A stretch of 63,683 nucleotides of DNA, from IMG/VR virus record IMGVR_UViG_3300045988_129598; one strand, written 5' to 3'. Within the stretch, counting starts at the first letter, position 1, and every line of letters begins with the position of its first letter. This document shows, piece after piece, positions 1-63,683 of the stretch. Source of the stretch: a virus. The notes under the pieces are model-generated. The model made no database searches and was not told the origin of the DNA. It saw only the letters and a program-made list of their open reading frames with translations. Position numbers and translations under genes: made by a program.

Positions 1-99
1 AACTCCCGGATAATCGGCATATCCGTCACTGTATCTCTTTTTAAACAAAGAAATCACTCCTTTCACTATACAGCATGTAATTTCTGCGAAAAAAAAAAG
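1..99. repeat. 99-bp terminal overlap identical to 63585..63683
   Basis: Both ends read aactcccggataatcgg...tttctgcgaaaaaaaaaag with no mismatch. This implies a circularly closed 63,584-bp unit (assembly overlap or short direct terminal repeat). Confidence 0.9.
65..89 (-). promoter_or_regulatory. TCGCA-N14-TATAGT motif (same copy as 63649..63673)
   Basis: Minus strand reads TTCGCAGAAATTACATGCTG-TATAGT-GAAAGGAG directly upstream of gene 63426..63632. It follows the T-run of terminator 90..127. Confidence 0.45.
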
Positions 100-127
100 A
101 GATGCCGTGTTTTCACAGCGATCTCTT
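90..127 (-). terminator. intrinsic terminator after gene 164..502
   Basis: Minus strand hairpin AAGAGATCGCTGTG-AAAA-CACGGCATCTCTT followed by T10. Confidence 0.65.
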
Positions 128-163
128 TCGAGAGTTCCGTCCAAAATATCTCCATAGAATTGT

Positions 164-502
164 TCAATCACGGCCCAATCTGTTTTTGAGCACAGAATGA
201 ACCGGTCCGACAATATCCTCGTAGCGAAGGACCAACACTGTTGATAAAATTGAGCATCCGCATTTCAGAATCGTTTCACCATATTTCTGAAAAAACGTCT
301 CCGGGACTGAATCGGTATCAAGTTTCTTGTCCTTGATTTCGTACAGTCCCTTCAAGCGTGTCGCCAGTTTCGGATAATTCTCCGAAAGCGGATCTTCCTC
401 TTTTAACTTTTCAGTCAGTCTTTCAATCTCCAAGTCGATATCGTCCCGTTCAGTTTCCTCTGGTTCATCAACTCGCAGTCCAATGATTTTCAGAATATCC
501 AC
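164..502 (-). CDS. hypothetical protein, acidic N-terminus, hydrophobic C-terminal segment
   Basis: 112-aa ORF with GTG start after GAAAGGAG. It is the last gene after the holin and is followed by a terminator. Confidence 0.6.
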   Translation of the reverse strand: MDILKIIGLRVDEPEETERDDIDLEIERLTEKLKEEDPLSENYPKLATRLKGLYEIKDKKLDTDSVPETFFQKYGETILKCGCSILSTVLVLRYEDIVGPVHSVLKNRLGRD

Positions 503-527
503 GATTTTCTCCTTTCATGAACTCTCT

Positions 528-552
528 ATCATAAGAAATGTTAATTCCGCGA
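528..552 (-). promoter_or_regulatory. TCGCG-N14-TATGAT motif copy
   Basis: Minus strand TTCGCGGAATTAACATTTCT-TATGAT-AGAGAG overlaps the holin stop codon, upstream of gene 164..502. Confidence 0.4.
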
Positions 553-870
553 ATCCTTATTGACTTTAAAGGTAACGGAATCACGATCTGCCAGCGACTC
601 CACCGGAACATTCAGCATGAGCTGATACACATCCTTATTCGTTTCCGCATCAGCGTGAATTTCAAGCGTACCTTCGCCCGAATAGTTTGCAGAAGAGATA
701 CCCAGAATTGCACCAAGGAAAATATCAATCGCGCTTAGCGTGCCGACAACCTCGCTGCCATATGGAAAGCCCCAAATCTTGGACAGTGCTGCATAGAGCG
801 TGCCCGCAGCCGGAATGAAATACTGTGCAATCCACTTGATCACATCGTAAGTTTTATTGTTCAGCGTCAT
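541..870 (-). CDS. holin, Dp-1-like family
   Basis: N-terminus KTYDVIKWIAQYFIPAAGTLYAALSKIWGFPYGSEVVGTLSAIDIFLGAILGIS matches the remembered Dp-1 holin pattern. RBS AAAGGAG lies 7 nt before the ATG. Confidence 0.7.
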   Translation of the reverse strand: MTLNNKTYDVIKWIAQYFIPAAGTLYAALSKIWGFPYGSEVVGTLSAIDIFLGAILGISSANYSGEGTLEIHADAETNKDVYQLMLNVPVESLADRDSVTFKVNKDSRN

Positions 871-1193
871 TTTGTTACTCCTTTCGTATAAGAAGATTTA
901 TGAATCGGCAGGTTGTTGACTGCCTGCATGATTCGCTTTGCTGAGCCATTGCCACCCATCTTCTCATATGGCTTATACAGGTATTCATACAAATTTTCGT
1001 ATTCATCCTGCGTAATCCATCCACGCTCGACATACTGCATGCCAAGCCAGACAATTCGATCGTGAGCCAGGCCGATCAGCATTTGCGTCTTTACATCTTT
1101 TTTATCCGTAATCTTTTGCATACACGTCCAGAATCCGGAAGATGCAATTACGGAGCAGATAATCGTGACAAAGATTTCCAATCGACTATCCAC
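867..1193 (-). CDS. membrane protein (one N-terminal TM), unknown function
   Basis: ORF 867..1247; preferred start is GTG at 1193 after GGAGGTGA. TM segment LEIFVTIICSVIASSGFW. ATGA overlap with the holin start. Confidence 0.55.
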   Translation of the reverse strand: MDSRLEIFVTIICSVIASSGFWTCMQKITDKKDVKTQMLIGLAHDRIVWLGMQYVERGWITQDEYENLYEYLYKPYEKMGGNGSAKRIMQAVNNLPIHKSSYTKGVTK

Positions 1194-1204
1194 GCCATCA
1201 CCTC

Positions 1205-1588
1205 CTATCCGATCATTCGTTCGAGTTCTCTTGGAATATATGTCCAAACTTCATCGCCAAGGATAAAGTACATGCTTTCAAATATCTTCATACCATAGTC
1301 GGCTATGAAGTTGCATATCCATTCTTCCGCTTCTGTGCGGTACTCCGGCTTTACCATGCGGTAGATGTCGTCGATCAGATGGAAGCTGAATAAAACGCAA
1401 TGTCCGATCTCATGAATCAAAACACGATTTTTAAAGTGGCCGGTTAAGCGATTCGAAATATAAATCGATCCCGTTCGAGGGTCTGTCGTTGCCACGCTGA
1501 ATCGTCCGTCTCGATCCATAAGAATCGGATCATCGGGGCTTACATGCTCAAGCTTCCATAAATATCCATTTAGTAGGAAGCTTTTCAT
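1205..1588 (-). CDS. ImmA/IrrE-like zinc metallopeptidase
   Basis: 127 aa with HEIGH zinc-binding motif in the context RVLIHEIGHCVLF. Size and layout are typical of DUF955/ImmA-type peptidases. Confidence 0.55.
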   Translation of the reverse strand: MKSFLLNGYLWKLEHVSPDDPILMDRDGRFSVATTDPRTGSIYISNRLTGHFKNRVLIHEIGHCVLFSFHLIDDIYRMVKPEYRTEAEEWICNFIADYGMKIFESMYFILGDEVWTYIPRELERMIG

Positions 1589-1593
1589 TGCTT

Positions 1594-2163
1594 TTAGCCC
1601 GGCATTTCGCTGATGAGTTTTGTCAGATCCGTCTTGATACGCTTTTTGAGATCAGGATCGGCACTCTTATAGATTTCCCGAACAGTCTCCATCGTATCTG
1701 CAACGTGTTCGTTAGCATGGCGAGTCATTTCGTCCTTATCCGTCTGCGAGTTGGTCATCGTGTAATGCCTCTTGGCAGACTGATACTCATTGTAGGCCTG
1801 ACCGTATCGAGGATGTTCGGTATGGCGGTCGCCCTCTCGAAGCATTTCCTCAAAACCACTTTCGCGATTCAGACGATCTTCGTAGTCATATGGATGAGGT
1901 TTTCTAAGCGGTCGCCTGTGATATCCACGCCGTCCGTATTCGTCTTCCTCCTCGAAATCGTCCATCGTCTCGATAAGCCTCGCATAATAACAGGCCTTCC
2001 AACAGTCTTTTTTCGCCTCGGCAAGGTCTTTGATCATGTCGATTGCTTCACCAAGCTCATGCGTATCAACCGTCTCGATCCCTTTAGCGAGCTCGCCCTT
2101 AACGGATTGAACAATATCATCATAGATACCGCAAAGTTCTCTTACCTTGTCGTTCTCATACAT
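1594..2163 (-). CDS. hypothetical protein (charged, helical)
   Basis: 189-aa ORF in the co-directional gene chain. No motif recognised. Confidence 0.6.
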   Translation of the reverse strand: MYENDKVRELCGIYDDIVQSVKGELAKGIETVDTHELGEAIDMIKDLAEAKKDCWKACYYARLIETMDDFEEEDEYGRRGYHRRPLRKPHPYDYEDRLNRESGFEEMLREGDRHTEHPRYGQAYNEYQSAKRHYTMTNSQTDKDEMTRHANEHVADTMETVREIYKSADPDLKKRIKTDLTKLISEMPG

Positions 2164-2178
2164 CGTTGTTCACCTCCA

Positions 2179-2586
2179 TTAGGATACTCGCGCAATACGA
2201 AGGTTCATGTTCGCAGCTAACAAGACCGGAACCGTACCTGTATTGACAATGCTCACGCGGTTGAGATCGCAGCACGTGTTCTTGACATATGTGCCGATGG
2301 CGATATTGTTGAAAGCATTTTCGGCAGCCGGAGTCGAAACGCCAACCGTTGCCGGAATTGCTACACCACCCAATGCAACTGCGAGCTGCACCGGCGTATT
2401 GGCAGCAGTACCGCTCACGTTACCTGTAAAGTCGATTTTGTATGTTCCACCGATAGCACGAAGTTTAACCGAAGGAATTCCCTTCGTGAAACATTCGCCG
2501 CAGCCAGTGTGCAGCATCACCGTATCGAAGGTAACAGCCGCTCCGGGTTGGACAGTCTGAGCGGCAGAATTAGTGAGTTCAATCAT
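2179..2586 (-). CDS. hypothetical beta-rich protein (tentatively BclA-C/C1q-like)
   Basis: 135-aa ORF with RBS TAGGAGG. The pattern GGTYKIDFTGNVSG...LAVALGGVAIP...LNRVSIVNTG is only loosely reminiscent of TNF/C1q-like jelly rolls. Confidence 0.55.
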   Translation of the reverse strand: MIELTNSAAQTVQPGAAVTFDTVMLHTGCGECFTKGIPSVKLRAIGGTYKIDFTGNVSGTAANTPVQLAVALGGVAIPATVGVSTPAAENAFNNIAIGTYVKNTCCDLNRVSIVNTGTVPVLLAANMNLRIARVS

Positions 2587-2603
2587 AAATATACCTCCTA
2601 AAA

Positions 2604-2640
2604 GAGATAGGGAGAGATCTCCGTATTAGAAATCTCTCCC
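2604..2640 (-). terminator. hairpin downstream of gene 2649..3431
   Basis: GGGAGAGAT-N13-ATCTCTCCC stem followed by a weak T-run (TATCTCTTTT). Confidence 0.4.
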
Positions 2641-2648
2641 ATTTTGAT

Positions 2649-3431
2649 TTAGCTGTAATTCCCGCAGCAGGTCTGTCCGTTGTAGTTATACGGATTGGGC
2701 ACAGTGTAAGCCGGAATCGGGCAAGGCTTCAGCTGAGCAATCAGATATTCGTTCTGATTCCGCTGAGATACCGCCAGATTCAGGCTATTGATAATCTGTG
2801 CCTGATCCGCGATCTTCTCGTCCTTACGAGCCAACTCGGAAGCCGTGAGACGATCCGAGATAGCACGGAAGTTCGCATTGTCGTTATCCATAATGTCTCG
2901 CGCCGCATTGGCAATACTGGTCGTGATCGCGCAGGTATCAGTCGCCATCCGGTACTGGATTTCGGCCTGACCCTGACGATTCTCGCAGCAGCAATCACCG
3001 AGCTGACGAGACAGTGCGTTTGTATCCTGCATCTGAGCGATGCCCATTTGTGTAATGCCGTTCTGGATGTTGTATCCGGTCTGCATGATGCTGGTGTTGA
3101 TACCATTCATCTGGGCAAGCTGATCGTATCCAAGGGAGCAGATGCCGTTGTTGATGCCATCGAGCTTCGTGATAACCGTACTGGTATCAAAACCTCTCTG
3201 GACTTCACCGCCAATCCCACTACCGGAGCCAACGCCGCGATCCATGTAAACCACGGAAGGCATACCGTTATTATTGCCGTTTCGATTACCCCAGCCGCCA
3301 AACAACGCGAACAGAATAATCCAAGCCCACCAACTGTTGTCGTTACCGCATCCATAACCGCCATTGAAGCCGCCCATCATGTTGCCAATCGGAGCAGTCA
3401 AAGGAATACTGGGAATAGAAGAACCAAACAT
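2649..3431 (-). CDS. Gly/Asn/Cys-rich membrane protein, unknown function
   Basis: 260-aa ORF with RBS GGAGG. TM segment WWAWIILFALFGGW. Has CCC and CC motifs (GDCCCENRQ, QTCCGNYS). Confidence 0.6.
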   Translation of the reverse strand: MFGSSIPSIPLTAPIGNMMGGFNGGYGCGNDNSWWAWIILFALFGGWGNRNGNNNGMPSVVYMDRGVGSGSGIGGEVQRGFDTSTVITKLDGINNGICSLGYDQLAQMNGINTSIMQTGYNIQNGITQMGIAQMQDTNALSRQLGDCCCENRQGQAEIQYRMATDTCAITTSIANAARDIMDNDNANFRAISDRLTASELARKDEKIADQAQIINSLNLAVSQRNQNEYLIAQLKPCPIPAYTVPNPYNYNGQTCCGNYS

Positions 3432-3454
3432 AGGATGACCTCCTAAAAATAAAT

Positions 3455-3505
3455 ATTAACAACAGAAAAGAGACCCTTCCGGCCGCGCGCTCCGTTAAAG
3501 TCTCT
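3455..3505 (-). terminator. GC-rich hairpin upstream of gene 2649..3431
   Basis: Minus strand AGAGAC...GGAGCGCGCGGCCGGAAG...GGTCTCT followed by TTTCTGTTGTT. Confidence 0.4.
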
Positions 3506-3544
3506 CTGCGTTGTCGCATTATTTCATTCGGTCTGTCATACCCC

Positions 3545-3766
3545 TTAGAGCGGGATATGAAGCTGATTCTTAAAGTATTCCGTGGCCATGCCGACCGCCT
3601 GTTCCTTTGAAACCCCATAAGTTTTACAAAGGTTCATGGCGATTTGCTGACCCTTTTGTGCATCTCCGCTCTGAATGACCTGAAGCATTTCCTGTGCTCT
3701 CGGGTTATTCGCGATATTCGAATTTTGCATTGCCATATTCAAAAGCATAGACATCGGATTATTCAT
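3545..3766 (-). CDS. hypothetical protein
   Basis: 73-aa ORF whose start overlaps the end of the upstream gene. Confidence 0.5.
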   Translation of the reverse strand: MNNPMSMLLNMAMQNSNIANNPRAQEMLQVIQSGDAQKGQQIAMNLCKTYGVSKEQAVGMATEYFKNQLHIPL

Positions 3767-4214
3767 GAGCTACATCCTCCTTCTTCGGACTTCCATTTTG
3801 ATGATTGGAACGGTTCGGGTTATAAGGTTTACCAAGCCGCTTTTCCAATCGAACAAGTCGTTCCAAAATATCGTCGAGCTTCTTTTCGGCATTAGAGCCC
3901 TCGACTTTATCGGATGTAGTGTCCGGTGCGGGAACAAAGACTCGACCTTCGATCAAGCCATTGCTACCCCACCATTTGACAAAAATTGCTTGCCCATCGT
4001 CTTTTGGAAAGAATGACACACCGCCATCCATAACGATATCGTTTGGACGAATATCATTTTCGCTCGCCACTGACCGCCCTCTCAAACTGAGCTGACGGTT
4101 TTGGGAAGCGGGCTCCATGTATGGATTGGCCGGAATCTGAATAGACTGTTGAGGCATCTGATAAGGATACATTCCTTGATACCCCACTGGTCTATTATCC
4201 GGATATCGCTGCAT
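3759..4214 (-). CDS. hypothetical protein, Pro/Gln-rich N-terminus
   Basis: ORF 3759..4232; ATG at 4214 follows TTGAAAGGAG. The MKGEHN extension in the track is the RBS read as codons. Confidence 0.6.
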   Translation of the reverse strand: MQRYPDNRPVGYQGMYPYQMPQQSIQIPANPYMEPASQNRQLSLRGRSVASENDIRPNDIVMDGGVSFFPKDDGQAIFVKWWGSNGLIEGRVFVPAPDTTSDKVEGSNAEKKLDDILERLVRLEKRLGKPYNPNRSNHQNGSPKKEDVAHE

Positions 4215-4249
4215 ATTGTGCTCTCCTTTCAAAGATTCAGTTCAGTCTA

Positions 4250-4381
4250 TTACTCCTCAGCCAGTTCCGGGAGACCGGATTCCACCAGCAGCTCCTTCAC
4301 CTGGGGCTTGAGCTTAGCCGGGACGTTCTTAAATTCGGTTTTGCCAAGGATTACGCGCTGTGCAAAAAACATTGCCATCAT
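4250..4381 (-). CDS. small hypothetical protein (43 aa)
   Basis: ATG at 4381 follows GAAGGAGGTGA. The upstream part of ORF 4250..4462 overlaps gene 4431..4820. Confidence 0.45.
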   Translation of the reverse strand: MMAMFFAQRVILGKTEFKNVPAKLKPQVKELLVESGLPELAEE

Positions 4382-4430
4382 GATCTCACCTCCTTCGCCC
4401 AAAAATAAAAGAAAGAGCCCCCATAAGACA

Positions 4431-4820
4431 TCATGCATAGATGATCGCCGCCATTTCTGCAATGCAATCTTCGAGGAACTCGTTTCTGTCCGTCAATGCC
4501 TGAATTCTGGCATTCGTTAGTGTTTTTTCTTTTTCTTCTTTGGATGGTTCCGGATCAGGTTGATTTGTATAATCGGTATCCATCTCAGCCTGCGTTCTCT
4601 GGACAATCACGCCGTCAACAAATTTGTAACGATATATGCCTCGATCGTCGATGAGCGGATATGTCAGATAATTGTTCTGGGCATGATGATATCGATCTCC
4701 AGTACCGACATCAACAACCGTCCAACCCGTTTCATCTGAAATGAATGCATCAGAATTGATGTCTGTTACTCGACTTGCATCGTCAACCCGCACCAGCACC
4801 TTATAAAGCCCTTCGTCCAT
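4431..4820 (-). CDS. hypothetical protein downstream of tail fibre (fibre accessory?)
   Basis: 129-aa ORF with RBS AAAGGAGGG, positioned directly after the fibre gene. Confidence 0.55.
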   Translation of the reverse strand: MDEGLYKVLVRVDDASRVTDINSDAFISDETGWTVVDVGTGDRYHHAQNNYLTYPLIDDRGIYRYKFVDGVIVQRTQAEMDTDYTNQPDPEPSKEEKEKTLTNARIQALTDRNEFLEDCIAEMAAIIYA

Positions 4821-4832
4821 GCCATCCCTCCT

Positions 4833-5789
4833 TTACAGATCGGCAGAAATATCAATGTCGCCCTGCGGAGTAATCGTGCCCGTGCATACGCCCGTTACAG
4901 ACACCGGGCACTTGACGATGACGCGTTCCGTCCCGGCTCTGTGCTGCGTGCCGGTTTCCACCGACGTTTGCTGTGTGCTGCCCAGCGTGTAGAAAAACTT
5001 CCCGCTGAACGTCACCGTCGGCACAATCCGCATCGCCTGAGTCAGCGGAATAAACGCGTAGGCGATGCCGCTCGCGGCGTATCCGACGAACGTCTGCGAA
5101 TCGCCCTTGATCTTCCGATAATACCGCAGACACTCGGCCAGTTCCTCCGCGTATCCTTTCGGCACATACGGCGGCAGGGTTTCCGCCGTGTATTCGCCCT
5201 CATACAGGGCTGCCCACTGAACGATTGCTGCCGTTCCCGTACTGTCGGTATCAGGTGAAATATAAATGTTCACCACTTCATCGCCAGTTAGACTGCTGGG
5301 CTTCGTCAACTTTAGAACCAGCGTGCGCTCTGCCGGATCACCTTGAAAATAGCCGGGATCGCCAAAATTTACAGTACCGCTGCCGATATATGCATATAAT
5401 CTGCATGCAACTGGAAAAATGCCATGCACCGCAAGCGTCATCGTATCAGCAAATCGTTTTGCTTCGATTCTCTGCTGGATACCAGCAACCCAGTCCGATT
5501 TGTCGGATACAACTTTCAAACCGTTCGAGACAAGGGAAACCGTAGCGCCCGTTGTTCTGTTCCAGCGATCGATTGCATATGCAGTCGAACCATGAAGGCC
5601 GCCGACTCCTGCTTGTGCAATCGGATTCAAAAAATCGCTGTTATTCAACAAATTCGCAGGCTGAATATAATATTCCGGCATCTTTCCTCCGAGTCTGGCT
5701 GAATCGTATGCTTTATCGTTTTTGCCAAGAAAAGCACCCTTGATTTTTGCCCAGAGGTAAGTCAAACCACCTCCATCCAAATAAGCCAT
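4833..5789 (-). CDS. tail fibre / receptor-binding protein
   Basis: N-terminus MAYLDGGGLTYLWAKIKGAF shares the G-L-x-YLW-x-KIK motif with fibre gene 6086..7732. RBS GAAGGAGG. Confidence 0.6.
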   Translation of the reverse strand: MAYLDGGGLTYLWAKIKGAFLGKNDKAYDSARLGGKMPEYYIQPANLLNNSDFLNPIAQAGVGGLHGSTAYAIDRWNRTTGATVSLVSNGLKVVSDKSDWVAGIQQRIEAKRFADTMTLAVHGIFPVACRLYAYIGSGTVNFGDPGYFQGDPAERTLVLKLTKPSSLTGDEVVNIYISPDTDSTGTAAIVQWAALYEGEYTAETLPPYVPKGYAEELAECLRYYRKIKGDSQTFVGYAASGIAYAFIPLTQAMRIVPTVTFSGKFFYTLGSTQQTSVETGTQHRAGTERVIVKCPVSVTGVCTGTITPQGDIDISADL

Positions 5790-5805
5790 TCAGATCCTCC
5801 TTCGG

Positions 5806-5907
5806 TTATCTGTCCCAGCTGCCACCGGCATGAATGAACTTGCCAATGGCAATTCCAACGGCAAGTATTACGAGTGCTCCGATGATGATTGTTGCAATAA
5901 CATTCAT
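5806..5907 (-). CDS. 33-aa single-TM micro-protein
   Basis: Below the ORF-track cutoff. TAAGGAG lies 8 nt before ATG. Product MNVIATIIIGALVILAVGIAIGKFIHAGGSWDR. Confidence 0.4.
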   Translation of the reverse strand: MNVIATIIIGALVILAVGIAIGKFIHAGGSWDR

Positions 5908-6085
5908 AGACCAGGCTCCTTAACCCGCCTTAGCAATCAGCGCATCGATGTCCGTCTGAGTATCACCAATGTTTACAAATTGAATATCCGTTCAAAATCA
6001 TCTCCTTGCTATATGGAATAACGCAGAACCGATTACGCGATCAATTATCGTTTTTGTTTAGTTAGAACTAGCAAACTTTAGTTAA

Positions 6086-7732
6086 TTAAATACCCTGTAA
6101 AAAAACTTCGTACTTGTGCATTGCTCTCTTATGCCCATCCTCGTTGAGGTGATAACTGTCTTTCATTGTCAATGCGTTTACCTGATAACTATTTGAAAAA
6201 TCTAACGCGCCATTAACAGTATTATCAAAAACAGGTATTCCACCAAATTTTTCACAAACTTCATGAATTGCAGTTACGTATTGTTTACATATCTCAGTAG
6301 TTGCAAATCCAGCATTTCTGATATATGGAGTAATAAAACAAATATTTCCTGACGGATATGTCTGTATTAGACGTTGACAAATCGCATTTAAAGCACCGTA
6401 AAAAGTTTGAGACGTTGCATCATCGATCGTTCCAAGAGGGCATTGGTCATTTCTTGCTATGTCGTTTGTTCCCCCAAAAACGATAATATAATCAGCCTCT
6501 ACAGGATTGTTAAGATTGTTCATTACTTTTGCATGAACACTGTCTGTATCTAAAAAAGTCGCGCCACTCATTGTCGTTGTTTTTCGAGTTATAGTAGTAC
6601 CATTTTGCGCAAAATTGGTTAAAATCATGCCGTGCTTTTCAGCAAGAAGCTTTGTCCAAACGCTTTCTGGAATCGTGTGACCATATGCCATACTGTCTCC
6701 AAATACAACCAATTTTTTTTCATGTAATACGTCAATCAAATTACTCTTTGGTGTTTTGCGTTTGACTGCTTTTTTTCGAAAAACCTCAGGTTTTCCCTTG
6801 GAACTCAGTCGAGAGACATACAGCTTAGTCGCCCCTTCGGGAACAGTAACCTCAATATTTGTTTTATCTACGAGACCCGATAAAGATTCGTCATAATAAT
6901 GATAAATGGTTTTATTTCTATCATCCGTAAAAGTAAATCCCCAAGAAGTTGTGGTATTCGCAACTGTTGACGAAATATATAAAGTCTCTCCAACTACTAC
7001 ATTTGTCAGTGTTGCAATGCTTGAATTAGATTGCTCTTGAATCGCAATATAAGTAGAAGTATATAATGTTTTTCCGTCCTCAACAATAGGATTCGTGTTG
7101 ACAAGTTCTTCTGTTGTGGTAGTGTCAAAAACCGCATTGTCTATCTCACCTAAATCGTCCCTTAACTGATTAAGCTCGCCAGCAGGGGCCGCATCAATGT
7201 TTGATCTTGCCTGCGCCTTTTGTGTATCATCAAGTATCTGTGGCGTATACAGCACGGATTCCTGTGGCGCATTCGTGTCCTTATAATAAGGAACGCCACC
7301 CACAATCGGAACCGGAGTATAGCCGTGCACGTCCGTAACTGAACTCGTCGTCTTTACGCCACCCAGAGAGCTTCCGGCAGTCGGCAGAGTATACTTATTT
7401 GCGCCTTCCGCAATACCAGCCAACTTTTCCTTTTCGGCTGTGGTGAAGTCGTTAGTCGAAAGCTGCTTGTCGGCTACTTTGTCAACTTTTGTCGAATCAT
7501 GCGGGTGAACGTGATCTCCACGGGCAAACGTGATTTCACTGCCTGCATTCGGAGTCCCGTTTTCCTTAGGTAGCGTATTACTGGCTACCGTGCCTTCCGG
7601 AACATCGTCGATCGTGATAAACTTACTGTCGTTTGTGAGCTGACTGACTTTGGTCGGAAGCACACTCCCCACATAAGTCTTGATCTTACCCCACAAATAA
7701 AGTACGCCATCGCCATTCAGAAATTTGCTCAT
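6086..7732 (-). CDS. tail fibre with C-terminal SGNH/GDSL hydrolase domain
   Basis: Fibre motifs LYLWGKIK, GDHVHPHD, STNDFTTAEKEKLAGI. C-terminal SGNH blocks VVFGDSMAYGH, FGGTNDI, DSYHLNEDGH. Confidence 0.8.
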   Translation of the reverse strand: MSKFLNGDGVLYLWGKIKTYVGSVLPTKVSQLTNDSKFITIDDVPEGTVASNTLPKENGTPNAGSEITFARGDHVHPHDSTKVDKVADKQLSTNDFTTAEKEKLAGIAEGANKYTLPTAGSSLGGVKTTSSVTDVHGYTPVPIVGGVPYYKDTNAPQESVLYTPQILDDTQKAQARSNIDAAPAGELNQLRDDLGEIDNAVFDTTTTEELVNTNPIVEDGKTLYTSTYIAIQEQSNSSIATLTNVVVGETLYISSTVANTTTSWGFTFTDDRNKTIYHYYDESLSGLVDKTNIEVTVPEGATKLYVSRLSSKGKPEVFRKKAVKRKTPKSNLIDVLHEKKLVVFGDSMAYGHTIPESVWTKLLAEKHGMILTNFAQNGTTITRKTTTMSGATFLDTDSVHAKVMNNLNNPVEADYIIVFGGTNDIARNDQCPLGTIDDATSQTFYGALNAICQRLIQTYPSGNICFITPYIRNAGFATTEICKQYVTAIHEVCEKFGGIPVFDNTVNGALDFSNSYQVNALTMKDSYHLNEDGHKRAMHKYEVFLQGI

Positions 7733-8247
7733 TTCAATAGCTCCTCCAAATCTTCATTCGTCAGAGCTTTGACGTTACCGACACTCTCGGCGGCATCTTC
7801 TGCTCTTTTAGCTGCATCAGTCGCTTTCGTCGCGGCCTCTTCCGCTTTTTTTCGAGCGACTTCTGCTTTTTCCATCCAGTTATCTATTCTGTCAGGTTTT
7901 TGCCCTCCGTCGGGTAGACTTCTGCTAATTTCCATAGCTGCTACTGCCGTCTTGATCTTACTTCCTGTCGGAGATATCAACGACAGTTGCAGCTCGCCTC
8001 GACCTTCCTTAGCTGTGTCGGAATCGCTAATAGACCAATGCAATTTGTCGTCTATCGTCTCGGTTACAGCCGGATATGCTGCTTTTTCATCCGGAGGCCG
8101 AACTTTTAAAACGGCAGTCGCGCCTGGAAATTCAAGTAGAATATCATGGAGATCGACGATCAAAGTGCTTCGATCCTCTTCTCCAGCGTAGCCGAGCCAT
8201 AAAACTCGTTTGCCAAATGTTTCAAAGGTCTCGTCTATGGATCGCAT
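7729..8247 (-). CDS. tail/baseplate-associated structural protein (hypothetical)
   Basis: 172-aa ORF between two fibre genes, with ATGA overlap to the next gene and an Ala/Glu-rich coiled C-terminus. Confidence 0.5.
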   Translation of the reverse strand: MRSIDETFETFGKRVLWLGYAGEEDRSTLIVDLHDILLEFPGATAVLKVRPPDEKAAYPAVTETIDDKLHWSISDSDTAKEGRGELQLSLISPTGSKIKTAVAAMEISRSLPDGGQKPDRIDNWMEKAEVARKKAEEAATKATDAAKRAEDAAESVGNVKALTNEDLEELLK

Positions 8248-8249
8248 AC

Positions 8250-9032
8250 TTATTCCCCCTCGGCAGATGCTATTGCAGAATCGATCAACTCATTAGTCAG
8301 GGGAACTATATCTCGATTCCGAAATTCGACGTCGAGCACCTCGTCAATATTTTCAAGACTTCCTGTGTCTCCGCGTGGGATCGTAAGCTTCAGTGCAATG
8401 CTTTTCCCCGTACCCGTTTGCTCAACTACAGCATTCGTTCCTGGTAAACCGGTTTCAACTGTGAATGTAATATTCGGAACAAAGTCATTATTGTCTAATT
8501 TTGTCTGAACTGTTTCAGCAGCAGTATTTGCCTTACTGGTCGCTGTATTGGCATTGTTGGTTGCGGTATCAGCATTTGACGCAGCAGTATTTGCTTTAGA
8601 AGTTGCTTCGTTAGCTTTGGTTGTTGCCGTATTAGCATTGCTCGTTGCAGTATCAGCATTCGACGCAGCAGTATTTGCTTTAGAAGCTGCTTCATTAGCT
8701 TTGGTCGTTGCGGTATTAGCATTCGAAGCCGCTGTATCAGCCTTGGTTGCGGCATTGTTGGCTTTCGTTGTCGCCGCATTTGCATTACTAGCTGCTGTGC
8801 CAGCTTTTGTCGCCGCATCGTTAGCCAGTTTTGCTTTGGTGTCAGCATTTGATGCAGCCGTATTTGCTTTACTGGTTACTGCATTGGCATTCGAAGCCGC
8901 TGTATCTGCTAAAGTTTTCGCATTACTGACATCCGTATAGCATTGCTCGATCGAATCGTGGATAGCATCGCGAACTTCTCGGCCATAAATAGCTGTCTTA
9001 ATTTGAGCGAGGTATTCACTGATCTTGCTCAC
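8250..9032 (-). CDS. fibre protein with Ala/Asn/Thr heptad repeats
   Basis: GTG start after GGAG. About 20 units of TAASNAN / TATTKAN / EAASKAN. N-terminus YLAQIKTAIYGREVRDAIHDSI. Confidence 0.6.
   Translation of the reverse strand: MSKISEYLAQIKTAIYGREVRDAIHDSIEQCYTDVSNAKTLADTAASNANAVTSKANTAASNADTKAKLANDAATKAGTAASNANAATTKANNAATKADTAASNANTATTKANEAASKANTAASNADTATSNANTATTKANEATSKANTAASNADTATNNANTATSKANTAAETVQTKLDNNDFVPNITFTVETGLPGTNAVVEQTGTGKSIALKLTIPRGDTGSLENIDEVLDVEFRNRDIVPLTNELIDSAIASAEGE
8500..8900 (-). repeat. 21-nt coding tandem repeats inside fibre gene
   Basis: Repeated gcagcagtatttgctttaga / gttgc(g/c)gtattagcatt units. They generate the spurious Ala-rich ORFs seen in other frames and on the other strand. 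Confidence 0.8.
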
Positions 9033-9036
9033 GGAA

Positions 9037-9360
9037 TCACTCCGTCCTGTTCCGACTCATCCAAGCGTCAAATCCATCAGGATAACGCTTTTTAAGCTTA
9101 TCAACATTCATCTGAAATACTTCTTGCATGGTAACGCCGAGTCCCTGACAGGCAAGTGCGATATACCATGCGACGTCACCGAGTTCTTTCATGATGGCAT
9201 CTTTATCAAGAATATGTCCCTGATAATTGGCTTTCTTTACGAGATCTGCCACTTCACCAGCCTCTCCAGTCAAACCGAGAGCAGCATCGATAAGCATCTG
9301 CTGGCGGTCCAGTTCCGGAGCAGTTCGCATAGCGGCACGATGATAATCATTTACAGTCAT
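9037..9360 (-). CDS. mazG: MazG-like nucleoside triphosphate pyrophosphohydrolase
   Basis: YHRAAMRTA...GLTGEAGEVADLVKK...KELGDVAWYIA is the typical MazG EExxE/D core. RBS GAAAGGAG. Confidence 0.8.
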   Translation of the reverse strand: MTVNDYHRAAMRTAPELDRQQMLIDAALGLTGEAGEVADLVKKANYQGHILDKDAIMKELGDVAWYIALACQGLGVTMQEVFQMNVDKLKKRYPDGFDAWMSRNRTE

Positions 9361-9431
9361 TTACGGCTCCTTTCATTCTTCCATTTTGAATACGTCGATC
9401 AATACCATTGAGACGATTAAAACCAACATGA

Positions 9432-10163
9432 TTAACTCAAAAGTTTGTTCCACGTTTTCTTTCCTACAATGCCATCCGCTTTAAGTCCGTTAGCTTCTTG
9501 AAAGGCTGTGATGGCTTTAAGCGTTCGACTGGCATACTTTCCGGTAGCAGACAGGACGTAGCCTCGATTGATGAGCATCTGCTGCATAAGCTTTACATCG
9601 TCACCCTGCATACCCCATTTAATGACTCTATAATTTCCAACCGTAGATGGAGTGTCAATGTCGTCTTCGATCGGGTCAGGCACCGCCCCAACAGTAGGAT
9701 AATCGACACCTTTGAGTTCACCCCAGCAATGCCATTGACTGAGTTTGCTCGTAGTCACGCCGTAAAGGGTGCTCTTGGCTTCGATAATAGTTTTATCTCC
9801 GATATACAGACCGGTATGATAATAATCATCGTCTCTGACTTTGAATACAGCGGTTCCAGGAAGAATCTTTGCCATGGCCTCTTCGGTGAGTGTGCCTTTT
9901 GTCGTACACCACTTTTTCCACATCGTATTGCTTCCGTGATACATCTTTCCGCCAAGTTGTTTAAATGCCCAAGAAAACAACCCACTGCAATCGGCTACTT
10001 TATGGCCAACCCACTGCTGGCCGTATTTGATAGCCATCTCATTCTTGGTATTATCTTGATCTTTTTGTGTCCATTCGCCGCCAGCTTTTCCAAGAATGTA
10101 TCCCCAATTATTGTCAAGAGCATATTGAAACTTTTCGATAAGCTGCTCCGGTGTAATACTCAT
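9432..10163 (-). CDS. endolysin: NlpC/P60 peptidase + PG_binding_1 domain
   Basis: Catalytic context VADCSGLFSWAF...YHTGLYIG. C-terminal GDDVKLMQQMLINRGY...FQEANGLKADGIVGKKTW. RBS AAAGGAGG. Confidence 0.85.
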   Translation of the reverse strand: MSITPEQLIEKFQYALDNNWGYILGKAGGEWTQKDQDNTKNEMAIKYGQQWVGHKVADCSGLFSWAFKQLGGKMYHGSNTMWKKWCTTKGTLTEEAMAKILPGTAVFKVRDDDYYHTGLYIGDKTIIEAKSTLYGVTTSKLSQWHCWGELKGVDYPTVGAVPDPIEDDIDTPSTVGNYRVIKWGMQGDDVKLMQQMLINRGYVLSATGKYASRTLKAITAFQEANGLKADGIVGKKTWNKLLS

Positions 10164-10185
10164 GAGTATTCCTCCTTTTTTTTAG

Positions 10186-10220
10186 ATATAAAAATAAGAG
10201 ACCATGCTTTCATGGTCTCT
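10186..10220 (-). terminator. strong intrinsic terminator between promoter-like motif and endolysin
   Basis: Minus strand AGAGACCATG-AAAG-CATGGTCTCT (10-bp stem) followed by TATTTTTAT. It lies downstream of motif 10243..10267 and upstream of the lysin RBS. Confidence 0.7.
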
Positions 10221-10225
10221 CGAGA

Positions 10226-10269
10226 CGTATTCTATCTCCTCTATTATAGCATATGTTCTTGACGCGAGG
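10226..10269 (-). promoter_or_regulatory. extended promoter/leader element (44 nt, copy of 36867..36910)
   Basis: Minus strand CCTCGCGTCAAGAACATATGC-TATAAT-AGAGGAGATAGAATACG. It matches 36867..36910 at 41 of 44 nt and contains TGn-TATAAT. Confidence 0.55.
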
Positions 10270-10377
10270 CTATTCTTCCATTTTGAATTTTGATAAGCAC
10301 CTGCCGTCAGTTTGCTTATGAAAATTAAACAGAATATTCGGCGCAAAATTGGTCGATTTTGTTCCTTGGTAAGGATG

Positions 10378-10410
10378 AGGTCGCCGGTTCGAATCCGGCC
10401 ATCAGCTCCA
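10378..10410 (+). other. tRNA 3'-end fragment: candidate attP core
   Basis: AGGTC-GCCGG-TTCGAAT-CCGGC-CATCAGC-T-CCA gives a variable loop, T-arm, 3' acceptor strand and CCA. No matching 5' half (GCTGATG) lies upstream. It sits 67 nt from the integrase stop. Confidence 0.6.
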
Positions 10411-10412
10411 CG

Positions 10413-10455
10413 AAAAACCCTTAAGTTTCTTAGAAAACTTGAGGGTTTTCTTTTT
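10413..10455 (+). terminator. terminator following the tRNA fragment (also usable for int on the minus strand)
   Basis: AAAACCCTTAAGTT...AACTTGAGGGTTTT then TTTTCTTTTT. The single non-Watson-Crick pair is U-G in plus sense. Confidence 0.65.
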
Positions 10456-10476
10456 ATACTTCGACAAGGTTAGACC

Positions 10477-11655
10477 TCATCCGTCAGCTTTTGTTCCGTT
10501 TCGTGTTCCATAGACGTTCATTTTTTCCTTTGCCTGCCTATACAATTCGGGTCGATATTTGACGTATCTTTGTTCCGTAACTTCTGTTTTCTGATGCCCA
10601 AGCAGCCTGGCGATCATATCGATCGAAATGCCAGATTCACGCCACTCAGTTGCACAAGTGTCTCGGAAGTCATGCGCAGAGTATTCCTTTACATCGCACA
10701 TATCGCGAATTCGATCGAAAGCCTTCTTTGCTTCTGTATAGCTCATGGGCGTCTCCCGTTTTAAGTCTTTGTAGCTATACAGTATAAATCCGGTTTGTTC
10801 TCGTGGCGCTAACTCTGCCATGAGATTATTTGGAATTGGAATATAGCGATCATGCCCGTTCTTTGTAGACTTCACTTCCGGCAGATTTCGCTTTGGGTGT
10901 ACGACCGCCCGTCGAATGTGGATATAGTCTCGCCCTACATCGATATCTTCCCAGCGTAGTCCAAGAACTTCTTCCATTCGCATACCCGTAGAGCATAACA
11001 GCGCCGCCATGCGACGTTCTCGCACGTCCATAATGGGGATACGTTCACGGACGGCAGCGATCTTCTCCGGCGGCAAAGCCTTATGATGCACGGTCGCTTT
11101 TCCTTCAATTTTAAGTCTGGAAGAATGCAGCGGATTCCTTTCAATATATCCGTCTTCTACAGCGCTGTCAAAAGCTGGAGACATGATGTTTTTAATCTTC
11201 AAGATAGTTTCTTTCGAGTATTCTTTCGCCAGTTCATTGAACCAAAGTTGAATATCCCCTGTGCTGATTGCATCGATAGGTACATCTCCAAATTTGGGCA
11301 TGATGTGATTCTTGATCATCCGATCCCGATTGACCATCGTTGAAGAGCACTGGTTCGACTTATAAGTACGAATATATTCCTTCAGATAATCTCCGAACTT
11401 TACTGTCTTTTCTCTTCCATTTTGATTTTCCGGTTCAGAGGACTCGAACAACTTTCTGTAGTTCTCCAGCATATCTCCGATGTTTGCACCTGTTACCCAG
11501 CGTTCTTTTCCGTGGACTGTTACAAGTTGCTTCAGTCGTTTAGCCATATCATTTTCTCCTTGATCTGCGTCGAATATTCCGTTTTCAAGGAGCATAACGG
11601 TTAGCATCAGTGCCTGATATACCTCATCCATAGTGTACAGTCTAGCATTGCTCAT
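10477..11655 (-). CDS. int: tyrosine integrase
   Basis: 392 aa. Catalytic signature: R in STGMRMEEVLGLRW, HDFRDTCAT (H-x-x-R), LLGHQKTEVTEQRYVKY (H...Y). Confidence 0.9.
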   Translation of the reverse strand: MSNARLYTMDEVYQALMLTVMLLENGIFDADQGENDMAKRLKQLVTVHGKERWVTGANIGDMLENYRKLFESSEPENQNGREKTVKFGDYLKEYIRTYKSNQCSSTMVNRDRMIKNHIMPKFGDVPIDAISTGDIQLWFNELAKEYSKETILKIKNIMSPAFDSAVEDGYIERNPLHSSRLKIEGKATVHHKALPPEKIAAVRERIPIMDVRERRMAALLCSTGMRMEEVLGLRWEDIDVGRDYIHIRRAVVHPKRNLPEVKSTKNGHDRYIPIPNNLMAELAPREQTGFILYSYKDLKRETPMSYTEAKKAFDRIRDMCDVKEYSAHDFRDTCATEWRESGISIDMIARLLGHQKTEVTEQRYVKYRPELYRQAKEKMNVYGTRNGTKADG

Positions 11656-11684
11656 GTCAACCTCCTCTATTTTTTAGATTTTCC

Positions 11685-11713
11685 TTGACATTTACTGTGG
11701 CTGCGAGTATATT
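11685..11713 (+). promoter_or_regulatory. canonical sigma-70-type promoter
   Basis: TTGACA (11685-11690), 17-nt spacer, TATATT (11708-11713). Divergent from int and drives micro-gene 11773..11937. Confidence 0.65.
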
Positions 11714-11721
11714 ATCTCCGC

Positions 11722-11744
11722 TCTCATACAGAAGCCGCTCAAGG
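11722..11744. repeat. left arm of 23-nt inverted repeat
   Basis: TCTCATACAGAAGCCGCTCAAGG. Its reverse complement occurs at 11952..11975 with one extra T. Confidence 0.85.
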
Positions 11745-11772
11745 CTATCTTTCACAGAAAGGAGGTGATGCC

Positions 11773-11937
11773 ATGAATGTGGGCTTCTCTTGCCCCGGTA
11801 AAAAGGGCAATACTGTCTACGGTACCGCAGCGTTGCTTCGGAAGATGACCGTCGATCTTGATACCGCTAAAAAGGTTCAGGAGGTAATGGACAATGAACA
11901 GAAGAAAGTTCACAAAACTTCATCTAAAGTCCAGTAA
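11773..11937 (+). CDS. 54-aa protein of unknown function (plus strand)
   Basis: Below track cutoff. GGAGGTG lies 6 nt before ATG. Product MNVGFSCPGKKGNTVYGTAALLRKMTVDLDTAKKVQEVMDNEQKKVHKTSSKVQ. Has its own promoter. Confidence 0.5.
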   Translation: MNVGFSCPGKKGNTVYGTAALLRKMTVDLDTAKKVQEVMDNEQKKVHKTSSKVQ

Positions 11938-11951
11938 TTTACTCGGATTCA

Positions 11952-11975
11952 ACCTTTGAGCGGCTTCTGTATGAG
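11952..11975. repeat. right arm of inverted repeat
   Basis: CCTTTGAGCGGCTTCTGTATGAGA, 15 nt after the micro-gene stop. Confidence 0.85.
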
Positions 11976-12030
11976 AACGAAAAATATCCGGCTGTCACGG
12001 TCTATTGCTAGGCTTGAATTCCACACTCGA

Positions 12031-12192
12031 TCATTTCGTTTCGCCGACTTCCGAAGAAGCGGTTTCTTTAGAAATCATATTGTTCAGAAACGTGATTGAT
12101 GCGTAAAGCATGCTTAGATTCTGCTCACCATGTACTTCGATATTGTTTAAAGTCTTAATGACTTTCAGAATATCATTTTTTTCGACTTGCAT
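12031..12192 (-). CDS. 53-aa hypothetical protein
   Basis: Below track cutoff. ATG overlaps the stop region of gene 12194..12559 (TGATATG). Product MQVEKNDILKVIKTLNNIEVHGEQNLSMLYASITFLNNMISKE... Confidence 0.35.
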   Translation of the reverse strand: MQVEKNDILKVIKTLNNIEVHGEQNLSMLYASITFLNNMISKETASSEVGETK

Positions 12193-12193
12193 A

Positions 12194-12559
12194 TCAGTTC
12201 TCCCTCACAATCGCAATAGGCTCATAAACAAATTCGTGGAGATTGTCTGCATCCACTCCAAAGTCCAGATACATCCGTTTTACGCCGTAAACCTGAGCCA
12301 TATGGTCTTCAAGGCGACAACCCGCCGACTGATAGTAGCATGGTAGGAAGAAACAGACGTCTGCCTGACTCATGATTTCCGTGCATTTCGCCATATACTC
12401 AAGCGGCGTAAATTTAGAGGTATCATAATCTTCAAAGTATGTCGGCAAAATCTCACAGTCGGGATAGTAAATCTGAGCGACTTTAATGCCGTTTTCCCGA
12501 TCGATCTCGATCTGTTCTTTAGTCAGTCCTGCCATCGGCTGAGAAATATAAACCTTCAT
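12194..12559 (-). CDS. DUF4406-like (nucleoside 2-deoxyribosyltransferase-like) protein
   Basis: MKVYISQPMAG... and ...QADVCFFLPCYYQSAGCRLEDHMAQVYGV match the remembered DUF4406 pattern (MKIYIAGPMTG; W-x-x-S-x-G-x-x-x-E). Confidence 0.55.
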   Translation of the reverse strand: MKVYISQPMAGLTKEQIEIDRENGIKVAQIYYPDCEILPTYFEDYDTSKFTPLEYMAKCTEIMSQADVCFFLPCYYQSAGCRLEDHMAQVYGVKRMYLDFGVDADNLHEFVYEPIAIVREN

Positions 12560-12572
12560 TGCACTTCTCCTA

Positions 12573-13148
12573 TCAAATCTTTAATACGGTAGCAGTTGCC
12601 GTTGTGAGCGTTGCTTTTTTTAGACTCACTCTGGTTGCTTTGGAAGTATTGTAGAATCTCGGATTCGCGCTTGATGGTGCGTATACCACTTGCTTGCCAA
12701 CAGTCGTTACCGAGCTTCCCTCTTGGTACAAAACATCATCGTATTCGACCGCCGATACGGACTCTCCCCTTGGATAAACCGTTGTAGAGCTCGCCGTGTA
12801 GTATACCATTTTACGTGTTGCCGTTCGTTGATAAGTTCCACTGGATGAGGCTTCCAAATAGGTTTTTGTATCAGATGCGCCTTGCTTTGTAACACCGCTG
12901 GTGTTTCCTCTATAAAACGTATCGGGCCAATGTGCCACGCCTATCTTCTTCTCCGACGTTCCCGCCAAATAGACATTGCTGTTCGCTGCATTGTTTCCGT
13001 CAGAATCCGTAAGACTGGACGCAGTATAGTCCATCCAAACCTGGGACGGCGTGTATCCAGTCCCATTCATATCCGTGATGGACGATGCGACGTAATTGGT
13101 ATATAGGGTCGGCAGTTTATCGTAACCTTCGATTGCTCTATGTGCCAT
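12573..13148 (-). CDS. Ser/Thr/Tyr-rich repeat protein, unknown function
   Basis: 191-aa ORF with five Y-x-A-S-S-like repeats (NYVASSITD, DYTASSLTD, YLEASSSGT, YYTASSTTV, VYAPSSANP). Weak RBS. Confidence 0.55.
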   Translation of the reverse strand: MAHRAIEGYDKLPTLYTNYVASSITDMNGTGYTPSQVWMDYTASSLTDSDGNNAANSNVYLAGTSEKKIGVAHWPDTFYRGNTSGVTKQGASDTKTYLEASSSGTYQRTATRKMVYYTASSTTVYPRGESVSAVEYDDVLYQEGSSVTTVGKQVVYAPSSANPRFYNTSKATRVSLKKATLTTATATVLKI

Positions 13149-13406
13149 ACCTTTCGGTGTGGCGAGGACTATCTCACCAAGAAAATACTTCCATTTTGAA
13201 TTTTCTCAGGCCTGCCGCTTTGGCCGAAGCCTACTCCCCCGCCGGGGATAGTCTCTGAACATTACCCTGTTCGGGTCTTAGCTGCGCTGATTGTCCAATC
13301 CTTATCGATTTTTAGAGCATTCGCACTCAGGCTTCTTTCATCCTCATGCTGTAGCTGATAAGGCTCTAAGGAGTTCCCCGCAATTCAACAGGTCCGCGCC
13401 GAGAAT
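13149..13406 (-). other. 258-nt GC-rich structured non-coding region
   Basis: No ORF. Minus sense contains GGC-UUCG-GCC, CCCC-GGC-GGGG, ACCC-GAACA-GGGU, and long-range stems UUAGAGC/GCUCUAA and GAGACUAUC/GAUAGUCCUC. Confidence 0.4.
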
Positions 13407-15287
13407 TTAGTTGAAGGTGATTGTGTCTCCATAAGCTGGCGTGTATGTTGTTGGGACAAATGCCTCACTCGTTCGAAGAAACGTAACATACTTGTCACCT
13501 TCAAGATGAATCCCATAAGTTGACGCCTGCGTAAAATCGGTTACGACTTTGACTTGACCTTTAGTTACTGTGCTGCCGCCAAAGGTCATCGTTTTGACTT
13601 CCAAATATCCAATGTCCGCGCTGTTCGTGGTGAGAGCAGCCGTCTTGACGTAGCCGCCATCAAGCAATTTGATAATCGCGCTTGAAGTGACAAGACTATC
13701 CACATATGCTTTTTTAGCATAAAGATTTTCGATATTGGTGATCTCACTGTTGATGTTGGTGATGTCCGTATCAATATCGAGAACGCTTTTCTTCAAGCCG
13801 TCAATATCTTTAATCGACAGCTCGATGCTTCCGCGAACATCGTTAATTTCATCGGACACGTCGGCTCGAATGGAACTGTCCGTCTGAGAGATTTTAGTCT
13901 CCAGACCTTCTTTGGTGTTCTTGATCTCAGATGTTAGAGATCCTTCCATCTGTGTAATCGTCGAAGACAGCGTGTTCAATTTGTTATGAACGTTTTCGAT
14001 GATCTTGCCGTCGCCAACCGTTAAAGCGGCAGTGATCTGCCCAAGCGTGCCCCCGGGCAGACTTTCGAGATTGACCACCTTGTCCTTGATCGTAAGAACG
14101 CCGTTCACCTCGGTGATAAACTTCTCAAGCAAACTTGCCGCCGCAGCACCGCCTGCACCGCTTCTCTTTGCAGAGCTCGCTGTTGAGGATGTACTTGCAC
14201 TGCTGCCGGTGAGCGTTCGATCTTTCCGAAGCGTGATCTGGTTCGGATCAGTCAACGTATATTGGGTTTTGGAAGGGTCTTTGATGTTGACCTCGATTGC
14301 AGTGCAGATCAGAATCCTCTCGACACCATGAATGGGAGATTTTACTGTGATGGAATCGCCCAGATTAAATGGCCGAACCGTCGGATAGAATCGGTGCAGA
14401 TCGATTGCTTTGATGCTCAATTTAGGAGGAATGCCTTTATAGTTATCGGTCATGTACTTCTCGGCTTTTTCCATCAAAGTTCCCGCATCTGTAATGTCAC
14501 CGAAATCTTCAGTCTTTACAATTCGTCCATAGATAGCAATCGCTTCTGCATTTTCAAGATACTTCCCATTATGCGTGTACTTTTGGGAATCTCCGGCGGC
14601 TTCAATCGTAAGCTTGTCTTTTCCGATCGGAAGTAAAACTGTGAACAGATCTTCTCCTGTCTGCTCATTCATCAAGTCAATCAGGTTCTGTCCAAATTCG
14701 ATCGTTTGTGAAGATGTTGCATTGTAAGACTTCAAATAGTCGATGCATCGAATTCCATTTTCGTATCGAATTCGCAAATATCCGCCAAAGGAGTCGATCA
14801 AGTCAGACTGAATTGCGGAGAATGTTTCTCGATAATTGTCTTCGCCAAAGATATGTGACTCGGCCTTCTCGTCAATCTCAATACTGCCAACTGTGAACTT
14901 TTTCGTATCTTCGACTTGAGCATTGTGGGAATCAATGAGAAGCCGAAAATGCTCCTCGGCGGTCCTTGTCCCTTTTGACGGACCAAAAATGGAATCAACC
15001 AAATAGGCAAGTGTTCCTTCACAATAAACCTTGCGCTGCTTATACGTATCGGCATTATTTCTTAGAACACGACTTGAAAAAATCAGCTCTTCATCACGAT
15101 ATACGTCAATCCACGTCTTCATGGCTGGAAGCATATCGTAAAATAAATGTCTTGGAAGCATGGTAAATTCAACACTTCCGGCCTTGTTGACTTCCATTTT
15201 GATAATCGGACTGATCAGTTGATAATCGGGGTCGGCCCAATCGCTCGCGAAAATAAGCTCGTCGTTTGCATAGAGTCGATAATTCAT
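13407..15287 (-). CDS. tail-associated lysin/Tal-type distal tail protein
   Basis: 626 aa directly after Dit. N-terminus MNYRLYANDELIF...MEVNKAGSVEFTM is typical of siphovirus Tal/prophage-tail-endopeptidase N-domains. Coiled C-terminal part. Confidence 0.65.
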   Translation of the reverse strand: MNYRLYANDELIFASDWADPDYQLISPIIKMEVNKAGSVEFTMLPRHLFYDMLPAMKTWIDVYRDEELIFSSRVLRNNADTYKQRKVYCEGTLAYLVDSIFGPSKGTRTAEEHFRLLIDSHNAQVEDTKKFTVGSIEIDEKAESHIFGEDNYRETFSAIQSDLIDSFGGYLRIRYENGIRCIDYLKSYNATSSQTIEFGQNLIDLMNEQTGEDLFTVLLPIGKDKLTIEAAGDSQKYTHNGKYLENAEAIAIYGRIVKTEDFGDITDAGTLMEKAEKYMTDNYKGIPPKLSIKAIDLHRFYPTVRPFNLGDSITVKSPIHGVERILICTAIEVNIKDPSKTQYTLTDPNQITLRKDRTLTGSSASTSSTASSAKRSGAGGAAAASLLEKFITEVNGVLTIKDKVVNLESLPGGTLGQITAALTVGDGKIIENVHNKLNTLSSTITQMEGSLTSEIKNTKEGLETKISQTDSSIRADVSDEINDVRGSIELSIKDIDGLKKSVLDIDTDITNINSEITNIENLYAKKAYVDSLVTSSAIIKLLDGGYVKTAALTTNSADIGYLEVKTMTFGGSTVTKGQVKVVTDFTQASTYGIHLEGDKYVTFLRTSEAFVPTTYTPAYGDTITFN

Positions 15288-16009
15288 TACAAACTACCTC
15301 CTCTATAATCGATGCTGAGCGTTCCACTTCCGGAAATCGTAATTCTGTTTTCTCCGCTTCCGAATGTGATGCCATAGATCTTATGCGTCCCCTTCTTGAT
15401 GGGAAACGTTGATCCATTAAACACCGCAGTCATATCCGAAGTCGCCGTAAAGATGGGCGAAATACGGGCTTGCTCACCAACGATTGTAAACGTATACGTG
15501 CCGTCGATTTGAAGGAGCTTGTAGTTCTGGATAATGCCCGTTTCGAAATTGAACGTATCCCATATCCATTCATCCAACGTTCCGATGACATTGTACTTGT
15601 ATGGATCAACGTCGTAGTTGATTACTATGGAAGAATGTTTTTCTGAAGACTTCCATGCATCAACTGAGAAACGCCCTTCGTAGAAATAGGTGGGGTCATC
15701 CGTAAGAATTGCCCGTAAGAACTGCCCATGCAGATAATTTGATATCTCGGAATAAACCGTAGCCCAGTTCTTCCAGTCCGGGTCAACCACAAATTCAAAG
15801 GAACCGTTTCGATTTTTAAAAAGAGGATACCCGGAAAGAATTTCTGAAATGTCGATTCCGCCATTCATTCCGGGTATGTCGATGAAGTTGGTCTTCACTT
15901 CTGGTGGATTAAAAACGGGGCGGGAAGCGGGAATAAGGTGCCAATCTTTCCAGCTATCCTTATTCCCGAAGATAACCGAGTGTTCTCCATCGTATTGACT
16001 TACGTACAT
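15287..16009 (-). CDS. distal tail protein (Dit)
   Basis: 240 aa between tape measure and Tal, with TGATG/TAATG coupled starts. This is the position typical of Dit. Confidence 0.6.
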   Translation of the reverse strand: MYVSQYDGEHSVIFGNKDSWKDWHLIPASRPVFNPPEVKTNFIDIPGMNGGIDISEILSGYPLFKNRNGSFEFVVDPDWKNWATVYSEISNYLHGQFLRAILTDDPTYFYEGRFSVDAWKSSEKHSSIVINYDVDPYKYNVIGTLDEWIWDTFNFETGIIQNYKLLQIDGTYTFTIVGEQARISPIFTATSDMTAVFNGSTFPIKKGTHKIYGITFGSGENRITISGSGTLSIDYRGGSL

Positions 16010-19000
16010 CAGTTACCCCTTCCTTTCATAATCGTTCTTTCTCCCAAAGTTTTGTCTATATCACCAGCGATTTGACCCACGAGCGCTCCACTGTCGAGTA
16101 CAACCTGCATCCTCGCAATTCTTTGGCCTAGTTCTTCGATCTGATTATTCACGTTGCCGATCGCGTTCACGATGGATGCATAGTCACTTCCATTTTGATT
16201 CGGAATGGACTGCTCGGTCCGATCGGCGAGTTGAACTGTACTGACGCCATTAAGCGTAATCACTCTGCCTCCGAAAAGGCTGTTGATTCCACCGATTCCG
16301 GACTGAATATTGCTTGCATCGAGCACAGGCGTGATCGTTGGCGCAAAACTCATATCTGAAGACATAACTTCGCTGACTTTGGCAACAATTCCCTTAGCGG
16401 TGTCAACGGCATTCTGACTAGACTCTCTTGCAGCATCGCTTACAAGACTGGCATAATGGTTCAAACCGTTAGCCATGCCCATATCCCAATACATGCCGAG
16501 TTCCGCGCCAATTCGAGAAGGACTGTTGATCGCCAAAGTTTGCCGTGAAGCTTTGACGGCAACGGAAGCAACGTATCTGGCAGCATTTGCCACACGCCAG
16601 TCTCCACTAAGAATGCCATTAGCCAACCCCATGTCAAGGTATTCGCCTGCCGAATGGAAATCCGTATAGTAGTTTCGCAGTTCGGTTGTCATGGAAGAAA
16701 CCAAAGAAGTAATTCCCGTTGTAATACTTGTCATGACGCTGGACGTAAAGATCCCATCTTTGAATTTCTTTCCGAGCGATTCGAGCGAATTGGAATCGAC
16801 CAGCGAAAGATCCTTCAAAGCGTTTGTAGCAGATCCGACGATTCCGGAATCGAACCCCGCGAGATCGTCAGAGAATAGTTTAAGCTTTTCGCCAATACCT
16901 CCGCCTTTACCGTCATGAAGACTATTTGCGAATGTTTGAAGCTGAAGTACGTTACCGGCAAGATTCAAGTTGGTGTCGGCGACGGCCAGCTTTTGCAGGA
17001 TTGTCGCCGCCTGGGAAGCAACTGTTGTGTTCTTTACGCCGTCGAGCGCTTTGCAGAAAGCCGCAAGGCCTGTTCCGAGCGGTTCAAGGTTATTGCCAAG
17101 ATCGGAGAGATTTTGATCGCCTGTAAACCATGCCAGAACGCCTCCATGATTGGTAAGTCCTCGATCAATAGCTGCAAAGATCGAAAGCGCATTTGCTGCG
17201 GATGTTACCTTTCCTGAATCGACATTCTTCGTTTTTTCGGAGAAATTGTAAAGTCCTTCGCCTATGGCATTAACACCAGTTGCAAAGCTGGTAAGCGAAG
17301 AATCGCCTGTGAAAAAGCCGAACAGGCTCCCATGATTGCGAAGCCCCCACTCAAGCGTGCTCAGCAACCGAAGTGAACCGATGGCGTTTGTTACCTTGTT
17401 CGAATCAATACCGCTTGTTTTTTCAGCAAAAGCAGCAAGACCGCCGCCGATATCGGCCACAGAAACTGAGAAGGTATCGAGACTAGAAATACCTGTAACG
17501 GTCTCGAAAATACCGCCATGATTCTTAAGCGTCGTCTCCAGTTCACTGAGCATTCCTAAAGACACGATGGCATTGTTCACGTCGTCTCGATTAACTCCGG
17601 ATGCGCTGTTACCGAAAGAAACCAACGCTCCTCCAAGTGAAACCAGTCGCGCAGAGAATATACTCATGGAGTTTTCTTCAGGCAAAGCACTGAGTCTTGT
17701 CGTCAGATTATCTGGAAGATTCTCTATAAGAGAAGACAGCAACGCGGTCGCGTTTTGAACTCGCGCATCGGCTTCCTTTCCGTTTAATCCGGAATCGGCG
17801 GAAGCAAAGAGTGTAAGCGCGCCGCCCAGATCGGTAATATAGCCGATAAAATCCTGAATATTGGCGAATTCTGTTGTGCTGACTTGTGTGAGAATATCAA
17901 GCAGGCTCTGGATCGCTTCAACCCTCGGTGCAATCGATTCGCTCGTCACGCCGTCTGAATTGGCGATAAACAAACCAAGTGCTGCGCCCATCTGGCTCAA
18001 ATTGCCGGAGAAGGTGATAAGCGCCGTGCCATCAGAAGCGGGAACGGACGCCACAAGGCTGAACAGCGTCTCAAATATCTGTTTTAGTTCGTCAACGCGA
18101 TCGCTGTCCACGCCGTCCATCGAACTCACAAATCCGGATATCATGCCGCCTGCCAATTCAAGAGCGCTGGAAAGTTGTACCAAGGCACTTGAGATGCTAT
18201 CGGACACCAAATCAAGAACCAGTCCAAAGACAGCCCCTAAAGCAAGAATAGCAGCTGATAGAAGTCCAATGGCTTTAAGGCCGGACGCGAACGGCATATT
18301 GGCTAGAATGGTCATAACGCCTGTAAGCGTCAGAGCGATAGCGGATAACCCTACACTGAATGCCGCAATGGTTTGCCATGGAACATCTTTGATATAATCA
18401 ATGCAGCCTGCAAAAACAACCATGACAGCAGCCATGGCAATAATTGCTGGAAGGGCTTTCTTCGGATCAGTTTTTTCTGTCAGCTTCAAGAATGCGCCCA
18501 AACTGAGCATGATGGCGACCAGACCGCCGACACCCTTTATAAGGGTCCCTGTATCAAGACTTCCGAGTATGGCAATAGACGCAACGAGAACAAGTATTCC
18601 GATGGCCAGGCCTTTGATATCGCCAGCAGATTTTTCGAGGTCGAGAGTTTTGACTGCGAACAAGAACGCTGCTATTCCGCCAAGAATGACCGCCATAAAT
18701 CCCATACCTTGCCAAATTTTTCTAGCATCTAAGTAGCCCAAAATGGCAATAGAGGCAGTCAACATCAAGATTCCCTTCGCGAGATTTTCGATCTCACCAG
18801 CAGATTTATCGAGACCGAGGGTTTTAACTGCAAATAAGAAACCCGTTATACCTCCAATAATGGCCGCCATAAATCCCATACCTTGCCAAATCTTTCCAGC
18901 ATCTAAGTAGCCTAAGATCAGAATCGATCCAGCCAGCATTAGAATGGCTTCACCGATGCCCTTAATCTGGTCACCAACCTTAGCGGTATCAGGGAACTTT

Positions 19001-22000
19001 TTACTCAAAACGCCAAACGCCGCAGCAATTCCGATCAAGGCAGCTGCAATCGCCGCTGTGACAATTCCTCCCTGTGCCAGAGCGCCAGCATCCATAGTGC
19101 CGATTAGGTAGATCGCTCCAGCAACCATCAGAATCGCTCCTGCCATCTTGAGGAAGGTGTCACCAATCGAATCGGCGTTCTCCATCTTCTTGGCCTGTGC
19201 GAGCTTCTTAAATCCCTTGGCTATGTTATCGGCTGCACTAGTCAAGCCAAGAATTGCTTTCGCCATCGTGATACCTTTATACAGACGCATGACGGTCAGC
19301 CCCGTATCGATTGCATAAGTGAATGCAGGTGTGACGTAATCAGCAATCTTCTGAAATATATTTGCGACAGCTTCGCCAAATCGTTTGATGTAATCCCCGA
19401 TAGTATCCAACGTGCTGGCTGCTTTTTCGAGTGCATCCCCCTCATTTTGAAGCTCGGCGGTATCCTCCTCAGCCAGGGCTTTCGGAAACAGCCAATCGAT
19501 AATCGGATCGAAGAGACCTTTTGTCGTTTCTGTTTCGGCAGGCTTGATAAGCTCGCTGATCGTAGTCTTTATGGTTTCGATGAAACCGAGAACGGACTCC
19601 TTAACGCGTGCAAATTCTTCAGACTGAGCGATAGAATCGATTCCGTCGGCGATTCCATTAAAAAGATTGGCAAAAAATATCTTGATTCGATCGAAATAGC
19701 TGCGTTTGCCATCCGCACCAGACACGGCATCCAGATCGTCTTGCCCTATAAAGATTCCTTCGATCCATGTAAAGATATCGAGAAAAGGCTGCAAACGCTT
19801 GAATAGCTTCTCTTTAAATCCGGAGACATCACTCGTATCAATCAGGAAGAATTGCTCTATAGCATCGACAAACTTTTTCGCAAATTCGCGAATTACCCCA
19901 ACGATTCCATATCCATCCGTGCTCTTGAGTTCTTCCCCAAACCCTTTAAGCCAAACCCATCCGGCAAAGATCTTCTCAACAAAAGCAGCGAATAGACTGG
20001 ATTCTTTGACAGCACTCCGAATCCCCTTAAAGCTTTCCCACAGGAATTGAATCGTGTCAGCCAGTCCCCGAATGATGGGCGTAAGGAATCCGACGACAGC
20101 ATCCATACCATTCTTAAATGTCTCACCCTGTTTGAGCGCTTCATCCTGCCCGACAATCCAATCTGCAATCTCTGCCAGAATATCAGTAAAGACGTCGGCA
20201 AGTGGCTTCATAGCTGGAATCAGCTTCGTTATGCCATACCCGATCGCCGAAAGAGCTTGTTTCACAACATCAACAACCGCCGCGAATCCTTGAACGATCT
20301 TCGTCAGCTTTTCGTAGATTGTTAAAGTCGAATATACGGACTCGCCAGCCTCTTCTGCTGCATCCCCGGTTTCTTTAAGCCCCTCGCCAGCCTCATCTGT
20401 TGCCTCTTTGGTTCCGCTAATCGCGGCTTCTACCGCATCCGCTGCATCCCAATAGGCATTCCATGCCGCCAAATATCCGGCGCTCCATTTTTTGCCGTCT
20501 GCCCAATCGCGTTTTTTGCCTTCCTGGAGTCGAGCTTGAGCGGTAGAATTCAACTTGTTATACGCGTCGTATTGCTTCTTAATCAGATCGACCGGAATTC
20601 CGAGCTTTGCAGCTTGATATTTCGCCCAGGTGTCGAAGTTACTTTTTCTACTCCATGCTCGAATAAGCGGAAGCGCAACGTCACTGTTTTTATCTGCCCA
20701 CTTTTTCATCCAATCGGGCATGGCGTCGTATATCTTTTTGGCTTCCTCGGCATCTGCCTCTGCTGCCCCTGATACGAGATTGGTTTCCGATACTCCGCTG
20801 TCGGCTCCGGTTATCGCGTCGATCGTTTCCTGAACCGTATCTTTGAAGCCCTCGATAAAACCGATTGCATTCTTGATTTGAAGCGTAAAGTTTTCAAATC
20901 TTCGGGTCAATTCGACCAATCGCTCTCCCGTCATGGGAGGAATAATTGATTTGAAAGCCTGGTCGGCAATATCGGCAATCGCAGAAATAACGTCATAAAG
21001 ATTCTGAAATGCGCTGAGCAGGCTGGATCGTCCGCCGTTTTCATACCAGAATTTCAAAATTTCGTTTCGGGCTTTGCCACCCGCAGCAAACACATCCCAG
21101 AGAATTTCGGTGACTTGCGTCCAAAGTTCAATGGACTCGTCCAAATTACCAAAAACGTACTTGAATGTTTGCATCCATTGACTGCTCACAGCATCCTTGG
21201 TGGCATCTAGAGAATCTTTAAATGACTTGGACTGTTGACCCGCCTCAAAAGATTTCTTACCTAGTTCATCGGTGCTGTCTGCCAGTCGATCCATGGCTTC
21301 GGAAGCTAAAATGCCCTCTGTCTGGCACATCTGGTATACTTCGTCCGTATAGTTGGAATATTTCTTTAAGGTTTCCAACATTACCTCAGTAGTAAACCAG
21401 CCTTTGTTCAATGTGTTCGCAAACGTACCTGTTGTCACGGCCAACTTTTTATCTTTGGTCATGACTTTTCCCTGCACGTCAGAAAGGGTTCCCAATGCTA
21501 CAGCAGTATCGATAGCTGTCTGCATGAACTCCTGTGTGTTCATGTTTGCATTTTGAATGCTTCGCCAGTCAAGCAGCTGCATTTTGCCAGCAGCAATGGC
21601 CTGACTCATATTGTACATAGCTCGTGCTGCGGTCGTTGCATTTTGACCCGAGACAGCCGCCCAGTTTGCAATGCCAATCATTGCGTCAATGGAGGTATCG
21701 AGTTCGACGCCTGCGTTTACAAATTTTGAAACGTTGTCCGTCATATCAGACAGATTATAGCTTGTCTCGTCTGAAAACCAGTTCATTTTGGAAAGCGCCT
21801 GATCGACTTCATTAGCCGTCTTGCCAGTTGCCGCCATGATGGTTTTGGTCGAAGTCATGATCGATTCATACTTCGAAAAACCTTCACTAATCTGGTCGAT
21901 GCTGAGGGATTTTGCAATGCTCGTCGCATAGGAGGTGATTTGGCTCGTCACCGTAGCCAGTGCGGAAGTCGCCATCGTTTCAAACGCATTGAATCCTCGT

Positions 22001-22236
22001 CCCGCCGTCTGCAAGGCCGTATCAAGGCTGGAAAGACTGACGCTTGAAAGATCATCAAATGCCTTACCTAGTTTCCGGGTACTCTCTGCGGAGTCATCCA
22101 GTTTCAAACTTTCCTTGAGATTCTTGAGCGACTTGGTACTCTGTTTAATGCCTCGCTCGAACTGATCATTTTGAAATTGCATCTCAACGACGCGTTCGTC
22201 GATTGCTCTGCTCAAGCCGAGATTACCTCCTTCCAT
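16009..22236 (-). CDS. tail tape measure protein
   Basis: 2075 aa with long helical regions, internal TM-hairpin repeats and position after the chaperones. The start may be TTG at 22215 (GGAGG 10 nt upstream). Confidence 0.9.
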   Translation of the reverse strand: MEGGNLGLSRAIDERVVEMQFQNDQFERGIKQSTKSLKNLKESLKLDDSAESTRKLGKAFDDLSSVSLSSLDTALQTAGRGFNAFETMATSALATVTSQITSYATSIAKSLSIDQISEGFSKYESIMTSTKTIMAATGKTANEVDQALSKMNWFSDETSYNLSDMTDNVSKFVNAGVELDTSIDAMIGIANWAAVSGQNATTAARAMYNMSQAIAAGKMQLLDWRSIQNANMNTQEFMQTAIDTAVALGTLSDVQGKVMTKDKKLAVTTGTFANTLNKGWFTTEVMLETLKKYSNYTDEVYQMCQTEGILASEAMDRLADSTDELGKKSFEAGQQSKSFKDSLDATKDAVSSQWMQTFKYVFGNLDESIELWTQVTEILWDVFAAGGKARNEILKFWYENGGRSSLLSAFQNLYDVISAIADIADQAFKSIIPPMTGERLVELTRRFENFTLQIKNAIGFIEGFKDTVQETIDAITGADSGVSETNLVSGAAEADAEEAKKIYDAMPDWMKKWADKNSDVALPLIRAWSRKSNFDTWAKYQAAKLGIPVDLIKKQYDAYNKLNSTAQARLQEGKKRDWADGKKWSAGYLAAWNAYWDAADAVEAAISGTKEATDEAGEGLKETGDAAEEAGESVYSTLTIYEKLTKIVQGFAAVVDVVKQALSAIGYGITKLIPAMKPLADVFTDILAEIADWIVGQDEALKQGETFKNGMDAVVGFLTPIIRGLADTIQFLWESFKGIRSAVKESSLFAAFVEKIFAGWVWLKGFGEELKSTDGYGIVGVIREFAKKFVDAIEQFFLIDTSDVSGFKEKLFKRLQPFLDIFTWIEGIFIGQDDLDAVSGADGKRSYFDRIKIFFANLFNGIADGIDSIAQSEEFARVKESVLGFIETIKTTISELIKPAETETTKGLFDPIIDWLFPKALAEEDTAELQNEGDALEKAASTLDTIGDYIKRFGEAVANIFQKIADYVTPAFTYAIDTGLTVMRLYKGITMAKAILGLTSAADNIAKGFKKLAQAKKMENADSIGDTFLKMAGAILMVAGAIYLIGTMDAGALAQGGIVTAAIAAALIGIAAAFGVLSKKFPDTAKVGDQIKGIGEAILMLAGSILILGYLDAGKIWQGMGFMAAIIGGITGFLFAVKTLGLDKSAGEIENLAKGILMLTASIAILGYLDARKIWQGMGFMAVILGGIAAFLFAVKTLDLEKSAGDIKGLAIGILVLVASIAILGSLDTGTLIKGVGGLVAIMLSLGAFLKLTEKTDPKKALPAIIAMAAVMVVFAGCIDYIKDVPWQTIAAFSVGLSAIALTLTGVMTILANMPFASGLKAIGLLSAAILALGAVFGLVLDLVSDSISSALVQLSSALELAGGMISGFVSSMDGVDSDRVDELKQIFETLFSLVASVPASDGTALITFSGNLSQMGAALGLFIANSDGVTSESIAPRVEAIQSLLDILTQVSTTEFANIQDFIGYITDLGGALTLFASADSGLNGKEADARVQNATALLSSLIENLPDNLTTRLSALPEENSMSIFSARLVSLGGALVSFGNSASGVNRDDVNNAIVSLGMLSELETTLKNHGGIFETVTGISSLDTFSVSVADIGGGLAAFAEKTSGIDSNKVTNAIGSLRLLSTLEWGLRNHGSLFGFFTGDSSLTSFATGVNAIGEGLYNFSEKTKNVDSGKVTSAANALSIFAAIDRGLTNHGGVLAWFTGDQNLSDLGNNLEPLGTGLAAFCKALDGVKNTTVASQAATILQKLAVADTNLNLAGNVLQLQTFANSLHDGKGGGIGEKLKLFSDDLAGFDSGIVGSATNALKDLSLVDSNSLESLGKKFKDGIFTSSVMTSITTGITSLVSSMTTELRNYYTDFHSAGEYLDMGLANGILSGDWRVANAARYVASVAVKASRQTLAINSPSRIGAELGMYWDMGMANGLNHYASLVSDAARESSQNAVDTAKGIVAKVSEVMSSDMSFAPTITPVLDASNIQSGIGGINSLFGGRVITLNGVSTVQLADRTEQSIPNQNGSDYASIVNAIGNVNNQIEELGQRIARMQVVLDSGALVGQIAGDIDKTLGERTIMKGRGN
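16950..17720 (-). repeat. about 62-aa coding repeats in tape measure
   Basis: Four or five units of the form NHGG..(F/W)(F/V)TG.SSL..F...IG.GL..F..K...(V/I)DS.KV..A. Confidence 0.7.
18540..19080 (-). repeat. 57-aa TM-hairpin repeats in tape measure
   Basis: GILMLTASIAILGYLDARKIWQGMGFMAVILGGIAAFLFAVKTLDLEKSAG and close copies. Nucleotide period is about 171. Confidence 0.8.
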
Positions 22237-22598
22237 GCGCTGTTCGCGATTTCATCAAAAACGGGTTTCAGCGCAGGATTGATGTAATCGATTCCCTTAA
22301 CGTATCCTCCGTTTCTGGTTCCGTGCCCATATTGCAGGATCACGGCGATGTTCACGTTCTTGTTGACGTTGCTGTTCTTCCAAGAAATAACGACGTTACC
22401 GGATTCCTCTCGAATTTCGTAGCTCCAGCTTTCGGATGTCTTTCCCGTATCTTTGGGCGTCGCATTCCGAAGAGCTTCTACGCCCTGTTCGCCATATTGG
22501 GCAAGTTTCTTCATCCAGACCCGCTTGGTCATAGCCTTGAGAAACTTATCCAAATGATCGAAATTGCCCTTATGTCGAATTTTGATTACGGTTGCCAC
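22212..22598 (-). CDS. HK97 gp10-like tail component
   Basis: NATPKDTGKTSESWSYEI matches the remembered gp10-family P-x-D-T-G motif. GTG start at 22598 avoids overlap with gene 22603..23142. Confidence 0.5.
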   Translation of the reverse strand: MATVIKIRHKGNFDHLDKFLKAMTKRVWMKKLAQYGEQGVEALRNATPKDTGKTSESWSYEIREESGNVVISWKNSNVNKNVNIAVILQYGHGTRNGGYVKGIDYINPALKPVFDEIANSAWKEVISA

Positions 22599-22602
22599 GT
22601 CA

Positions 22603-23142
22603 TCATCCTCTTGATCCGAAGCGCTTTTTATTCGCCGCATTGATGGATGCATTGCGTTTTGCAGCTTCTTTTTTGCTCATCTTTTTGGGCGGCTGGCTCT
22701 TAATTGCGCAGACATGAATTAACGTAAGCAGCCGATTGAGGTGCCACTTTTCGCATTCGAACGGAATGTTCAGCGCCGTCATCTGATAATATAAAATTTC
22801 AGCCGTAGTTTTTTTGGATTGCCGTCCTGTCTGCTTCTCCGGGCCGAATGTGGTAGCCGTCATCGGGTCATCGATGTAGGCATTTACCTGTTCGAGCATC
22901 TTCGTATCGATAGCCAGATAAACGAGAGGATCGACCTTTCCGATTGTCATGCAGCGAATATAATCGACACTTTCCTCATAGGTTTTGGGCGTCTTACTGA
23001 TGAAGGGTTTCTTCCATTTGCTCTCCCATTTTGAAAGAGAAATGAGCGAGTGCTCAAGCTGCAAGACCGTAGGCTTCACCGAAATGAACTCGCTCGTCGC
23101 TTCGTTGAAAAATTCCCTTCCGGGTATTGTCAGTTCAAGCAT
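22603..23142 (-). CDS. tail assembly chaperone-like protein
   Basis: 179 aa between the tail tube and tape measure genes, with its own RBS AAGGGTGA. Confidence 0.45.
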   Translation of the reverse strand: MLELTIPGREFFNEATSEFISVKPTVLQLEHSLISLSKWESKWKKPFISKTPKTYEESVDYIRCMTIGKVDPLVYLAIDTKMLEQVNAYIDDPMTATTFGPEKQTGRQSKKTTAEILYYQMTALNIPFECEKWHLNRLLTLIHVCAIKSQPPKKMSKKEAAKRNASINAANKKRFGSRG

Positions 23143-23154
23143 CTCGCGTCACCC

Positions 23155-23565
23155 TTACTTGAGAACAGCAGGCGGAACGGGAGAACCCTCGTTCTTCTGA
23201 ACCTGCGGCACAATCGCGTTGACGAAATCGATCTGCTTCTGCGGATCGGTAAAGAGCGACATCATGAAATCGCTATACACCTGCGTCTGGGCGAAATCTT
23301 CGGAAACCCTATGGCCGTCAATGACCTTGACAAACCGCTTACCATCCGCACTCTTAACGCCATACGCCTTTAGGATAATAGTTCTGAACATCTCTGCCAG
23401 CTTTACCTTATCCTTTTCAGCGACGATCTTTTCAAGCAGCTTCTGCATGCCGCCCTCGGTCGTCAGTTCCCATTCAAGCAGTTCTGCCTGCGTCAGATTA
23501 AAGCGGAGCTCTTCCTCGTGCTCGTTGCCGTCAAAATCGGTATACGTCATTTTTTCGCAATACAT
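23155..23565 (-). CDS. tail assembly chaperone
   Basis: ATG at 23565 follows TTGAAAGGAG. Acidic 136-aa protein immediately after the tail tube gene. Confidence 0.5.
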   Translation of the reverse strand: MYCEKMTYTDFDGNEHEEELRFNLTQAELLEWELTTEGGMQKLLEKIVAEKDKVKLAEMFRTIILKAYGVKSADGKRFVKVIDGHRVSEDFAQTQVYSDFMMSLFTDPQKQIDFVNAIVPQVQKNEGSPVPPAVLK

Positions 23566-23602
23566 AAAATTGGTCTCTCCTTTCAAATCGTGGCGTTAAG
23601 CC

Positions 23603-24268
23603 TTATACTTCCTTAAACATCTCCATGATCTCATTCGGAAGCGGCAGCTCCGGTTCGGTGCTTTCAGTGCCATAAAGCTTCTCAAGCAGGGTTGCCAGTG
23701 CGGTCTTACCCTTCTCGCTCAGCTTGGTCGTATCAATCGTAATCTTGGAGGTTGGTTTATGACCCGTGCAGGAAACCGGAGTTGTATCAAAATCCCAGTT
23801 CATCGTTCCAGCGTCCGGGCTATCGTTGATTGTGTCATGCGACTTCTCACTCGGAGAAACCGTCGCGTTGTACACCAGATGCAGCTTATATTCGTCGTCG
23901 TTTACGCCCAGTTCATCGCTGCCGATCATCGTTCGATAGCAGAGGGAGAACGGCTTGCGAATCTGCTGGCCGATATAGACACCCTTCGCCGAAGTATACG
24001 CGCCGTCGCATTCCTCAAATTCGGGCGGATACATATAGGCCTCGATCGAACCGCCATAGGTTTCAGCGCTTCGCATGGATGCATACTTGATGTCATCCGC
24101 ATAAATATCATTGGCTTCTGCGCCATCCGGGCTCTCCGTGATGTTTGAGATGCCGTTCCAGGCAACGCCGTTCGTCCACTTATTCTCGGCTTTCTTGTAC
24201 AACACGCAGTTGCGAACGCCAGCTTCAAAAAACCGCTGACCGTCAGCGTCAAAAACAATTTTGCTCAC
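23603..24268 (-). CDS. major tail (tube) protein
   Basis: 221 aa. The context FEAGVRNCVLYKK...GVAWNGISNITESPDGAE...IEAYMYPPEF and the gene position are typical of a tail tube protein. Confidence 0.65.
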   Translation of the reverse strand: MSKIVFDADGQRFFEAGVRNCVLYKKAENKWTNGVAWNGISNITESPDGAEANDIYADDIKYASMRSAETYGGSIEAYMYPPEFEECDGAYTSAKGVYIGQQIRKPFSLCYRTMIGSDELGVNDDEYKLHLVYNATVSPSEKSHDTINDSPDAGTMNWDFDTTPVSCTGHKPTSKITIDTTKLSEKGKTALATLLEKLYGTESTEPELPLPNEIMEMFKEV

Positions 24269-24329
24269 TATTATTCCTCCTTACAAAGGATATAAAAATA
24301 TCCGTAGAGGGTGTGCAGTCCCCTACGGA

Positions 24330-24635
24330 TCAGTAGTAGATGGTGAATGGATAATGGTTGAGGTTGTCTGCCGGATATGGCTTTTGAAACGCGCAAAATG
24401 GCAGCCTTCGGAGCTTATCCAGCAGAACCGTATCCGGATTGGTGTCGATCAGAATGCCGTCGTATCCTCTCCCTGTCAGATAAGCTTTGTCATCCGCATG
24501 CTGTACAGGCAGCTTTGCCAGCTCATAGATGATGCAAGGGTATTTCAGCTTAACCGATTCGGGCGGCTGAAAATAGACATTCTTTGACTCGAGAATCGTT
24601 TCGAAAATCCGATGAAGATCAACTCTCCGGCCCAT
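24330..24635 (-). CDS. head-tail joining / tail completion protein (hypothetical)
   Basis: ATG at 24635 follows GGAGGGG. 101 aa, positioned between the head-closure and tube genes. Confidence 0.45.
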   Translation of the reverse strand: MGRRVDLHRIFETILESKNVYFQPPESVKLKYPCIIYELAKLPVQHADDKAYLTGRGYDGILIDTNPDTVLLDKLRRLPFCAFQKPYPADNLNHYPFTIYY

Positions 24636-24948
24636 TGTATACCCCTCCAATCGTTAAAATCAGTCGGGGCGTCTTATCCTCAACATTCGTGACCTGCCAC
24701 TTCCGTCCACGCCACTGGACATATCGAATTTCGGAAAAGTGATCGTAGGCGTATCCATCGGCGACAATACTGATGGAATTGTTCACATTCAGATTGTCAT
24801 TCACCTGTCCGCTTACCGTCTCCCAACGACGGGTATTCCGAAGAACATCACCGTAGTAGCTTCGTTCAGTGATCTTCTCTACCCATACACCGGGGGAGTC
24901 CGTTTCTACAGTCTCAGCGTAGCCTACGATGCCATAGAATTTGTTCAT
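24619..24948 (-). CDS. head closure / head-tail adaptor
   Basis: ATG at 24948 overlaps the upstream stop (TGATG). C-terminal IRYVQWRGRKWQVTNVE resembles head-closure family ends. Confidence 0.5.
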   Translation of the reverse strand: MNKFYGIVGYAETVETDSPGVWVEKITERSYYGDVLRNTRRWETVSGQVNDNLNVNNSISIVADGYAYDHFSEIRYVQWRGRKWQVTNVEDKTPRLILTIGGVYNGPES

Positions 24949-25406
24949 CAGGAAGCCGTATAGAGCTCCTTGGTGTGGCATTCGACGACTTCAAGTAGAT
25001 CTTCTGCGCCATCCGTGGCAGTAACGGACTTTGCCTTACCATAGGTAATGACAATCGGGGAATGGCCATTTTTGTCGGCCTTAGTCAGGTCAAACGCCAT
25101 GTTCGTCGGCTTGTAGAAAGCGGGTGCATCTTCATTGTTCTCGCAGATCAGCATCGTACCGGAAATAAAATCGCCGTAGACTTCCTCAGCCGGGGCCGCC
25201 AGCTCCTGATAATTCGGCGTACCGGCAGACGGAGCCTTATACAGACCCTTGACCAGAATTACGGCGCTCTTCGTGTTGTCCTCAACGGCAGTATACACGG
25301 ACGCGCTGACGTACTTATGGACGAGATCACCGTAAATCTTGTGCTTGTCCATGCTGCCCGGAACGAGCTTGTTATACCATTCTGGATTCTTCGCAGTCAT
25401 AATCAT
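24948..25406 (-). CDS. hypothetical head protein (decoration?)
   Basis: 152-aa ORF directly after the capsid gene. RBS GGGAGG. Confidence 0.5.
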   Translation of the reverse strand: MIMTAKNPEWYNKLVPGSMDKHKIYGDLVHKYVSASVYTAVEDNTKSAVILVKGLYKAPSAGTPNYQELAAPAEEVYGDFISGTMLICENNEDAPAFYKPTNMAFDLTKADKNGHSPIVITYGKAKSVTATDGAEDLLEVVECHTKELYTAS

Positions 25407-25424
25407 TTACCTCCCATTTTGATT

Positions 25425-27122
25425 TCAGCCAGCAGATTCGACGGACTCAATCGCCATAGCGGAGTACGGCTTAATCAGCGCACCGGAGAAACGGGTTTCA
25501 ATCAGATACTTCATGGCATTGAAATCGATGTCAAAGCCGTCGAACATCCTCACCGAACCGCCATTGTCAGCGCCTACATTGTAGTCGTTTAGGTTGACAA
25601 TTAGGCCGAGCAGATTATGCATTTCGACCTTGCCGCCATTGTTGACCTCACGGGACAGACCTTCCATCGTCGGAACAGTCACGATCTCCTTAACGCGCAG
25701 AACCGTCCTCAGCTTCTCCATCGTATCGTAAATCACGCGGCCGGTGGTGTCCTCAATCAGCAGCATGTCCGTCACAACATCCTCGGTCGTATAGAAAGTC
25801 GGATCGCCGGAACCACGATAGTTCTTGCGGCTCTTGATGATGGCGCGAATGGTCGCCTTGGCGCGATCGGAATCGGAAGCGTTCTGCGCAACCGTCACCG
25901 GAACTTTGATGGTAAACAGATCGGAATCCTTCCAGACAGGGCGGACATGATCCTCGGCGATCTTGTCGTCGCTGGAAGACAGACGGCCATCACCCGTCAG
26001 AATTGCACGGGCGCACTCCTCGTCGAGCATCATTCGCATCTCGATCTTGAGCCATGCGATTACATCAAAGTCGGTAATGTCCAGCACGTCGTCTCGATCC
26101 ATCTTCTGCTTCTTGTAGATGGTCGTCGGATCAGTCGTACGCTTCAGCAGGCTGAAGACTTCTTCCTTCTTAAACTTGCCTTTAATGTAGCCCTTCGCGC
26201 GAGCCTCATCCTCGGTCAGGTCGGCAAACATCGACTTGACACGAGAGAACGGAGTGCGATGAACGGCGTTCATAACCTTCGCCACCCAGTCATCCTTGCG
26301 CTTGATGAACTCAGGCGGGGTATTCAGGTTGTGCGGTTCCGGGAACAACATGCCGACATCCTCAATGCCATGTGCCAAAGCAGCTTCCTTGAGCGAACCG
26401 CAGCGCTTGCCATCGCCGAGAATTTCGGCAAACTCAGCATGAGTCGGGGTGTTTTTTGGGGTATCATTTTCAAAGACATTATGCTTCACTTCTTCGTCCT
26501 CCTTGTTGTCGTCGGCCCCGTCTTCTCCCTTGGAGTCCATAGCCTGACCGACCAAATAGTACACGACGTCCTTCTGTTCCTCATTGAGGGTATTGAAGAC
26601 ATCCTTAACCGTCTTTTCCTTATTGCTGTCTGCCATTTTCTTCTCTTCTTTTTCCGGCTCGTCGGCGTGCTCGAGCGAAATATCCATGTTCGTATAAATA
26701 AGCGCTTCGGTCGCTGCGTCCTCGCCGTGCTGAATGTCCATGTAGTCAATCAAAGCGCCAGGATTCGCACCAGCAAGCACAAGGCTGACTTCCTTAATCG
26801 ATCCATGGAGAACGTCGCCATGATCCTGCTTGAGACCATTGGCATAAATAGAAAGCGCACAAATATCGCCATGCCGGATCAGCTCCTTAGCATGGCGTGC
26901 ACTATCGGTGTTGTTGAACGTGCAGTAGGCGTACACACCTTCATCCTTATTTTGAAGGAGCGCGTGTCCGAGCACGTTTTCGGGGTTACTGTGGCTGTGC
27001 TGCCAAACCAGCGGAACAGTGTGGCCGTCATCACCTGCAAAAGCATTGCGTCGAATCGTTCGGCCATCACTGCATCGGAGGTCGTTCTTGGTTGCCCAGC
27101 CGCTAAAGTCGTATTTACTCAT
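25425..27122 (-). CDS. prohead protease (HK97/S78-like) - linker - major capsid protein fusion
   Basis: N-terminus VPLVWQHS...LSIYANG...IKEVSLVLAGANPGA gives the protease motifs. An acidic/Lys-rich linker and a capsid-sized C-terminal part follow. ATG at 27122 follows AAAGGAGA. Confidence 0.75.
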   Translation of the reverse strand: MSKYDFSGWATKNDLRCSDGRTIRRNAFAGDDGHTVPLVWQHSHSNPENVLGHALLQNKDEGVYAYCTFNNTDSARHAKELIRHGDICALSIYANGLKQDHGDVLHGSIKEVSLVLAGANPGALIDYMDIQHGEDAATEALIYTNMDISLEHADEPEKEEKKMADSNKEKTVKDVFNTLNEEQKDVVYYLVGQAMDSKGEDGADDNKEDEEVKHNVFENDTPKNTPTHAEFAEILGDGKRCGSLKEAALAHGIEDVGMLFPEPHNLNTPPEFIKRKDDWVAKVMNAVHRTPFSRVKSMFADLTEDEARAKGYIKGKFKKEEVFSLLKRTTDPTTIYKKQKMDRDDVLDITDFDVIAWLKIEMRMMLDEECARAILTGDGRLSSSDDKIAEDHVRPVWKDSDLFTIKVPVTVAQNASDSDRAKATIRAIIKSRKNYRGSGDPTFYTTEDVVTDMLLIEDTTGRVIYDTMEKLRTVLRVKEIVTVPTMEGLSREVNNGGKVEMHNLLGLIVNLNDYNVGADNGGSVRMFDGFDIDFNAMKYLIETRFSGALIKPYSAMAIESVESAG

Positions 27123-28359
27123 TGGGTCTCCTTTCTTGAGTTTGAATCTGTTCGTTTGCTTCTTCCTCAATCACCTGATCGGAAGCGTTGAGGTTTTTGT
27201 TGCGCAGCTTGTCCGCATCCGGGTCTTCCGAAGGCTTGAAGCCGATAATCTGCCGGATTTCATTCGAGCTGAGAATTGCATTGCGCGTGAGCTTGTCTGC
27301 CGTCTCCGCGATCTGATCCGCAGGCATGAGTTTGAATGGCTCACGGAAGAATGCAATAACCTGCCCTTGAGATCGGGCAGTTTTGGTCAGGAATTTTCGC
27401 TTCATCTCATCTGCAATCGCAGAAAGAATCGGCTCAATGGTTCGGTTATAGTAGTTAAGCATGGTCTTTTCATCGGCCGTTCCATCGAGAACCGTCGTTG
27501 TCATGCTCAACTGGCTATAAACCATGTTTGTCAGATACTCGATTTGACTCATCAGGTTATTCTCAAGCGAACGGTTGAGCTGAACGACTTTTTCCGTACC
27601 GTCCGTATAAGCGATTCCATACTTACTTCCAGCCAGCTGCATTTCGATGTCTTTTCGCCGCTGCTCCGCCTGAGCTTTGCGAGCCTCGGATTTTACGACG
27701 TAGGGCAGCTGAATAATTAGGTCCAGCTTTCCAGCGCCGTTCTGTTCATCGATCTGATCAAGTAGATTAAGCTTTCGAACAAGCCGCTGCATGGTTGAGT
27801 TGGGTTCATTCATCACGGCAAAGAATGGATTCTCGATAATGGCGACGGACTTTTTGGGGAGTATAATATCTTCCTTGATGCCTGTCTGTTCATTGTAAAG
27901 ATTCACTCTGACGTGCTGGGGGAACCAATCCACAATCTTGCCAACTCGCATCGAATTGACGTCAAATACATTGCTTCCGGTCTTCGTAATATCATTCGTG
28001 GTATCGACTGGAACAATCGCAACGCAGCCCTCGTCCAACATCGACTGAATCACATCCTGCATGAAAGCACGTCCTGTCTGGTCGATGTTGGCAGAAACGG
28101 TCAGACACTCATTCAGACCGCTTTTTCGGGCAAATAAAAAACGGCCATCGTCGTCGAGCTGTACATGCTCAAACAACGTGGCCGCCGCATCGATTGAAAT
28201 TCTGGTGTAGATGGCGGAGACAATCGATCGCTCATTGCCTCTCGTATATCGAGGTCGATCTGGTCGAGTTCCGCCGTAATACCCTCCGTATTGAACCTTC
28301 GGAGGGTCTTTGTTCAGGAATGCATTCCATCCATGCTGTAGTTTGTCTAAGAAGTTCAT
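27115..28359 (-). CDS. portal protein
   Basis: 414 aa between the terL region and the protease-capsid gene. ATGA-type overlap with the next gene. Confidence 0.7.
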   Translation of the reverse strand: MNFLDKLQHGWNAFLNKDPPKVQYGGYYGGTRPDRPRYTRGNERSIVSAIYTRISIDAAATLFEHVQLDDDGRFLFARKSGLNECLTVSANIDQTGRAFMQDVIQSMLDEGCVAIVPVDTTNDITKTGSNVFDVNSMRVGKIVDWFPQHVRVNLYNEQTGIKEDIILPKKSVAIIENPFFAVMNEPNSTMQRLVRKLNLLDQIDEQNGAGKLDLIIQLPYVVKSEARKAQAEQRRKDIEMQLAGSKYGIAYTDGTEKVVQLNRSLENNLMSQIEYLTNMVYSQLSMTTTVLDGTADEKTMLNYYNRTIEPILSAIADEMKRKFLTKTARSQGQVIAFFREPFKLMPADQIAETADKLTRNAILSSNEIRQIIGFKPSEDPDADKLRNKNLNASDQVIEEEANEQIQTQERRPNE

Positions 28360-28574
28360 TTATCTTTTTCGTCAGAGACAACTTCGATGCTGAGAATATC
28401 GGATTCGTCGAAATCAAAAACTCGCCCATCAGGAAAATCGACAACGATTGAGTTTTCACCGTTCTCGTTTTCATCCCCAGGACTGAAATAGTAGACGGAG
28501 CCAAAAAATTCTTCGCCATCAATCGTGACGATCCGAACGTTTTTTCCGTCATACTTCTCCAGATGCACAATCAA
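28356..28574 (-). CDS. small acidic protein (candidate immunity to the upstream toxin-like domain)
   Basis: 72 aa, very acidic (DGEEFF, GDENENGEN, FDFDESD, SDEKDK). Its start abuts the stop of gene 28575..29060. Confidence 0.55.
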   Translation of the reverse strand: MIVHLEKYDGKNVRIVTIDGEEFFGSVYYFSPGDENENGENSIVVDFPDGRVFDFDESDILSIEVVSDEKDK

Positions 28575-29060
28575 TCACTCCTTATTTCTCGCCGGAATAA
28601 TATGCGCTCCGGCTTTTCCATAATGGATGATTCCATATCGAGTCTTGGATTCCTGCCTGGTTTCTTCATCGACATATATTCCGAATACTCTGGAAGCTCT
28701 GACCCTTTCTTTGTTATTAAATTCGCCATGTCTATTCGTGAGTGCCTTCCCAGTTCCATATAGATCAGAAATCAGGGTCTGGCAGTCCTTAAGATTGCCC
28801 AGTATATAGCTCTTTCCCTCTTCGAAATTGTGACTGCCCTTTATATGCTTCGTCTGATTACTGACATTCACTTTAACCGAAATCTTTCCGGCTTCAAGGG
28901 CTTGCATTACCTCTGAATTGGGATTGCGTTTATGATGGGTTTCTCGATTATCCCTGCATCGTTCTCGGCCTTTAGCTGTAAGCGTTCCATCTGCATTTTG
29001 AAATCGGCGAACTCCCCACTTCATGCCTAGAATACCATGATGATAGAGTTCGTTTTCCAC
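28575..29060 (-). CDS. protein with polymorphic-toxin-type-50-like C-terminal domain
   Basis: GTG start after GAAGGTGA. C-terminus QTKHIKGSHNF..GKSYILG...LYGTGKAL...KERV...TRYGIIHYGKAGAHIIPAR matches the remembered PT50/Ntox50 pattern (..IIHYSKKGAHIVPARP). Confidence 0.6.
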   Translation of the reverse strand: MENELYHHGILGMKWGVRRFQNADGTLTAKGRERCRDNRETHHKRNPNSEVMQALEAGKISVKVNVSNQTKHIKGSHNFEEGKSYILGNLKDCQTLISDLYGTGKALTNRHGEFNNKERVRASRVFGIYVDEETRQESKTRYGIIHYGKAGAHIIPARNKE

Positions 29061-29073
29061 TTCTTCACCTTCT
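28987..29073. repeat. 87-nt direct repeat (copy 1) flanking terL
   Basis: 85 of 87 nt identical to 31348..31434. Encodes the shared N-terminus VENELYHHGILGMKWGVRRFQNADG plus the RBS. Confidence 0.9.
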
Positions 29074-30825
29074 TTATTCAAAAGAATCCTTATTTGCTTT
29101 ATAGGCCACATAAGCATCTATAAGAGCTGCCACAACGTCAATCTTAGCCTCGTGGCGCTTCTTCATCAGCTTTCGGTTGCCATTCGTGTCCTCAAGGGTA
29201 ATTGCGTTTCCCAAACAAAATGTCGTGATTCCCTGATCAAAGATGAGCAGTCTCTCCTCGGCAAACAACTTAATCTCCCCAAGCGGAACAGTCTCTGTCT
29301 TCGCGCCCTGAATGACCTTCTCGATGCCGTAAACACCATTCTCTCTGGCCCAGCGTTCAACAAACTCCTTCGCATTGTACGGGTCGTAACCAAACGCTCG
29401 AACGTCATAAGCCACTTCATTTGTCAGCCATTGATCAAGATCGTCGTATACGGCTTCCATGGTAATAACCGTCCCCTCAAGAACAATCAGGCTGCCATCC
29501 TCGATGAATTGATCATACTTAAACCTCAATGCACTCGGCAGCTTCGCAAGTGTAATTGAACTGATGTAGCATCTGGCCTTCACACCAAAAGCGCCGCCGC
29601 GCAGCGGAAACAGAAATGTAAAAGCGCAGAAGTCATCACCCTGCGAAAGATCAGCGCCCATCGCGCACGGCATGCCGTCAAAGCTCTGATGCGGATGCGG
29701 TATCGTTTCCTCGTATGTGAAGAAGTAGGTATATCCCTCCATCGGGATACCGAATCGCTTGGCGAGAATATCATTTCGGGTTGCAGGGGCTTTTTCCGCT
29801 CTCTCTACATCCAGCTGGTAGGTCTCGTAAGTTACGGTCTTTCCAATGTTGGGATTCGCTTTCATCCACATTGCCGGGTTGGAGACTTCTTTTACATCAT
29901 CGAGTCGGTAATACCAGATTGACACACCCGGGTTATAATACTCTCCTTTGAGAATACTCAACAGTTCCATTTTGATTGTGTCGCCGCTGCCGTTACGCAC
30001 TGTACCCTCAGAACTTGTTGCAATAATCAAGTAGTCGTCCAGTTTACTCGCACCCTGCTCAATCGCGCCAACAACGTCCTCTCGGACATCGCCACTCAGC
30101 CATTCATCAACAGTTGACACCTTAGGTCGATAGCCTTGAAGCTTGTCAATGTCCATTGGCAGAACCTCAAGAACTGAGTTGGTCAGAAAGTTCTCAATAC
30201 CTTTCTTGGTCGAAGCCAACTTGACACGATTGGCCTTTGAGCCTGTCGTGTTCTGAAGACTGCCTTCCGTCAAAAACTTGAACATCGGCCCTCTGGCACG
30301 AGTAATAGCCGACTTGAACGGCTTGAGAATTTCCTCCGCCTGTCTCATCGTGGGTGCTGTCGCAATCTGACTAGTCGTCGAATTGTTTGCCGTCAACGAA
30401 TACGACTGATGACAGGTATCGTAAAGCGTTTTTGCCGCGCCTCGTCCGACGATAAGATACTGCTTCTTTGTCAGGCGCCTTTTGATAAGCTTATGAACAT
30501 ATTGTCCGCCATGCCCATCAGGATTTGGCTCATAGACTTCCCGCTCAACATAGTAATACCAGCAGAAAACCTGCTCTGCCCATAGCTTGAAGCTGTCGAG
30601 CATGTGAAAGTCCGAACCGTCTGTCAGCACCAACTCGTTTTCGCAAAAGTCAATAAAATGCTCTACGGGCAGCGGGTCGTAATAAATTCCCGGATTCGCA
30701 ATCAGCGCGTCGATTCGGTTCATCTCCATTGAAATTGTCTGACAGACTGGAATTTCACCTCGAAGAACCGCATCCCGAAACAGACCATAATACTTAGGAA
30801 CAGCGGTGTTGGAAAGCCTACTCAA
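29074..30825 (-). CDS. terL: terminase large subunit
   Basis: 583 aa. Walker A context YLIVGRGAAKT, with a nuclease-sized C-terminal half. TTG start per the track (TTGA overlap with the upstream stop). Confidence 0.85.
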   Translation of the reverse strand: MSRLSNTAVPKYYGLFRDAVLRGEIPVCQTISMEMNRIDALIANPGIYYDPLPVEHFIDFCENELVLTDGSDFHMLDSFKLWAEQVFCWYYYVEREVYEPNPDGHGGQYVHKLIKRRLTKKQYLIVGRGAAKTLYDTCHQSYSLTANNSTTSQIATAPTMRQAEEILKPFKSAITRARGPMFKFLTEGSLQNTTGSKANRVKLASTKKGIENFLTNSVLEVLPMDIDKLQGYRPKVSTVDEWLSGDVREDVVGAIEQGASKLDDYLIIATSSEGTVRNGSGDTIKMELLSILKGEYYNPGVSIWYYRLDDVKEVSNPAMWMKANPNIGKTVTYETYQLDVERAEKAPATRNDILAKRFGIPMEGYTYFFTYEETIPHPHQSFDGMPCAMGADLSQGDDFCAFTFLFPLRGGAFGVKARCYISSITLAKLPSALRFKYDQFIEDGSLIVLEGTVITMEAVYDDLDQWLTNEVAYDVRAFGYDPYNAKEFVERWARENGVYGIEKVIQGAKTETVPLGEIKLFAEERLLIFDQGITTFCLGNAITLEDTNGNRKLMKKRHEAKIDVVAALIDAYVAYKANKDSFE

Positions 30826-31421
30826 ATATAACCAGACCGATTAAGCATCGATCGTCCTTTCAGCCATGCGTCATATCGAGCCTGCTCTCTCTGAGCCTCT
30901 CGTTCCTCATTCTGCTTGGCGTCGTAAGCCGAAGTAAGGGTATAGGCGGCCGTCTCTTTTTTGATTCGGTCATTATAGAGCTGTAAATCTTTGGAGCTCA
31001 TTCGCTTCGGGTCGGCATGGGAATCGATCAAGTCCCTCGCTCGCTTGTCATCTGCTTTGGTTTTCTCCTTAGCCTGCTCTTCTTTGAAGTTATCGACTAT
31101 TCGGGAAACCAACCACTTCCCACTTGCCTCTATTGCGCCTAGAACGGCTTTTTTCCCAGCCTGAACAAGTCGATTGGGCTTTGGGGCAGTTAGCTGCTTG
31201 TATAGCTGCTCATTTCTCAATCGGTTGATTGTATCCTGAAGCTCTTTGTCTGACATCTCGGAAACTTTCTTTTTTCGAGGCGCATCGGCAGAGCCTGTAC
31301 TCGTTCCCGAATCTCTATACCGAGACTTTCCGGCTTCAGTCAGACTTCCATCCGCATTTTGAAATCGGCGAACGCCCCACTTCATGCCTAGAATACCATG
31401 ATGATAGAGTTCGTTTTCCAC
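30822..31421 (-). CDS. paralogue of 28575..29060 N-terminus with unrelated charged helical C-terminus
   Basis: GTG start. The first ~29 aa are identical except one residue to gene 28575..29060. The remainder is Lys/Glu-rich. Confidence 0.6.
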   Translation of the reverse strand: MENELYHHGILGMKWGVRRFQNADGSLTEAGKSRYRDSGTSTGSADAPRKKKVSEMSDKELQDTINRLRNEQLYKQLTAPKPNRLVQAGKKAVLGAIEASGKWLVSRIVDNFKEEQAKEKTKADDKRARDLIDSHADPKRMSSKDLQLYNDRIKKETAAYTLTSAYDAKQNEEREAQREQARYDAWLKGRSMLNRSGYI

Positions 31422-31434
31422 TTCTTCACCTTCT
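31348..31434. repeat. 87-nt direct repeat (copy 2)
   Basis: See 28987..29073. Confidence 0.9.
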
Positions 31435-31439
31435 CTCGT

Positions 31440-31748
31440 TTAATACTCCTTTTGGCAATGCCTATATAGTCGCCAAGCGCTCTCGTCGATCTGTTTATTG
31501 AGTGCATCCAAAACATATGAACTCGACGGCGGGTCGAAAAGTTTCTGAGTACGCAAAGAAATATACTCCTTGCTGCCCTCGACGACGAACGGGTCTTCCG
31601 ACCATTCGCTCCATACAGCGCCGGAATCGTGAATTCGGAACGGAACCTCCGGTCCAACACCCATATCTTGCAGCGTGGCGAATGCTCCATTGATGTATGT
31701 AATGATCCTTAAATCGAATGATCTATCCTCGGCCACCACGCCGACCAT
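31440..31748 (-). CDS. hypothetical protein (packaging/head module)
   Basis: 102-aa ORF between HNH and terL. Function not recognised. Confidence 0.55.
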   Translation of the reverse strand: MVGVVAEDRSFDLRIITYINGAFATLQDMGVGPEVPFRIHDSGAVWSEWSEDPFVVEGSKEYISLRTQKLFDPPSSSYVLDALNKQIDESAWRLYRHCQKEY

Positions 31749-31793
31749 CTGTTTAATGTAATCGAGAATACTATCTATGGAAACTCACCATCC

Positions 31794-32201
31794 CTACCAT
31801 AATTTTGTGTCGCCCGGTGTCCGCTCAATCGGAGGTAAAATTAAAAGCGACTCATCGCCATAATGAATCGCTTTGTGGGTTCTGTCCGAGACACAGATCA
31901 GATACTCGGGGTCATAAATCCAGTCTCGGTCTTCAAGAATATCATCAAGCGTAATCGGATTCATATGATGGATCACTAGACCTTTTCCAATTTCGCGGTC
32001 CTCCATTCCAAGATCGCACCCCTTATCCCGTAATATCACTTTGCTTCGCGCTGACTGCCATTGTTTCGACTGATAGAACGTCTGATTGAAATGCCGGTTA
32101 AAGCCAAACATTGCCGCTCCAACTTGTCCGGCCAGTTTCAAATATTGATAACGTTCCTCGAATGTCTCCAATCTCCGAAGTTCTCTATAGCATCGAATCA
32201 T
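31794..32201 (-). CDS. HNH endonuclease (terminase-associated type)
   Basis: CDLGMEDREIGKGLVIHHMNPIT...THKAIHYG gives the H-N-H core. Position next to the packaging genes. Confidence 0.8.
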   Translation of the reverse strand: MIRCYRELRRLETFEERYQYLKLAGQVGAAMFGFNRHFNQTFYQSKQWQSARSKVILRDKGCDLGMEDREIGKGLVIHHMNPITLDDILEDRDWIYDPEYLICVSDRTHKAIHYGDESLLILPPIERTPGDTKLW

Positions 32202-32551
32202 CGACCGTCGTCTCCGATTTCGTCAACCACACAGGCACCCGAAATATCAGCATAACTCTGGAATGCCTTGATAGCGTTTGCGTAAAGCTCCTCCGTCCTC
32301 CTCTGAGACTCGAGCGCCTCCGTCTTCGCCCTAAGCATCGCATTCTCGCTAATCAGGCGATCTCTCTCAAGCTGTTCTCTTGTCGATCCCAGCTTCAAGT
32401 AGAACGATATCACCTGAGAGGAAGCTGTCCCCTCTCTTAGTTGGCGTTCTGCCAAGTCAACCGCAAGATCGATCAACTCGTTCTCACGCTGCTCTGGTGT
32501 AAGAGCAGGTGGTCGCGCACGTGCCACCGGTTTGCTAACTCTTTCTGACAC
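32198..32551 (-). CDS. hypothetical; candidate small terminase subunit
   Basis: 117 aa, first gene after the candidate cos region, coiled-coil C-terminus. Assignment is by position only. Confidence 0.4.
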   Translation of the reverse strand: MSERVSKPVARARPPALTPEQRENELIDLAVDLAERQLREGTASSQVISFYLKLGSTREQLERDRLISENAMLRAKTEALESQRRTEELYANAIKAFQSYADISGACVVDEIGDDGR

Positions 32552-32797
32552 TTTCGGTTCCCTCTTTCTATGTTAAATATCACTTTAAGAGGGCTTTGCT
32601 TGAGATACCGACCAGCTTCCTCCGTCCCTGAAAGGAGAGAAACCACGAACGGCTCTACCACGAGCATGAACTCTGGCCAGTATCTCGAGCAAAACCCTCC
32701 GGCAAAATATCCACCGGAGAATTTTTAAAGAGACGGGCGATTTGAGAGGGGGTGCTGTTTTTGGAGACCCCTCCCCCCTGTCGCTCATGGGAATGTT
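32552..32797 (-). other. 246-nt GC-rich non-coding region: candidate cos/pac site or structured RNA
   Basis: No ORF. G/C runs (CCCCTCCCCCCTG). 18-nt long-range pairing GCUCGAGAUACUGGCCAG / CUGGUCGGUAUCUCAAGC with 17 pairs, 2 of them G-U, in minus sense only. Confidence 0.45.
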
Positions 32798-33055
32798 TTA
32801 GACTTCCCGGACCACTCTCTTGTAATTGTCGGTGGGATCGAGCTCAAGAATCCATCGAATTGCTTCATCAAGATCACTTTCTTGATCCGCTTGACTGAGT
32901 TCTTGAGATGTAACAAGATGACGATCAATAAGCTGGCAAGTATTGTAGCCATGATCTTCATCAAAGCGAATCCAATCATCGAATTGCGTAAATGGATCAA
33001 ATGGATTGTCTTTAGTTGTTACCCAAACTTCTTTTGTTTTTGTAATTTCCGCCAT
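32798..33055 (-). CDS. hypothetical acidic protein
   Basis: 85-aa ORF with a good ATG context after gene 33071..35881. Confidence 0.55.
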   Translation of the reverse strand: MAEITKTKEVWVTTKDNPFDPFTQFDDWIRFDEDHGYNTCQLIDRHLVTSQELSQADQESDLDEAIRWILELDPTDNYKRVVREV

Positions 33056-33070
33056 CTTGAGCTCCTTTCT

Positions 33071-35881
33071 TTAAGATTTAGGTAAGTTATCGTTAAGAGC
33101 ACGAATAACAGTGCTTGCTGAGACACCTAAAAAACTGGCAATTTCATCATTTGTGTAGCCGTTTGCACTCAATCGTTTAGCTCTTGCAATTTTAGCAGCA
33201 GGCATGACCGAACTATTTCTCGGCATCGCATAGGATTTTACGACATCCATGTCTGCATTCTTTAGAATTTGGGTGAGTTTGTTGTGTGTAATTGCGCCAG
33301 CTTGAATGGCTTCCCATTCTTTTGGCGTAATCTTAATACGCGTTTTCTTTGCGCCTACTCGAAGACGCGCTTCTGTCAAAGATTGTCCTTTGATCTTCTT
33401 TACTTTATCGGCATCCTGCCTGTATTCAGGATTTGCATCCATCTTGGCTTTAAAGTTGTAATTGGCAAGAAGCTGGGCTTGACGTTCTAGTGGCGCGTTC
33501 TTTAGTGCTTCGTTGAGTTGGGCGTTAAGACTTGCTACTTCCTGAGCATAGGCTTGCTTTGCGGAGGGATTGTATTTTAAAGGCTTTACGCTCAAACTTT
33601 CTTTTCTAGCTTCATTTGCGAGTGCTTTCAATTTATTCGCATGTACTGCATACGCGCTTTCCATGACGGTTCCAGAAGATAAAGAAAAGGCGTCCTTCGT
33701 CTCGTACATCTTAGTGCTTTCGAGAGTCTTGGGCGTCTCTTTGTATATTGGTTTTCCATCTGCGTCGCGCTTGACTTCGCCAGTCTTTGTATTTTTAACT
33801 GGCTTGTTATACGTTTCTCCTGTTTCGGTGTAAAGCTTTTCGCCGGTTTCGGAATCGATGTAGATTTTCTTCTTCTTTCCGGTTTCTTTATCTTTTACAA
33901 CGATTCCGTCTTTGCGATCTGGCACTCGTTCTGTGCTACTCGCTTTTGAAAGTAATGTAGAAGCTCCCGATTTAGCTTTGCCTTGGTACTTAATCTTTAG
34001 CTCTGCGATGTCGTTATCTTTATACGACTGTTGATAATTCAGCTCGTGCTTTTTTGCATCAATAACGACCATTGAATGCCGAACAGCTCTAGCTAATTCA
34101 TCAGGAGTAGGGTTCTGAAGGCTCATATCTGTGATGAGATTGGTAATCATTCCCATCTCTCGTCCTTTTTCCTGATCTGTCATGACGTGCATTCCAGGAT
34201 ACTTAGGATAGGCTTCCTTAGGATCGAAATTTTTTAAGCCTTGCAGAGCAGGAGCGGTCTTCATTTTTCCGTCATTATTCGGAATGACCAGAACACTATC
34301 TCCATCAAAATCCGCGCCACTTAGCTTTTCTGCTGTCTTCGCGTTAATGACAACAGCGTCAATGGGATTGTTTCCTATGATCTTTCTGCCTGCACTCGAT
34401 TCGCTATTATTGACTACACATTCTGGAATCTCGAACCTTCCCGCATGTGGAAATCTGATTAAAACAACGCTCTCGCCATCATGAAAATTAGGCGCATAGA
34501 TCTCTTTTTCCGGAATGTCCGGAGATGGAAGAATGACCTGTGTTCTTTGTCTCGGTAAAGCGGCAGCCTTTAAGTGTACAGCGGCAGCATCACAATCGTC
34601 GGCAAAACTATCGAGCAACTGTTTCTTAACTGCGGGGTTCGTGGTAGCAAGAATATCTTTGAATTCTTCTGCCTTGGCATCATACGCGAGCCCAAGTTGT
34701 TTTTTAGCTAATGCGTATGTCTGTTTAGAAAGTACCTGCGACGAAAGGGATTTGCTCCATTCATTCCAGTTTCCTTCTTCATTGACAATATTAAGCGCCG
34801 ATAATTTCTCTTCTCCTGTTTTGGGATCGATATAATGCCGTTGAGCACGAACGAGCTGGTCATCCATTTTGATAGTTGCACCAAATGGATTTACCGGGTC
34901 CTTTTCCATCTTTTTGAAGACTTTTTCCGATTTATCTCTCGTTTTGTTTGTATTATAGATTATATCATAGCCATCGGGAATATCGTCTGAGTAGACAGCC
35001 ATGCCCTTCATATACTTATTTCCGTCAACAGCAATTCGAACCTGAGCATAATTAGCATTACCAAGAGAAATATCAGGCACTCCTCTGCGAAGCTCAATTA
35101 GGCCGTCTTTTTGGGCACCACCCGTTCCGTCATCATTTGTATAGTTCACATAGACTCGCTTGCTGTCAATAGAGACTGGCGGTTCAAGAGCTCTAGCTCT
35201 AGTACCATTATCCTCCATATAAAAATTTGTCGGGAGACTGATTTTTTCTTTGTTATCAACAAGTTCTTTATACCCGACATCATTTTTAGTTAGGACTTTG
35301 ATACTTGTTTTGTTATTCGTGCCCATCTGATCGACCTGAACGTATTGGATTTTATATCCTTGCTGCTCAAGTAGAGCGATGGCTGTTCGCATTCTTGTAG
35401 AGCTTACCGGCATAGCAAACTGATGCTCTGTTCCGCTGCCGACATCGATATATTTTTTCTCATCTACCGCAGCTTTAAGTTGGTCAGCCAGTGCGTTTGT
35501 CATGTTGTTCCGCTCTTTGAGATGCGGATCGAGCAATGCACGAACAGAACTTTCATTCTTACCCATGCGTTGGCCAATGGCGACATTGGAATATCCTTTT
35601 TCTTTCAACTTCCAAGCCATTGCCGATTCTTCTTTTCGGATTTCGGCTTTTGCAATGGATAGCTTGGCGCGAAGCTGACTGGTGGTCATTTCCATGCTAT
35701 CCGCGATCTGTTTCTCACTGAGTCCGTTTTTCCGCAACTTCGTAACATGCGAAACAAAGTTTCCGTTTCTCTGATAGGGATTCTCGCCAGATCCCCAAGG
35801 ATATCTTCCGCTATGTCGAGGGGTTCCGTAGTGTTCGAGCTCATCGGTTTCTTCTTGCCCAATAAGTTTTCGATCGTCCAT
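33071..35881 (-). CDS. two-barrel (YonO/RdRP-like) RNA polymerase candidate with N- and C-terminal HTH domains
   Basis: SGADFDGDSVLVIP (DFDGD codons 34298-34312) preceded by VVLIRFPHAGRFEIPECVV. Upstream YAQVRIAVDGNKYMKGMAVY (34994-35008 = KGMAV). HTH-like segments at both ends. ATG at 35881 follows GGAGGG. Confidence 0.6.
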   Translation of the reverse strand: MDDRKLIGQEETDELEHYGTPRHSGRYPWGSGENPYQRNGNFVSHVTKLRKNGLSEKQIADSMEMTTSQLRAKLSIAKAEIRKEESAMAWKLKEKGYSNVAIGQRMGKNESSVRALLDPHLKERNNMTNALADQLKAAVDEKKYIDVGSGTEHQFAMPVSSTRMRTAIALLEQQGYKIQYVQVDQMGTNNKTSIKVLTKNDVGYKELVDNKEKISLPTNFYMEDNGTRARALEPPVSIDSKRVYVNYTNDDGTGGAQKDGLIELRRGVPDISLGNANYAQVRIAVDGNKYMKGMAVYSDDIPDGYDIIYNTNKTRDKSEKVFKKMEKDPVNPFGATIKMDDQLVRAQRHYIDPKTGEEKLSALNIVNEEGNWNEWSKSLSSQVLSKQTYALAKKQLGLAYDAKAEEFKDILATTNPAVKKQLLDSFADDCDAAAVHLKAAALPRQRTQVILPSPDIPEKEIYAPNFHDGESVVLIRFPHAGRFEIPECVVNNSESSAGRKIIGNNPIDAVVINAKTAEKLSGADFDGDSVLVIPNNDGKMKTAPALQGLKNFDPKEAYPKYPGMHVMTDQEKGREMGMITNLITDMSLQNPTPDELARAVRHSMVVIDAKKHELNYQQSYKDNDIAELKIKYQGKAKSGASTLLSKASSTERVPDRKDGIVVKDKETGKKKKIYIDSETGEKLYTETGETYNKPVKNTKTGEVKRDADGKPIYKETPKTLESTKMYETKDAFSLSSGTVMESAYAVHANKLKALANEARKESLSVKPLKYNPSAKQAYAQEVASLNAQLNEALKNAPLERQAQLLANYNFKAKMDANPEYRQDADKVKKIKGQSLTEARLRVGAKKTRIKITPKEWEAIQAGAITHNKLTQILKNADMDVVKSYAMPRNSSVMPAAKIARAKRLSANGYTNDEIASFLGVSASTVIRALNDNLPKS

Positions 35882-35885
35882 AACT

Positions 35886-36533
35886 TTAACCCTCCATAAG
35901 TTGCTTCTGGACAAAATCGCTTGCGTATACGATCTGGTCCATTACTGATAGTATTCTGTCGGGCTCTGGTTGTAGAACCTGAACATCATTGTTTTGATAG
36001 ATCCGCAATTCGACTTGCGTATGCTCCGGGTGCGCATCTTCGATTTCGCCGTACTCCAAGAAGAACAGCGCAGCATATTGCTCAAGCTGCTTCATAGATA
36101 CAGGACTAAGACCTGTTTTGAGATCATGGATGCGAAGAATATCATTTTCAAACTTGATCGTATCTGCTGTTCCAAAAGCCACCGAACTGTAAGCCAGCAC
36201 AATTTCGGGGTCCATTCTTAGAGCAATGGCATCATTTACATAATTCATCAAATTCGGAAAAATATAATCGATGTCAATCGCTCGACGGGGAATCCGCTGA
36301 TCTCGAATTAAAGAAAACAACACGCCATTCTTTTCAGATTTAGTCAGCTTAATATGGGCTTGAATCCGATCCTTTGCATACAAATGGACGGCTGTTCCAA
36401 GTTCGGTTGCATAGTAGGCTTTCAGCTTGGCTGTCAGAATATCATTGAGATTATCTTTGTCTACCCAATGATAATTACTTGGGCTAATGATGGCATGTTT
36501 GCCTTCAATCGCCAAATGCTGCTTGTAATGCAC
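35886..36533 (-). CDS. PD-(D/E)xK-like nuclease (hypothetical)
   Basis: GTG at 36533 follows AGAGGAGG. The ILRIHDLKTG context resembles RecB/Cas4-type D-x-K cores. Assignment is weak. Confidence 0.45.
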   Translation of the reverse strand: MHYKQHLAIEGKHAIISPSNYHWVDKDNLNDILTAKLKAYYATELGTAVHLYAKDRIQAHIKLTKSEKNGVLFSLIRDQRIPRRAIDIDYIFPNLMNYVNDAIALRMDPEIVLAYSSVAFGTADTIKFENDILRIHDLKTGLSPVSMKQLEQYAALFFLEYGEIEDAHPEHTQVELRIYQNNDVQVLQPEPDRILSVMDQIVYASDFVQKQLMEG

Positions 36534-36801
36534 AAAGTACCTCCTCTTTGTTTTCGGGATAGATAAAACGAGCAAAGCTCAAATTATCCATTTTTGAAAC
36601 ATAATAGTCTTGGTTCGGTTGATGACCCGCTTTGGCATCTTTTTTGCATTCGAGAAGCGCCCACTTGTCGTTATAAAGAATAAGGAGATCGGGAAAGCCC
36701 TGAATATAAGTTGCATCAGTCTTCAGGACAACGCTTCCAGGGAACATGCTTTTCAGCTCTCGGATCAGACTGCTCTGAAACGCGCTCTCTTTGGGAGACA
36801 T
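36505..36801 (-). CDS. VRR-NUC-type nuclease
   Basis: ATG at 36801 follows AAAGGAGG. GFPDLLILYNDKWALLECKK gives the PD...E-x-K motif. The track's N-terminal extension covers the terminator. Confidence 0.6.
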   Translation of the reverse strand: MSPKESAFQSSLIRELKSMFPGSVVLKTDATYIQGFPDLLILYNDKWALLECKKDAKAGHQPNQDYYVSKMDNLSFARFIYPENKEEVLCALQAAFGD

Positions 36802-36817
36802 CCGATCTCCTCCTTTG

Positions 36818-36847
36818 CGAAAAATAAAAGGAGATGTTTCCATCTCC
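36818..36847 (-). terminator. intrinsic terminator inside the leader, upstream of the nuclease/packaging genes
   Basis: Minus strand GGAGATG-GAAA-CATCTCC followed by TTTTATTTTT, 17 nt before the RBS of gene 36505..36801. Confidence 0.65.
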
Positions 36848-36866
36848 AACGATAGAATATAAAAGT

Positions 36867-36910
36867 CGTATTCTATCTCCTCTATTATAGCATATGTTTT
36901 CTACGCGAGG
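36867..36910 (-). promoter_or_regulatory. extended promoter/leader element (copy of 10226..10269)
   Basis: Minus strand CCTCGCGTAGAAAACATATGC-TATAAT-AGAGGAGATAGAATACG, directly after the helicase stop. Followed by hairpin GATAGAATA/TATTCTATC (36851-36877). Confidence 0.55.
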
Positions 36911-36911
36911 G

Positions 36912-38189
36912 TTATGCTCCAACAAAAGCCTTTTCGTTAAAGTTCTTCTTCATTTTCAGCGTGTTGGCAATCGCTGTATCGATCTTGGCTCGGCTTCTCA
37001 AATGGTAATAGTACAGGTCTTTGTACGGGGTATTCATTCGGTCAATTCTTCCGGCTGCCTGAATCATAGTTTTATAGCTATAGTTCTGACTATAGAATAT
37101 CATTGTGTTCGTCTGCGTACAGTTCCATCCTTCCGCACCCGCAGTATATTGGACAAGATACGCCCATCTTTTTCCGAGAGGGATTTTCTCATGCTTGTGC
37201 CCATTCCATTCTCGAACTTCGACCTCATCGCTAAGGGTAGCCTTGAGTAATTCCAATTCATAGTCAAAGTTGTAAAATATAATGGCAGAGCCACGGGCGG
37301 ACAATATCTCCTGTACAGTATGTATCCGATCCATGTCTTCGTTGACCACTCTTCGAAGCAAATAGCAAAGGGCAGCGACCTCTTGGATTGGCTCGTTCTC
37401 ATACGGATTCCATCTCCTTTTTATAATCATGTTGTACTTCTGAATATCATACCCCGTATAAATTACTTCATGATGCTGGATGGTATTCCTCTCAAAAGGC
37501 ATTTCAACGATCAGTCGTTTGCGCAGTTGCTCAAGCCGCTTTGTTCCAACGTAACGATCAATCTGTGGATATTTGGCGAATCTCTTATAGATGATGTGCT
37601 CATTGATAAACTCCGTTCGATTCTTATAAAAGCCGTTAGCAATAAAAACTGGAATATAATCTGTCCAAGTATCACCGGGTGTAGCAGACAGCAAAATCCA
37701 AAAGTTCTTCTTAGCAATTTTGAGGAATGCTTTGACCCATGCGCCACTTCCAACAACTCGCTGTTCGTCAAATATGAAGAATGCGTCCTCGACATTGGCG
37801 TATTTCCCGATGTTGTTCCAGCTGTCTACGGTTACTTTTATGCCAGCTCTGCTCTCCTGAGGCAAAAAAGAAAGGCCGAAGAATCGGCACTCATCATCCC
37901 ACTCGTGCGTATCGCGCTTCCGAGCAGTAGTGATGATATACAGATCCTTCGGCTTTACCGGATGCTCAAGATTCTCGTCAAACCCGCAGCTTTTCCACAT
38001 AAAATATCCAAGAGAGGTCCTACTCTTTCCTGAACCTACGCCTCCGCAAAGAATACAGCCGTCTCTCAATTCCTCAATCGCTTTTTGCTGATGCGGATAT
38101 AAATCAGAATACGTCGTCATCTTCCTGATAATCGGCGTAGTCATCGTCAAAGGTGGTTCGTTCGGCTCTCTGAACCGCTTGGAACTCAT
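36912..38189 (-). CDS. SNF2/DEAD-box-like helicase
   Basis: Motif I CGGVGSGKS, motif II FFIFDEQ, motif III LLSATP, motif VI QAAGRIDR. Start uncertain because the ORF overlaps the SSB gene by 86 nt. Confidence 0.8.
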   Translation of the reverse strand: MSSKRFREPNEPPLTMTTPIIRKMTTYSDLYPHQQKAIEELRDGCILCGGVGSGKSRTSLGYFMWKSCGFDENLEHPVKPKDLYIITTARKRDTHEWDDECRFFGLSFLPQESRAGIKVTVDSWNNIGKYANVEDAFFIFDEQRVVGSGAWVKAFLKIAKKNFWILLSATPGDTWTDYIPVFIANGFYKNRTEFINEHIIYKRFAKYPQIDRYVGTKRLEQLRKRLIVEMPFERNTIQHHEVIYTGYDIQKYNMIIKRRWNPYENEPIQEVAALCYLLRRVVNEDMDRIHTVQEILSARGSAIIFYNFDYELELLKATLSDEVEVREWNGHKHEKIPLGKRWAYLVQYTAGAEGWNCTQTNTMIFYSQNYSYKTMIQAAGRIDRMNTPYKDLYYYHLRSRAKIDTAIANTLKMKKNFNEKAFVGA

Positions 38190-38664
38190 GCAGATATCCC
38201 TTCATGGTGTAACGATCCCCGTTGTAATTAAAGCTACCAATGCGAAGGTTAATCCGTTCAAGCCGAATAGCGTCTAGCTTACTTACCGTTTCAGCAGTCA
38301 GACGGCGACACACTTTCTTACCGTCAAGAGAGGAATAGAGCTTAATCGTCGGATCGCGACGTCCATCATCCGAAAACGATACGTTAATATTTGTCATGTA
38401 AGTCGGTTCTTCGCCTTCCTCGCGACCAGGCATAACACGGATGTTCCATCCATCAGCGCGAAGATCATCTGCCGCTTCCTTAGACAAAACTAGATTGAAT
38501 TGCGGTCTTCCAGCAAGACCGAAACGATCCGGTTCTCCCGCAAAATTCGTAAACATGATACAGGCATTCTTCACTACAACATTTGTATACGGTCTGCCTT
38601 GATACATACTATGTTCGATCTCGATTGTGCTCTCATTGACATTGTTGCCATTAAACGTTCTCAT
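38104..38664 (-). CDS. single-stranded DNA-binding protein (gp2.5/DUF2815-like)
   Basis: ATG at 38664 follows AAAGGAGAAG. Acidic C-terminal tail DDDYADYQEDDDVF ends in an aromatic residue, as in phage and bacterial SSBs. Confidence 0.55.
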   Translation of the reverse strand: MRTFNGNNVNESTIEIEHSMYQGRPYTNVVVKNACIMFTNFAGEPDRFGLAGRPQFNLVLSKEAADDLRADGWNIRVMPGREEGEEPTYMTNINVSFSDDGRRDPTIKLYSSLDGKKVCRRLTAETVSKLDAIRLERINLRIGSFNYNGDRYTMKGYLHEFQAVQRAERTTFDDDYADYQEDDDVF

Positions 38665-38911
38665 GCTTCTTCTCCTTTTCAAGCTCAAGGTACTTATTCA
38701 GATACCAGATTGCCTTTGAAATATCTTCTGTTCCGTTCTTCTTTTTATGACGGTAGAGGTACTTAAATGCATTACAGACGCAGAAACTTTGCACGGCATC
38801 GATACCCTGCGTCTCCGCCATAATATCAATGCACTCAAACTTCCCTGTCTTGTAGTGTTCGGGGTGGTTTACATGCTCTTTAGCTCGGGGCAAATCTGAA
38901 AGCTTATTCAT
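38651..38911 (-). CDS. DUF3310-like protein
   Basis: VNHPEHYKTGKFECIDIM...FCVCNAFKYLYRHKKKNG..DISKAIWYL matches the remembered DUF3310 pattern. ATG at 38911 follows GGAGGG. Confidence 0.6.
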   Translation of the reverse strand: MNKLSDLPRAKEHVNHPEHYKTGKFECIDIMAETQGIDAVQSFCVCNAFKYLYRHKKKNGTEDISKAIWYLNKYLELEKEKKHENV

Positions 38912-41900
38912 CCCTTGGCCCTCCGATGCTTTCTCCAAGGAACCATTCGATGTCACCAAATCTTGATAAGCTTGCAACTGCCTCATCGACCAGTTTTCGG
39001 TAATAGGATTCATCTACCGTGTCCTCCTTTTTCAGTTCCCGCAGAAATTCGGCTTCTCGCCATCTATAACCCTTGGTTCCCGTTACAGAATCAAACTTTT
39101 CGCCGGAATCCCTAACCAGTCTCGCACCGCCTGTTCCCGGAAGAACAGGACAGAATTGGCCACATTTACCGATGAATATCCGATTATGCTCGTCCTCTCC
39201 AAGATTCTCGTCAAAATCCAGATAGATAGCGGTCTTGACGCTCTTGGTCTGACAATAATCATTGAACACAATGGGTTCTTTCGAGAACAGGGTCTTGAAC
39301 ACATACGGTTCCGCAAACTGCTTACCGGTCGCCGTCCACTGTCCAGGCGCTTCAGGATCATCCTCAGCCAATTTAGCAATATAAACTGCATTATTGACCA
39401 AACAGATTTTCTCGAAGATGTGCTCAATCTCGAAATCGTACCCATACCGTTTACCGAAAGCGATAATCTCTTTCTGCAATTCCGGAGACGGATTAAGCAC
39501 TTTAATCGAATCGGTCTTGATATGGATAACTTCTCCGCCACGCTCATGAACATAATTCAACAGGTCGATCATGAACAACGCGCCGCGCTTGGCAACGATG
39601 TTATCGATATTGCGTGGATCGTGGAACGCATTGTCGAAGTGCGCAGCGGTCAAACCGTATACCGAATTGATCGCAATCTTGAGCGCCTGCGACAGCTGCT
39701 TAGCTTTGGCCGGGTCAGTCAAATACTTGGCCAGCTTTCCACCAAACATCTTTCCGGCCTTCTCGAAATCTTTATGTTTGATCGCGATTCGTGTATTAAG
39801 CAAGTCGTTGAATACCACGGTGTATTGGCCAAATAGATACTCGCTCGTAATACTATGCGGGTGCATACTGGCCACGTCAAATGTAATTGTTCGACCATAC
39901 ATTCCGGGTTTGGCCCATACGAATCCTCCTTCACCAGGGTCAAAGCCGCCATACGAGGATGTTGGTTTCTTCACAATATCAGGTTCTATGCTTTCAGGAT
40001 CGCGTCCATCCCAATTAAACCCTACGAGCTTATATAGTTCATGCCCTGAGCCTTTCTTGAAATCGTATCCTGGAAAATACGGAAGATCACTTTTTGCTTC
40101 GCCGAAAGGCTCCCTCATCATCTCAGAAAAGTTTGCTTTAAGAAAATCCTTTTCCGGAGAATCATCCGGCAGTTGAATAGGATCTGCCAGATTGCGATAA
40201 ACGAAAGAACTCTGAGGATTTTTAACATTTCCGAATATCAATCGGGCAGTCAGCTGATTTGTCGTGTCATTCACTGTTCCACCTGCGATATCTGCAAGGA
40301 TCTCTCTAGCCACGAAATCCGCCTGCCGAGCATTCCAAACAGCCTCCGTTGCAATAACGTCGTTGTCACAATACTCAGCAACCAACTGCCATTTGTCTTC
40401 GGGCACAGGCTGATCCCAAGGTAAGCCAAGCTCTTGATGGTGAATTCCAAGATCAATCTCGAATTTCTTCAAACTCTGCTTCGTGCTCGAAAAGTCATAG
40501 ACATCCGTGTAACTCACATTGTATGCTTGCCCAAACATCGCATTTCGATCGCCAGAAATGATTGCCTGACTGATATCATAAAGTTCTTCGATGCTCTTTC
40601 CGAGATATCTGGCATAAAGGATATGATTATCATATCGACGACAGTTAAAACCGATCAGCTTCTTTTGCATCAGTTCCCCAACATCTTGCGGACTTGGGTT
40701 AATCATCCGAACACATTTGCATTCTTTGCCCGGATACTTCCAGTTGACAAGGAAAAGATTCGGAAATACCTCGATATCAAAAAACACGAGCGGCTCTTCG
40801 GCGTAAGTGCCGGGCTCACTCGTGTCTTCACTCTTGTATTTCATTTTCATTGCAATCTTCGTGCATCGTTCGCTCTGATGCGTGCTTCCCGCAGCAAAGG
40901 CCAGGACAGCAGGTTTCATGTCGCTCACGTCGTAGGCCATCCCGCTTTCGTAAGCCTTATCGAGAATATCATTGATAAGACCAATCGAGGAAGCGGTCGA
41001 GCCTACGATTTCTTTACGAAGATGGCGGTTAATCAATCGCCTTAGTCCTTTTTCGCTTTTGACAGCTTTTTCATTGACCATTGGCTTCTCCTCTTTCAAC
41101 GGAAGTCCGCTCGTAATCGTGGCAATCGGAATATCATTGCACTTCGTTAGCCTACGTCGGCAGCTGCTCTTGCCTGTGAACACTTTGACTTCAATGTTCG
41201 GCGCATAAAGCCGTTGAAGCTGCTTCGGGTCGCCTCCCTCATAAATATAATGCAGATGAATGCCCGCTCCACCCTTACTGAACTCGGCATACGTTTTTGG
41301 CCACTTTGATGCCGCTTCGAGATTTCGCTCAACGGATTTCTCGCCTGAATCGTCTTTCAGGTCAAAGTCAATCACGATATGATTCTCAGGCAGCATGACA
41401 TAATGCAGCTTATCTGTGCAAATATCAGCCAGAGTTGTCGTCACCTTGTCCCATGCGATAAGCGGCGTGCCATCCTCAGTTGCGTATTGGGCAGGATAGT
41501 TCGCATAAATATCATCCAGCAAAGATTCGGTGCAATCGAGTTTCAGCCACGATCCTTTTTCCTTTGGCGCTTCCTCCTTGGCTTGCTCTTCCGGTCGAAA
41601 CTTCTTTCGGATAAACCCTGAATAATATTTCCGTACTTGCTTTCCATCGATACGCTCCATGTCGGCATAATGCTCGAAATAGTTCTTCAGCTCCTCTCGA
41701 AATTTGTACATCGGCAGCTTGGCTTCGGTTCCACTATCTTCGCAATATTCCTTGTACATCGCATAGGCAATTTTCAGAGTCGTGCAATCCTGCTTATCGA
41801 AGATATCATACTTATCCTCGACAAAGTTGAAGAAGAAGTCGGTCTTGTACATCATGTCCATCGGCCGATAGGCATTGTAATAGTCTTTTCCCATCTCCTT

Positions 41901-42896
41901 ATAAACTTCGAGACAATGATGTGCAATCGCTCCCAGCTCAAAATCAATCTTGCCCATCAAGTCTTGATAGCGGCTGAATGGGAGTTTTCGTCCGCTTGGC
42001 CGTACATCGATCAAACGACGGATGATACCCGATTTCGCGTCGGTAATCTTGACCGGGCGGTTCGTTGCCATGAAGAGAAAACAATTCGCTCGCGCCGTGT
42101 AAGCGGACTTGTATTTTTCATTCATGGTCATCATCTCATGAGACACGATTGAATTCAACTTGGTATTGTCTTCGATTCGACTCAGATCGCCATCATGCTG
42201 AATCGCAACAAGCGGGTTGTCTCGAAAAGCTTCTGTGGCAAACTGGTTGTTATTGCTCGCAAGAGACTTGGCATCGAAACTTACGTAATATCCCTCAAAG
42301 AGTTTCTGGATAATGTTAAGGATCGTGCTTTTGCCTGCACCCGCATCGCCATAGAAGACCAAGAATTTCTGAATCGTAACACTGTCACCCGAAACAATCG
42401 CTCCAATCGCCCATTCAATCTTTGCTCGTTCATCAGGATCATAGAGCGTTGAGACGATCTCATCAAACGCATCATAGTTTCCGGGTTCAAGCGGATAGGA
42501 TAGTGACTTCGAAATGTAATCGGTCTTCTTGATTGGCGTATTCGCAAAGGTCAGCTTGCTGTCGAGTTGATGGCTATTATCAGACAGGTTCCCCACATAG
42601 CTCTGAAATATCTTCCACGAATTTGTGGAGTAGTCCATCATCGTTCGGAGTCGTAATGTGGCCTCAGGGAATATCTTTCTGGTTTCGTCAACCTTAGCTT
42701 CGATATCCTTGTCAATAAGACGCTGCACGTCGTAACTATCCGTAGTCCATAGCCCACGCTCTTCATCCCAAATTGCGTAGAAGTCTTTACCTCGGATCAT
42801 GAGGTCTTTGCTTTTGCAGATTTTAAACTCCGGATAGATCTCGACGACGTTCTTTTCTTTCGGAACAGTACGCGTCCTAATTTGACAAAAGTCCAT
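38904..42896 (-). CDS. fused SF3 (D5/P4-like) helicase - primase-polymerase (AEP) - family B DNA polymerase
   Basis: Walker A FYGDAGAGKST. AEP motifs HIVIDFDLKD and GGAGIHLHYIY. PolB exo motifs FFDIEVFPN, NCRRYDNHIL, YCDNDVIAT. PolB pol motifs FDVASMHPHSI, KIAINSVYG, IHIKTDSI. Confidence 0.8.
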   Translation of the reverse strand: MDFCQIRTRTVPKEKNVVEIYPEFKICKSKDLMIRGKDFYAIWDEERGLWTTDSYDVQRLIDKDIEAKVDETRKIFPEATLRLRTMMDYSTNSWKIFQSYVGNLSDNSHQLDSKLTFANTPIKKTDYISKSLSYPLEPGNYDAFDEIVSTLYDPDERAKIEWAIGAIVSGDSVTIQKFLVFYGDAGAGKSTILNIIQKLFEGYYVSFDAKSLASNNNQFATEAFRDNPLVAIQHDGDLSRIEDNTKLNSIVSHEMMTMNEKYKSAYTARANCFLFMATNRPVKITDAKSGIIRRLIDVRPSGRKLPFSRYQDLMGKIDFELGAIAHHCLEVYKEMGKDYYNAYRPMDMMYKTDFFFNFVEDKYDIFDKQDCTTLKIAYAMYKEYCEDSGTEAKLPMYKFREELKNYFEHYADMERIDGKQVRKYYSGFIRKKFRPEEQAKEEAPKEKGSWLKLDCTESLLDDIYANYPAQYATEDGTPLIAWDKVTTTLADICTDKLHYVMLPENHIVIDFDLKDDSGEKSVERNLEAASKWPKTYAEFSKGGAGIHLHYIYEGGDPKQLQRLYAPNIEVKVFTGKSSCRRRLTKCNDIPIATITSGLPLKEEKPMVNEKAVKSEKGLRRLINRHLRKEIVGSTASSIGLINDILDKAYESGMAYDVSDMKPAVLAFAAGSTHQSERCTKIAMKMKYKSEDTSEPGTYAEEPLVFFDIEVFPNLFLVNWKYPGKECKCVRMINPSPQDVGELMQKKLIGFNCRRYDNHILYARYLGKSIEELYDISQAIISGDRNAMFGQAYNVSYTDVYDFSSTKQSLKKFEIDLGIHHQELGLPWDQPVPEDKWQLVAEYCDNDVIATEAVWNARQADFVAREILADIAGGTVNDTTNQLTARLIFGNVKNPQSSFVYRNLADPIQLPDDSPEKDFLKANFSEMMREPFGEAKSDLPYFPGYDFKKGSGHELYKLVGFNWDGRDPESIEPDIVKKPTSSYGGFDPGEGGFVWAKPGMYGRTITFDVASMHPHSITSEYLFGQYTVVFNDLLNTRIAIKHKDFEKAGKMFGGKLAKYLTDPAKAKQLSQALKIAINSVYGLTAAHFDNAFHDPRNIDNIVAKRGALFMIDLLNYVHERGGEVIHIKTDSIKVLNPSPELQKEIIAFGKRYGYDFEIEHIFEKICLVNNAVYIAKLAEDDPEAPGQWTATGKQFAEPYVFKTLFSKEPIVFNDYCQTKSVKTAIYLDFDENLGEDEHNRIFIGKCGQFCPVLPGTGGARLVRDSGEKFDSVTGTKGYRWREAEFLRELKKEDTVDESYYRKLVDEAVASLSRFGDIEWFLGESIGGPRDE

Positions 42897-42934
42897 GCCG
42901 TAACCTCCTTTCTCGGCTCACTCTTTTGTGATTA

Positions 42935-43240
42935 GCGTTGTGACAGTTGTGCAGTTTTTTACACAGTTTATAAACTTTTATATAAAAACACTATTCCCCA
43001 AAAAACTTTTTAGTAGTAAAAAACTGTAAAACTGTAACAGACCCCTATTTTTTCTAATAATATCTAGAAAAATGCTGTTACAGTTTTGGATTTTTGGGCT
43101 TTCAAAACTGTCACACTGTTACAGTTTTCTGTAACACTTTTTCTCTTTTCCGTTAAGATTTCTTAATGCGAACAGCAAAATTTTTTCAAAGCATCGAAAA
43201 CGCATTTCAAAACTGTCACAACTGTTACAGTTTTGCTGAA
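42935..43240. repeat. iteron array with AT-rich spacer: putative replication origin / operator cluster
   Basis: At least 8 copies of AAAACTGT(A/C)ACA in both orientations, including palindromic pairs at 43103-43137 and 43208-43236. AT-rich stretch at 42963-43020. No ORF. Confidence 0.6.
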
Positions 43241-43247
43241 GAAAATA

Positions 43248-43547
43248 TCAGTGAAAATCACTCAAAAACGCCTCCAAATCAGCCTTCTGTCCATCCTTAT
43301 AAGTCACCGAAATCGAGCATTTAAATAACTCAATATCAGGTATCAGGACAACATTTTTGAACGCTGGGGCACTTCTCGAATCAGTCGTAAAGCAGTCCTT
43401 TTTATAGTTATTTTTCAGCGTATGCGTCCTCAAAACTTGACACGCGCGATCGTTCAAGGGCTCAATATCAACCCTCTGAATGCCAGCATGAAGTTCGATC
43501 GGAAGCTGGCTCAGCCATGTCCAAAGTTGCTTATCTCTGTTATCCAT
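43248..43547 (-). CDS. hypothetical protein
   Basis: 99-aa ORF. ATG at 43547 follows AAGGAG. Confidence 0.55.
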   Translation of the reverse strand: MDNRDKQLWTWLSQLPIELHAGIQRVDIEPLNDRACQVLRTHTLKNNYKKDCFTTDSRSAPAFKNVVLIPDIELFKCSISVTYKDGQKADLEAFLSDFH

Positions 43548-43550
43548 CAC

Positions 43551-43751
43551 TCAAATCTCCTTCGTAATACTATCTCCATTTTTACCTGAAACCCGAATCA
43601 GAACACCTGGAACATCCTCTCCCTCGGCAACTCTGATTGTAATAATCGCCATGCTGGGCTCTGCTACGGAACTGTTAAACATGTCAGTTGCAGATGCTTT
43701 AAGGCGTTCCTCCACGCCGCTCATCTTATCCAAAACATTAGTAAGATTCAT
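43551..43751 (-). CDS. hypothetical protein
   Basis: ATG at 43751 follows TTGAAAGGAG. 66 aa. Confidence 0.5.
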   Translation of the reverse strand: MNLTNVLDKMSGVEERLKASATDMFNSSVAEPSMAIITIRVAEGEDVPGVLIRVSGKNGDSITKEI

Positions 43752-43783
43752 GAGTTTGTCTCTCCTTTCAAAGTACCCAAATA

Positions 43784-44317
43784 TCACAGGCAATCAAACG
43801 TCTCCATCAGCCACGCTTGCGCCTGATACCAAATCTCCACTCTTCGCTGATCTTCTCGCGGTCGTTTAAGCGGAAACAGTCCGCCTCGCCCGTTGTACTC
43901 GTACAGCCGTTCAAGTAAGACATTCAGGATATCCTCCACTAGGTCTTCCGTCCGCCAATCCTCAAAAGCTTCATCATCAAACTGAATCAATCCAAGATTA
44001 TCGAGCATTCGCCAGAAGAAATATCCATCGGTGAAGTTCGGTTCATCGTCCACCATAATATCCGTAATCCGCTGACTAAGCGCGACCAGCATTTCCAAAA
44101 CGGAGCACGGCCCTAAGTCTGCCCAGCGTACCCCGAAGTACATGCCGCGCAGCTCAAGGCCATGCTCTTCCAAGTTTTCATCATGCGGAACGATTCCGAT
44201 AAACTCCCGATTCATCAAAATATCAAAGAGCCTATCGTAGGTTCGTCCGGCAGGGATTTCTCGTTCAATGAAACGACGAAGCCATCTTACATACGCTTCA
44301 CGCTCCTTTTCCGTCAT
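43784..44317 (-). CDS. hypothetical protein
   Basis: 177-aa ORF in the co-directional chain. Confidence 0.6.
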   Translation of the reverse strand: MTEKEREAYVRWLRRFIEREIPAGRTYDRLFDILMNREFIGIVPHDENLEEHGLELRGMYFGVRWADLGPCSVLEMLVALSQRITDIMVDDEPNFTDGYFFWRMLDNLGLIQFDDEAFEDWRTEDLVEDILNVLLERLYEYNGRGGLFPLKRPREDQRRVEIWYQAQAWLMETFDCL

Positions 44318-44326
44318 CGTAAAATA

Positions 44327-44689
44327 TCACTCCTTTTCGTCTAAATTAGAATTCCTCAAAAACTCTTCGTATAGTATTCGATTGCCAGGAATAACGATTT
44401 CGTTTCCCAAATCCACATGGATCGTGTTCGTTGGCCACATATTGATAAGACTACGATTATAATACTGGTCAATCAGGACTGCACGTATGCGCTTCCCCAA
44501 ATATACTTCGATTGTTCGATTATATGAAGGCCCAAGTTTTCGGTGCTTCTTTGCCCAATATTGTCGTTTGTCTTCCCTCATCATCGCTTTGGCATACCGT
44601 CTGGGAAATGACGGGTCTCGGGAATTCACCATATATCCAAGACGAAGGCCTTCACACCATCTTCTTCGATATTCCACTTTAGATTTCAT
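44327..44689 (-). CDS. basic hypothetical protein (MKSKVEYRRR N-terminus)
   Basis: ATG at 44689 follows TAAAGGAG. The longer track ORF overlaps gene 44703..44945 out of frame. Confidence 0.5.
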   Translation of the reverse strand: MKSKVEYRRRWCEGLRLGYMVNSRDPSFPRRYAKAMMREDKRQYWAKKHRKLGPSYNRTIEVYLGKRIRAVLIDQYYNRSLINMWPTNTIHVDLGNEIVIPGNRILYEEFLRNSNLDEKE

Positions 44690-44702
44690 AGCTAATGCTC
44701 CT

Positions 44703-44945
44703 TTATTCAGGCAATTCGCCTCTCCTGATTCTTTTACCATTGACAATAATGCCATGCTTTTTAATATACTGATACGAGCGATCCAATCGGCGAATACTTC
44801 GCGAACATTTTCGGATATATGCATCCTTTGGTATACCTCTTCTGGCGTACCATGCTCGTTCTTCTGCCGACAGTCTCGCCCATGAGAAACATGCGTCAAT
44901 TATGTATTTCATTTTGCGCTTCCGATATTCTGTTCTGGATTTCAT
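44703..44945 (-). CDS. basic hypothetical protein (MKSRTEYRKR N-terminus)
   Basis: 80 aa, Arg/Lys-rich. N-terminal decapeptide resembles that of the next gene. Confidence 0.5.
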   Translation of the reverse strand: MKSRTEYRKRKMKYIIDACFSWARLSAEERAWYARRGIPKDAYIRKCSRSIRRLDRSYQYIKKHGIIVNGKRIRRGELPE

Positions 44946-44958
44946 AAACTGGCACTCC

Positions 44959-45345
44959 TTACGGTCTGACTTCGACAGTCGGCAGAACCTCCGTGTGGAA
45001 ATAGAGCTTATAATGGTAGGGATCAGTATACATTCCTGTAATATCTTCTACCACGTACATAGTATACGTATTCAGATAGATATAATTCTTTTTATACGAG
45101 TTCGGTCCAATTTTTATAGTCACAACGAGTTCGTTGCTCGAGTTGTTCGAGATGGACATCGCGCCTTCGCACTCAAGGATGACCTTGTCTGTTCGAGCAT
45201 TATAGACCGTAATTTTTCGCTGCGACTCAAAGTAGTCGGCCTGCTTGCTGATGTTGGCATTAACCTTGTCTGCTTCACTGCATCCCGTCGTAAGGAGCAG
45301 TGCACCAGTCAGCATACCCGCAAGAACGAAATTTTTAATTTTCAT
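44959..45345 (-). CDS. lipoprotein (candidate superinfection exclusion)
   Basis: Signal peptide plus lipobox MKIKNFVLAGMLTGALLLTTGC. 128 aa with a beta-rich mature part. Confidence 0.6.
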   Translation of the reverse strand: MKIKNFVLAGMLTGALLLTTGCSEADKVNANISKQADYFESQRKITVYNARTDKVILECEGAMSISNNSSNELVVTIKIGPNSYKKNYIYLNTYTMYVVEDITGMYTDPYHYKLYFHTEVLPTVEVRP

Positions 45346-45351
45346 GAATTA

Positions 45352-46011
45352 TCACTTAACCTTTCTTTGTTCCGAGAAATAATATTCTACAAGATCATAG
45401 CCTTTAGGCCTTATGCCGGTAAGTTCAATTTCGCAGAATGCCCAACTGCCAACGTTATTGTAATTCGGAAAGCAGTCATAATAGTCTCCACCACCGCGTC
45501 CGTTACCGCAGGCGGTCAAAAGCGGCAGAGGATGAACGCACGCGTCATATTCATAAGTTTTATTATTGACAACCCGATTGTTTGCATACGTCTTCCATTC
45601 TGATTTTCCATGCCATTTGTTCTCTTCGATATAACTTTCGAGATCAATGTATTCCTTTGTTGTATGATTGATAAGATACCGACGACAATTTTTCAGAGTT
45701 AAATATCCATAGGGTTTAGAATGAATATCAAATCGATCTCGCTTATCACCCCACACATTCTCATAGATTTCATTAAAGTCATCTTGAGAAATATATCTTG
45801 TATAGGCTCCTTCCCACGGATCATTAGAATAATCACCAATCCACGCAAGCTTCGTCGGTTTCTTCCAAATTTGCGTACATACAGCGCTTACAAACTTATT
45901 CCCAATATAAGAGTGTTCCATCAATTTCAAGCCATTATCATAGTCATGCGAGTACAACGTAGAAATCGTTCCGTCTTTTGCGATTAGCGTCGGCATATAA
46001 TACTGGCCCAT
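45352..46011 (-). CDS. hypothetical protein
   Basis: 219-aa ORF with RBS TAGGAGG. Conserved-looking PLPLLTACGNGRGGGDYY segment. Confidence 0.6.
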   Translation of the reverse strand: MGQYYMPTLIAKDGTISTLYSHDYDNGLKLMEHSYIGNKFVSAVCTQIWKKPTKLAWIGDYSNDPWEGAYTRYISQDDFNEIYENVWGDKRDRFDIHSKPYGYLTLKNCRRYLINHTTKEYIDLESYIEENKWHGKSEWKTYANNRVVNNKTYEYDACVHPLPLLTACGNGRGGGDYYDCFPNYNNVGSWAFCEIELTGIRPKGYDLVEYYFSEQRKVK

Positions 46012-46042
46012 AATGTCCTCCTATATGGTCCTTATGTATTGC

Positions 46043-46639
46043 TTACTCTCCCAACACAACCTGATGATAGCTCTGGTGAATTCTCGTCACCTCATAGTCG
46101 CAATGCAGCTTCTCATTGCGGATATACATCGTTTCACTATCCCCGCTCAATTCGGCCGCCTCTGCTCCAAAGTGATCCAAAGCATCTGCACCGATCAAAG
46201 ACTCTACATCGTTGACCATTTCGTCTTCGTTGTTCGCCAGAATATCATCCACCGCATAATAGGTCAGTGATTCGGTGCCATACCTTTCTGGATATCCGGC
46301 ATCAAAATCATCGATCGAGATCATATGAGGTTCTTTAAGCTCCTCCAGGAACTCCTGGTCAATATCTTCTTCTTCCTCAAGAGGTCTGATCGGCGTAATT
46401 TTGCTATAGTCAACCGTTTGCGTCTCATAAGTGCCCTCTACAGGCGTTTGAAGGGGGCTAGGAGCGTTCTGAATATCATTCGTGATCGTTCGTTCACCTC
46501 GGCTCTCAATCGCATTACAGGCGCTATTATTTGCTTCTGTGAGCATCACCTGACGATGCTTGTAAAGTCGATTTCCAAGGTATGCAAGTCCAATGCTTCC
46601 ACCAATAATAGCTGCCAACTTCAAGATTTTAGTCTTCAT
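46043..46639 (-). CDS. membrane-anchored hypothetical protein
   Basis: N-terminal TM LKLAAIIGGSIGLAYLG. RBS TAAGGAG. Confidence 0.6.
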   Translation of the reverse strand: MKTKILKLAAIIGGSIGLAYLGNRLYKHRQVMLTEANNSACNAIESRGERTITNDIQNAPSPLQTPVEGTYETQTVDYSKITPIRPLEEEEDIDQEFLEELKEPHMISIDDFDAGYPERYGTESLTYYAVDDILANNEDEMVNDVESLIGADALDHFGAEAAELSGDSETMYIRNEKLHCDYEVTRIHQSYHQVVLGE

Positions 46640-46651
46640 AGCAATTTCTCC

Positions 46652-47623
46652 TTAGTCTTCCATTAGATCAAAGATACTGCCTCTTACGTTAAAGTCCAGA
46701 ATAATCGAATCCTCCTGACCATTGATAAAACGATACGAGCCATCTTTGGTGAACAGACCGAAGTCCACATAGTAGTCAGCATCATCCTGATCCGCAGCGC
46801 CTTCAGCCGGAATATACCAGCCAACCACAGCGCCAGCTTTTGTTGCATCAAAACCAAGAGCCTCGTAGACTTCGTTCAGGAACAAATATCCGCCGTGCTC
46901 ATGGTTGCGCCTGGCAAGAAGCTTGTCGTTCATCTGATTCTGAACCTTTTTAAGGAACCACATATTATAGGAAGATTCTCCCTGCCAATAGTCGTTCCCC
47001 TTCTCAAATACCTTCGCGTACATTGAGTAGTCGTTAGGATTTCTGCCAATATCATTCCGTTTTACAACAGTAATTTCTTTGGCCTCGCCCTTCTCATCCG
47101 TAGCCGTCTCTTTGATCAGTTCCTCCGCTTTAATACCGTGCAGGAATCGCCAATCCGCTTCTTCACCGAGTTCTTCCCGGACGTTTCCGCGATAACCGCC
47201 AAACGCCTTCGTTGTCGCAGTCAAAGCAGCTGCCGTAGCCGCATAGCGCTGAGCTAACATGTGATGACCACCCAAGAAGCAGGCCATACTCGCAGCGTAC
47301 AATCCCGCAGCCGGAGCATATACCTTAGCCAAATCAACGCACATAATCGCCTTGGCTTTCAGAATGTCATTCCTCTTGTCGTCCTCGGTATAAGTCTGAC
47401 CGTCAACGACACAGTTATTGATCCTCGCCAGATGCGTTTCTTTCTTGGCGAAAATATCATCCACCTTCGTAGTGCTCTTCGCCGTTTCATATAGAGCTGC
47501 TGCACCAGTAACCATACCCGCACCCATCAGGATTTGTGGCATATGCTTATAAATAATAAGACCGGCTCGAGAACCGAACCGGCGAACAACCTTCATTCCA
47601 TTTTTGACAAAACTGAGATTCAT
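46652..47623 (-). CDS. two-TM paralogue family member 1
   Basis: ATG at 47623 follows TTGAAAGGAG. The N-terminal architecture is shared with genes 54922..55707 and 59654..60418. Confidence 0.6.
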   Translation of the reverse strand: MNLSFVKNGMKVVRRFGSRAGLIIYKHMPQILMGAGMVTGAAALYETAKSTTKVDDIFAKKETHLARINNCVVDGQTYTEDDKRNDILKAKAIMCVDLAKVYAPAAGLYAASMACFLGGHHMLAQRYAATAAALTATTKAFGGYRGNVREELGEEADWRFLHGIKAEELIKETATDEKGEAKEITVVKRNDIGRNPNDYSMYAKVFEKGNDYWQGESSYNMWFLKKVQNQMNDKLLARRNHEHGGYLFLNEVYEALGFDATKAGAVVGWYIPAEGAADQDDADYYVDFGLFTKDGSYRFINGQEDSIILDFNVRGSIFDLMED

Positions 47624-47644
47624 ATAGTGCTCTCCTTTCAAATA

Positions 47645-47875
47645 TTATGCCGAAGCATAGTAGTTCCATTTACGTACAGTTTCGGGATAGCCGTCTTTGA
47701 TCTTTATGATAGAACATCTGGTGAGTTTACACAAAGACGACCCTTTTATATACACATTACAGCGCATACACCCAACTCGATAGTCCTCAAAATATGTTCT
47801 TTTAAGAGGCTCCGCATCTCGAGTTGTGATGATTACAGCAGCCCTTCCGCCACAAAACGGACACGGAGCTAACAT
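47645..47875 (-). CDS. Lar-like restriction alleviation protein (zinc ribbon)
   Basis: MLAPCPFCGGRAAV... plus a second Cys pair GCMRCN. The pattern is remembered from the Lar family. Confidence 0.5.
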   Translation of the reverse strand: MLAPCPFCGGRAAVIITTRDAEPLKRTYFEDYRVGCMRCNVYIKGSSLCKLTRCSIIKIKDGYPETVRKWNYYASA

Positions 47876-47892
47876 AATGCTCCCCTTTCAAC

Positions 47893-48372
47893 TCAAAAAC
47901 ATTCCGGTACATCAGCATGCTTACGTGAAATGGGCATTTCCGTGTAAATGAGCGCTTCAGTTGTCACATCGTCGCCATGCTGAACATCTATGCAATCAAT
48001 AAAAGCGCCGGGATTTGCACCGGTGAGAACCAAACTTACTTCCTTGATAGAGCCACGAAGAATAATACCATGATCTTGTTCTATGTCAGTGGCGTAGACT
48101 GAAAGGGCCCAAATATCACCACGACGAATCAGCTCTTTAACGTATCGTACGCTATTAGTGTTGTTGAACGTGCAGTAGGCGTACACACCTTCATCCTTAT
48201 TTTGAAGGAGCGCATAGCCTAGCATATTTTCGCGAGTATAGTCGCCGTGTGTCCAGAGCAGTGGGACAATATTCCCGCCATCTTTCGCAAACGCATTTTG
48301 ATGGATAATTTGCTCGCCTGCATATTCGAGGTCAGTCTTGATTACCCATCCGCTAAAGTCACATTTATTCAT
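47893..48372 (-). CDS. stand-alone paralogue of the prohead protease domain
   Basis: Aligns along its whole length with the N-terminal ~160 aa of gene 25425..27122 (PLLWTHGD, LSVYATD, IKEVSLVLTGANPGA). 56 nt are identical (48158-48213 = 26908-26963). Confidence 0.7.
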   Translation of the reverse strand: MNKCDFSGWVIKTDLEYAGEQIIHQNAFAKDGGNIVPLLWTHGDYTRENMLGYALLQNKDEGVYAYCTFNNTNSVRYVKELIRRGDIWALSVYATDIEQDHGIILRGSIKEVSLVLTGANPGAFIDCIDVQHGDDVTTEALIYTEMPISRKHADVPECF

Positions 48373-48390
48373 CGGGACTCCTTTCAAATA

Positions 48391-48609
48391 TCAGTCATAA
48401 AACCCGCAAGCCTTTTTTGTTTCGATGATTCGAGCTCGCTGAGCCATATTGATACGTGAAACTTCTGTGGCAGCTTCTCTCTTAACTCGGATGCTCTCCG
48501 CCCAATTCAGATAAGCTTCACAGGTCATGTGGCAGTTCGGTTCGACGCAACGGTCTGCGCAATCTCTCGTGCAAGGACTTACCGGATAACTCGAACGGGG
48601 TGAGGTCAT
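48391..48609 (-). CDS. Cys-rich hypothetical protein
   Basis: 72-aa ORF with RBS AAAGGAG. Seven Cys residues. Confidence 0.5.
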   Translation of the reverse strand: MTSPRSSYPVSPCTRDCADRCVEPNCHMTCEAYLNWAESIRVKREAATEVSRINMAQRARIIETKKACGFYD

Positions 48610-48834
48610 TTATTTATTCTCCTTTGCTACATGATAATGAGAAACGGAATAGACCACGTGTCCGCATTTGGGGCAATTACATACTGCATAGAAGCAACCC
48701 GCGTTTGCGGAAAAGAATTCTTCGTAAGAGTATTTGCCCCTGTCCTCGGGTGTGGTTCCGGCTGTAAACTGTGTCCCGCATCTTCGACATATAAATTCAT
48801 AAAACACGATCTGACGGTCGTGTTCAATCTTCAT
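48610..48834 (-). CDS. zinc-ribbon protein (paralogue of 49430..49690)
   Basis: ATG at 48834 follows GGGAGGAA. CRRCG...CNCPKCG motifs. Confidence 0.5.
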   Translation of the reverse strand: MKIEHDRQIVFYEFICRRCGTQFTAGTTPEDRGKYSYEEFFSANAGCFYAVCNCPKCGHVVYSVSHYHVAKENK

Positions 48835-49126
48835 GCGATTGTTCCTCCCAAATGCTTTCCAGGAATCGCTTCGTGAGTGTGTCTTTATGGAATGCAGAAT
48901 CACCTAATTCATCAACCACGTTATTCCAAGCAACGCACATTTCAAGCGCCGTGATCAGCGCTGCCTCTCTGCTTTTGTTATCAGAAGATTTGTATTTTTT
49001 CCCCCATGCATCCCCTAGTATACTGAGTACGGCATCCTCAGAACCTCCGATAAGTCGCATTGCTTTTATCAAAGCGCTCACTGTTTCACGTAACGCATCG
49101 ATATTCGCTTTCATCTCAGCATTCAT
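48824..49126 (-). CDS. helical hypothetical protein (paralogue of 49130..49426)
   Basis: C-terminus AFHKDTLTKRFLESIWEE versus AFHKDALTKRFLKIILEE in the neighbouring gene. Confidence 0.55.
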   Translation of the reverse strand: MNAEMKANIDALRETVSALIKAMRLIGGSEDAVLSILGDAWGKKYKSSDNKSREAALITALEMCVAWNNVVDELGDSAFHKDTLTKRFLESIWEEQSHED

Positions 49127-49129
49127 GCT

Positions 49130-49426
49130 TTATTCCTCCAAAATGATTTTCAGGAATCGTTTCGTCAGTGCATCCTTATGGAATGCGGGATCGCCCAGTT
49201 TGTCGACTGCTTTATTCCAAGCGAGTCCTAGTATTATATCCATAGCCGCCACTTCCTCCATGCATTTCTCGTCAGAAGATTTATAATATTCTGCAAACAT
49301 CCGTTCTAACTTATCCAGCAGGGCATCCTCGGATCTCCCAATAAGCGAAAAAATTCGCATCGCAGAGTACACCATTTCATTTATTGCATCGATAGCATTT
49401 TTCGTCTTTTCAAGTGCGGCATTCAC
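49130..49426 (-). CDS. helical hypothetical protein
   Basis: GTG start after GGAGGAA. Tandem paralogue of gene 48824..49126. Confidence 0.55.
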   Translation of the reverse strand: MNAALEKTKNAIDAINEMVYSAMRIFSLIGRSEDALLDKLERMFAEYYKSSDEKCMEEVAAMDIILGLAWNKAVDKLGDPAFHKDALTKRFLKIILEE

Positions 49427-49429
49427 AAT

Positions 49430-49690
49430 TCATTCCTCCGTCAGTTTGTATTCCATACTCGTGATAAAGCGCACAGTCGGCTGATCTTTTCGGAACATTC
49501 CTTTCTGGGTACTGTATACTCGGTCTCCGCATTCAGGACAGTTACAGGATGCCATCGGTTTGCCGCATTGAACGTTGAACTCTTCCACAAAATCATAGCA
49601 GCCGTCGAATTGAGACGCATAGAAAAGTGTTCCGCAGTTGATGCAGTGAAACAAATACTCGCTGAGATACTTGTGGGAATCCGTTTTCAT
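49430..49690 (-). CDS. zinc-ribbon protein
   Basis: CINCG...CNCPECG motifs. RBS GGAGGAA. Confidence 0.55.
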   Translation of the reverse strand: MKTDSHKYLSEYLFHCINCGTLFYASQFDGCYDFVEEFNVQCGKPMASCNCPECGDRVYSTQKGMFRKDQPTVRFITSMEYKLTEE

Positions 49691-49694
49691 ATGC

Positions 49695-50315
49695 TTATTC
49701 CTCCACTTTAATATCGTCGAAGATAACCGGAATCGTCTCCTGAAGTTCTTCCAGCAGCGGAATCATCAGCGCTCGCATCTGAGGATGAGCGCCCTTAGCC
49801 GTTCTGAGTTTGAGAATATGTCGCCATTCAGCATAGTTCGTTGTCATCACCAGTTTTGTAGCGAGACATAAGGGGAGAACGCAGCGAGCATCTTCGGGTT
49901 TGAGGCCATTTGTGAGAAGCGCCTTATAATAACGTTCCGCCATGTTACAGGTACTCAGCCATAAGTTAGACCCGAACATGCAATCACTCACCCATTCTGG
50001 TTTCACGAAAGCTAATTCATTGCCGAACTTATTCTTGCTATAATTACAATATCTTGTAGACTCCTGAGCGAAGCTGCACAACCTGTGGCGTTCCAGCTCA
50101 TTCGCAATAGCTCGGTCCGTTGTGAATTCGACGCTCAAGGCAGAGTGCTCGAGCATAGCAGTGTGATCACGAGCTACCAGCAGATCTTTGATCAGTTTGT
50201 CACTTGATCCGCCGTCGGTGATTTTGTCTTCGCTGCGATAGCACGTTCGGGCAGCTTTTTCGATGACGTCACCGGGATTCCAGAGAATACGATAAGATTG
50301 CTCAATGATTTTCAT
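49695..50315 (-). CDS. thyX: FAD-dependent thymidylate synthase ThyX
   Basis: ThyX signature RHRLCSFAQESTRY (RHR-x7-S-x-R-Y). 206 aa. Confidence 0.9.
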   Translation of the reverse strand: MKIIEQSYRILWNPGDVIEKAARTCYRSEDKITDGGSSDKLIKDLLVARDHTAMLEHSALSVEFTTDRAIANELERHRLCSFAQESTRYCNYSKNKFGNELAFVKPEWVSDCMFGSNLWLSTCNMAERYYKALLTNGLKPEDARCVLPLCLATKLVMTTNYAEWRHILKLRTAKGAHPQMRALMIPLLEELQETIPVIFDDIKVEE

Positions 50316-50653
50316 TTAAACACCTCGCCAAGCATAGACTTGATACCCACATAATCGATAATCGCTTCAGACTCGGACCGCGTAAGTAGAGCATATCCTT
50401 TTACATTTAGGATCAGTTTTACATCATCGATGCTCATTTCCTCAATAAGTTCCTTAAGCATTTTTTGCTTATTGAATCGTTCTTTGCTCGACTTGATATA
50501 AGGATCATAATCATCGATGATAGCTTTCTTTCTGCAATTATATTCTGCCTCAATCTTAGCGAGTTCCACTTGCATTGTGGTACGAAGTTCACCTTCAGTC
50601 ATACTAGACAGCTTCTCATGGGAAATAGCGATAACATGTGCATCTTTATTCAT
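50312..50653 (-). CDS. hypothetical protein
   Basis: 113-aa ORF overlapping neighbours by 4 nt on both sides. Confidence 0.55.
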   Translation of the reverse strand: MNKDAHVIAISHEKLSSMTEGELRTTMQVELAKIEAEYNCRKKAIIDDYDPYIKSSKERFNKQKMLKELIEEMSIDDVKLILNVKGYALLTRSESEAIIDYVGIKSMLGEVFK

Positions 50654-50991
50654 TTCGAGTTATCTCCATTCTTTTTATTCAGAATCTCATCAAAATAGAT
50701 TGTGAACACAGCGATCACATCTTCTTCCGGCATTCGGCGAATCATCAGAGCAAGCGCTCTTTTATCAACTTCTTTTTCTTTTCGGATGTCCGCTTTTCTA
50801 ATATAAGGTTTGAAAGCATTATAAAGGGCATCTTTTCGTTCGGAAAACTCATCTTGAAGTTTAAGGAACATCCTGTCTCGAATTTTGCACAGATCATCCA
50901 CAGACAAGTTATCAAAGTCTTCTCGAGAATATCCCTGTCCATCAATAAAGATTTGTTCTCCATTGCATACTTCAATAATAATCGAATTCAT
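50650..50991 (-). CDS. hypothetical protein
   Basis: ATG at 50991 overlaps the upstream stop (TAATG). Confidence 0.5.
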   Translation of the reverse strand: MNSIIIEVCNGEQIFIDGQGYSREDFDNLSVDDLCKIRDRMFLKLQDEFSERKDALYNAFKPYIRKADIRKEKEVDKRALALMIRRMPEEDVIAVFTIYFDEILNKKNGDNSK

Positions 50992-51197
50992 TACCACTCA
51001 ACTTCCTTTCCGAGCAGCACCTGCTCACACGCCATCTGAATTGAAATATCACGAGAAATCCCCTCGTCCAGCCAGCGCGAGGTCAAAGCAATCGCTTCCT
51101 TAATATATTGCTTATCCTCAACACTCTCCGGATCGAGGGGAACATGATTCAGTTTTGCCCATTTGCAAATGTCTTTTGTTTTAACTGGTTTGGCCAT
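50991..51197 (-). CDS. hypothetical protein
   Basis: ATG at 51197 follows AAGAGG. Confidence 0.45.
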   Translation of the reverse strand: MAKPVKTKDICKWAKLNHVPLDPESVEDKQYIKEAIALTSRWLDEGISRDISIQMACEQVLLGKEVEW

Positions 51198-51417
51198 CGG
51201 CATGCCTCTTATCATATTCGATTAAATCGCGAAAATCAGTCTCTCTGGGATTGATCGCCATGAACTTCTTAAAGTCCGTCGCGCATGTGCAACAAAGGTC
51301 TAGCTCCTCTCTTATTAGGCCGCATACCCCTGATGTGCTAATATGGAAATTATTTTCTGCCGCAATACCTAATGTTTCATATATGCGACCGCATCGATCA
51401 CATTTGGTCACCGTCAT
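51181..51417 (-). CDS. zinc-ribbon hypothetical protein
   Basis: CDRCG...CCTC motifs. RBS GAAGGAGG. Confidence 0.5.
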   Translation of the reverse strand: MTVTKCDRCGRIYETLGIAAENNFHISTSGVCGLIREELDLCCTCATDFKKFMAINPRETDFRDLIEYDKRHADGQTS

Positions 51418-51628
51418 CTTTTTGGTCCTCCTTCAGCTCATCCCAGCCAGCAGCCCAACCGGGATAATTACGACTGAAACGCTTTGCATTGCGAGTAAAA
51501 AGTGCAAAAAACCCTCCTCCAAGCATCAAAGTAATACCTCCAACCGCAAGAGCACCTAATCCTGCTCCATAAAAAGCTCCAACGTTCATTGCCTTAGCAA
51601 CCATTTTGGTGAGTTCCTTCTTGTCCAT
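51398..51628 (-). CDS. Gly-rich membrane protein
   Basis: GAFYGAGLGALAVGGITLMLGGGFFALF. RBS GAAGGAGG. Confidence 0.55.
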   Translation of the reverse strand: MDKKELTKMVAKAMNVGAFYGAGLGALAVGGITLMLGGGFFALFTRNAKRFSRNYPGWAAGWDELKEDQKDDGDQM

Positions 51629-51630
51629 AT

Positions 51631-51942
51631 TTAGTCCTCCTTCTTGCTCGGATACTTTTCTTCCAGTTCATCGATCCCGTTGCCGAGATAGCAAGCTTTA
51701 TAATCAAGCCCGCGTTCGAAGCAATCCATGCAGACCAGTGCATACTCGGCAGCTCGTTTAAGTTCTTCTTCAGTAGCGCCCATTTTAGACATACGTTCAA
51801 ATAAATGGATAGCCCTACCAATGAGAATCTTGTGATAGTGCTCGGTCATCATTTCAATGTGGCCAGCCCATTTGTTCCTATAGTCATCAGAGCCAACGAT
51901 ATCAATGATCCTTTGAAGATTCATACTGATCGAAATATTCAT
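51631..51942 (-). CDS. hypothetical protein
   Basis: ATG at 51942 follows AAGGAGG. Confidence 0.5.
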   Translation of the reverse strand: MNISISMNLQRIIDIVGSDDYRNKWAGHIEMMTEHYHKILIGRAIHLFERMSKMGATEEELKRAAEYALVCMDCFERGLDYKACYLGNGIDELEEKYPSKKED

Positions 51943-51955
51943 ACGCGCATCCTCC

Positions 51956-52606
51956 TTACATAGCTTCAACTCTAGGCATCAGAATCCGATATCCGCCGGG
52001 GACAGATTCGTAATTCGGATAGCCACCGCCAAAGGACTTCCAGCCCCATTTACGATCAGTGTACTGACTGGGAACGCCAACAGTGCAATAGAAGTCATCG
52101 ACCGTTACGTACTCATACATCTGCATAAGGTCTTCAAGTTTTCGACAGACACTTTCCGCCTCTTCTCGAGTGCCGACAACGATTTCATCAGGCGTGACTC
52201 GTCTCGGTCGCTCTCCAACGTTTCCCCGTGTGCCATAATCATACATGGAGTTATATGGCATGTTATTATTTCGTACTGTCGTGCTACCTGTCTGGCCTCT
52301 TCCACGGGTTCGCACAGGCTGCCCTGTAAGCAGCGTTGAAACCAGATCGATCACGCTATCCGCAAACATTTTCTTCGCTGATGGAATGAAAATATCAAAG
52401 ACCGCATTCGTCAATCGCTCCTCGATGCTACCGTCAAAGATATTATCCATAATGCGCTGGCCGAGTCCCGGCTTTTTGACTGTTACATTGCCAGTCGTAA
52501 CCGGTTCGACCTTTTTAGGTTCGGCCGGAAGATTAGTCTGCTGATTGTTTTCTTTGGCGGCATTCGAATTATTCGGGTACATAGGAACGCCACGGTTCTC
52601 ACTCAT
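51956..52606 (-). CDS. hypothetical protein with shared ~90-aa C-terminal module
   Basis: ATG at 52606 follows GGAGGAAG. The C-terminus ERPRRVTPDEIVVGTREEAESV...YTDRKWGWKSFGGG...GGYRILMPRVEA is shared with gene 55775..56320. Confidence 0.55.
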   Translation of the reverse strand: MSENRGVPMYPNNSNAAKENNQQTNLPAEPKKVEPVTTGNVTVKKPGLGQRIMDNIFDGSIEERLTNAVFDIFIPSAKKMFADSVIDLVSTLLTGQPVRTRGRGQTGSTTVRNNNMPYNSMYDYGTRGNVGERPRRVTPDEIVVGTREEAESVCRKLEDLMQMYEYVTVDDFYCTVGVPSQYTDRKWGWKSFGGGYPNYESVPGGYRILMPRVEAM

Positions 52607-52859
52607 TCTCTTCCTCCGTTCCGGCAAAGGCGGTCTGGAGAATATTGATCGCATTCGCCGCTTCGTCAACCACATTGTCTGTCGTGGATTGGGTTGCTTC
52701 TGTAATCGCCGCAACGATAGCCAAGCTCGCGATGCTTACGCAAGCCTTCGATAATCCCTTCGAGTTGGGCAGAACCATTTTGATTGCGCCGCAGATGATT
52801 GTCTCGATGCCGATTCCAACCACGAGATTGACGATGCTTTTCACGTCCTCAAGTTTCAT
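52599..52859 (-). CDS. membrane protein
   Basis: 86 aa with two hydrophobic segments. RBS GAAAGGAG. Confidence 0.55.
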   Translation of the reverse strand: MKLEDVKSIVNLVVGIGIETIICGAIKMVLPNSKGLSKACVSIASLAIVAAITEATQSTTDNVVDEAANAINILQTAFAGTEEENE

Positions 52860-52886
52860 TTGGTGCTCTCCTTTCCAATATAAATC

Positions 52887-53126
52887 TCAGTGCTCATGGC
52901 GACCGGGATCGATGTAGTTGTTAATCACGATGGGCGCATTCTTACCAGATGAAATATCTTCTTTTTTTCGCTGACCCATCTCAAATGCAAAAACAACGCC
53001 AAGAATAACGATCTCGATCAAAGGCATGAAATCATCGAGCGTCTTTTTTCCGCTTTCCTTGGCGGTTTCGATCGCGGTCTCAGTGGCCTTAGCCGCGAAT
53101 TTCTGCGCCACCTTCTCAAAGAACAA
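52887..53126 (-). CDS. membrane protein
   Basis: TTG start after GAAAGGAGG. One TM, LIEIVILGVVFAF. Confidence 0.5.
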   Translation of the reverse strand: MFFEKVAQKFAAKATETAIETAKESGKKTLDDFMPLIEIVILGVVFAFEMGQRKKEDISSGKNAPIVINNYIDPGRHEH

Positions 53127-53149
53127 GAATATCCTCCTTTCGTAAACGG

Positions 53150-53192
53150 CGAAAAGAAAGGGAAGATGCTAAGTAATTCTTAACATCCTCCC
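53150..53192 (-). terminator. intrinsic terminator
   Basis: Minus strand GGGAGGATGTTAAG-N6-CTTAGCATCTTCCC (two G-U pairs, minus sense only) followed by TTTCTTTT. Confidence 0.6.
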
Positions 53193-53219
53193 ATTGAGCA
53201 GAATCTCAAATATCATTTG

Positions 53220-53444
53220 TCAGCTGACCGTGTAGTCGTCATCGTTGCTGTCCCCATGATCCTTGCCGCCGAGCAGAGCAGCACCTAATACAGCAGCACC
53301 GACTCCAGCAGCGAACGGAAGTACGCGGTTGCAAATAAAGTTTTTCACACCGGCCTTCGTAGGCTTCTGGATGCGCTGCTTCTTAGTATCCTGAACCTGT
53401 TCGGTCTTGGTTTCCTGAGCAACAGTCTGATTCGTCTTTTCCAT
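53220..53444 (-). CDS. C-terminally TM-anchored small protein
   Basis: 74-aa ORF with RBS TGGAGGA. TM segment LPFAAGVGAAVLGAALLGG. Confidence 0.55.
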   Translation of the reverse strand: MEKTNQTVAQETKTEQVQDTKKQRIQKPTKAGVKNFICNRVLPFAAGVGAAVLGAALLGGKDHGDSNDDDYTVS

Positions 53445-53487
53445 AAGTTAAATCCTCCAATAAATTTTATTTAAGAGTTTCCTCTCT

Positions 53488-53512
53488 ACTATAAGCCTTG
53501 CAATTTTCGCGA
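53488..53512 (-). promoter_or_regulatory. TCGCG-N14-TATAGT motif copy
   Basis: Minus strand TCTCGCGAAAATTGCAAGGCT-TATAGT-AGAGAGG upstream of gene 53220..53444. Confidence 0.45.
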
Positions 53513-53513
53513 G

Positions 53514-53547
53514 AGAAAAATATAAGAGCCCACGTTTCCATAGACTC
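53514..53547 (-). terminator. intrinsic terminator
   Basis: Minus strand GAGTCTAT-GGAAAC-GTGGGCTC (three G-U pairs, minus sense only) followed by TTATATTTTT. Confidence 0.55.
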
Positions 53548-53561
53548 TCATACAGGATAGA

Positions 53562-53723
53562 TTAGTCGATTCTCTCATAAGTTCGAGGATCAAATTTTAC
53601 ACTGCAATTTTTAAAAAGGAATTTCGTTGCCCGGCTTTTTGGAAATGCTATTGTTATAATACTAGTCAACATATCCACAACACCAATAATAGCAAAGAAT
53701 CCGATAATAATTTTAGCGATCAT
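53562..53723 (-). CDS. 53-aa membrane micro-protein
   Basis: Below track cutoff. TTGAAAGGAG lies 8 nt before ATG. Product MIAKIIIGFFAIIGVVDMLTSIITIAF... Has its own motif copy upstream and a terminator downstream. Confidence 0.5.
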   Translation of the reverse strand: MIAKIIIGFFAIIGVVDMLTSIITIAFPKSRATKFLFKNCSVKFDPRTYERID

Positions 53724-53760
53724 AAATCATTTCTCCTTTCAAGTGTAGACTAATCCGTCT

Positions 53761-53785
53761 ATTATACGCTTTGCATTTTTTGCGA
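53761..53785 (-). promoter_or_regulatory. TCGCA-N14-TATAAT motif copy
   Basis: Minus strand CTTCGCAAAAAATGCAAAGCG-TATAAT-AGACGG overlaps the 3' end of gene 53762..54133. Confidence 0.45.
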
Positions 53786-54133
53786 AGTACACGAACTTGT
53801 AGGAACATATACCTCATCAAAGAAGCTCAACAGAATATTAAGAATCCCTTTTTTATAAGTTTCGAAATGCCGGGCAGCCAAGCCATCTGTTACACCGTCA
53901 TCTTTGCTGCTGAGGAATACAGCGATCGTATGCTCGTTATCGGCAATACCAATGTAGAAGAGGCTATTCGCCAGCAGAACATGGGAATCTCGACGAATCC
54001 ACTTATTCTGTTTATGAAAAAAGGGAAATCGTTCTTCGATCTCTCGAAACGCTTCTTCCAGAATATCAGGTTCATATTCAACGTACCATTGGGCAGCATA
54101 ATCGCCCGAAGCATAGTAATTACCTCGTCCCAT
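53762..54133 (-). CDS. hypothetical protein
   Basis: ATG at 54133 follows GGGAGG. The upstream part of the track ORF overlaps gene 54187..54381. Confidence 0.5.
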   Translation of the reverse strand: MGRGNYYASGDYAAQWYVEYEPDILEEAFREIEERFPFFHKQNKWIRRDSHVLLANSLFYIGIADNEHTIAVFLSSKDDGVTDGLAARHFETYKKGILNILLSFFDEVYVPTSSCTSQKMQSV

Positions 54134-54186
54134 AACGCCTCCCGAAAAACGAAAGAGGCCGTGAAGACCTCCTTCTGTCGATAGGT

Positions 54187-54381
54187 TTAGAACATTGCTG
54201 GATAGAGCGCAATCATTCCCCACAGGATCACATTGATGAGCAGCGTCCCGATCAGTGCTCCGACATTGGCACCCATCCAGAAATAATTCTTTTCTTTTTG
54301 CGTGCAAGTCAGGTCGTTCTCATCAGCTTCCCTTTCCCTGTAGAAGAATTTGTAAAGTTTCTCCATCATGGCAAACACCAT
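54187..54381 (-). CDS. small membrane protein
   Basis: 64 aa with C-terminal TM pair GANVGALIGTLLINVILWGMIALY. Confidence 0.5.
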   Translation of the reverse strand: MVFAMMEKLYKFFYREREADENDLTCTQKEKNYFWMGANVGALIGTLLINVILWGMIALYPAMF

Positions 54382-54400
54382 CCTTTCATTATAGGTCGTG

Positions 54401-54925
54401 TTATTTCAGCGAGCCGTAAAGGACTAGGCTACCTGCTTCGAAGGATTTTCGCACATCAATAATGCGCTGATTTGAGCTACCACGCCACAAAAGCGAAATA
54501 TCTTTCTTTTCTTCGATAAACGGACCATCTACGAGGACGTCAATGTCCCTCAGTAGCATGTGCATACGACCGTGATCGCAATCATCCATTAGCTCTTCCC
54601 ATGTATACCCAGTCCAGCACCAAATATCCTGCGTAGGCGACTGTCTATGCTTTTTAATGTCATGCGCTATAACGCAAAGCATAGGTTCGTTTTCTTTCTC
54701 GAAAGGTTCTCCTCCAAGAAAGCTGAATCCGTCGTAATTTTGAGATTTCGAATAGGCTATGATGGCGTCCAGCATTCCATCGGTGACCGGCTGCCCATAC
54801 TCAAAATCCTGCGCTTCTGGGTTAAAACATCCGGGGCATCGCCTTCTGCACCCGCTGACCCAAATGCTCATCCGGATTCCCGGTCCATTAGCAACATCAT
54901 AGGGAACGATCTTTGCGATTTTCAT
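54401..54925 (-). CDS. nrdG: anaerobic ribonucleotide reductase activating protein
   Basis: N-terminus VANGPGIRMSIWVSGCRRRCPGCFN (radical-SAM Cys cluster of the NrdG type). 174 aa. Confidence 0.9.
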   Translation of the reverse strand: MKIAKIVPYDVANGPGIRMSIWVSGCRRRCPGCFNPEAQDFEYGQPVTDGMLDAIIAYSKSQNYDGFSFLGGEPFEKENEPMLCVIAHDIKKHRQSPTQDIWCWTGYTWEELMDDCDHGRMHMLLRDIDVLVDGPFIEEKKDISLLWRGSSNQRIIDVRKSFEAGSLVLYGSLK

Positions 54926-55707
54926 TCTACACCGCTTTCCGCCAGCTCAACCGGCATACCGTCTTTATACACGCCATCTGTATACCATCCATCGAGAAAT
55001 TCCGCACTCGGCTCAATATCATAGGTGATCTGGTAGAGACTCTTACCATTCACGTCAACATCCAGCAATTCATGCGAAATATCAATCCAACAGAATCCTT
55101 CCGTGACCGACCATCCGATCATTTGGGATTCCGGTGTTATCGGGATTCCCAAGAAATATAAGAATTCGCTTAAAGAGGCATATCCGCGCAATACAAAGTT
55201 TCGGTTAAAATGGTACTCGGCATCCATGATTTCCCGCTCATACCTCTCAAATGTCTGATGGGTCATGGGCTCGACAAACATAAATTTCCCATCTGGGCAA
55301 TCCAATGCTTGACGATGATACCCCGGATCATTCCTTGTAATCTCCGCCCGAACCTCTTTATCGAATTCTATGCCTTTTTTCTCAATGACTTTCGCTCGAT
55401 AATCGGAATATGTCTTAGTTGCTCCAGCGTACAGTGCAGCCATGGCAGCAGTCTGTTTCGCACTTATCGCATTACCACTCATAATGCATCCAATCGTCAC
55501 GCCAGCAGTAACAGCGGTCGGAATATAAGTCTTGGCGATGTCGAGTCCTGTTGGGTCAAGCCCGTCGGCATACATGTCCGCCACATCCATCGTTGCTTTT
55601 GCGCTGGCTACGGCTGTTCCGATCACACCGACGCTACCGAGCACACTCAAGATCGTAGGGGCATGCCGTTTGGTGAAGCGGACCAGATTCCAAAACGTTT
55701 TAGACAT
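54922..55707 (-). CDS. two-TM paralogue family member 2
   Basis: RBS TTGAAAGGAG. The N-terminal basic segment, TM1, A-x-x-A-T motif, TM2 and Y-R-x-K-V-I-E region are shared with 46652..47623 and 59654..60418. Confidence 0.6.
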   Translation of the reverse strand: MSKTFWNLVRFTKRHAPTILSVLGSVGVIGTAVASAKATMDVADMYADGLDPTGLDIAKTYIPTAVTAGVTIGCIMSGNAISAKQTAAMAALYAGATKTYSDYRAKVIEKKGIEFDKEVRAEITRNDPGYHRQALDCPDGKFMFVEPMTHQTFERYEREIMDAEYHFNRNFVLRGYASLSEFLYFLGIPITPESQMIGWSVTEGFCWIDISHELLDVDVNGKSLYQITYDIEPSAEFLDGWYTDGVYKDGMPVELAESGVE

Positions 55708-55774
55708 AGAAGCTCTCCTTTCAAAATGTGGCTTAAAATTACTCGCTTACGTCAAAATCACTATGAAGTTCTGG

Positions 55775-56320
55775 TCAATCCCAAACTGACGCCGACACAG
55801 CTTCAATTCTAGGCATTAGAATTCGATATCCACCAGGAACAGATTCATAGCTTGGACAGCCGTCACCGAAAGACTTCCAGCCCCACTTTCGGTCAGTGTA
55901 CTGACTGTGAACGCCAACGATACAATGGAAGTCATCGACTGTCACGTACCCATACCTCTGCATAGTATCCTTAAGTGCTTGGCAGACGCTCTCCGCTTCT
56001 TCTCGAGTATTGACGATGATTTCATTGGGCGTAACTCGTCTCGGACGCTCTTCGACGTCTCTCCGCGTATCATAATCGCACCTGCAATGATTCAATTTGG
56101 TATACGCGTCAAAATACATCGCCTGTGCATCTCCATCATAGGTAACCTCGAACATAAGTTCGTCCGGTGTCGGTGCGGCGAGAATAATTTTATGGTTTTG
56201 GAGCGTCTTGCATTGCCATATAACGAAAATATCCGTCCATTCGATAGGCTTTTGATGATACTCGGCAAGATAGTCAGCAACCTTTTTCTTCGCTTCAACC
56301 ATAAAATCGTAACTAGTCAT
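55775..56320 (-). CDS. hypothetical protein with shared ~90-aa C-terminal module
   Basis: ATG at 56320 follows AAAGGAGGG. The C-terminus is alignable with gene 51956..52606 (nucleotides 55801-56072 versus 51964-52235). Confidence 0.55.
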   Translation of the reverse strand: MTSYDFMVEAKKKVADYLAEYHQKPIEWTDIFVIWQCKTLQNHKIILAAPTPDELMFEVTYDGDAQAMYFDAYTKLNHCRCDYDTRRDVEERPRRVTPNEIIVNTREEAESVCQALKDTMQRYGYVTVDDFHCIVGVHSQYTDRKWGWKSFGDGCPSYESVPGGYRILMPRIEAVSASVWD

Positions 56321-56662
56321 GTTTTTATACCCTCCTTTTAAATATGGCTTTTTATAAATCACTTATGCATGCGATAACGCCGATGAGCCATGCGATGACG
56401 AATGAAGTAACGAATATTACAGGATCAAACTTCATGAATATGTCACCTCACAGTTTTAATTTTGGAATCGTTATTTTGAATAACAAGAACATTGTCGCCA
56501 TCAAAGTCTGATCCATAGTCCAGCGACCATTCCAAATATACAACCAGCAAGATATGCTACCATAACGACTACTTCCAAAGTAGTATCGTCAATCATCACT
56601 AAAAATCGCCTCCCAAATCGCCATACATATCCATGCTAAAACAAATGCCTCAATCCAGTTCA

Positions 56663-58804
56663 TTATAAGTGCATCACCCGATCTCTAATTTCAGCCGTTC
56701 GTCCCTGATTCCAGAACTGTGTACCGATATAACCACAGGTTCGTCTGGCGACATTCATCGTTTTCTGATCTCTGTTGCCGCACTTCGGGCACTCCCAAAT
56801 CAATTTTCCATCCTCCTCTACAATCTGGATTTCGCCATCGTACCCGCATTTCTGGCAATAGTCTGATTTCGTGTTAATTTCAGCATACATGATATGGTCA
56901 TACATATACTGAATCAGTCGAATAACAGCCTGAACATTTCCAATCAGATTTGGAACTTCGACATAGCTGATGGCCCCGCCCGGACTCATTTTCTGGAACC
57001 GACTTTCGAAATCAAGCTTTGTAAAAGCGTCAATCGGCTCGCGTACATTAACGTGATACGAATTGGTAATATAAGTGTGGTCGGTTACTTCTTTAATAAT
57101 GCCAAATCGTTTGCGCAAGCACTTAGCGAATTTGTACGTCGTGGACTCAAGCGGGGTTCCATACACACTATAGTCGATATGCTCCGCTTCGCGCCACTCC
57201 TTACATTTATCGTTCAATCGCCTCATGACAGCAATCGCAAATGATTCACCTCTGGGCTCAGTATGGCTAACATGCATGAAAGCCTGGCAACATTCGTACA
57301 ATCCTGCATATCCGAGCGAAATTGTCGAATATCCATTATAAAGAAGTTTGTCGATTGTTTCGCCATGCTTTAGTCTGGCCAGAGCACCGTGCTGCCAAAG
57401 GATCGGAGCAACATCAGACACTGTTCCCTTCAACCGCTCATGCCTGCATCGCAAAGCACGATGACAGAGCTCAAGTCGTTCGTCAAGGACGGTGAAGAAA
57501 TCTCTTTCTTCTTTAATAGCAGTGAGCGCAACATCTGGAAGATTGATCGTAACGACGCCTTGGTTGAAACGCCCATAGTATTTCGGCTTTCCGTTCTCAT
57601 CCTTATAAGGCGTGAGGAAGCTTCGGCAACCCATACACGGATAGCAGTCACCCTTCAGTTCCAGCATCAATTTCTCGGAAATATAATCTGGAACCATTCG
57701 TTTAGCCGTGCACTTGGCTGCCAATTTCGTCAGATAGAAATACGGAGAATCTTCATGGATGTTGTCTTCTTCAGTTACATAAAGAAGCTTCGGAAATGCA
57801 GGAGTGATCCAAACGCCGGACTCGTTCTTTACTCCCTGAATACGCTGATTCAGCATCTCCTCGATAAGCATAGCGAGGTCCTCTTTTTCTCGTGGATTCT
57901 CAGCTTCATTCAGATACATCATGACCGACAGGAAAGGTGCCTGCCCATTCGTTGTCATCAATGTAATGACTTGGTACTGAATAGTCTGAATACCCTTCTG
58001 AATTTCTTTTCGGAGACGACGTTCCACGATATTATCGATATACAACTCACCACCCGGAATGTCATAGTCGAGCATCTCCTGCATAACTTCTTTACGAATC
58101 GCCTGTCTCGAAACATCCACGAACGGTGCAAGGTGTGCAAGGCTGATCGTCTGACCGCCGTACTGACTTGAGGCTACCTGTGCGACGATCTGCATGGCAA
58201 TGTTGCAGGCTGTGGAGAAGCTATGTGGCTTATCGATCTTCACGCCGCTGATAACCGTCCCGTTTTGCAGCATATCCTTGAGATTCACGAGACAGCAGTT
58301 GTGCATATGCTGAGCAAAGTAGTCCTTGTCATGCACATGGATAATGCCCTGTCTATCCGCCTCCACAATGTCCTGAGGCAGAAAATATCTTTCTGTCAGA
58401 TCTTTAGAGACGTATCCGGCCATATAGTCTCTCTGAACACTGTTGATGACCGGATCTTTGTTGCTGTTTTCCTGAAGCGCTTCTTCGTTTGCCTGATCGA
58501 TCAACGACAGAATCTCAGCATCCGTGCTGTTTCCTTTACGGATTTTCTCTCGATCATAGCGATAACGAATATAATCTCTAGCTACGGTCGCATAGCCGTT
58601 TTCCATCAAGGCATCTTCAACCATGTCTTGAATTTCTTCGACATGGGGCGCTCGACCAAGCAACGCGCATTGATCCCCTACACTGTCTGTAATCTTGGCA
58701 ATATTATCGAATGGTATTCTGTCTTTGCCCGCCCGAGTAATTGCTCCAGCGATCTTTGTTGCGTCGAACTCGACTTCAGTTCCGTTTCGTTTGATGACTT
58801 TCAT
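56663..58804 (-). CDS. nrdD: anaerobic ribonucleoside-triphosphate reductase
   Basis: ATP-cone start MKVIKRNGTEVEFD. C-terminal Zn site CQKCG...CPKCG and glycyl-radical motif RRTCGYIG. 713 aa. Confidence 0.95.
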   Translation of the reverse strand: MKVIKRNGTEVEFDATKIAGAITRAGKDRIPFDNIAKITDSVGDQCALLGRAPHVEEIQDMVEDALMENGYATVARDYIRYRYDREKIRKGNSTDAEILSLIDQANEEALQENSNKDPVINSVQRDYMAGYVSKDLTERYFLPQDIVEADRQGIIHVHDKDYFAQHMHNCCLVNLKDMLQNGTVISGVKIDKPHSFSTACNIAMQIVAQVASSQYGGQTISLAHLAPFVDVSRQAIRKEVMQEMLDYDIPGGELYIDNIVERRLRKEIQKGIQTIQYQVITLMTTNGQAPFLSVMMYLNEAENPREKEDLAMLIEEMLNQRIQGVKNESGVWITPAFPKLLYVTEEDNIHEDSPYFYLTKLAAKCTAKRMVPDYISEKLMLELKGDCYPCMGCRSFLTPYKDENGKPKYYGRFNQGVVTINLPDVALTAIKEERDFFTVLDERLELCHRALRCRHERLKGTVSDVAPILWQHGALARLKHGETIDKLLYNGYSTISLGYAGLYECCQAFMHVSHTEPRGESFAIAVMRRLNDKCKEWREAEHIDYSVYGTPLESTTYKFAKCLRKRFGIIKEVTDHTYITNSYHVNVREPIDAFTKLDFESRFQKMSPGGAISYVEVPNLIGNVQAVIRLIQYMYDHIMYAEINTKSDYCQKCGYDGEIQIVEEDGKLIWECPKCGNRDQKTMNVARRTCGYIGTQFWNQGRTAEIRDRVMHL

Positions 58805-59235
58805 TTAAAATACCCCTCCCGCATATTTGTAACTCGGCCGCCTGTAATTTCATACAAAGTAGCTCTCTTAACGTGATCTTTCCAACTCTTTGGAGCTTCT
58901 TTTTCCCGAATATCGAAGTCTACCTTTTCCGCTTTACTCCACTCTTTGAGCGTATCGATAATCTGGACGTAGCCCATGCCCGGTCCCGCGTATTCCATAT
59001 AAATTCTGGGATAACTGTCATCAGGATCGATGCTGCTGTAAAGCCTCATCGTATTGTCGAAATCTCCGAACCGCTTCAGAAAAGAAGAAAGGGGGATGAA
59101 CTGTTTCGGATCATCCGCCCAAGCCTGAATTTCGAATTCCCTTTGCACGTTTACTCGACACCTCCACGCATACACCATATAAACACAGAACAGTACAAGC
59201 CATACAATCATAAGTGCCACCATTGCTGCATCCAT
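58801..59235 (-). CDS. membrane-anchored hypothetical protein
   Basis: N-terminal TM MVALMIVWLVLFCVYMVYAW. ATGA overlap with the nrdD start. Confidence 0.55.
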   Translation of the reverse strand: MDAAMVALMIVWLVLFCVYMVYAWRCRVNVQREFEIQAWADDPKQFIPLSSFLKRFGDFDNTMRLYSSIDPDDSYPRIYMEYAGPGMGYVQIIDTLKEWSKAEKVDFDIREKEAPKSWKDHVKRATLYEITGGRVTNMREGYFK

Positions 59236-59237
59236 GA

Positions 59238-59468
59238 TCAATTAACCTCGCTTTCCAGAATCGCTTCATAATATCGCAGTGCCGTTCGAAGAACCGCCGT
59301 TTTACTCATTGTTCCCAGCTCCATGCAGTGGGTAAGAATATCTGCATCCTTTTCGGTCAGATAAAAACTTTCCCAGCCTGCTGTAACAGGGTTGATGTAG
59401 TCATTCTTTCCAGCGGTGGAAGAGACGATAGAACCATGAGTGCTCATTCTCCCATCTCGCTTTCTCAA
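59238..59468 (-). CDS. possible ribbon-helix-helix DNA-binding protein
   Basis: C-terminal FYLTEKDADILTHCMELGTMSKTAVLRTALRYYEAI has a strand-helix-helix layout. The start is uncertain because the ORF overlaps the upstream gene. Confidence 0.4.
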   Translation of the reverse strand: MRKRDGRMSTHGSIVSSTAGKNDYINPVTAGWESFYLTEKDADILTHCMELGTMSKTAVLRTALRYYEAILESEVN

Positions 59469-59646
59469 TCAGTTTGTCGAGTTCTGTTTTAGGTCTTCTG
59501 AAGGGAGCGCTCTGCACCATACCGGGAGCCACGTATTTTTCATAATACTCCCAATACTCTTTTGTTCCGTAGAATTGCTCATATGCCTCCCTGATCTTTG
59601 CAATGCTGTTTTCCTTCAGCAAGCCATTAACTCGAAAGATCACCAT
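59401..59646 (-). CDS. hypothetical protein
   Basis: ATG at 59646 just after the stop of gene 59654..60418. 81 aa. Confidence 0.45.
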   Translation of the reverse strand: MVIFRVNGLLKENSIAKIREAYEQFYGTKEYWEYYEKYVAPGMVQSAPFRRPKTELDKLIEKARWENEHSWFYRLFHRWKE

Positions 59647-59653
59647 AGCGCCA

Positions 59654-60418
59654 TCAAAGGACACTAAATCCACTTCGGGGCTTACTATCCAAATCGAAGT
59701 CCACGATTCCATAAGGAATACCATCCTCCCTCATGCCGGTCGTGATGTACGGTTCAACCCTTGTCGGGCTTCCCCAGCCTACTTCGTCGCCCATATTGTT
59801 CGGCGTCAATTTAGGATTGTCCAGCGCTTCATAGTAATCGTTCAGCGAAGCATAATAGCTTCCGAGGATTTTGTAGTTGACATCGTTAAACGCTTTCATA
59901 ATCCGCTCATAGGTAGACCAGAAATATCTTCCGCTGTACGCATCGAAGAACAAAGACTCTCCGTCATGACTTTCTTTGGTCATCGCGGCAAGCTGATTGT
60001 TTTGCCTTTCTGCCCGCTCTTTCGCCACTTCATCCCGAATCTCTCGTTCCTTCTTTTCGCCGATTGTCTCGATTACTTTCGAACGATAATCTTTTGCCAT
60101 GTTCTCAGAAAGGTTCAGGAGCGTTGTCAGCGCGGCAGTCCGCTTCTTTGAAATATCATTGGACTTAAAACCACAGGCAATGCTCAGAGCAGTTGCCGCT
60201 ACAGTCGGAGCATACTCCGGTACGACAGTCTTGATCATCTCGACCGTACCTTCCGGCTTCTTTTCATCTACCAGCCGAACCGCTTTGACCGTTGCTTCGC
60301 CGCAAAGCACAACAGCAGCGATAGTTCCAATCGAGCTTGCCACTGAAAGAATCGTGGAGGCGTGAGTCTTTCCGAAATGCCTGAGAACTTGAATACCAGT
60401 AGCGAACAAGTTTTTCAT
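59654..60418 (-). CDS. two-TM paralogue family member 3
   Basis: ATG at 60418 follows TTGAAAGGAG. Architecture shared with genes 46652..47623 and 54922..55707. Confidence 0.6.
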   Translation of the reverse strand: MKNLFATGIQVLRHFGKTHASTILSVASSIGTIAAVVLCGEATVKAVRLVDEKKPEGTVEMIKTVVPEYAPTVAATALSIACGFKSNDISKKRTAALTTLLNLSENMAKDYRSKVIETIGEKKEREIRDEVAKERAERQNNQLAAMTKESHDGESLFFDAYSGRYFWSTYERIMKAFNDVNYKILGSYYASLNDYYEALDNPKLTPNNMGDEVGWGSPTRVEPYITTGMREDGIPYGIVDFDLDSKPRSGFSVL

Positions 60419-60433
60419 AGAGATTTCTCCTTT

Positions 60434-60468
60434 CAAAAATAAAAAAAGAAAGAGCCGAAGCTCCCTCT
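60434..60468 (-). terminator. intrinsic terminator with UUCG loop
   Basis: Minus strand AGAGGGAGC-TTCG-GCTCTTTCT (two G-U pairs) followed by TTTTTTTATTTTT. Confidence 0.65.
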
Positions 60469-60698
60469 TACAGATAGCGAACCGTGTAATCCGTGACGCT
60501 CACTCTATGACCGTTAAACGTGTCCGCCGCAGTATAATTCATTGCGCCGTCATCTTCTCGGCTGATAAAGTGGAAATCAACATAGTTACCGTTGGCTACC
60601 TCAAAAGGTACAGTCTTCGGACAATCTTCCTTTGTCATAACAGAATTTCCAAACAACACAGTCATCATTAAAGCAGCACAAATAACCAATTTCTTCAT
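60468..60698 (-). CDS. small secreted protein
   Basis: Signal-peptide-like MKKLVICAALMMTVLFGNSV. RBS AAAGGAG. Confidence 0.55.
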   Translation of the reverse strand: MKKLVICAALMMTVLFGNSVMTKEDCPKTVPFEVANGNYVDFHFISREDDGAMNYTAADTFNGHRVSVTDYTVRYL

Positions 60699-60742
60699 AG
60701 TCTTGTTCTCCTTTTAATATCATAATTGTGATTATGGTTTCT

Positions 60743-60767
60743 ATTATAACCCTTGTGTTTTCTGCGA
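60743..60767 (-). promoter_or_regulatory. TCGCA-N14-TATAAT motif copy
   Basis: Minus strand GCTCGCAGAAAACACAAGGGT-TATAAT-AGAAACC. Confidence 0.45.
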
Positions 60768-60768
60768 G

Positions 60769-60803
60769 CAAAAAGAAAAGAGCCCACGTTTTCGTGAGCC
60801 CTC
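60769..60803 (-). terminator. intrinsic terminator
   Basis: Minus strand GAGGGCTCACG-AAAA-CGTGGGCTCTT (11 pairs, 3 G-U, minus sense only) followed by TTCTTTTT. Confidence 0.65.
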
Positions 60804-60806
60804 GTC

Positions 60807-60947
60807 TTAAAATATACTTTCGAGCCAATCTCCAAATTCGTCGAACATTTTTCCTACGAGTTTTAGCGCGAGCTTAAAGCCTTTCCAGCAGATAACAATA
60901 CCAATACATCCTACCATCAGGCTCAAGGCTGCTGTCGCAATTCCCAT
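60807..60947 (-). CDS. 46-aa membrane micro-protein
   Basis: Below track cutoff. GAAAGGAG lies 8 nt before ATG. Product MGIATAALSLMVGCIGIVICWKGFKLALKL... Flanked by a motif copy and a terminator. Confidence 0.5.
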   Translation of the reverse strand: MGIATAALSLMVGCIGIVICWKGFKLALKLVGKMFDEFGDWLESIF

Positions 60948-60982
60948 AATAAAATCTCCTTTCGATTTTGAACAATGATTCT

Positions 60983-61007
60983 ATTATAAGAATTGTAGAT
61001 TTTGCGA
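60983..61007 (-). promoter_or_regulatory. TCGCA-N14-TATAAT motif copy
   Basis: Minus strand ATTCGCAAAATCTACAATTCT-TATAAT-AGAATC. Confidence 0.45.
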
Positions 61008-61013
61008 ATATGT

Positions 61014-61313
61014 TTACCACATTCCCGCCTGATGTCCGCAAAACGCAATCATAGCGATAAGTATTCCGATTCCCACAAACGCCATACCGGTATCATTATT
61101 CATCTTCTTTTCTTGGAACTTAATCTCCTGAATCTTAGCCTCATCAATGATCCGTTTCGTCTTACATGAGTTTTCATTGACATTCAGTGTAACGGTAACG
61201 TTGTTCTTCTTATCAACTGAGATTTTGGAGCCGCAGTAGGTACAGAAAAAGACGTCGGCGTTATTTTCAACCATGACACTCTTTTTACAGTTTGGACAGA
61301 TTATAGTTCTCAT
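61014..61313 (-). CDS. zinc-ribbon + C-terminal TM protein (tandem copy B)
   Basis: CPNCKK...CTYCGS, then NENSCKTKRIIDEAKIQEIKFQEKKMNNDTGMAFVGIGIL, which is shared with gene 61329..61637. Confidence 0.6.
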   Translation of the reverse strand: MRTIICPNCKKSVMVENNADVFFCTYCGSKISVDKKNNVTVTLNVNENSCKTKRIIDEAKIQEIKFQEKKMNNDTGMAFVGIGILIAMIAFCGHQAGMW

Positions 61314-61328
61314 AACATTATTTCTTAT

Positions 61329-61637
61329 TTATAACAGTCCCGCTTTATAGAAACTGAATAAAGCTATTGCGAACAATATTCCAATTCCCACAAACGCCAT
61401 ACCGGTATCATTATTCATCTTCTTTTCTTGGAACTTAATCTCCTGAATCTTAGCCTCATCGATGATCCGTTTCGTCTTACATGAGTTTTCATTGACGTTC
61501 ACAGTTACCGTGACTTTATTACTTTTATCTATGGAGATTTTGGAGCCGCAGTAGGTACAGAAAAACGAATCGATGTTTTCGTCCACGGTAAGAACGGCTC
61601 CACAGTTCGGGCAGGTTACGGATTTTGTTTTAGTCAT
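61329..61637 (-). CDS. zinc-ribbon + C-terminal TM protein (tandem copy A)
   Basis: ATG at 61637 follows GGAGGGGAA. About 117 nt (61384-61501) match 61069-61186 with 2 mismatches. Confidence 0.6.
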   Translation of the reverse strand: MTKTKSVTCPNCGAVLTVDENIDSFFCTYCGSKISIDKSNKVTVTVNVNENSCKTKRIIDEAKIQEIKFQEKKMNNDTGMAFVGIGILFAIALFSFYKAGLL

Positions 61638-61788
61638 ATCGTTCCCCTCCAAGTCGAAAAATAAAAAACCCTTGTATGCTTCTAACATACGTCTCCGGTA
61701 TTCCGGTGTCCTCCAATTAGACGATTATTGCGGGCTAACTTAGGACCCAATGCCTAAGCCTCCCACGGGTAAACTCCCAAAGTTCTCT

Positions 61789-61813
61789 ATTATAGCCCTT
61801 GCTTTTTTTGCGA
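61789..61813 (-). promoter_or_regulatory. TCGCA-N14-TATAAT motif copy
   Basis: Minus strand GCTCGCAAAAAAAGCAAGGGC-TATAAT-AGAGAAC, about 150 nt upstream of the ATG at 61637. Confidence 0.45.
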
Positions 61814-61814
61814 G

Positions 61815-61904
61815 CTAGTCTATATAGAATGTTTCAAGAATATATACCGTTGCTAGAATCCCTGTTACAAATCCTATGAATAAGCATACTGCATCCGAAC
61901 TCAT
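61815..61904 (-). CDS. 29-aa hydrophobic micro-protein
   Basis: Below track cutoff. TAAGGAGG lies 9 nt before ATG. Product MSSDAVCLFIGFVTGILATVYILETFYID. Confidence 0.35.
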   Translation of the reverse strand: MSSDAVCLFIGFVTGILATVYILETFYID

Positions 61905-61921
61905 CCGTCAAGACCTCCTTA

Positions 61922-61956
61922 CGAAAAATAAAAAAGAAAGAGACCATGTAGGTCTC
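61922..61956 (-). terminator. intrinsic terminator
   Basis: Minus strand GAGACC-TACAT-GGTCTC followed by TTTCTTTTTTATTTTT. Confidence 0.55.
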
Positions 61957-61970
61957 CTTTAAAAAAGCAT

Positions 61971-62219
61971 TCATAACCTAAGAATTGAACGCCCGTTGAA
62001 TAGTCCTCTATAGGCTTCCATACACAGATTCAGCATGCGAGTCTTTTCACAATCTGGCATCGTACCAAATTTAATCGACTTTACATACTGATGTAACGCC
62101 TCGCAAATTTTACAATATGTATCCCGATCAATGCAATACAGAGGGTAGTCATCATGGTCATGAATTTCTCTATCTGTTAATACATAATATCTCTTTCCCA
62201 AAATTTCGATCTTTTTCAT
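61971..62219 (-). CDS. hypothetical protein
   Basis: ATG at 62219 follows TAGGAGGTG. 82 aa. Confidence 0.55.
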   Translation of the reverse strand: MKKIEILGKRYYVLTDREIHDHDDYPLYCIDRDTYCKICEALHQYVKSIKFGTMPDCEKTRMLNLCMEAYRGLFNGRSILRL

Positions 62220-62233
62220 AAAGATCACCTCCT

Positions 62234-62258
62234 ATAATAGAAGATGCTTTTCCTGCGA
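62234..62258 (-). promoter_or_regulatory. TCGCA-N14-TATTAT motif copy
   Basis: Minus strand TTTCGCAGGAAAAGCATCTTC-TATTAT-AGGAGG. The RBS abuts the hexamer. Confidence 0.4.
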
Positions 62259-62291
62259 AAAAATAAAAAGAAAGAGCCCTTGTTAGAGCTC
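62259..62291 (-). terminator. intrinsic terminator
   Basis: Minus strand GAGCTC-TAACAA-GGGCTC followed by TTTCTTTTTATTTTTT. Confidence 0.55.
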
Positions 62292-62305
62292 AATCTCTCA
62301 AATCA

Positions 62306-62560
62306 TCAGGCATAGACCATTTCTGCGATTCTTGTGCCAAAGTAGTAGCTCACGTTCGTCTTTGAAGCATCGATATCATAATGCGTAACACCAATCGGTC
62401 TTCCTTTTCGAATGTTGACACGATTATATTTCCGAATTAACTTCGAAAACATTCTTCGCTGATCCATCGTTTCAAAATAGAATCTGATCGGAGCATTAAA
62501 TCCTTCCAACTCCACATCACAAGCGTATCCTACCGTATGGCAGATAATAATAACTTCCAT
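62306..62560 (-). CDS. hypothetical protein
   Basis: 84-aa ORF with RBS TAGGAGGAA. Confidence 0.55.
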   Translation of the reverse strand: MEVIIICHTVGYACDVELEGFNAPIRFYFETMDQRRMFSKLIRKYNRVNIRKGRPIGVTHYDIDASKTNVSYYFGTRIAEMVYA

Positions 62561-62586
62561 AATAGTTTCCTCCTAATAATATTTCT

Positions 62587-62611
62587 ATTATAGGAGCTGC
62601 AATTTTTGCGA
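62587..62611 (-). promoter_or_regulatory. TCGCA-N14-TATAAT motif copy
   Basis: Minus strand ATTCGCAAAAATTGCAGCTCC-TATAAT-AGAAA, 1 nt after the stop of gene 62613..62855. Confidence 0.45.
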
Positions 62612-62612
62612 A

Positions 62613-62855
62613 TTATGAAAAGTGTTTCTTGCTGCTATAGTCTCGAATATCCGCCTTATAAAGTGGTTCTGGAGAATCTTCTGGTCCGCTCTTCACAACA
62701 ATATCAGTCAGCTCAGCAAATTCTTTGACGCCCGAAAATTGATCGGTCATGATTTCGAGAAAAGCGTCCAGAAATTTGTCACAGGACTTTTGCGAGCAAA
62801 CCTTTTCGTCCACCATATCGAATCCGATCACCACTTCAAAATGCGCCTTTCTCAT
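62613..62855 (-). CDS. hypothetical protein (first gene leftward of the divergent promoter region)
   Basis: 80-aa ORF with RBS AAAGAGG. Confidence 0.55.
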   Translation of the reverse strand: MRKAHFEVVIGFDMVDEKVCSQKSCDKFLDAFLEIMTDQFSGVKEFAELTDIVVKSGPEDSPEPLYKADIRDYSSKKHFS

Positions 62856-62889
62856 AGAATATACCTCTTTTCTTTCTAATTAGTAAAGC

Positions 62890-62918
62890 TTTACAAATAT
62901 TACGCGTTGTGCTATAAT
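62890..62918 (+). promoter_or_regulatory. canonical sigma-70-type promoter with extended -10
   Basis: TTTACA (62890-62895), 17-nt spacer ending in TGC, TATAAT (62913-62918). A weaker opposing TTGATT-N18-TAATAT (62926-62897, minus) overlaps it. Confidence 0.6.
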
Positions 62919-62945
62919 ATAATCAACAATTACGGGCCGTCCCCT

Positions 62946-63389
62946 TTGCCAGACAAATATGCGATAACAGTTGATTTTATACCGCATAAAACTCGTTGGG
63001 ACCCCAATCCAGACCTCGACGGCTATACTCCGCATTATCGTGATATCATCAGTTTTTGTTTAGCCGTTGACGTACCAGACGAGCTTGGCATTGTTCATGA
63101 TTTTTCTGACGCTATGATCCGAAAAGGGCATAAGACAACTGACGGCAATGGAGAATATTGCTACATTATTGCACCTCAACTTTCGTGGAACATCATGCCG
63201 GGGCAAAGTACCGATTCGCTTCTGAATGACGCCATAAAGCAGATATCTTCCCTTCGCGCAGTCAACTTGGCTTATCCCGATAATGGTGAACGCAAAGTCA
63301 TTCCGCTTTCGGTTACAAACTGGTGGGTGACACACGGAAGTTTCCCGATAGAAGATAAATACAAATACGATGCCCGACATCAAGCATAA
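62946..63389 (+). CDS. plus-strand protein of unknown function (moron / lysogeny-expressed candidate)
   Basis: Open frame 62907..63389, the only long plus-strand ORF not shadowing a minus gene. The promoter overlaps the track start, so TTG at 62946 is the first in-frame start. No clear RBS. A terminator follows the stop. Confidence 0.45.
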   Translation: MPDKYAITVDFIPHKTRWDPNPDLDGYTPHYRDIISFCLAVDVPDELGIVHDFSDAMIRKGHKTTDGNGEYCYIIAPQLSWNIMPGQSTDSLLNDAIKQISSLRAVNLAYPDNGERKVIPLSVTNWWVTHGSFPIEDKYKYDARHQA

Positions 63390-63427
63390 AAAGAAAGAGG
63401 GATTGTTAAAACCCCTCTTTTTTTTTT
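63388..63427. terminator. bidirectional terminator between convergent genes
   Basis: AAGAGGG-N11-CCCTCTT flanked by an A-run upstream and T10 downstream. Confidence 0.65.
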
Positions 63428-63632
63428 AGAAAAACCAGCGTTTCTTTTTAGGTTTTTCGATATAGCCTGCCAACATGCCAAATGCCGCGATGGTTGCATC
63501 ACTGATTTTATGATAGTCAAGTCTGTCCCACCAATGTGTATGGTTTCGAACATACTTAGCTACCATTTCGTCTGTGATTTTTCCAACTCCCGGATAATCG
63601 GCATATCCGTCACTGTATCTCTTTTTAAACAA
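63426..63632 (-). CDS. hypothetical protein
   Basis: ORF 63426..63650; the preferred start is TTG at 63632, 8 nt after AAAGGAG. The start is uncertain. Confidence 0.5.
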   Translation of the reverse strand: MFKKRYSDGYADYPGVGKITDEMVAKYVRNHTHWWDRLDYHKISDATIAAFGMLAGYIEKPKKKRWFF

Positions 63633-63683
63633 AGAAATCACTCCTTTCACTATACAGCATGTAATTTCTGCGAAAAAAAAAAG
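63585..63683. repeat. 99-bp terminal overlap (copy of 1..99)
   Basis: Identical to 1..99. Confidence 0.9.

Follow-up and report, generated by a model that had tools for sequence, protein, structure and literature searches.

A probable single-chain two-barrel RNA polymerase homologue of the QDE-1 type and a recurrent promoter-like motif in a siphophage lineage

RESULTS

The polymerase-like gene closes a conserved module next to cos

We analysed a 63,683-nucleotide stretch of viral DNA (the window; IMG/VR record IMGVR_UViG_3300045988_129598) from a phage that has all its genes on one strand and encodes an anaerobic NrdD. The gene of interest, at 33071..35881 on the minus strand including the stop codon, encodes a 936-aa two-barrel RNA-polymerase-like protein, based on the ORF list and translation. 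The longest open frame at this locus extends to a TTG start (33071..35914, 947 aa); the ATG at 35881 has a GGAGGG ribosome-binding site 8 nt ahead of it and yields a product of exactly 936 aa. This is the reading frame that an earlier note on this DNA had described, and all of the peptides quoted there are found in its translation: KLSGADFDGDSVLVIP corresponds to aa 519-534 and GESVVLIRFPHAGRFEIPECVV to aa 469-490, the DFDGD codons are indeed at 34298-34312 (aa 524-528), and the Q-x-R...K-G segment NANYAQVRIAVDGNKYMKGMAVYSDDIPDGYDIIYN (aa 275-310), which had been placed about 230 aa before DFDGD, precedes it by ∼230-250 aa. Segments resembling helix-turn-helix (HTH) domains are at aa 54-74, 96-117 and 908-929.

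The upstream operon partners of the polymerase, both identified by PHROG matches and both on the minus strand, are a VRR-NUC endonuclease (36505-36849) and a Cas4/RecB-like exonuclease (35886-36575). This gene order is kept in all of the related phages that we examined; endonuclease, exonuclease and polymerase are adjacent in FP_oengus, Circum, RosaAsantewaa, Tanis, Camille and ReqiPoco6, while P118 and 1706 retain the order with a few extra genes, including an endolysin gene, between exonuclease and polymerase. Directly after the polymerase, as the last gene ahead of cos, comes an 85-aa ORF (32798..33055, minus strand; phrog_4303), and a small ORF, matched by position, occupies the corresponding slot in Circum (gp99), Tanis (gp93), Rosa (gp55), P118 (gp80), 1706 (orf76), oengus (gp56) and Poco6 (gp107). 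The family order is VRR-NUC, Cas4-like exonuclease, polymerase, small ORF and cos, followed by HNH and terminase, and the polymerase always closes the replication module.

The cos region of the window (32695..32778, minus strand) can be aligned to FP_oengus and to the physical ends of four phages, RosaAsantewaa, Circum, Tanis and P118. It contains a G-run, TCTCCAAAAA and a C-run (32746-32778, minus strand), a predicted cohesive end ...AAATCGCCCGTCT (32731-32744, minus strand) and a conserved left-end hairpin (32695-32730, minus strand); the published 3' overhangs are CGCCCCAGTC in P118 and GCCCTGTCT in 1706. The gene had been assigned to the slot just upstream of cos, HNH and terminase, and this is correct. 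In alignments, the 246-bp gap past the small ORF falls on the physical right ends of four cos phages. Firmicutes siphophages encode late activators of the RinA, ArpU and Alt/Ltr types (∼100-150 aa) just before terS; these share the slot of the window gene, but they lack a catalytic core and work through the host polymerase.

Both predicted barrels of the polymerase-like core are conserved

To place the protein in the two-barrel superfamily, we considered a D-x-D-x-D metal loop, a second barrel with two basic residues, and fold similarity. The first predicted beta-barrel, which is beta-subunit-like, spans aa 243-368 (34778..35155, minus strand), based on the strand pattern in both structural models and on residue invariance; the second, beta-prime-like barrel spans aa 446-534 (34280..34546, minus strand) and carries the catalytic DFDGD loop (34298-34312). 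Conservation of DFDGD and of the Q-x-R...K-G segment among homologues had been proposed as a check, and we find both to be invariant in a set of 276 full-length homologues with identity down to 37%: D524, D526, G527 and D528 in 276/276 sequences and Q280, R282, K292 and G293 (35003-35044) in 100%. Further core residues (R476, P478, N581, D585, D608, K611 and H612) are also absolutely invariant in the 276 sequences, and, judged from this alignment, the conservation of polymerase motifs lies far above the chance level. In the models, R282 and K292 belong to a predicted beta-hairpin formed by strands 278-285 and 289-298.

The other proposed check, structure prediction followed by Foldseek, gave AlphaFold models with matches to QDE-1, to RDR2 and to a non-virion RNA polymerase of a phage. 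With the full-length model (pLDDT 78.8), the top PDB match was RDR2 (E 3.5e-5), followed by the beta-prime/largest subunits of multisubunit RNA polymerases. With a model of the core only (aa 235-650, pLDDT 82.6), the best 12 PDB matches were to QDE-1 (E 9e-9 to 5e-7), P74-26 gp62 (the tenth best, E 1.5e-6) and RDR2 (E ∼2e-4), and nearly all of those thereafter were RNA polymerase largest subunits. The TM-scores are low (∼0.33) and identity in the structural alignments to QDE-1/RDR2 is ∼14%; the alignments to QDE-1 run over 516-544 columns, enough to cover the region with both barrels. Similarly, the Pfam RdRP model (PF05183) scores 15.5 bits against the 936-aa protein (E 0.0074, aa 515-656), below its 23.8-bit gathering cut-off, with sub-threshold matches in 34/42 relatives (E up to 0.1; best 1.7e-4). 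The protein appears to be a distant relative of PF05183; by Pfam's rule, it is not a member. A PDB profile search made weak contact with the DxDxD region of the P23-45 gp96 virion polymerase (8h2n). The earlier note had named confident mapping to an unrelated family as grounds for rejecting its reading, and no such family in Pfam or PHROG claims the protein, which is very probably homologous to the single-chain two-barrel polymerases of the QDE-1/RDR type. Its description as 'YonO/RdRP-like' is supported for the RDR/QDE-1-like part, in both fold and motifs, but not for the YonO-like part, in either sequence or profile: no Bacillus phage is among 251 tblastn matches, and a probability of 1.3% was obtained when the family profile was compared by hhalign with YonO (a single sequence, so of limited sensitivity).

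QDE-1 of Neurospora and RDR2 of plants, which are cell-encoded RNA-silencing polymerases of the PF05183 family, are, like the window protein, single chains with the basic-residue barrel first and the DbDGD barrel second, and they have the DFDGD signature in common with it. The window protein differs in being phage-encoded and in having four HTH units, absent from the eukaryotic enzymes, and a conserved N-terminal peptide; its expected template is double-stranded phage DNA, whereas theirs is aberrant RNA. These nearest solved structures use RNA and ssDNA templates, RefSeq and PHROG apply the name 'RNA-dependent RNA polymerase', and the gene shares an operon with two nucleases inside the replication/recombination module, all of which would fit an enzyme that copies RNA or ssDNA rather than a phage transcriptase. 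Such an enzyme might make replication/recombination primers or R-loops with the VRR-NUC and Cas4-like nucleases, or double-stranded RNA. We consider this improbable: the database label comes from the Pfam family name and not from an assay, the phage has a 1330-aa primase-polymerase already, sequence-specific binding of double-stranded DNA is suggested by four HTH units of the sigma-r4/HTH_23 type, and the conserved promoter-like arrays described below would be unaccounted for.

Two HTH units flank the core at each end

The polymerase-like core lies between two pairs of HTH units, one pair at each end, and some of the units are like sigma region 4. The C-terminal units (aa 853-930; 33092..33325, minus strand) are defined by Pfam and by helices 853-885 and 895-930, and aa 899-930 passes the gathering cut-offs of HTH_23 (34.3 bits, cut-off 24.6) and Sigma70_r4_2 (26.8 bits, cut-off 25.7). 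The N-terminal units (aa 42-142; 35456..35758, minus strand) are three-helix units in the AF2 model (42-51/56-62/67-94 and 99-106/110-116/119-142), fall under the Pfam cut-offs (Sigma70_r4_2, E 2.6e-4, aa 52-79; HTH_23, E 7e-4, aa 88-116), and match PHROG regulator families such as phrog_4779 (E 6e-8). Thus, of the two terminal HTH regions that had been claimed, the C-terminal one is secured by Pfam's own cut-offs, and the N-terminal one is retained as a modelled, sub-threshold feature. Both Sigma70_r4_2 and HTH_23 are matched by 42/42 relatives.

Most of the 251 phage records call the protein a 'helix-turn-helix DNA-binding domain protein', and its C-terminal HTH is like those of terminase small subunits (phrog_309, phrog_7067, and Terminase_5 in 24/42 relatives). 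The gene adjoins cos; at its right end, the genome has a TCGCAAAA-like element whose register is that of the upstream half of the promoter-like motif described below. These observations would fit a protein that mainly binds DNA, either a regulator or a cos/packaging accessory factor, in which the polymerase-like core would be structural only. We give this reading very little weight, in that a separate 117-aa coiled-coil ORF fills the usual small-terminase position in the window; moreover, the absolute invariance of the metal aspartates, basic residues and further core motifs across 276 sequences down to 37% identity would not be expected of a vestigial active site.

Ahead of the N-terminal HTH units is a conserved peptide (aa 12-38, DELEHYGTPRHSGRYPWGSGENPYQR; 35768..35848, minus strand) that is predicted to be disordered (pLDDT <50 across aa 1-39), in which G19, S24, G25, R26, G30 and G32 are kept in at least 98% of the 276 homologues. 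Its resemblance to DUF7211 is weak; hhalign gave a single match, at a probability of 2.5% (P 0.018; aa 12-20), and the peptide was not matched by the DUF7211 model of Pfam.

The family is known as a predicted polymerase

The polymerase identity is not new, as the family has been annotated and published as a prediction. Over its full length, the protein matches a very large phage family, PHROG 4291 ('RNA-dependent RNA polymerase'; E=0, 1190.6 bits, aa 9-931 versus profile positions 6-907/909), and by tblastn the gene is carried at the same genome position by 251 deposited phage genomes, with identity to any deposited phage reaching at most 53%. The carrier lineage consists of ordinary-sized siphophages of Actinobacteria and Firmicutes, among them hundreds of cultured SEA-PHAGES isolates as well as dairy lactococcal and gut phages. 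Koert et al. (bioRxiv 10.1101/842583) already described the RdRP match (with a published HHpred probability to PF05183 of 95.7%), the DxDGD and the HTHs at both ends, named the family 'HTH domain-containing putative RNA polymerase', and mentioned neither promoters nor virion association. The window protein agrees with their family in full-length membership, synteny and terminal HTHs, but comes from an undescribed gut-type phage. We found no biochemistry or transcriptomics on any PHROG 4291 family member in the literature searched. New here are a 25-bp motif, its recurrence in related phages, and the 'structural protein' label of the 1706 homologue.

A promoter-like motif precedes early genes and the polymerase operon

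The window contains 12 distinct copies of the 25-bp motif TCGCr-N6-rCA-N5-TATAAT, all sense-strand and intergenic; a pattern search gave 13 matches, on the minus strand throughout, where 0.19 were expected. Six class I copies form an array before small early ORFs (60743..63673, minus strand; 63649-63673, 62587-62611, 62234-62258, 61789-61813, 60983-61007 and 60743-60767), in which every motif is 5-100 nt ahead of an ORF start and intrinsic terminators separate the early units. Three further class I motifs are at 54388-54412, 53761-53785 and 53488-53512 (span 53488..54412, minus strand), and the copy TCGCGGAATTAACATTTCTTATGAT (528..552, minus strand) is ahead of the ORF at 164-502. The class II motif TCGCGTAGAAAACATATGCTATAAT (36884..36908, minus strand) is 34 nt before the VRR-NUC/exonuclease/polymerase string, and a second one (10243..10267, minus strand) is ahead of the endolysin gene (9432-10163; product NlpC/P60 plus PG_binding_1). 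A 58-nt repeat is common to this second copy and to 36864-36921.

The motif or recognisable variants of it are present in related phages of Arthrobacter, Gordonia, Streptomyces, Rhodococcus, Bifidobacterium, Faecalibacterium and Lactococcus, and in phages of six other host genera it keeps the same register and is on the sense strand every time. A motif array precedes early ORFs in ten phages, and counterparts of the class II copy ahead of the polymerase operon are found before this operon in ReqiPoco6, Circum, Tanis, RosaAsantewaa and FP_oengus. Exact matches to CGCR-N6-RCA-N5-TATAAT number 8 in Circum, 11 in Tanis, 13 in ReqiPoco6, 2 in BitterVaud1, and 1 each in Rosa and Camille. The class II copy and a downstream AGArGGAnATAGAATAC are common to the window gut phage and a Rhodococcus phage.

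TATAAT is the universal housekeeping -10 hexamer, and thus the host RNA polymerase could read most of the motif copies. YonO of the Bacillus prophage SPbeta is, like the window protein, a single-chain two-barrel phage polymerase with its gene immediately before structural genes. YonO has been shown to transcribe late genes as a processive DNA-dependent RNA polymerase; it has no known promoter, and its authors leave open whether it recognises a promoter on its own or through other factors. SPbeta differs from the window phage in that CGCR-N6-RCA-N5-TATAAT is absent from the 50-kb stretch examined. If the window protein were a late polymerase of this style, it would never be packaged and would transcribe head, tail and lysis genes as one unit starting near cos, while host RNA polymerase with its housekeeping sigma would read the TATAAT motif, with TCGC/ACA as an operator for a phage regulator, and would thereby express the early genes and the VRR-NUC/exonuclease/polymerase operon. 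Indeed, YonO is encoded directly upstream of the late operon that it transcribes from a single start site, and the structural genes of the window phage follow its polymerase gene in a matching arrangement; in most phages, the -10-like hexamer matches TATAAT perfectly, intrinsic terminators close the early units, and the TCGCAAAA-like element at the right end could be part of a late start site across cos.

Nevertheless, we regard this explanation as rather unlikely. The TCGC element is 14 nt from TATAAT, not 16-18, and no -35-like hexamer is found at 16-18 nt from the motif hexamer; canonical sigma-70 promoters occur in the window at chance level (23 versus 22.9 expected and 20 versus 15.1 expected). 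Sigma-70 needs an A at position 2 of the -10 hexamer, but the hexamer variants of RosaAsantewaa (TTAAAT) and FP_oengus (CTTTATGG) have no A there and retain the register. The motif geometry is constant across phages of Actinobacteria and Firmicutes, with a GC content 20-30% below that of the actinobacterial hosts. We found no distinct late-promoter motif in the window, where the endolysin gene shares the class II motif of the polymerase operon. Finally, the 1706 homologue carries a virion-protein label.

A homologue is labelled as a structural protein

ORF75 of Lactococcus phage 1706 is a full-length homologue (37% identity over 986 aa, DFDGD present) that its depositors labelled 'structural protein', with the adjoining genes labelled 'unknown'. 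The ReqiPoco6 record repeats this label, and 1706 orf7, a DUF7211 protein adjoining the terminase gene, is also labelled structural. The label of ORF75 could stem from a DNA-bound contaminant, and we put delivery of the polymerase in the virion at slightly worse than an even chance.

Thermus phages supply a precedent for a pair of enzymes, one virion and one non-virion, that read phage promoters. According to the available passages of the paper describing them, P23-45 gp64/P74-26 gp62 (non-virion) and P23-45 gp96 (virion) are single-chain two-barrel polymerases of a clade that includes QDE-1; those passages do not contain the term 'helix-turn-helix', whereas the window protein has HTH modules. 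The window phage also differs in that one polymerase gene was found, unfused to the tape measure protein. N4 vRNAP, crAss-like gp66 and P23-45 gp96 belong to the class of virion-packaged phage RNA polymerases.

DISCUSSION

The 936-aa protein is most likely a DNA-dependent RNA polymerase specific for phage promoters, and the virion may deliver it. The parts of this proposal differ in strength. It is probable that the protein is an active polymerase that transcribes phage DNA, but whether the polymerase itself reads the TCGCr-N6-rCA-N5-TATAAT motif is evenly balanced, and to the mechanism as a whole, in which a packaged, sigma-independent polymerase reads its own promoter, we likewise assign about equal chances of being right or wrong.

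In this mechanism, the enzyme would be an active DNA-dependent RNA polymerase with no need of a host sigma factor, and its own HTH units would recognise TCGCr-N6-rCA-N5-TATAAT-rrGA as a phage-specific promoter whose geometry is fixed. The ten class I copies would drive monocistronic early genes, each ended by a hairpin terminator. Of the two class II copies, one would drive the endolysin gene and the other the polymerase operon, which on circular or concatemeric DNA would read through cos into the genes for head and tail. The enzyme that the class II unit supplies late would then be packaged, possibly via the conserved disordered N-terminal peptide; on infection of the next cell, it would enter with the DNA and fire the class I promoters.

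T7-type RNA polymerase is likewise one polypeptide that uses a phage-specific promoter, of ∼23 bp through the start site, repeated before many genes, but it is a functional analogy only, with an unrelated right-hand fold. The T7 enzyme does not enter the virion, and the host polymerase reads its gene. Here the polymerase gene is itself behind a motif copy; without virion delivery, another source must make the first enzyme. This and several further observations count against the preferred mechanism. Hairpin plus U-tract terminators after the early genes are typical of units read by host polymerase; YonO, which alone among the characterised phage relatives has a comparable gene position, transcribes late and not early genes; and, for the virion step, the DUF7211 resemblance is statistically weak (2.5% probability). 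In its most specific form, a sigma-free QDE-1-like virion polymerase whose sigma-r4-like HTHs read the 25-bp promoter TCGCr-N6-rCA-N5-TATAAT-rrGA across host phyla and which bears a DUF7211-like packaging tag in common with head-module proteins, among them an Ntox50 toxin fusion, the proposal is speculative and more likely wrong than right by a wide measure.

The window protein ties a phage gene to relatives among the eukaryotic RNA-silencing polymerases, and the promoter-like motif is common to phages of very different bacteria. If the proposal is true in this most specific form, early transcription would be independent of the host in a whole siphophage lineage, which would help to explain both how this lineage has crossed phylum boundaries and how its GC content can be 20-30% below that of its actinobacterial hosts.

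Sequence and predicted structure of the polymerase

The 936-aa open reading frame claimed in the earlier note is real and lies on the minus strand, which carries essentially all window genes. Its ATG at 35881, 8 nt after GGAGGG, yields 936 aa (CDS 33071-35881 (-)), the longest frame being 33071-35914 (-), and all quoted peptides are found in the translation, with DFDGD at 34298-34312. The window protein is matched end to end by PHROG 4291, a phage protein family named ‘RNA-dependent RNA polymerase’ (E=0, 1190 bits, aa 9-931 versus 6-907/909). A Pfam scan gave C-terminal HTH_23 and Sigma70_r4_2 matches that exceed their cut-offs, as well as a sub-threshold match to PF05183 (RdRP) centred on DFDGD (15.5 bits versus a cut-off of 23.8), and the weak RdRP match is likewise present in 34 of 42 relatives; an NCBIfam scan of the window protein gave sub-threshold HTH matches at most. 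The family comprises at least 8000 proteins based on a word-indexed search, and an exhaustive search returned 2469 clusters (50% identity), of which 915 have E-values below 1e-30.

To our knowledge, the single-chain two-barrel enzymes that have been studied are few, namely YonO, QDE-1/RDR, crAss gp66 and the P23-45 enzymes. The published definition of this superfamily calls for a DxDxD triad in one barrel and two basic residues from the other, and the invariant DFDGD loop and R282/K292 of the window protein therefore fit it. Among 276 full-length members aligned with MAFFT, with identity down to 37%, the invariant residues are D524, D526, G527 and D528, Q280, R282, K292 and G293, and R476, P478, N581, L582, D585, D608, K611 and H612; thus, the DFDGD loop and the KG lysine, which the earlier note had singled out, are 100% invariant among the homologues.

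The AlphaFold2 model of the full-length protein (pLDDT 78.8, 42-sequence alignment) predicts, from the N-terminus, a disordered stretch (aa 1-39), two three-helix units (aa 42-142), an alpha/beta domain, a beta domain of six strands (aa 243-368), long helices, a second beta domain with the DFDGD loop at its end (aa 446-534), helical and beta-rich inserts, and two further three-helix units (aa 853-930). Compared to the PDB with Foldseek, this model is nearest to RDR2 (E 3.5e-5) and next to beta-prime and largest subunits. The best nine matches of a core-only model (aa 235-650, pLDDT 82.6) are all QDE-1 (E 9e-9 to 5e-7), followed by the non-virion RNA polymerase gp62 of phage P74-26 (1.5e-6), by RDR2 and, beyond it, almost exclusively by RNA polymerase largest subunits, with modest TM-scores (∼0.33); matches in BFVD are phage models named RNA-dependent RNA polymerase. 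Sequence searches of the PDB gave no match with the single window protein and, with the family profile, just HTH look-alikes and a marginal match to the P23-45 gp96 DxDxD region (E 0.56). None of the sequence and model checks contradicted the polymerase claim, and the assignment of the window protein as a putative two-barrel polymerase of the QDE-1/RDR type, whose catalytic residues are intact and which has predicted DNA-reading modules, is well supported.

The description of the protein as YonO-like is not supported by sequence or profile comparison. Alignment of the family profile to YonO with hhalign was not meaningful (probability 1.3%), and for this reason we dropped YonO-like membership; a relation is equally undetectable by tblastn, in which no Bacillus phage is among the matches, found in 251 deposited phage genomes.

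These 251 genomes each encode a full-length homologue (37-53% identity), and the hosts include Arthrobacter, Gordonia, Streptomyces, Lactococcus, Curtobacterium, Microbacterium, Rhodococcus, Bifidobacterium and Faecalibacterium; homologues also occur in gut contigs. Most are annotated as ‘helix-turn-helix DNA-binding domain protein’, and in RefSeq as ‘RNA-dependent RNA polymerase’. A purely DNA-binding role, as in the commonest annotation, is less likely for a protein with invariant catalytic residues, and so is an RNA-templated or priming role, as in the RefSeq name, for one with predicted DNA-reading modules.

The polymerase reading is thus supported, yet it was published before as a prediction. 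Koert et al. (bioRxiv 10.1101/842583) reported for this family an HHpred match to PF05183 (95.7% probability), a DxDGD loop, HTH domains at either end and a possible RNA polymerase function, suggested it as a signature gene for a phage supercluster spanning Actinobacteria and Firmicutes, and noted the spread across phyla; since these points are identical, the earlier note was a correct rediscovery. That preprint does not mention promoters. Our literature searches found no experimental study of this polymerase family and no phage paper printing the motif strings described below. What is new from this analysis is a conserved promoter-like motif and hints of virion association.

Genomic context and the cohesive end

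The polymerase gene was said to occupy the slot just upstream of cos/HNH/terminase, and both the gene order and an alignment of cos agree. The minus-strand gene string begins with a primase-polymerase (38904-42896 (-)), followed by a single-strand annealing protein and then a helicase (both (-)), VRR-NUC (36505-36849 (-)), a Cas4-like exonuclease directly before the polymerase (35886-36575 (-)), and, after the polymerase, an acidic 85-aa ORF (32798-33055 (-); phrog_4303, E 9e-27) and a 246-bp gap. Beyond the gap lie a 117-aa coiled-coil ORF, HNH, connector, DUF7211 protein, large terminase, portal and other structural genes. This gene order is the same in all related phages examined; in the cos-ended actinophages the polymerase gene is second-to-last at the right end, and a small ORF, last before cos, is in the same place in every related genome map examined. 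The product of the 85-aa ORF may act as a cofactor, either for the polymerase or for packaging.

In an alignment, the 246-bp gap matches both physical genome ends, right and left, of the related phages RosaAsantewaa (Rosa), Circum, Tanis and P118, and we therefore place the cohesive end at ∼32731-32744 (...AAATCGCCCGTCT), close to the published overhang of Lactococcus phage 1706 (GCCCTGTCT). The cos region (window 32695-32778; counterpart at 31660-31760 in FP_oengus) is conserved from Lactococcus to Streptomyces phages in its G-run/TCTCGCAAAA/C-run element, its ...CATCGCC... cohesive end and a left-end CTCCGG hairpin.

Bases 1-99 of the window are identical to 63585-63683, and the window thus represents a phage genome of 63,584 bp, assembled as a closed circle (or with terminal redundancy). 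It encodes the anaerobic ribonucleotide reductase NrdD (56663-58804 (-); phrog_487, E 7e-205), which suggests a strictly anaerobic host. Two phrog_2152 paralogues lie at 46652-47641 (-) and 54922-55707 (-); FP_oengus has annotated DUF6353 family proteins. Part of the capsid-protease fusion gene region is duplicated in the early-region ORF 47893-48387 (164 aa), over 300 nt (26652-26951 versus 47902-48201, 74% identity) and 58 nt (27078-27135 versus 48328-48385, 83% identity). Eight 21-nt periodic repeats in register (8518-8895, within ORF 8250-9032) probably encode a heptad or collagen-like repeat of a tail or lysis-region protein.

A promoter-like motif in the window and in related phages

We found 12 distinct window copies of a 25-bp promoter-like motif, TCGCr-N6-rCA-N5-TATAAT (13 matches in a pattern search that counts the assembly overlap twice, versus 0.19 expected), all on the sense strand, with an ORF start 5-100 nt downstream of each. 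Ten copies (class I, for example at 62587-62611 (-)) precede small early ORFs separated by hairpin terminators. The other two (class II) have a common 58-nt repeat. One of them, at 36884-36908 (-), precedes the VRR-NUC/exonuclease/polymerase string by 34 nt, and the other precedes the endolysin gene. The early genes (53133-63420 (-)) form units of motif, small ORF and strong hairpin-U terminator, with 17 terminator-like sites found versus 10 expected, and terminators directly abut the next motif copy at 60803-60778, 53553-53520, 62291-62274 and others. Canonical sigma-70 -35/-10 promoters occur at chance level around the polymerase gene and in the early region, and these scans were not used for defining transcription units. 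The best such promoter of the early region (62890-62918 (+); TTTACA-17-TATAAT with TG, 11/12 matches) is opposite to all other genes, at the start of a 160-aa ORF (62907-63389 (+)) that has no PHROG match and may be the only leftward gene.

The motif architecture recurs in related phages, in the same register and on the sense strand only. It is found as tCGCGTAAATTACAnGGGcTATAAT in Circum (Arthrobacter), as TCGCAgaaatTACACGTCCTATAATGAGACCCC in Tanis (Gordonia), and as TCGCAagatyTACAnGGnnTtAAATGAGACCCC in Rosa (Streptomyces), with 13 copies in ReqiPoco6 (Rhodococcus) and three in BitterVaud1 (Bifidobacterium). A reduced form occurs in the Lactococcus phages P118 and 1706 (ACATACCCTATAATGA and CTATAGTAGAAAG) and a shifted form in FP_oengus (Faecalibacterium; CGCGAAAAAtgCAgcctcCTTTATGGA). 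The exact pattern occurs on the plus strand 8 times in Circum, 11 in Tanis, 13 in ReqiPoco6, twice in BitterVaud1 and once each in Rosa and Camille, but zero times on the minus strand of these six phages; it is also absent from the 50-kb SPbeta stretch examined. Circum, Tanis, Rosa, FP_oengus and ReqiPoco6 each have a class II copy ahead of their polymerase operon, and a downstream AGArGGAnATAGAATAC is common to the window and ReqiPoco6 class II copies. The actinophage motif continues as TATAATGAGACCCCTAyGAAAGGA-N6-8-ATG; thus, it combines in one cassette the presumed start site, a conserved leader (GAGACCCC) and the ribosome-binding site, and this cassette recurs ahead of small genes that are unrelated.

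In FP_oengus, an octamer, TGATATTT, has 33 coding-strand copies in 50 kb (for example at 3701, 9355, 12613-15178, 31716 and 31739) and is not seen in the window. Its copies lie at stop/start junctions and also within genes (the DNA polymerase gene holds many), and we rejected it as the promoter counterpart because of those inside coding regions; the true counterpart is CGCGAAAAA-N10-CTTTATGGA.

The main rival to a phage-promoter-specific polymerase is a YonO-style non-virion late polymerase, with the host polymerase reading the motif, whose TATAAT hexamer it would use. The TCGC element, at 14 nt from the hexamer, is nearer to it than a sigma-70 -35 element would be. The Streptomyces and Faecalibacterium phage variants keep the register without an A at hexamer position 2, which argues against a simple housekeeping-sigma reading. 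A TCGCAAAA element in the cos region is in the register of the upstream half of the motif, and one protein may therefore bind both.

Hints of virion association

A GenBank label weighs against the non-virion part of that rival. ORF75 of phage 1706, a full-length homologue (37% identity over 986 aa, with DFDGD and the N-terminal peptide), is labelled ‘structural protein’ in the original record, which gives the same unqualified label to ORFs dispersed over the genome and names the others ‘putative ...’ or ‘unknown’, a pattern that suggests virion proteomics. Mass spectrometry was reportedly used in the 2008 paper on this phage. The ‘structural protein’ label is repeated in the ReqiPoco6 record.

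The N-terminal peptide, ELxHYGtxRxSGRYPWGSG, is invariant and predicted to be disordered. It resembles Pfam DUF7211 (ELYHHGIxGMKWGVRR), but the likeness is statistically weak: in hhalign of DUF7211 against the family profile the sole match is at the polymerase N-terminus (P 0.018, probability 2.5%), and the Pfam DUF7211 model itself gave no match there. We regard the likeness as a weak lead from sequence comparison. A homologue search with the 45-aa N-terminus returned 40 short fragments, and thus no information on DUF7211 domain fusions; a literature search found no paper on DUF7211.

In the window, DUF7211 starts two head-module ORFs (28575-29117 (-) and 30822-31421 (-)) that flank the large terminase gene, and the 96-nt 5' ends that encode it (MENELYHHGILGMKWGVRR) are 95% identical (28978-29073 and 31339-31434). 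The ORF between terminase and portal has a C-terminal Ntox50 polymorphic-toxin domain (E 2.8e-25), which suggests a toxin cargo that is packaged or injected, much as in MuF-toxin fusions. In FP_oengus, Rosa, Tanis and 1706 as well, DUF7211 proteins are encoded next to terminase or portal, and that of 1706 (orf7) is likewise labelled structural.

Proposed mechanism and significance

We infer, and prefer to the non-virion alternative, a mechanism in which the window protein would be a sigma-independent, phage-promoter-specific DNA-dependent RNA polymerase that is made from the class II unit together with late genes, packaged, and then injected to start transcription from the class I early promoters.

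Single-chain two-barrel RNA polymerases are taken as models for the enzyme from which all cellular RNA polymerases descend. How YonO finds promoters was left unresolved by its authors, and this family, whose members combine a catalytic core with recognisable DNA-reading modules in one chain, is a ready test system for promoter finding by minimal two-barrel enzymes. An explicit candidate promoter now exists, with natural variants such as the FP_oengus and Streptomyces phage versions, and the gene occurs in hundreds of culturable phages and at least 915 metagenome sequence clusters (E≤1e-30). The value of the result is that a very common predicted-polymerase family now has a concrete promoter candidate and a virion lead. 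If the polymerase is not virion-delivered and promoter-reading, the gene is one more member of an annotated family; if it is, it would represent a kind of injected transcription machinery that is both new and very common, and would explain mechanistically the spread across phyla that Koert et al. noted.

Follow-up and report, generated by a model that had tools for sequence, protein, structure and literature searches.

The boundary between the helicase gene and the nuclease gene of this phage genome carries a promoter motif that is followed at a short distance by an intrinsic-terminator-like hairpin. Judging from sequence comparison, this layout is common to a very large phage family that encodes a minimal RNA polymerase. 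The reading that we favor, with slightly less than even confidence, is that the element represents the late-class copy of a promoter specific to this phage family, that it is read by a phage polymerase and that it is gated by the promoter-proximal terminator.

The window, i.e. the whole stretch of DNA analyzed (63,683 nucleotides), is a circular phage genome assembly of 63,584 bp, because its ends share an exact 99-bp overlap. Nearly all genes are on the minus strand. The gene upstream of the element encodes a Helicase_C protein; downstream follow an endonuclease (PHROG 93), an exonuclease (DUF2800 / PHROG 3953) and a 947-aa RNA-polymerase-like protein, and after these an HNH protein, the connector and TerL. 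The operon behind the terminator extends over roughly 26 kb and includes the nuclease, polymerase, packaging, head and tail genes. The phage also encodes a D5-type primase/helicase. A tRNA search of the window found none, and the sole Rfam match in the window at gathering thresholds was a group I intron, which is located elsewhere than the element. An E-value search with the element returned only a non-significant match to RF03531, an sRNA that C. difficile carries inside a helicase gene; at 19.3 bits compared with a gathering score of 65, it was rejected as evidence. A megablast search of the 6-kb region against the INPHARED phages gave no match.

The element at the helicase/nuclease boundary (copy 1) is composed of the following parts.

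36914-36912, minus strand: helicase stop codon TAA, read from the sequence
36873..36909, minus strand: late-class promoter copy 1, a 37-nt motif CTCGCG-TAGAAAACATATGC-TATAAT-AGAGGAGATAG (weight matrix score 36.3, shuffle maximum 12.8)
36909-36904, minus strand: upstream element CTCGCG of copy 1
36892-36891, minus strand: TG of copy 1
36889-36884, minus strand: hexamer TATAAT of copy 1
36867..36883, minus strand: 17-nt start of the leader, AGAGGAGATAGAATACG, the same in both late-class copies and including a -10-like TAGAAT
36851..36877, minus strand: leader hairpin A with a 9-bp stem and a 9-nt loop, GATAGAATA / TATTCTATC (-6.3 kcal/mol, z -5.4)
36820..36847, minus strand: intrinsic-terminator-like hairpin GGAGATG-GAAA-CATCTCC (36847-36830) with the T-run TTTTATTTTT (36829-36820) (-10.3 kcal/mol, z -5.3)
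36799..36816, minus strand: RBS AAAGGAGGAG (36816-36807) and ATG (36801) of a 98-aa endonuclease, the first gene of the late operon (PHROG 93)

Re-reading of the minus strand reproduced exactly the sequence and the coordinates that the first-pass annotation had given for this copy. The promoter part, CTCGCGTAGAAAACATATGC-TATAAT, begins two bases past the helicase TAA. The terminator hairpin (36847-36830) has a 7-bp GC-rich stem and is listed by an automated terminator scan; its sequence is unchanged in the 80% lineage. The whole leader folds with -19.2 kcal/mol (z -3.6 versus shuffles). The 9-bp leader hairpin, to which the first-pass annotation had drawn attention, is present at copy 1; it is the 17-nt sequence that is kept between the two late copies and not the hairpin. 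Only 5 bp of hairpin A are retained in the 80% lineage, and RNA folding shows that a different 5-bp pairing replaces it in copy 2. The hairpin is not the essential feature because it is unconserved between the two late copies. Across 6 sequences from 4 lineages GATAGAATA does not vary, even though its pairing partner changes.

The second copy of the late type is found ahead of the endolysin gene.

10232..10268, minus strand: late-class promoter copy 2, with hexamer at 10248-10243 and leader at 10242-10226 (weight matrix score 28.2)
10188..10221, minus strand: predicted terminator of copy 2, GAGAGACCATG-AAAG-CATGGTCTCTT (10221-10196) plus ATTTTTAT, with an 11-bp stem (-16.3 kcal/mol, z -6.2)
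10163-9432, minus strand: endolysin with NlpC/P60 and PG_binding domains, ATG at 10163, preceded by copy 2

The recurrence of a 44-mer at this place was also correctly recognized in the first-pass annotation: positions 10269-10226 are identical with copy 1 in 41 of the 44 nt (3 mismatches) and are followed by a terminator of their own and then by the endolysin. A 30-nt core of the element occurs exactly twice in the window, while none is expected (100 shuffles). The promoter sequence of both copies reads TRTGnTATAAT, as TATGCTATAAT, which is a perfect Gram-positive extended -10, and in both of them TAGAAT sits 8 nt past the hexamer. Leader 2 as a whole folds with -21.3 kcal/mol (z -5.0 versus shuffles), and each of the late leaders folds as two neighboring hairpins. 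The terminator of the lysis copy contains a compensatory change from A-T to G-C in contigs 086826 and 104678. Past the first 17 nt the leader sequences of the two copies are not conserved with each other. The 17-nt leader itself differs between lineages (AGAGGAGATAG versus AGAGGGATAG), and inside one genome both late copies vary together: AGAGGAGATAGAATA is found twice in the lineage of the window and AGAGGGATAGAATA twice in contigs 104678 and 086826. Two complete modules of the late type are present in several genomes, namely in the window, in its 80% lineage and in L078. The integrase gene (10477-11655) and a 3' tRNA-like fragment separate the tail genes from copy 2; therefore the prophage form would split the lysis cassette from the late operon. 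Such a split provides a simple reason for a second promoter of the late type.

The genome contains about 11 copies of the promoter part of the element, all of them on the minus strand, a point overlooked in the first-pass annotation. The copies in the window share the consensus [CT]TCGC[GAT]-N14-TATAAT-AGA. They were scored with a 37-nt weight matrix built from the region 5' of the nuclease gene in relatives; its purine-rich columns bias the matches toward SD-like sequence past the hexamer. Nine window sites score between 15.5 and 36.3, compared with a shuffle maximum of 12.8. Two weak sites (60768 and 553), with scores of 12.4 and 10.6, are below this maximum and were counted on context only. 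The copies other than the two late ones are as follows.

63638..63674, minus strand: early-class promoter copy, the same site as 54-90 by the terminal overlap, with an SD directly after it
62576..62612, minus strand: early-class promoter copy from the matrix scan
62223..62259, minus strand: early-class promoter copy, in which AGGAGG starts at the first base past the hexamer
61778..61814, minus strand: promoter copy from the matrix scan with a structured leader of ~130 nt that ends in a T-run (61713-61664)
60732..60768, minus strand: weak early-class candidate (score 12.4) with a clear motif, co-oriented, just past a terminator and ahead of a gene
54377..54413, minus strand: early-class promoter copy from the matrix scan
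53750..53786, minus strand: early-class promoter copy from the matrix scan
53477..53513, minus strand: early-class promoter copy from the matrix scan
517..553, minus strand: weak candidate (score 10.6) with the hexamer TATGAT, co-oriented, with an RBS and the start of a gene behind it

The structured leader behind the promoter at 61778..61814 gave no match in Rfam. The copies in the early region typically have a terminator before them and an RBS after them, so that this region contains many pairs of a terminator followed by a promoter. Within the window the shared 17-nt leader and the compact terminator occur only at the copies 36909 and 10268. What we find is not a dedicated constitutive late promoter but a copy of a genome-wide class that also stands at early genes.

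Next we analyzed the conservation of the element. Relatives of the 947-aa protein were collected from 17 viral-contig loci (40-99% identity) and from genomes, where a scan found 308 relatives, mostly in gut Clostridia; 80 of the latter loci were analyzed. Of the 93 unique related loci, 77 have the motif 75-136 nt ahead of the nuclease gene, where it has the consensus yTCGCGAAAAAAACAT-nCC-C-TWTWAT-GAAGAGAGAGG. The leaders of 60 of these 77 loci contain a hairpin (dG <= -6) with a direct T-run, compared with 5.9 in shuffled leaders. The purine run 3' of the hexamer is the 5' arm of the terminator stem in most relatives, and the stem starts at a median of 1 nt past the hexamer (IQR 0-3). The arrangement of promoter, terminator and late or lysis genes, as it was described in the first-pass annotation, is real; it occurs twice in the genome and is kept in relatives. 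An assignment of the hairpin as a terminator of the upstream (helicase) operon only was rejected, since many relatives have another terminator ahead of the promoter.

The presence of leader terminators depends on the gene behind the promoter. We counted hairpins with a T-run (dG <= -8) behind 313 unique motif hits in the analyzed loci; they occurred at 79/116 promoters before the nuclease and at 6/6 before the endolysin, but only at 39/190 before other genes. This bias indicates that the leader terminators are class-specific. RNAalifold found no consensus structure in 43 leaders of the TTTTAT type because their loop lengths vary too much for alignment. The support for structure comes instead from the folding of single sequences with shuffles and from individual compensatory changes. 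In relatives the promoter also precedes tRNA-like units that end in a T-run; these do not fix the start site.

The motif is strict in its spacing. In viral contigs at least 119 stretches have the correct spacing, while the motif with one extra N gave 8, which are chance matches. None of the 41 loci with two or more copies has copies on both strands. Fragments that were fetched with the motif contain hallmark genes of the phage group in 57 of 118 cases and the polymerase in 42 of 118. The genome of the lytic Arthrobacter phage Hankly has 9 copies of the motif, 8 of which are in the early region; the ninth, with a long leader, is located before the genes for VRR-Nuc, exonuclease and polymerase. 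As far as the sequences indicate, the motif travels with the phage group across two host phyla.

Three features of these promoters argue against an ordinary sigma-70/sigma-A promoter. The first is the upstream element, which has a fixed distance of 14 nt to the hexamer in promoters that contain no -35 element. It was examined as a sigma-70 -35 box and rejected as such, because the spacing is 14 nt and there is no conserved hexamer at 17 nt. The second feature is the hexamer, in which positions 1, 3, 5 and 6 are conserved while position 2, the A(-11) critical for sigma-70, is variable: TTTTAT is found in 44/122 late copies, and roughly a quarter of the 313 homologous promoters have TTTTAT, TTTAAT or CTTTAT instead of TATAAT. 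The third is the close distance between promoter and gene in the early class. In 27 of the 123 early-class promoters the start codon is 15-19 nt past the hexamer, and in the listed cases of this class the SD GAAAGGAG starts about 4-5 nt past the hexamer. The window promoters P62259, P63674 and P54413 show the same arrangement. A start 7 nt past the hexamer would truncate the SD, which suggests a transcription start no more than about 3 nt past the hexamer. This predicted start coincides with the start of the late-leader stems, and the position of the stems in the relatives (median 1 nt past the hexamer) matches it as well.

A scan with the sigma-70 consensus omits the copy 1 site. The early region has no excess of sites resembling sigma-70 promoters (37 versus 38.2 expected), and the single strong canonical site of this type is on the opposite strand (62890-62918). 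The search for regulators in about 70 proteins (Pfam, some with PHROGs) revealed no sigma factor, Q, N or recognizable repressor. Together with the helicase gene upstream and the lack of a -35 element, this speaks against membership of the element in the lambda Q/qut system.

The candidate reader of the promoter is encoded behind the first terminator.

33071..35914, minus strand: 947-aa YonO/RdRP-like two-barrel RNA polymerase, assigned from motif, fold and domain matches

The motif SGADFDGD (residues 532-539), which contains the DxDGD metal-binding loop, is invariant in two sets of sequences (10 and 27). C-terminal residues 908-942 match Sigma70_r4_2 and HTH_23, which marks a helix-turn-helix domain resembling sigma region 4. 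An AF2 model, for which database homologues were used, has a pLDDT of 79; the top match of this model in Foldseek was the plant protein RDR2 (7eu1_M, E 7e-6, probability 1.0), followed by matches with weak E-values to Rpb1 and beta' chains. PHROG 4291 matches over the full length, the Pfam RdRP match has an E-value of only 0.008, and a sequence search of the PDB gave no match. Taken together, the model and these matches identify it as a two-barrel RNA polymerase of the YonO/RdRP type, whose activity is predicted. Its relatives, a family of YonO-like proteins with fused HTH domains, number at least 8000 and occur in phages of Bacillota and Actinomycetota. Earlier papers already describe this protein as YonO-like, treat its gene as a signature of the phage group and place an HTH domain at each terminus; they give no promoter analysis (10.1101/842583; PMC2919709). 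DNA-dependent RNA synthesis has been demonstrated for YonO itself only; that study states that the YonO promoter is unknown and does not report how enzymes of this type respond to terminators (PMC5467207). In the searchable literature we found no later description of promoters for this polymerase family.

The mechanism that we infer from these data concerns the initiating enzyme, the start site and the passage of the terminator. The promoter consists, at fixed spacing, of TCGCR, 6 nt, RCA, 5 nt, the hexamer T-W-T-W-A-T and a purine run. Its reader is most likely the phage's single-chain two-barrel YonO-like RNA polymerase, which would bind via its fused HTH domains and probably start at most about 3 nt past the hexamer. 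In the early class, to which most copies belong, the transcript would then enter the RBS at once; in the late class the conserved 17-nt leader would be made first and the intrinsic terminator next. The module may thus act as a promoter-proximal attenuator or insulator, which gates the operon of ~26 kb and, in its second copy, the lysis cassette on the far side of attP. A terminator-sensitive polymerase, whether it comes from upstream or starts locally, would halt after about 55-65 nt, and late expression would require a terminator-resistant state. This state is most plausibly a property of the phage polymerase itself; alternatively it could be conferred by a factor that reads the shared leader. 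Since the polymerase gene is located behind terminator 1, it would exert a positive feedback on its own operon. The many co-oriented copies with fixed spacing per genome, which are found with the polymerase gene across hosts, are consistent with such a recognition. The first-pass annotation had suggested that late expression depends either on antitermination or on a terminator-insensitive polymerase loaded at the element. The latter agrees best with our data; antitermination of the lambda type is not supported.

Several points weigh against this reading of a phage-polymerase promoter. The two late copies are perfect extended -10 sequences and could be used by host sigma-A. The polymerase gene is 3' of terminator 1, so that leak, read-through by the host enzyme or delivery with the virion must be assumed. 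The terminator-then-promoter pairs in the early region suggest that the polymerase of the early genes obeys terminators; a terminator-blind polymerase fits awkwardly if it also reads the early promoters. Furthermore, the association between motif and polymerase could reflect shared descent and not recognition.

The proposal can be extended to the whole family, in a form that we regard as possible but doubtful. TCGCR-N6-RCA-N5-TWTWAT, directly followed by RRR, would be the promoter of the HTH-fused YonO-like polymerases in general, which would recognize it without a sigma factor and start directly past the hexamer, with the late modules as a switch. Because the early genes share the promoter, the polymerase may even arrive with the virion. 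The late modules would then be self-closing hairpin RNAs and would serve as the early-to-late switch of the family; this switch could rest on an attenuation through which the polymerase operon regulates itself, or on whether a primer is made or transcription goes on.

Three other explanations of the element have to be weighed against the phage-polymerase promoter. Host sigma-A holoenzyme might start at TGnTATAAT and pause at TAGAAT, where either a phage factor or the leader RNA itself would modify it so that it passes the terminator in a manner similar to Q or put. This is suggested by the perfect TRTGnTATAAT in both window copies and by the enrichment of TGn at late copies (20% versus 5-7% at other copies). 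In addition, a -10-like hexamer (at least 5/6 identity to TATAAT) occurs 5-16 nt past the hexamer in 34% of the late leaders versus 5.6% of shuffles, compared with 14% versus 11% at other promoters, in counts that ignore the kinship of the sequences. The invariance of GATAGAATA across 4 lineages despite its changing partner and the folding of the leaders as two adjacent hairpins fit as well, and two small Zn-ribbon proteins, recognized from sub-threshold matches only, are possible factors. What makes this explanation unlikely in our view is that no homologue of Q, N or put was found in the about 70 proteins scanned, with a helicase gene in the upstream position, and that the -35 element is absent. 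Moreover, TTTTAT, which does not have the critical A at position 2, is found in 44/122 of the homologous late promoters, and early genes of the same class have their SD 4-5 nt past the hexamer, where a +7 start would remove it. The conserved upstream element would be left without a role, and the enrichment counts do not consider the relatedness of the sequences.

The module could also be a fixed, leaky attenuator or insulator together with a 5' stabilizer, which sets the level of late expression and blocks read-through from the replication genes, with no switch and no special polymerase. Terminators inside operons are indeed common in this genome (60469-60446, 28185-28141 and 24330-24300, the latter two in the late operon), and the first of them directly precedes a DUF6353 gene lacking its own promoter. 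The helicase stop is 2 nt from the promoter, which leaves no room for a separate upstream terminator, and a hairpin with a T-run also follows 39/190 promoters of other genes in relatives. This is nevertheless improbable: many relatives add an upstream terminator, so that the leader terminator is not a substitute for it, the counts of 79/116 and 6/6 versus 39/190 point to a class-specific role, and this model does not explain why the 17-nt leader evolves in concert at the two copies. Finally, the short terminated RNA, a hairpin of 55-65 nt, might itself be the product, either as a regulatory sRNA or as a replication primer or R-loop; the primer idea is an analogy to the T7 origin promoters and to the mitochondrial LSP-CSBII/TEFM switch. 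In the relatives the stem reaches from roughly the first base of the transcript as far as the U-run, so that the entire transcript would form one hairpin, and from general knowledge its purine-rich 5' tract would give a stable RNA:DNA hybrid. The same promoter also drives the tRNA-like units with a T-run in relatives, and copy 1 directly follows the replication genes. Copy 2 on the other hand is before the endolysin, far from the replication genes; the Rfam match to RF03531 is non-significant (about 19 bits versus 65), the leaders are unconserved between the copies beyond 17 nt, and the phage has its own primase/helicase of the D5 type. We therefore consider a function as a short RNA very unlikely.

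A comparison with known systems provides further context. As in lambda PR'-qut-tR', one promoter and a close terminator precede the whole series of lysis, packaging, head and tail genes, and a -10-like hexamer is present in the initially transcribed region. In Hankly, which has a linear genome, the late transcript would also cross the genome ends (the cos junction), because there is no promoter of the motif type ahead of the structural genes. Unlike in lambda, no Q gene or Q-family protein was found, the promoter has neither a -35 element nor a QBE and is one member of a multi-copy class shared with early genes, the terminator is 36-65 nt from the promoter instead of 194 nt, and the gene of a phage polymerase is inside the gated operon. 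The lambda analogy holds for the layout, not for membership in that system.

Promoters of phage polymerases, such as those of classes II and III of T7/SP6 or the early promoters of the virion polymerases of N4 and crAss-like phages, resemble the present class in their many co-oriented copies with a conserved motif of ~30 nt, in an AT-rich block that abuts a purine-rich start (TATA directly followed by GGGAGA in T7) and in a motif that is inherited with the polymerase gene. They differ in that the enzyme here is a two-barrel polymerase of the YonO/RdRP type with fused HTH domains and not T7-like, and in that many members of the class hold a sigma-70-like TATAAT; recognition by the phage enzyme is here proposed from the motif pattern. 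YonO of the Bacillus prophage SPbeta is likewise a single-chain two-barrel enzyme with DxDGD, encoded beside a late operon, and its mapped start precedes yonK and a non-coding RNA that is unannotated (PMC5467207). The relationship with the present protein is only distant, and YonO lies outside the operon that it transcribes. The gap between yonN and yonK in SPbeta, the region of the YonO start, contained no match to our motif (best weight matrix score -10.3).

The put RNA of HK022 also has two stem-loops immediately past the promoter and ahead of terminators. In the present element, by contrast, the second stem-loop is the terminator itself and the first is unconserved between the copies, and there is no similarity to put in sequence or in Rfam. 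In mitochondria (LSP-CSBII/TEFM) a single-chain polymerase either ends early or, when it is made processive, gives transcripts of genome length. That polymerase is unrelated and the signal is a G-quadruplex and not a hairpin with a U-run, so that the likeness is an analogy only.

The locus offers a candidate promoter with fixed spacing for YonO-type polymerases that extends across the family, together with a predicted start site and a natural pair of promoter classes, one with and one without a promoter-proximal terminator. With a few templates it can be tested how a minimal, sigma-less two-barrel polymerase finds its promoter and how it handles a terminator. If sigma-A turns out to be the reader, the element would represent a Q-independent system of late antitermination in phages of Gram-positive bacteria. 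The motif may also provide a compact orthogonal set of promoters and terminators for engineering, and it is a simple aid for the annotation of transcription units in thousands of prophages of gut Clostridia and in actinobacteriophages.

The first and last 99 bp of the window are identical (1-99 = 63585-63683), so the window is the circular assembly of a phage genome of 63,584 bp and the promoter copies at 54-90 and 63638-63674 are one site.

In many early-class promoters of the window and its relatives, i.e., those that run straight into a ribosome-binding site, the Shine-Dalgarno sequence starts 0-5 nt past the hexamer and the start codon follows 14-19 nt past it. From this spacing, transcription probably starts almost at the hexamer. 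Examples from the window, and other features of it, are:

62217-62239, 63630-63654 and 54369-54393: stretches in which the Shine-Dalgarno sequence lies close to the hexamer of an early-class promoter
61664-61814 (-): third promoter copy, followed by a structured leader of ~130 nt with a T-run at its end
within 62890-63421 (+): canonical sigma-70-type promoter TTTACA-17-TGcTATAAT (11/12)
62907-63389 (+): ORF of 160 aa, no family; the only long plus-strand ORF
60446-60469 (-): compact terminator
59654-60436, 54922-55707 and 46652-47641: three DUF6353 paralogues
54401-58804 and 49695-50315 (-): NrdD (anaerobic ribonucleotide reductase) and its activase; ThyX

The phage promoter directly drives tRNA or tRNA-like units in related phages (L164, 3577-3690; L202, 2836-2913; L137, ~10490-10600); in these units, a purine tract on the 5' side forms pairs with a pyrimidine tract on the 3' side, and a T-run follows. 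The yonN-yonK gap of SPbeta (L242, 9152-10834) showed no similarity to the phage promoter motif. The promoter copy with its leader at 61664-61814 had no match in Rfam, even at E <= 1. Downstream of it lie two small proteins (61329-61688 and 61014-61313), both with sub-threshold matches to TFIIB-type zinc ribbons.

The canonical sigma-70-type promoter is the sole strong one of its kind and lies on the strand opposite to the copies of the phage motif. It overlaps the predicted start of the 160-aa ORF, and the unit closes with a bidirectional terminator. In lysogens, this could be the unit that the host polymerase transcribes.

Further features belong to the late operon, the putative attachment region and the 947-aa YonO-like polymerase:

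13145-13468 (-): group I intron (Rfam RF00028, 58 bits)
~10360-10476 (+): 3' tRNA-like fragment, GGTCGCCGGTTCGAATCCGGCC, adjoining the integrase
10418-10445: bidirectional terminator in the same stretch
10477-11655: tyrosine integrase
35777-35914 (-): residues 1-46 of the polymerase

Within the late operon, the intron lies in the tail-distal part, between the ORFs 13407-15287 and 12573-13148. ARAGORN found no complete tRNA; the tRNA-like fragment and the terminator beside the integrase are probably the attP core. The N-terminal segment of the polymerase holds the family-invariant motif HYGTPRHSGRYPWGSGENPYQR in a part predicted by AF2 to be disordered; this motif might serve as a docking or packaging signal.

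The DUF6353 gene at 59654-60436 (-) has no promoter of its own, and the compact terminator lies directly 5' of it. The genes for NrdD, its activase and ThyX in the early region speak for a host that is strictly anaerobic, in agreement with the occurrence of relatives in gut Clostridia.

Follow-up and report, generated by a model that had tools for sequence, protein, structure and literature searches.

A GP55-type helicase-primase-polymerase encoded by a human-gut phage and a TGTNACA repeat array upstream of its gene

Does a single phage polypeptide carry the helicase, the primase and the DNA polymerase, and what is the repeat array that lies next to its gene? The locus raising these questions is located in a 63,683-nt stretch of viral DNA (IMG/VR record IMGVR_UViG_3300045988_129598), referred to below as the window. 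[quoted passage not shown] Such a helicase-primase-polymerase fusion is already known. Kazlauskas, Krupovic and Venclovas were the first to catalogue GP55 of Lactococcus phage 1706 as a fusion of SF3 helicase, AEP and PolB (Nucleic Acids Res 2016, PMC4889955). Zhang, Lu, Zhu and Huang showed its four activities in 2025 and named it the 'four-in-one replicase' (Nucleic Acids Res 2025, PMC12205980). According to the latter paper, GP55 is active when expressed as one polypeptide; in vitro it displays the activities of a helicase, an RNA primase, a polymerase and a 3'-5' exonuclease, and it synthesises DNA de novo.

The gene in the window is a single unbroken ORF with an ATG start. The features of the region are as follows.

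38904..42896, minus strand: whole replicase ORF, 1330 aa plus stop, GP55-type helicase-primase-polymerase (ORF listing, phrog_4210, collinearity with GP55)
42417..42896, minus strand: N-terminal region, aa 1-160, preceding the ATPase core (partial alignment with 7ola)
41847..42416, minus strand: SF3 (D5/P4-type) helicase ATPase core, aa 161-350 (Pfam, NCBIfam, PDB, GP55 alignment)
41583..41840, minus strand: D5-type C-terminal region, aa 353-438 (Pfam Pox_D5, 23.0 bits against a cut-off of 21.4)
41067..41564, minus strand: PriS-like AEP primase core, aa 445-610 (AEP fold, invariant residues, GP55 alignment)
40857..41066, minus strand: alpha-helix domain (aHD), aa 611-680 (secondary structure of the model, conservation of Y655 and F667)
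38907..40829, minus strand: family-B DNA polymerase with 3'-5' exonuclease, aa 690-1330 (model, Foldseek, NCBIfam, profile match)
42939..43233, no strand assigned: TGTNACA boxes (extended form AAACTGTNACA) in both orientations, candidate origin or operator (motif counts, AT profile)

All motif strings quoted in the annotation were found in the N-to-C order claimed, and the uninterrupted ORF, the motifs and the folds agree on one polypeptide with helicase, primase and PolB in this succession. Domain searches and structure prediction supported all three modules, the primase by structure. The three-module description was incomplete, since it overlooked the alpha-helix domain between the primase core and the polymerase.

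The identity of the whole protein is indicated by a phrog_4210 profile match over aa 1-1322 (1894 bits) and by a BLASTP alignment with GP55 (818 bits, 37% identity) that is collinear between aa 20-1315 and GP55 residues 22-1298. K189, D510/D512, Y655, F667, D707/E709 and D1007 align with GP55 K189, D507/D509, Y655, F667, D712/E714 and D949, respectively. In the GP55 study (PMC12205980) the K189A mutant lost helicase activity, D509A was primase-deficient, mutation of Y655 or F667 abolished primer synthesis, and mutation of D712/E714 or D949 removed the corresponding activity; all residues reported there as experimentally essential are conserved in the 1330-aa protein. The ORF product is thus very probably an ortholog of GP55. 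By analogy, it would share the four activities and the dimeric state of GP55 as well as its preferences for nucleotides and priming sites; as the overall identity is just 37-39%, the nucleotide preference, the primer recognition site and the oligomeric state may differ.

The helicase is recognizable from sequence. Its Walker A motif is GDAGAGKST (aa 183-191, with K189), the stretches IQHDGD, FMATN and IIRRL (aa 291-295) are likewise read directly in the core, and the Walker A lysine, Walker B, sensor 1 and arginine finger of the SF3 helicases are all present. Pfam DUF5906 matches aa 181-294 (E 5.9e-14), the P4-family primase C-terminal model TIGR01613 of NCBIfam matches below its cut-off (E 1.3e-14), and the DNA primase of PDB entry 7ola matches aa 41-440 (E 1.7e-11). 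No Pfam family was found for aa 1-160; residues 382-480 of 7ola, the pre-helicase region of that primase-helicase, align with aa 41-139. The helicase of GP55 is fuelled by UTP/dTTP and mediates dimerisation, as stated in PMC12205980.

The polymerase is also evident from its motifs: Exo I FFDIEVFPN (aa 705-713, with D707/E709), Exo II FNCRRYDNHIL (aa 750-760), Exo III YCDNDVIAT (aa 842-850), motif A FDVASMHPHSI (aa 1006-1016, with D1007), motif B KIAINSVYG (aa 1073-1081) and IHIKTDSI (aa 1124-1131). Motif C reads KTDS (1127-1130) and not the canonical DTDS; GP55, which is active, shares KTDS. The predicted model of aa 660-1330 (mean pLDDT 88.1) has 274 PDB matches in Foldseek at E ≤ 1e-3, and the 50 best ones listed are all family-B polymerases or engineered derivatives (9N, KOD, Pol alpha, ASFV). 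Among the structural matches listed there are archaeal PolB, Pol alpha and the ASFV polymerase, and not phi29. Support from sequence is weaker, with NCBIfam DNA polymerase II at 7e-8 and the profile of E. coli Pol II at 7e-6, and Pfam DNA_pol_B was not significant on the 1330-aa protein.

The primase strings noted earlier are HIVIDFDL (aa 506-513) and GGAGIHLHY (aa 542-550). They belong to the AEP core motifs D510-x-D512, SKGGAGIH547 and I-E569-V-K571, which are invariant across 42 sequences, and D512 is the counterpart of GP55 D509. Since the Pfam Prim-Pol and DNA_pol_B models stayed below significance, the primase assignment is drawn from structure prediction and motif conservation: no Pfam family, Prim-Pol PF09250 included, matched aa 445-680 even at E ≤ 10. 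The AlphaFold2 model of this segment has a mean pLDDT of 91.5, and its ten best PDB matches in Foldseek, among them NrS-1 N300 and pRN1 ORF904, are all AEP primase-polymerases (E 1e-4 to 1.3e-3; next match E 0.4). Fifty predicted viral structures match it at E ≤ 1e-3, those with names being mostly primase, Prim-Pol or helicase. The relationship to the PF09250-type AEPs is visible in this model at the fold level only.

Behind the primase core the predicted models contain four helices (approximately aa 615-626, 634-650, 658-669 and 675-684), which form the fourth module, the aHD (approximately aa 611-684), with the conserved Y655 and F667. This domain is necessary for the primase activity of GP55, as reported in PMC12205980.

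The AEP-like domain might instead be an inactive structural linker, with priming left to another protein or to protein priming of the PolB. Such a role would fit the missing Pfam Prim-Pol match and the glutamate (E569) that invariantly holds the position of AEP motif C, usually an aspartate. It would also fit the profile comparison with the Prim-Pol protein of Enterococcus Efquatrovirus AUEF3, in which no sequence relation to the present primase was detectable (hhalign probability 0.2). However, none of the 42 homologs departs from the metal-binding DxD or from the SxxGxGxH motif, the fold resembles that of active primase-polymerases, and the polymerase finds its best structural matches among primer-dependent PolBs and not among phi29-type enzymes. 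Moreover, besides the D509A phenotype, PMC12205980 reports that the primase region of GP55 alone produces RNA primers. We therefore regard an inactive linker as very improbable and retain the assignment of an active primase.

By homology to GP55, the N-terminal SF3 helicase would unwind DNA and displace the strand, the central PriS-like AEP with the succeeding alpha-helix domain would make short RNA primers, and the C-terminal family-B polymerase would extend them and proofread by its 3'-5' exonuclease.

A long fused ORF could in principle be produced by an assembly or sequencing error joining adjacent genes, but no sign of one was seen here. A relative with a genuinely split gene does exist, namely Bifidobacterium phage BitterVaud1, in which a 213-aa ORF is inserted immediately before polymerase motif A. 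Against an artefact, the uninterrupted architecture recurs in independent isolates and metagenomes: 252 deposited phage genomes have a match over 80% or more of the protein, 120 of the 120 metagenomic relatives among the best matches listed are 1244-1368 aa long, and the helicase-primase-polymerase order is kept in 111/111 long representatives. Close relatives from other samples are full-length as well (1332 aa at 96% identity and 1330 aa at 88% identity), and the orthologous GP55 works as a single polypeptide (PMC12205980). With unbroken genes in independent genomes and an active GP55, the artefact explanation has been refuted in practice and its probability is negligible. The fused form is widespread, and some relatives are split.

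As to the order of modules, it had been claimed that the primase of D5/P4-type proteins normally precedes the helicase, and in the 2016 survey the primase indeed comes first, on the N-terminal side of the helicase, in 94% of cases (PMC4889955). The word 'atypical' holds in so far as the helicase-before-primase order is unusual among phages generally; it does not hold for the fusion, which defines a widespread and characterised family. As a member of a phage replicase family described in 2016 and biochemically tested in 2025, the 1330-aa protein is ordinary; it is a further example from a human-gut phage and adds nothing conceptually. Its value lies in annotation, because Pfam-based pipelines return 'DUF5906' only, though the protein is a complete phage replicase.

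The orthology to GP55 also supports the description as a one-protein replisome, but the adjective 'minimal' ignores the conserved neighbouring replication genes. These encode an ssDNA-binding/annealing protein, a helicase that matches phrog_62, a DNA-helicase family of PHROG, a nuclease and an exonuclease. The window and phage 1706 have the same replication module around the replicase gene, made up of a DUF3310-like protein, the ssDNA-binding/annealing protein, the helicase, an endonuclease, the exonuclease and an RNA polymerase of RdRP-like type. The ORFs upstream of the replicase gene have no informative family.

The only potentially new part may be the array upstream, outside the ORF. The 350-bp gap there contains 8 TGTNACA boxes at about 100 times the density found elsewhere (8 within 400 bp upstream, against 0.19 per kb in the rest of the window). 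The exact 10-mer has 8 occurrences where 0.30 would be expected, all of them within the array region, as are 11 of the 12 matches with one mismatch. The boxes, 8 to 11 per 300 bp, lie around the 80 bp with the highest AT content in the window (AT fraction 0.787 against a mean of 0.544). The array was found upstream of the replicase gene in 4 of the 5 related gut-phage contigs examined (L004, L007, L008 and L010), and in L004 the positions of the boxes are kept while their central base varies. The fifth contig (L009), Faecalibacterium phage FP_oengus, phage 1706 and three actinophages lack the array ahead of their replicase gene and often have no gap there either. Of the 'iteron-type origin' proposed earlier, the repeat array is real and statistically strong, whereas its function as an origin is putative.

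Judged from its sequence, the array looks like a replication origin, and it may be one; the replicase would then bind the boxes, perhaps via the D5-type C-terminal region, and the AT-rich tract would melt first. The density of the boxes, the 10-mer count, the enclosed AT maximum and the recurrence in related contigs would all fit an origin. So would the behaviour of P4 alpha and other D5-family helicases, whose C-terminal winged helix binds the origin (PMC4889955). Divergence in the C-terminal part of the helicase does not follow the presence of the boxes. The restricted occurrence of the array speaks against an origin, and the GC skew is monotonic over the window and gives no origin signal. 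Palindromic 7-mers are, besides, just as typical of operators at which dimeric helix-turn-helix regulators act, at a promoter between gene modules.

An equally probable reading is that the array controls transcription: its boxes would be operators at the promoter of the replication module, to which a phage regulator binds. It occupies the sole large noncoding gap separating that module from the block of small ORFs upstream, its boxes are palindromic and often paired, and it is lineage-restricted, as is common for regulators and their operators. On the other hand, the coding strand bears no convincing sigma-70-like promoter, the number of sites is high for an operator, and no cognate regulator was found among the upstream ORFs.

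Returning to the origin, a more specific proposal is that in one gut-phage clade the GP55-type replicase also recognises the origin by binding the array upstream of its own gene and melting the AT-rich tract. We consider this rather unlikely; if true, initiation, unwinding, priming, synthesis and proofreading would all reside in one polypeptide. Apparently no origin has been defined for any GP55-type phage, and the available part of the 2025 paper (PMC12205980) contains no discussion of one. The conserved TGTNACA array is in any case a concrete and cheap-to-test candidate replication origin for these phages and could also be used as a DNA substrate to study the loading of a GP55-type enzyme.

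Among the known systems, the stand-alone PolBs of Efquatrovirus AUEF3 and Lactococcus phage P087 match aa 693-1158 with about 24% identity. In both phages the polymerase is a separate gene, and AUEF3 encodes in addition a separate 247-aa protein with Prim-Pol and PriCT-1, an ordinary Pfam family. The primase-helicases P4 alpha, poxvirus D5 and 7ola have a homologous helicase core and D5-type C-terminal region, but their primase is N-terminal and they have no polymerase. The window protein does not belong to this type, as its primase motifs (aa 506-572) come after the helicase (aa 161-440) and are followed by an attached PolB. The nearest solved structures to the primase core are those of the NrS-1 phage primase-polymerase (N300) and pRN1 ORF904, in which one active site both primes and synthesises DNA, aided by a helix-bundle domain. 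In the window protein DNA synthesis is passed to the separate PolB module, and the alpha-helix domain is, according to the GP55 study (PMC12205980), unrelated to that helix bundle. Full-length homologs with 45-53% identity are annotated as 'DNA primase/polymerase' in actinobacteriophages of Arthrobacter, Gordonia and Streptomyces and as 'helicase/polymerase' in FP_oengus, phages assigned to the same supergroup (bioRxiv 10.1101/842583). They infect other hosts, and their gene starts 12 to 30 bases after the upstream gene, with no repeat array. In phage 1706 (Fremauxvirus) the replicase gene is likewise preceded by neither a noncoding gap nor a TGTNACA array, and the window protein differs from GP55 by extra polymerase segments at approximately aa 905-975, absent from most relatives. 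The two proteins nevertheless have the same four domains in identical order and almost the same length (1317 aa in GP55 and 1330 aa here), and their genomes share the replication-gene neighbours and the RdRP-like RNA polymerase.

The replicase is encoded by a single open reading frame with an ATG start and a product of 1330 amino acids, in which all motifs quoted by the first-pass annotation were found in the order proposed there for one polypeptide (helicase, primase, polymerase).

Motifs of the replicase (38904-42896, minus strand), by residue number, from motif mapping
aa 183-191: helicase, Walker A GDAGAGKST
aa 291-295: helicase, IIRRL
aa 506-513: primase, HIVIDFDL
aa 542-550: primase, GGAGIHLHY
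aa 705-713, 750-760 and 842-850: exonuclease motifs
aa 1006-1016, 1073-1081 and 1124-1131: polymerase motifs

Domain and structure searches support all three modules: the helicase is recognized by Pfam, NCBIfam and PDB searches, the AEP (archaeo-eukaryotic primase) by its fold, and the PolB (family-B DNA polymerase) by its fold and, more weakly, by sequence. Pfam recognizes two families in the protein and no others: DUF5906 at aa 181-294 (E = 5.9e-14), and Pox_D5 at aa 353-438, which scores 23.0 bits where the cut-off is 21.4. The NCBIfam model TIGR01613, the P4-family primase C-terminal domain, is matched at 1.3e-14, and a PDB sequence search aligned aa 41-440 with the DNA primase entry 7ola (1.7e-11).

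For aa 445-680 no Pfam match was obtained even at E ≤ 10, and Pfam was likewise without a significant match when the primase and polymerase fragments were submitted separately, so that structure prediction was needed. The model of aa 445-680 (mean pLDDT 91.5) yielded ten Foldseek matches in the PDB at E values between 1e-4 and 1.3e-3, the next one being at 0.4; each of the ten is an AEP primase-polymerase (phage NrS-1 N300, pRN1 ORF904). Among predicted viral structures there were 50 matches at E ≤ 1e-3, and those with names are mostly primase, Prim-Pol or helicase. Residues D510, D512, S540, G545, H547, E569 and K571 are invariant in 42/42 sequences of an alignment comprising the primase fragment and 41 full-length homologs. 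When this alignment was used as a profile against the PDB, Pol II and Pol alpha were retrieved, but the 7ola helicase and AEPs were not. The models also contain a fourth module, overlooked in the first-pass annotation: an alpha-helix domain of four helices at about aa 615-684, C-terminal to the beta-rich primase core.

For aa 660-1330 (model with mean pLDDT 88.1), 274 PDB structures matched at E ≤ 1e-3; the best 50 listed are without exception PolB enzymes or engineered forms of them (9N and KOD from archaea, Pol alpha from eukaryotes, ASFV polymerase). Sequence support is weaker, with DNA polymerase II matched at 7e-8 in NCBIfam and the family profile matching E. coli Pol II at 7e-6. Motif C reads KTDS (aa 1127-1130, window 39507-39518, minus strand) instead of the canonical DTDS; K1127, T1128, D1129 and S1130 are invariant across the 42-sequence alignment, in alignment with E. 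coli Pol II the lysine falls on the first aspartate, and KTDS is also present in GP55, the "four-in-one" replicase of Lactococcus phage 1706. Extra segments at aa ~905-975 (window 39972-40184, minus strand), located between the exonuclease and palm parts, are absent from GP55 and most relatives, and their aa 951-975 are predicted to be disordered (pLDDT below 50).

The first-pass interpretation is mostly right, but the replicase is of an already known type, a member of a characterised and widespread family. The match to phrog_4210 spans residues 1-1322 (1894 bits), and tblastn against deposited phage genomes matched 389 records, 252 of them covering at least 80% of the protein. The records include phages of Arthrobacter, Gordonia, Streptomyces, Curtobacterium, Rhodococcus, Bifidobacterium, Lactococcus and Faecalibacterium as well as human-gut siphoviruses, and the deposited homologs are labelled "DNA primase/polymerase" or "helicase/polymerase". 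An unannotated GenBank entry, MT837191, already contains part of such a protein, with 99.3% identity over aa 1-756. At least 8000 candidates were found by a metagenomic protein search; the 120 matches listed are all 1244-1368 aa long with query coverage of at least 93%. The primase plus alpha-helix fragment matched 420 clusters (50% identity) in 1.84 billion representatives. Among the best 150 of these clusters the helicase-primase-polymerase order was found by phmmer with three window fragments in 111/111 representatives of at least 1150 aa (a stricter regular-expression census matched 23 of the 111), and the shorter ones are collinear truncations. An origin of the reading frame by misassembly is rejected because of the number of independent full-length copies with the same order. 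The order had been called atypical, which agrees with the N-terminal position of the primase in 94% of primase-helicase fusions (PMC4889955).

Split forms are also found. In Bifidobacterium phage BitterVaud1 (L011 301-4931) the replicase gene is divided, just ahead of polymerase motif A, into 960-aa and 368-aa parts by a 213-aa ORF for which the Pfam scan was blank; several metagenomic representatives of 928-1020 aa break off inside the polymerase around window aa 890-915, near the BitterVaud1 cut. Stand-alone PolB genes of Enterococcus Efquatrovirus, Lactococcus P087-like and Listeria phages show ~24% identity to aa 693-1158 only. The Efquatrovirus AUEF3 encodes Prim-Pol plus PriCT-1 in a protein of its own (247 aa); comparison with our family alignment by hhalign revealed no detectable sequence relationship to the window primase.

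The noncoding gap upstream of the replicase ORF (350 bp, 42897-43247) carries an array of short repeats. Eight copies of the 10-mer AACTGTNACA, in both orientations, are found there where 0.30 would be expected, and the rest of the window has none; for the 11-mer with one mismatch allowed, 11 of the 12 matches in the window fall in the gap. The palindromic core TGTNACA occurs eight times in the 400 bp upstream, versus 0.19 per kb elsewhere (~100 times the density), and the array encloses the 80-bp stretch with the highest AT content in the whole window (0.787 against a mean of 0.544).

TGTNACA arrays in the window and in related gut-phage contigs
42939-43233, window, both orientations: 8 exact boxes
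3665-3958, contig L004: array
2147-2402, contig L007: array
2273-2470, contig L008: array
2299-2490, contig L010: array

The array is thus present in four of the five related contigs examined. In L004, whose replicase is 81% identical, the boxes occupy identical positions with the central base changed, and in L007, L008 and L010 (~60% identity) six to nine boxes of the variant AAAAGTGTAACA precede the replicase gene. No array was found upstream of this gene in L009, the Faecalibacterium phage FP_oengus or phage 1706, and in three actinophages the gene has practically no gap ahead of it and no array. The iteron-type repeats noted at first pass are therefore real and conserved in one clade, but a role as an origin is no more probable than one as an operator or promoter region. 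The architecture resembles that of an iteron origin; GC skew decreases steadily over the window with no origin signal. A scan of the gap for sigma-70 promoters and terminators gave nothing convincing on the coding strand, and the sole hairpin is formed by the TGTNACA boxes themselves. The helicase C-terminal region of the box-less L009 shows 56% identity, as in the box-carrying relatives, and so has not diverged specifically where the boxes are missing. The array as a candidate origin is the only lead worth following up.

The window genome is of the siphovirus type, with terminase, portal, tape measure protein, integrase and anaerobic ribonucleotide reductase; one window protein matches a head-maturation protease family and, more weakly, a major-head family. 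The tyrosine-type integrase (10477-11655, minus strand; phrog_1, 3e-60) suggests a temperate lifestyle, and the NrdD-like reductase (56663-58804, minus strand; phrog_487, 7e-205) is consistent with a host living anaerobically in the gut; the closest relative in culture is a phage of Faecalibacterium. In the tail-gene region a 260-aa ORF (8250-9032, minus strand) contains in-frame tandem repeats (8518-8750) with periods of 21, 63 and 84 nt and up to 90% matching. The DUF3310-like ORF (38651-39013, minus strand; "nucleotide kinase" in PHROGs) would overlap the replicase 3′ end by 110 nt from its first ATG; translation probably begins at an internal codon instead, since the L004 homolog has only 85 aa and a 4-nt overlap. 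A 947-aa ORF (33071-35914, minus strand) is matched end to end by phrog_4291 "RNA-dependent RNA polymerase" and gives a helix-turn-helix match at each end. It is the counterpart of the putative YonO-like RNA polymerase of phages, and this RdRP-like enzyme has been described as the signature gene of the phage supergroup concerned here (bioRxiv 10.1101/842583).

The characterised member of the family is GP55 (1317 aa), purified by Zhang, Lu, Zhu and Huang in 2025 and reported to be mainly a dimer, with more than 1000 homologs, mostly from human-associated phages. Its DNA polymerase activity is abolished by D949A, its 3′-5′ exonuclease by D712A/E714A, its UTP/dTTP-dependent helicase by K189A and its RNA primase, which prefers GTP initiation at 5′-CCAAC-3′, by D509A; the primase also requires the new alpha-helix domain, in which mutations of Y655 and F667 abolish activity (PMC12205980). 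Comparison of GP55 with the window protein by BLASTP gave 818 bits and 37% identity in a collinear alignment (aa 20-1315 versus 22-1298), and MAFFT pairwise alignment gave 39% identity with every experimentally essential residue aligned: K189, D507/D509, Y655, F667, D712/E714 and D949 of GP55 correspond to K189, D510/D512, Y655, F667, D707/E709 and D1007. While the fold, module order and catalytic residues of the window protein are established here, its activities, nucleotide preference and dimeric state are presumed from GP55. By orthology, the helicase would unwind DNA and support strand displacement, the primase core together with the alpha-helix domain would lay down RNA primers, and PolB would extend and proofread them. 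The gene neighbourhood of phage 1706 is likewise that of the window, with a DUF3310-like protein, a ssDNA-binding/annealing protein, a helicase (phrog_62 DNA-helicase family), an endonuclease and an exonuclease, and an RdRP-like RNA polymerase further along (947 aa in the window) is common to both.
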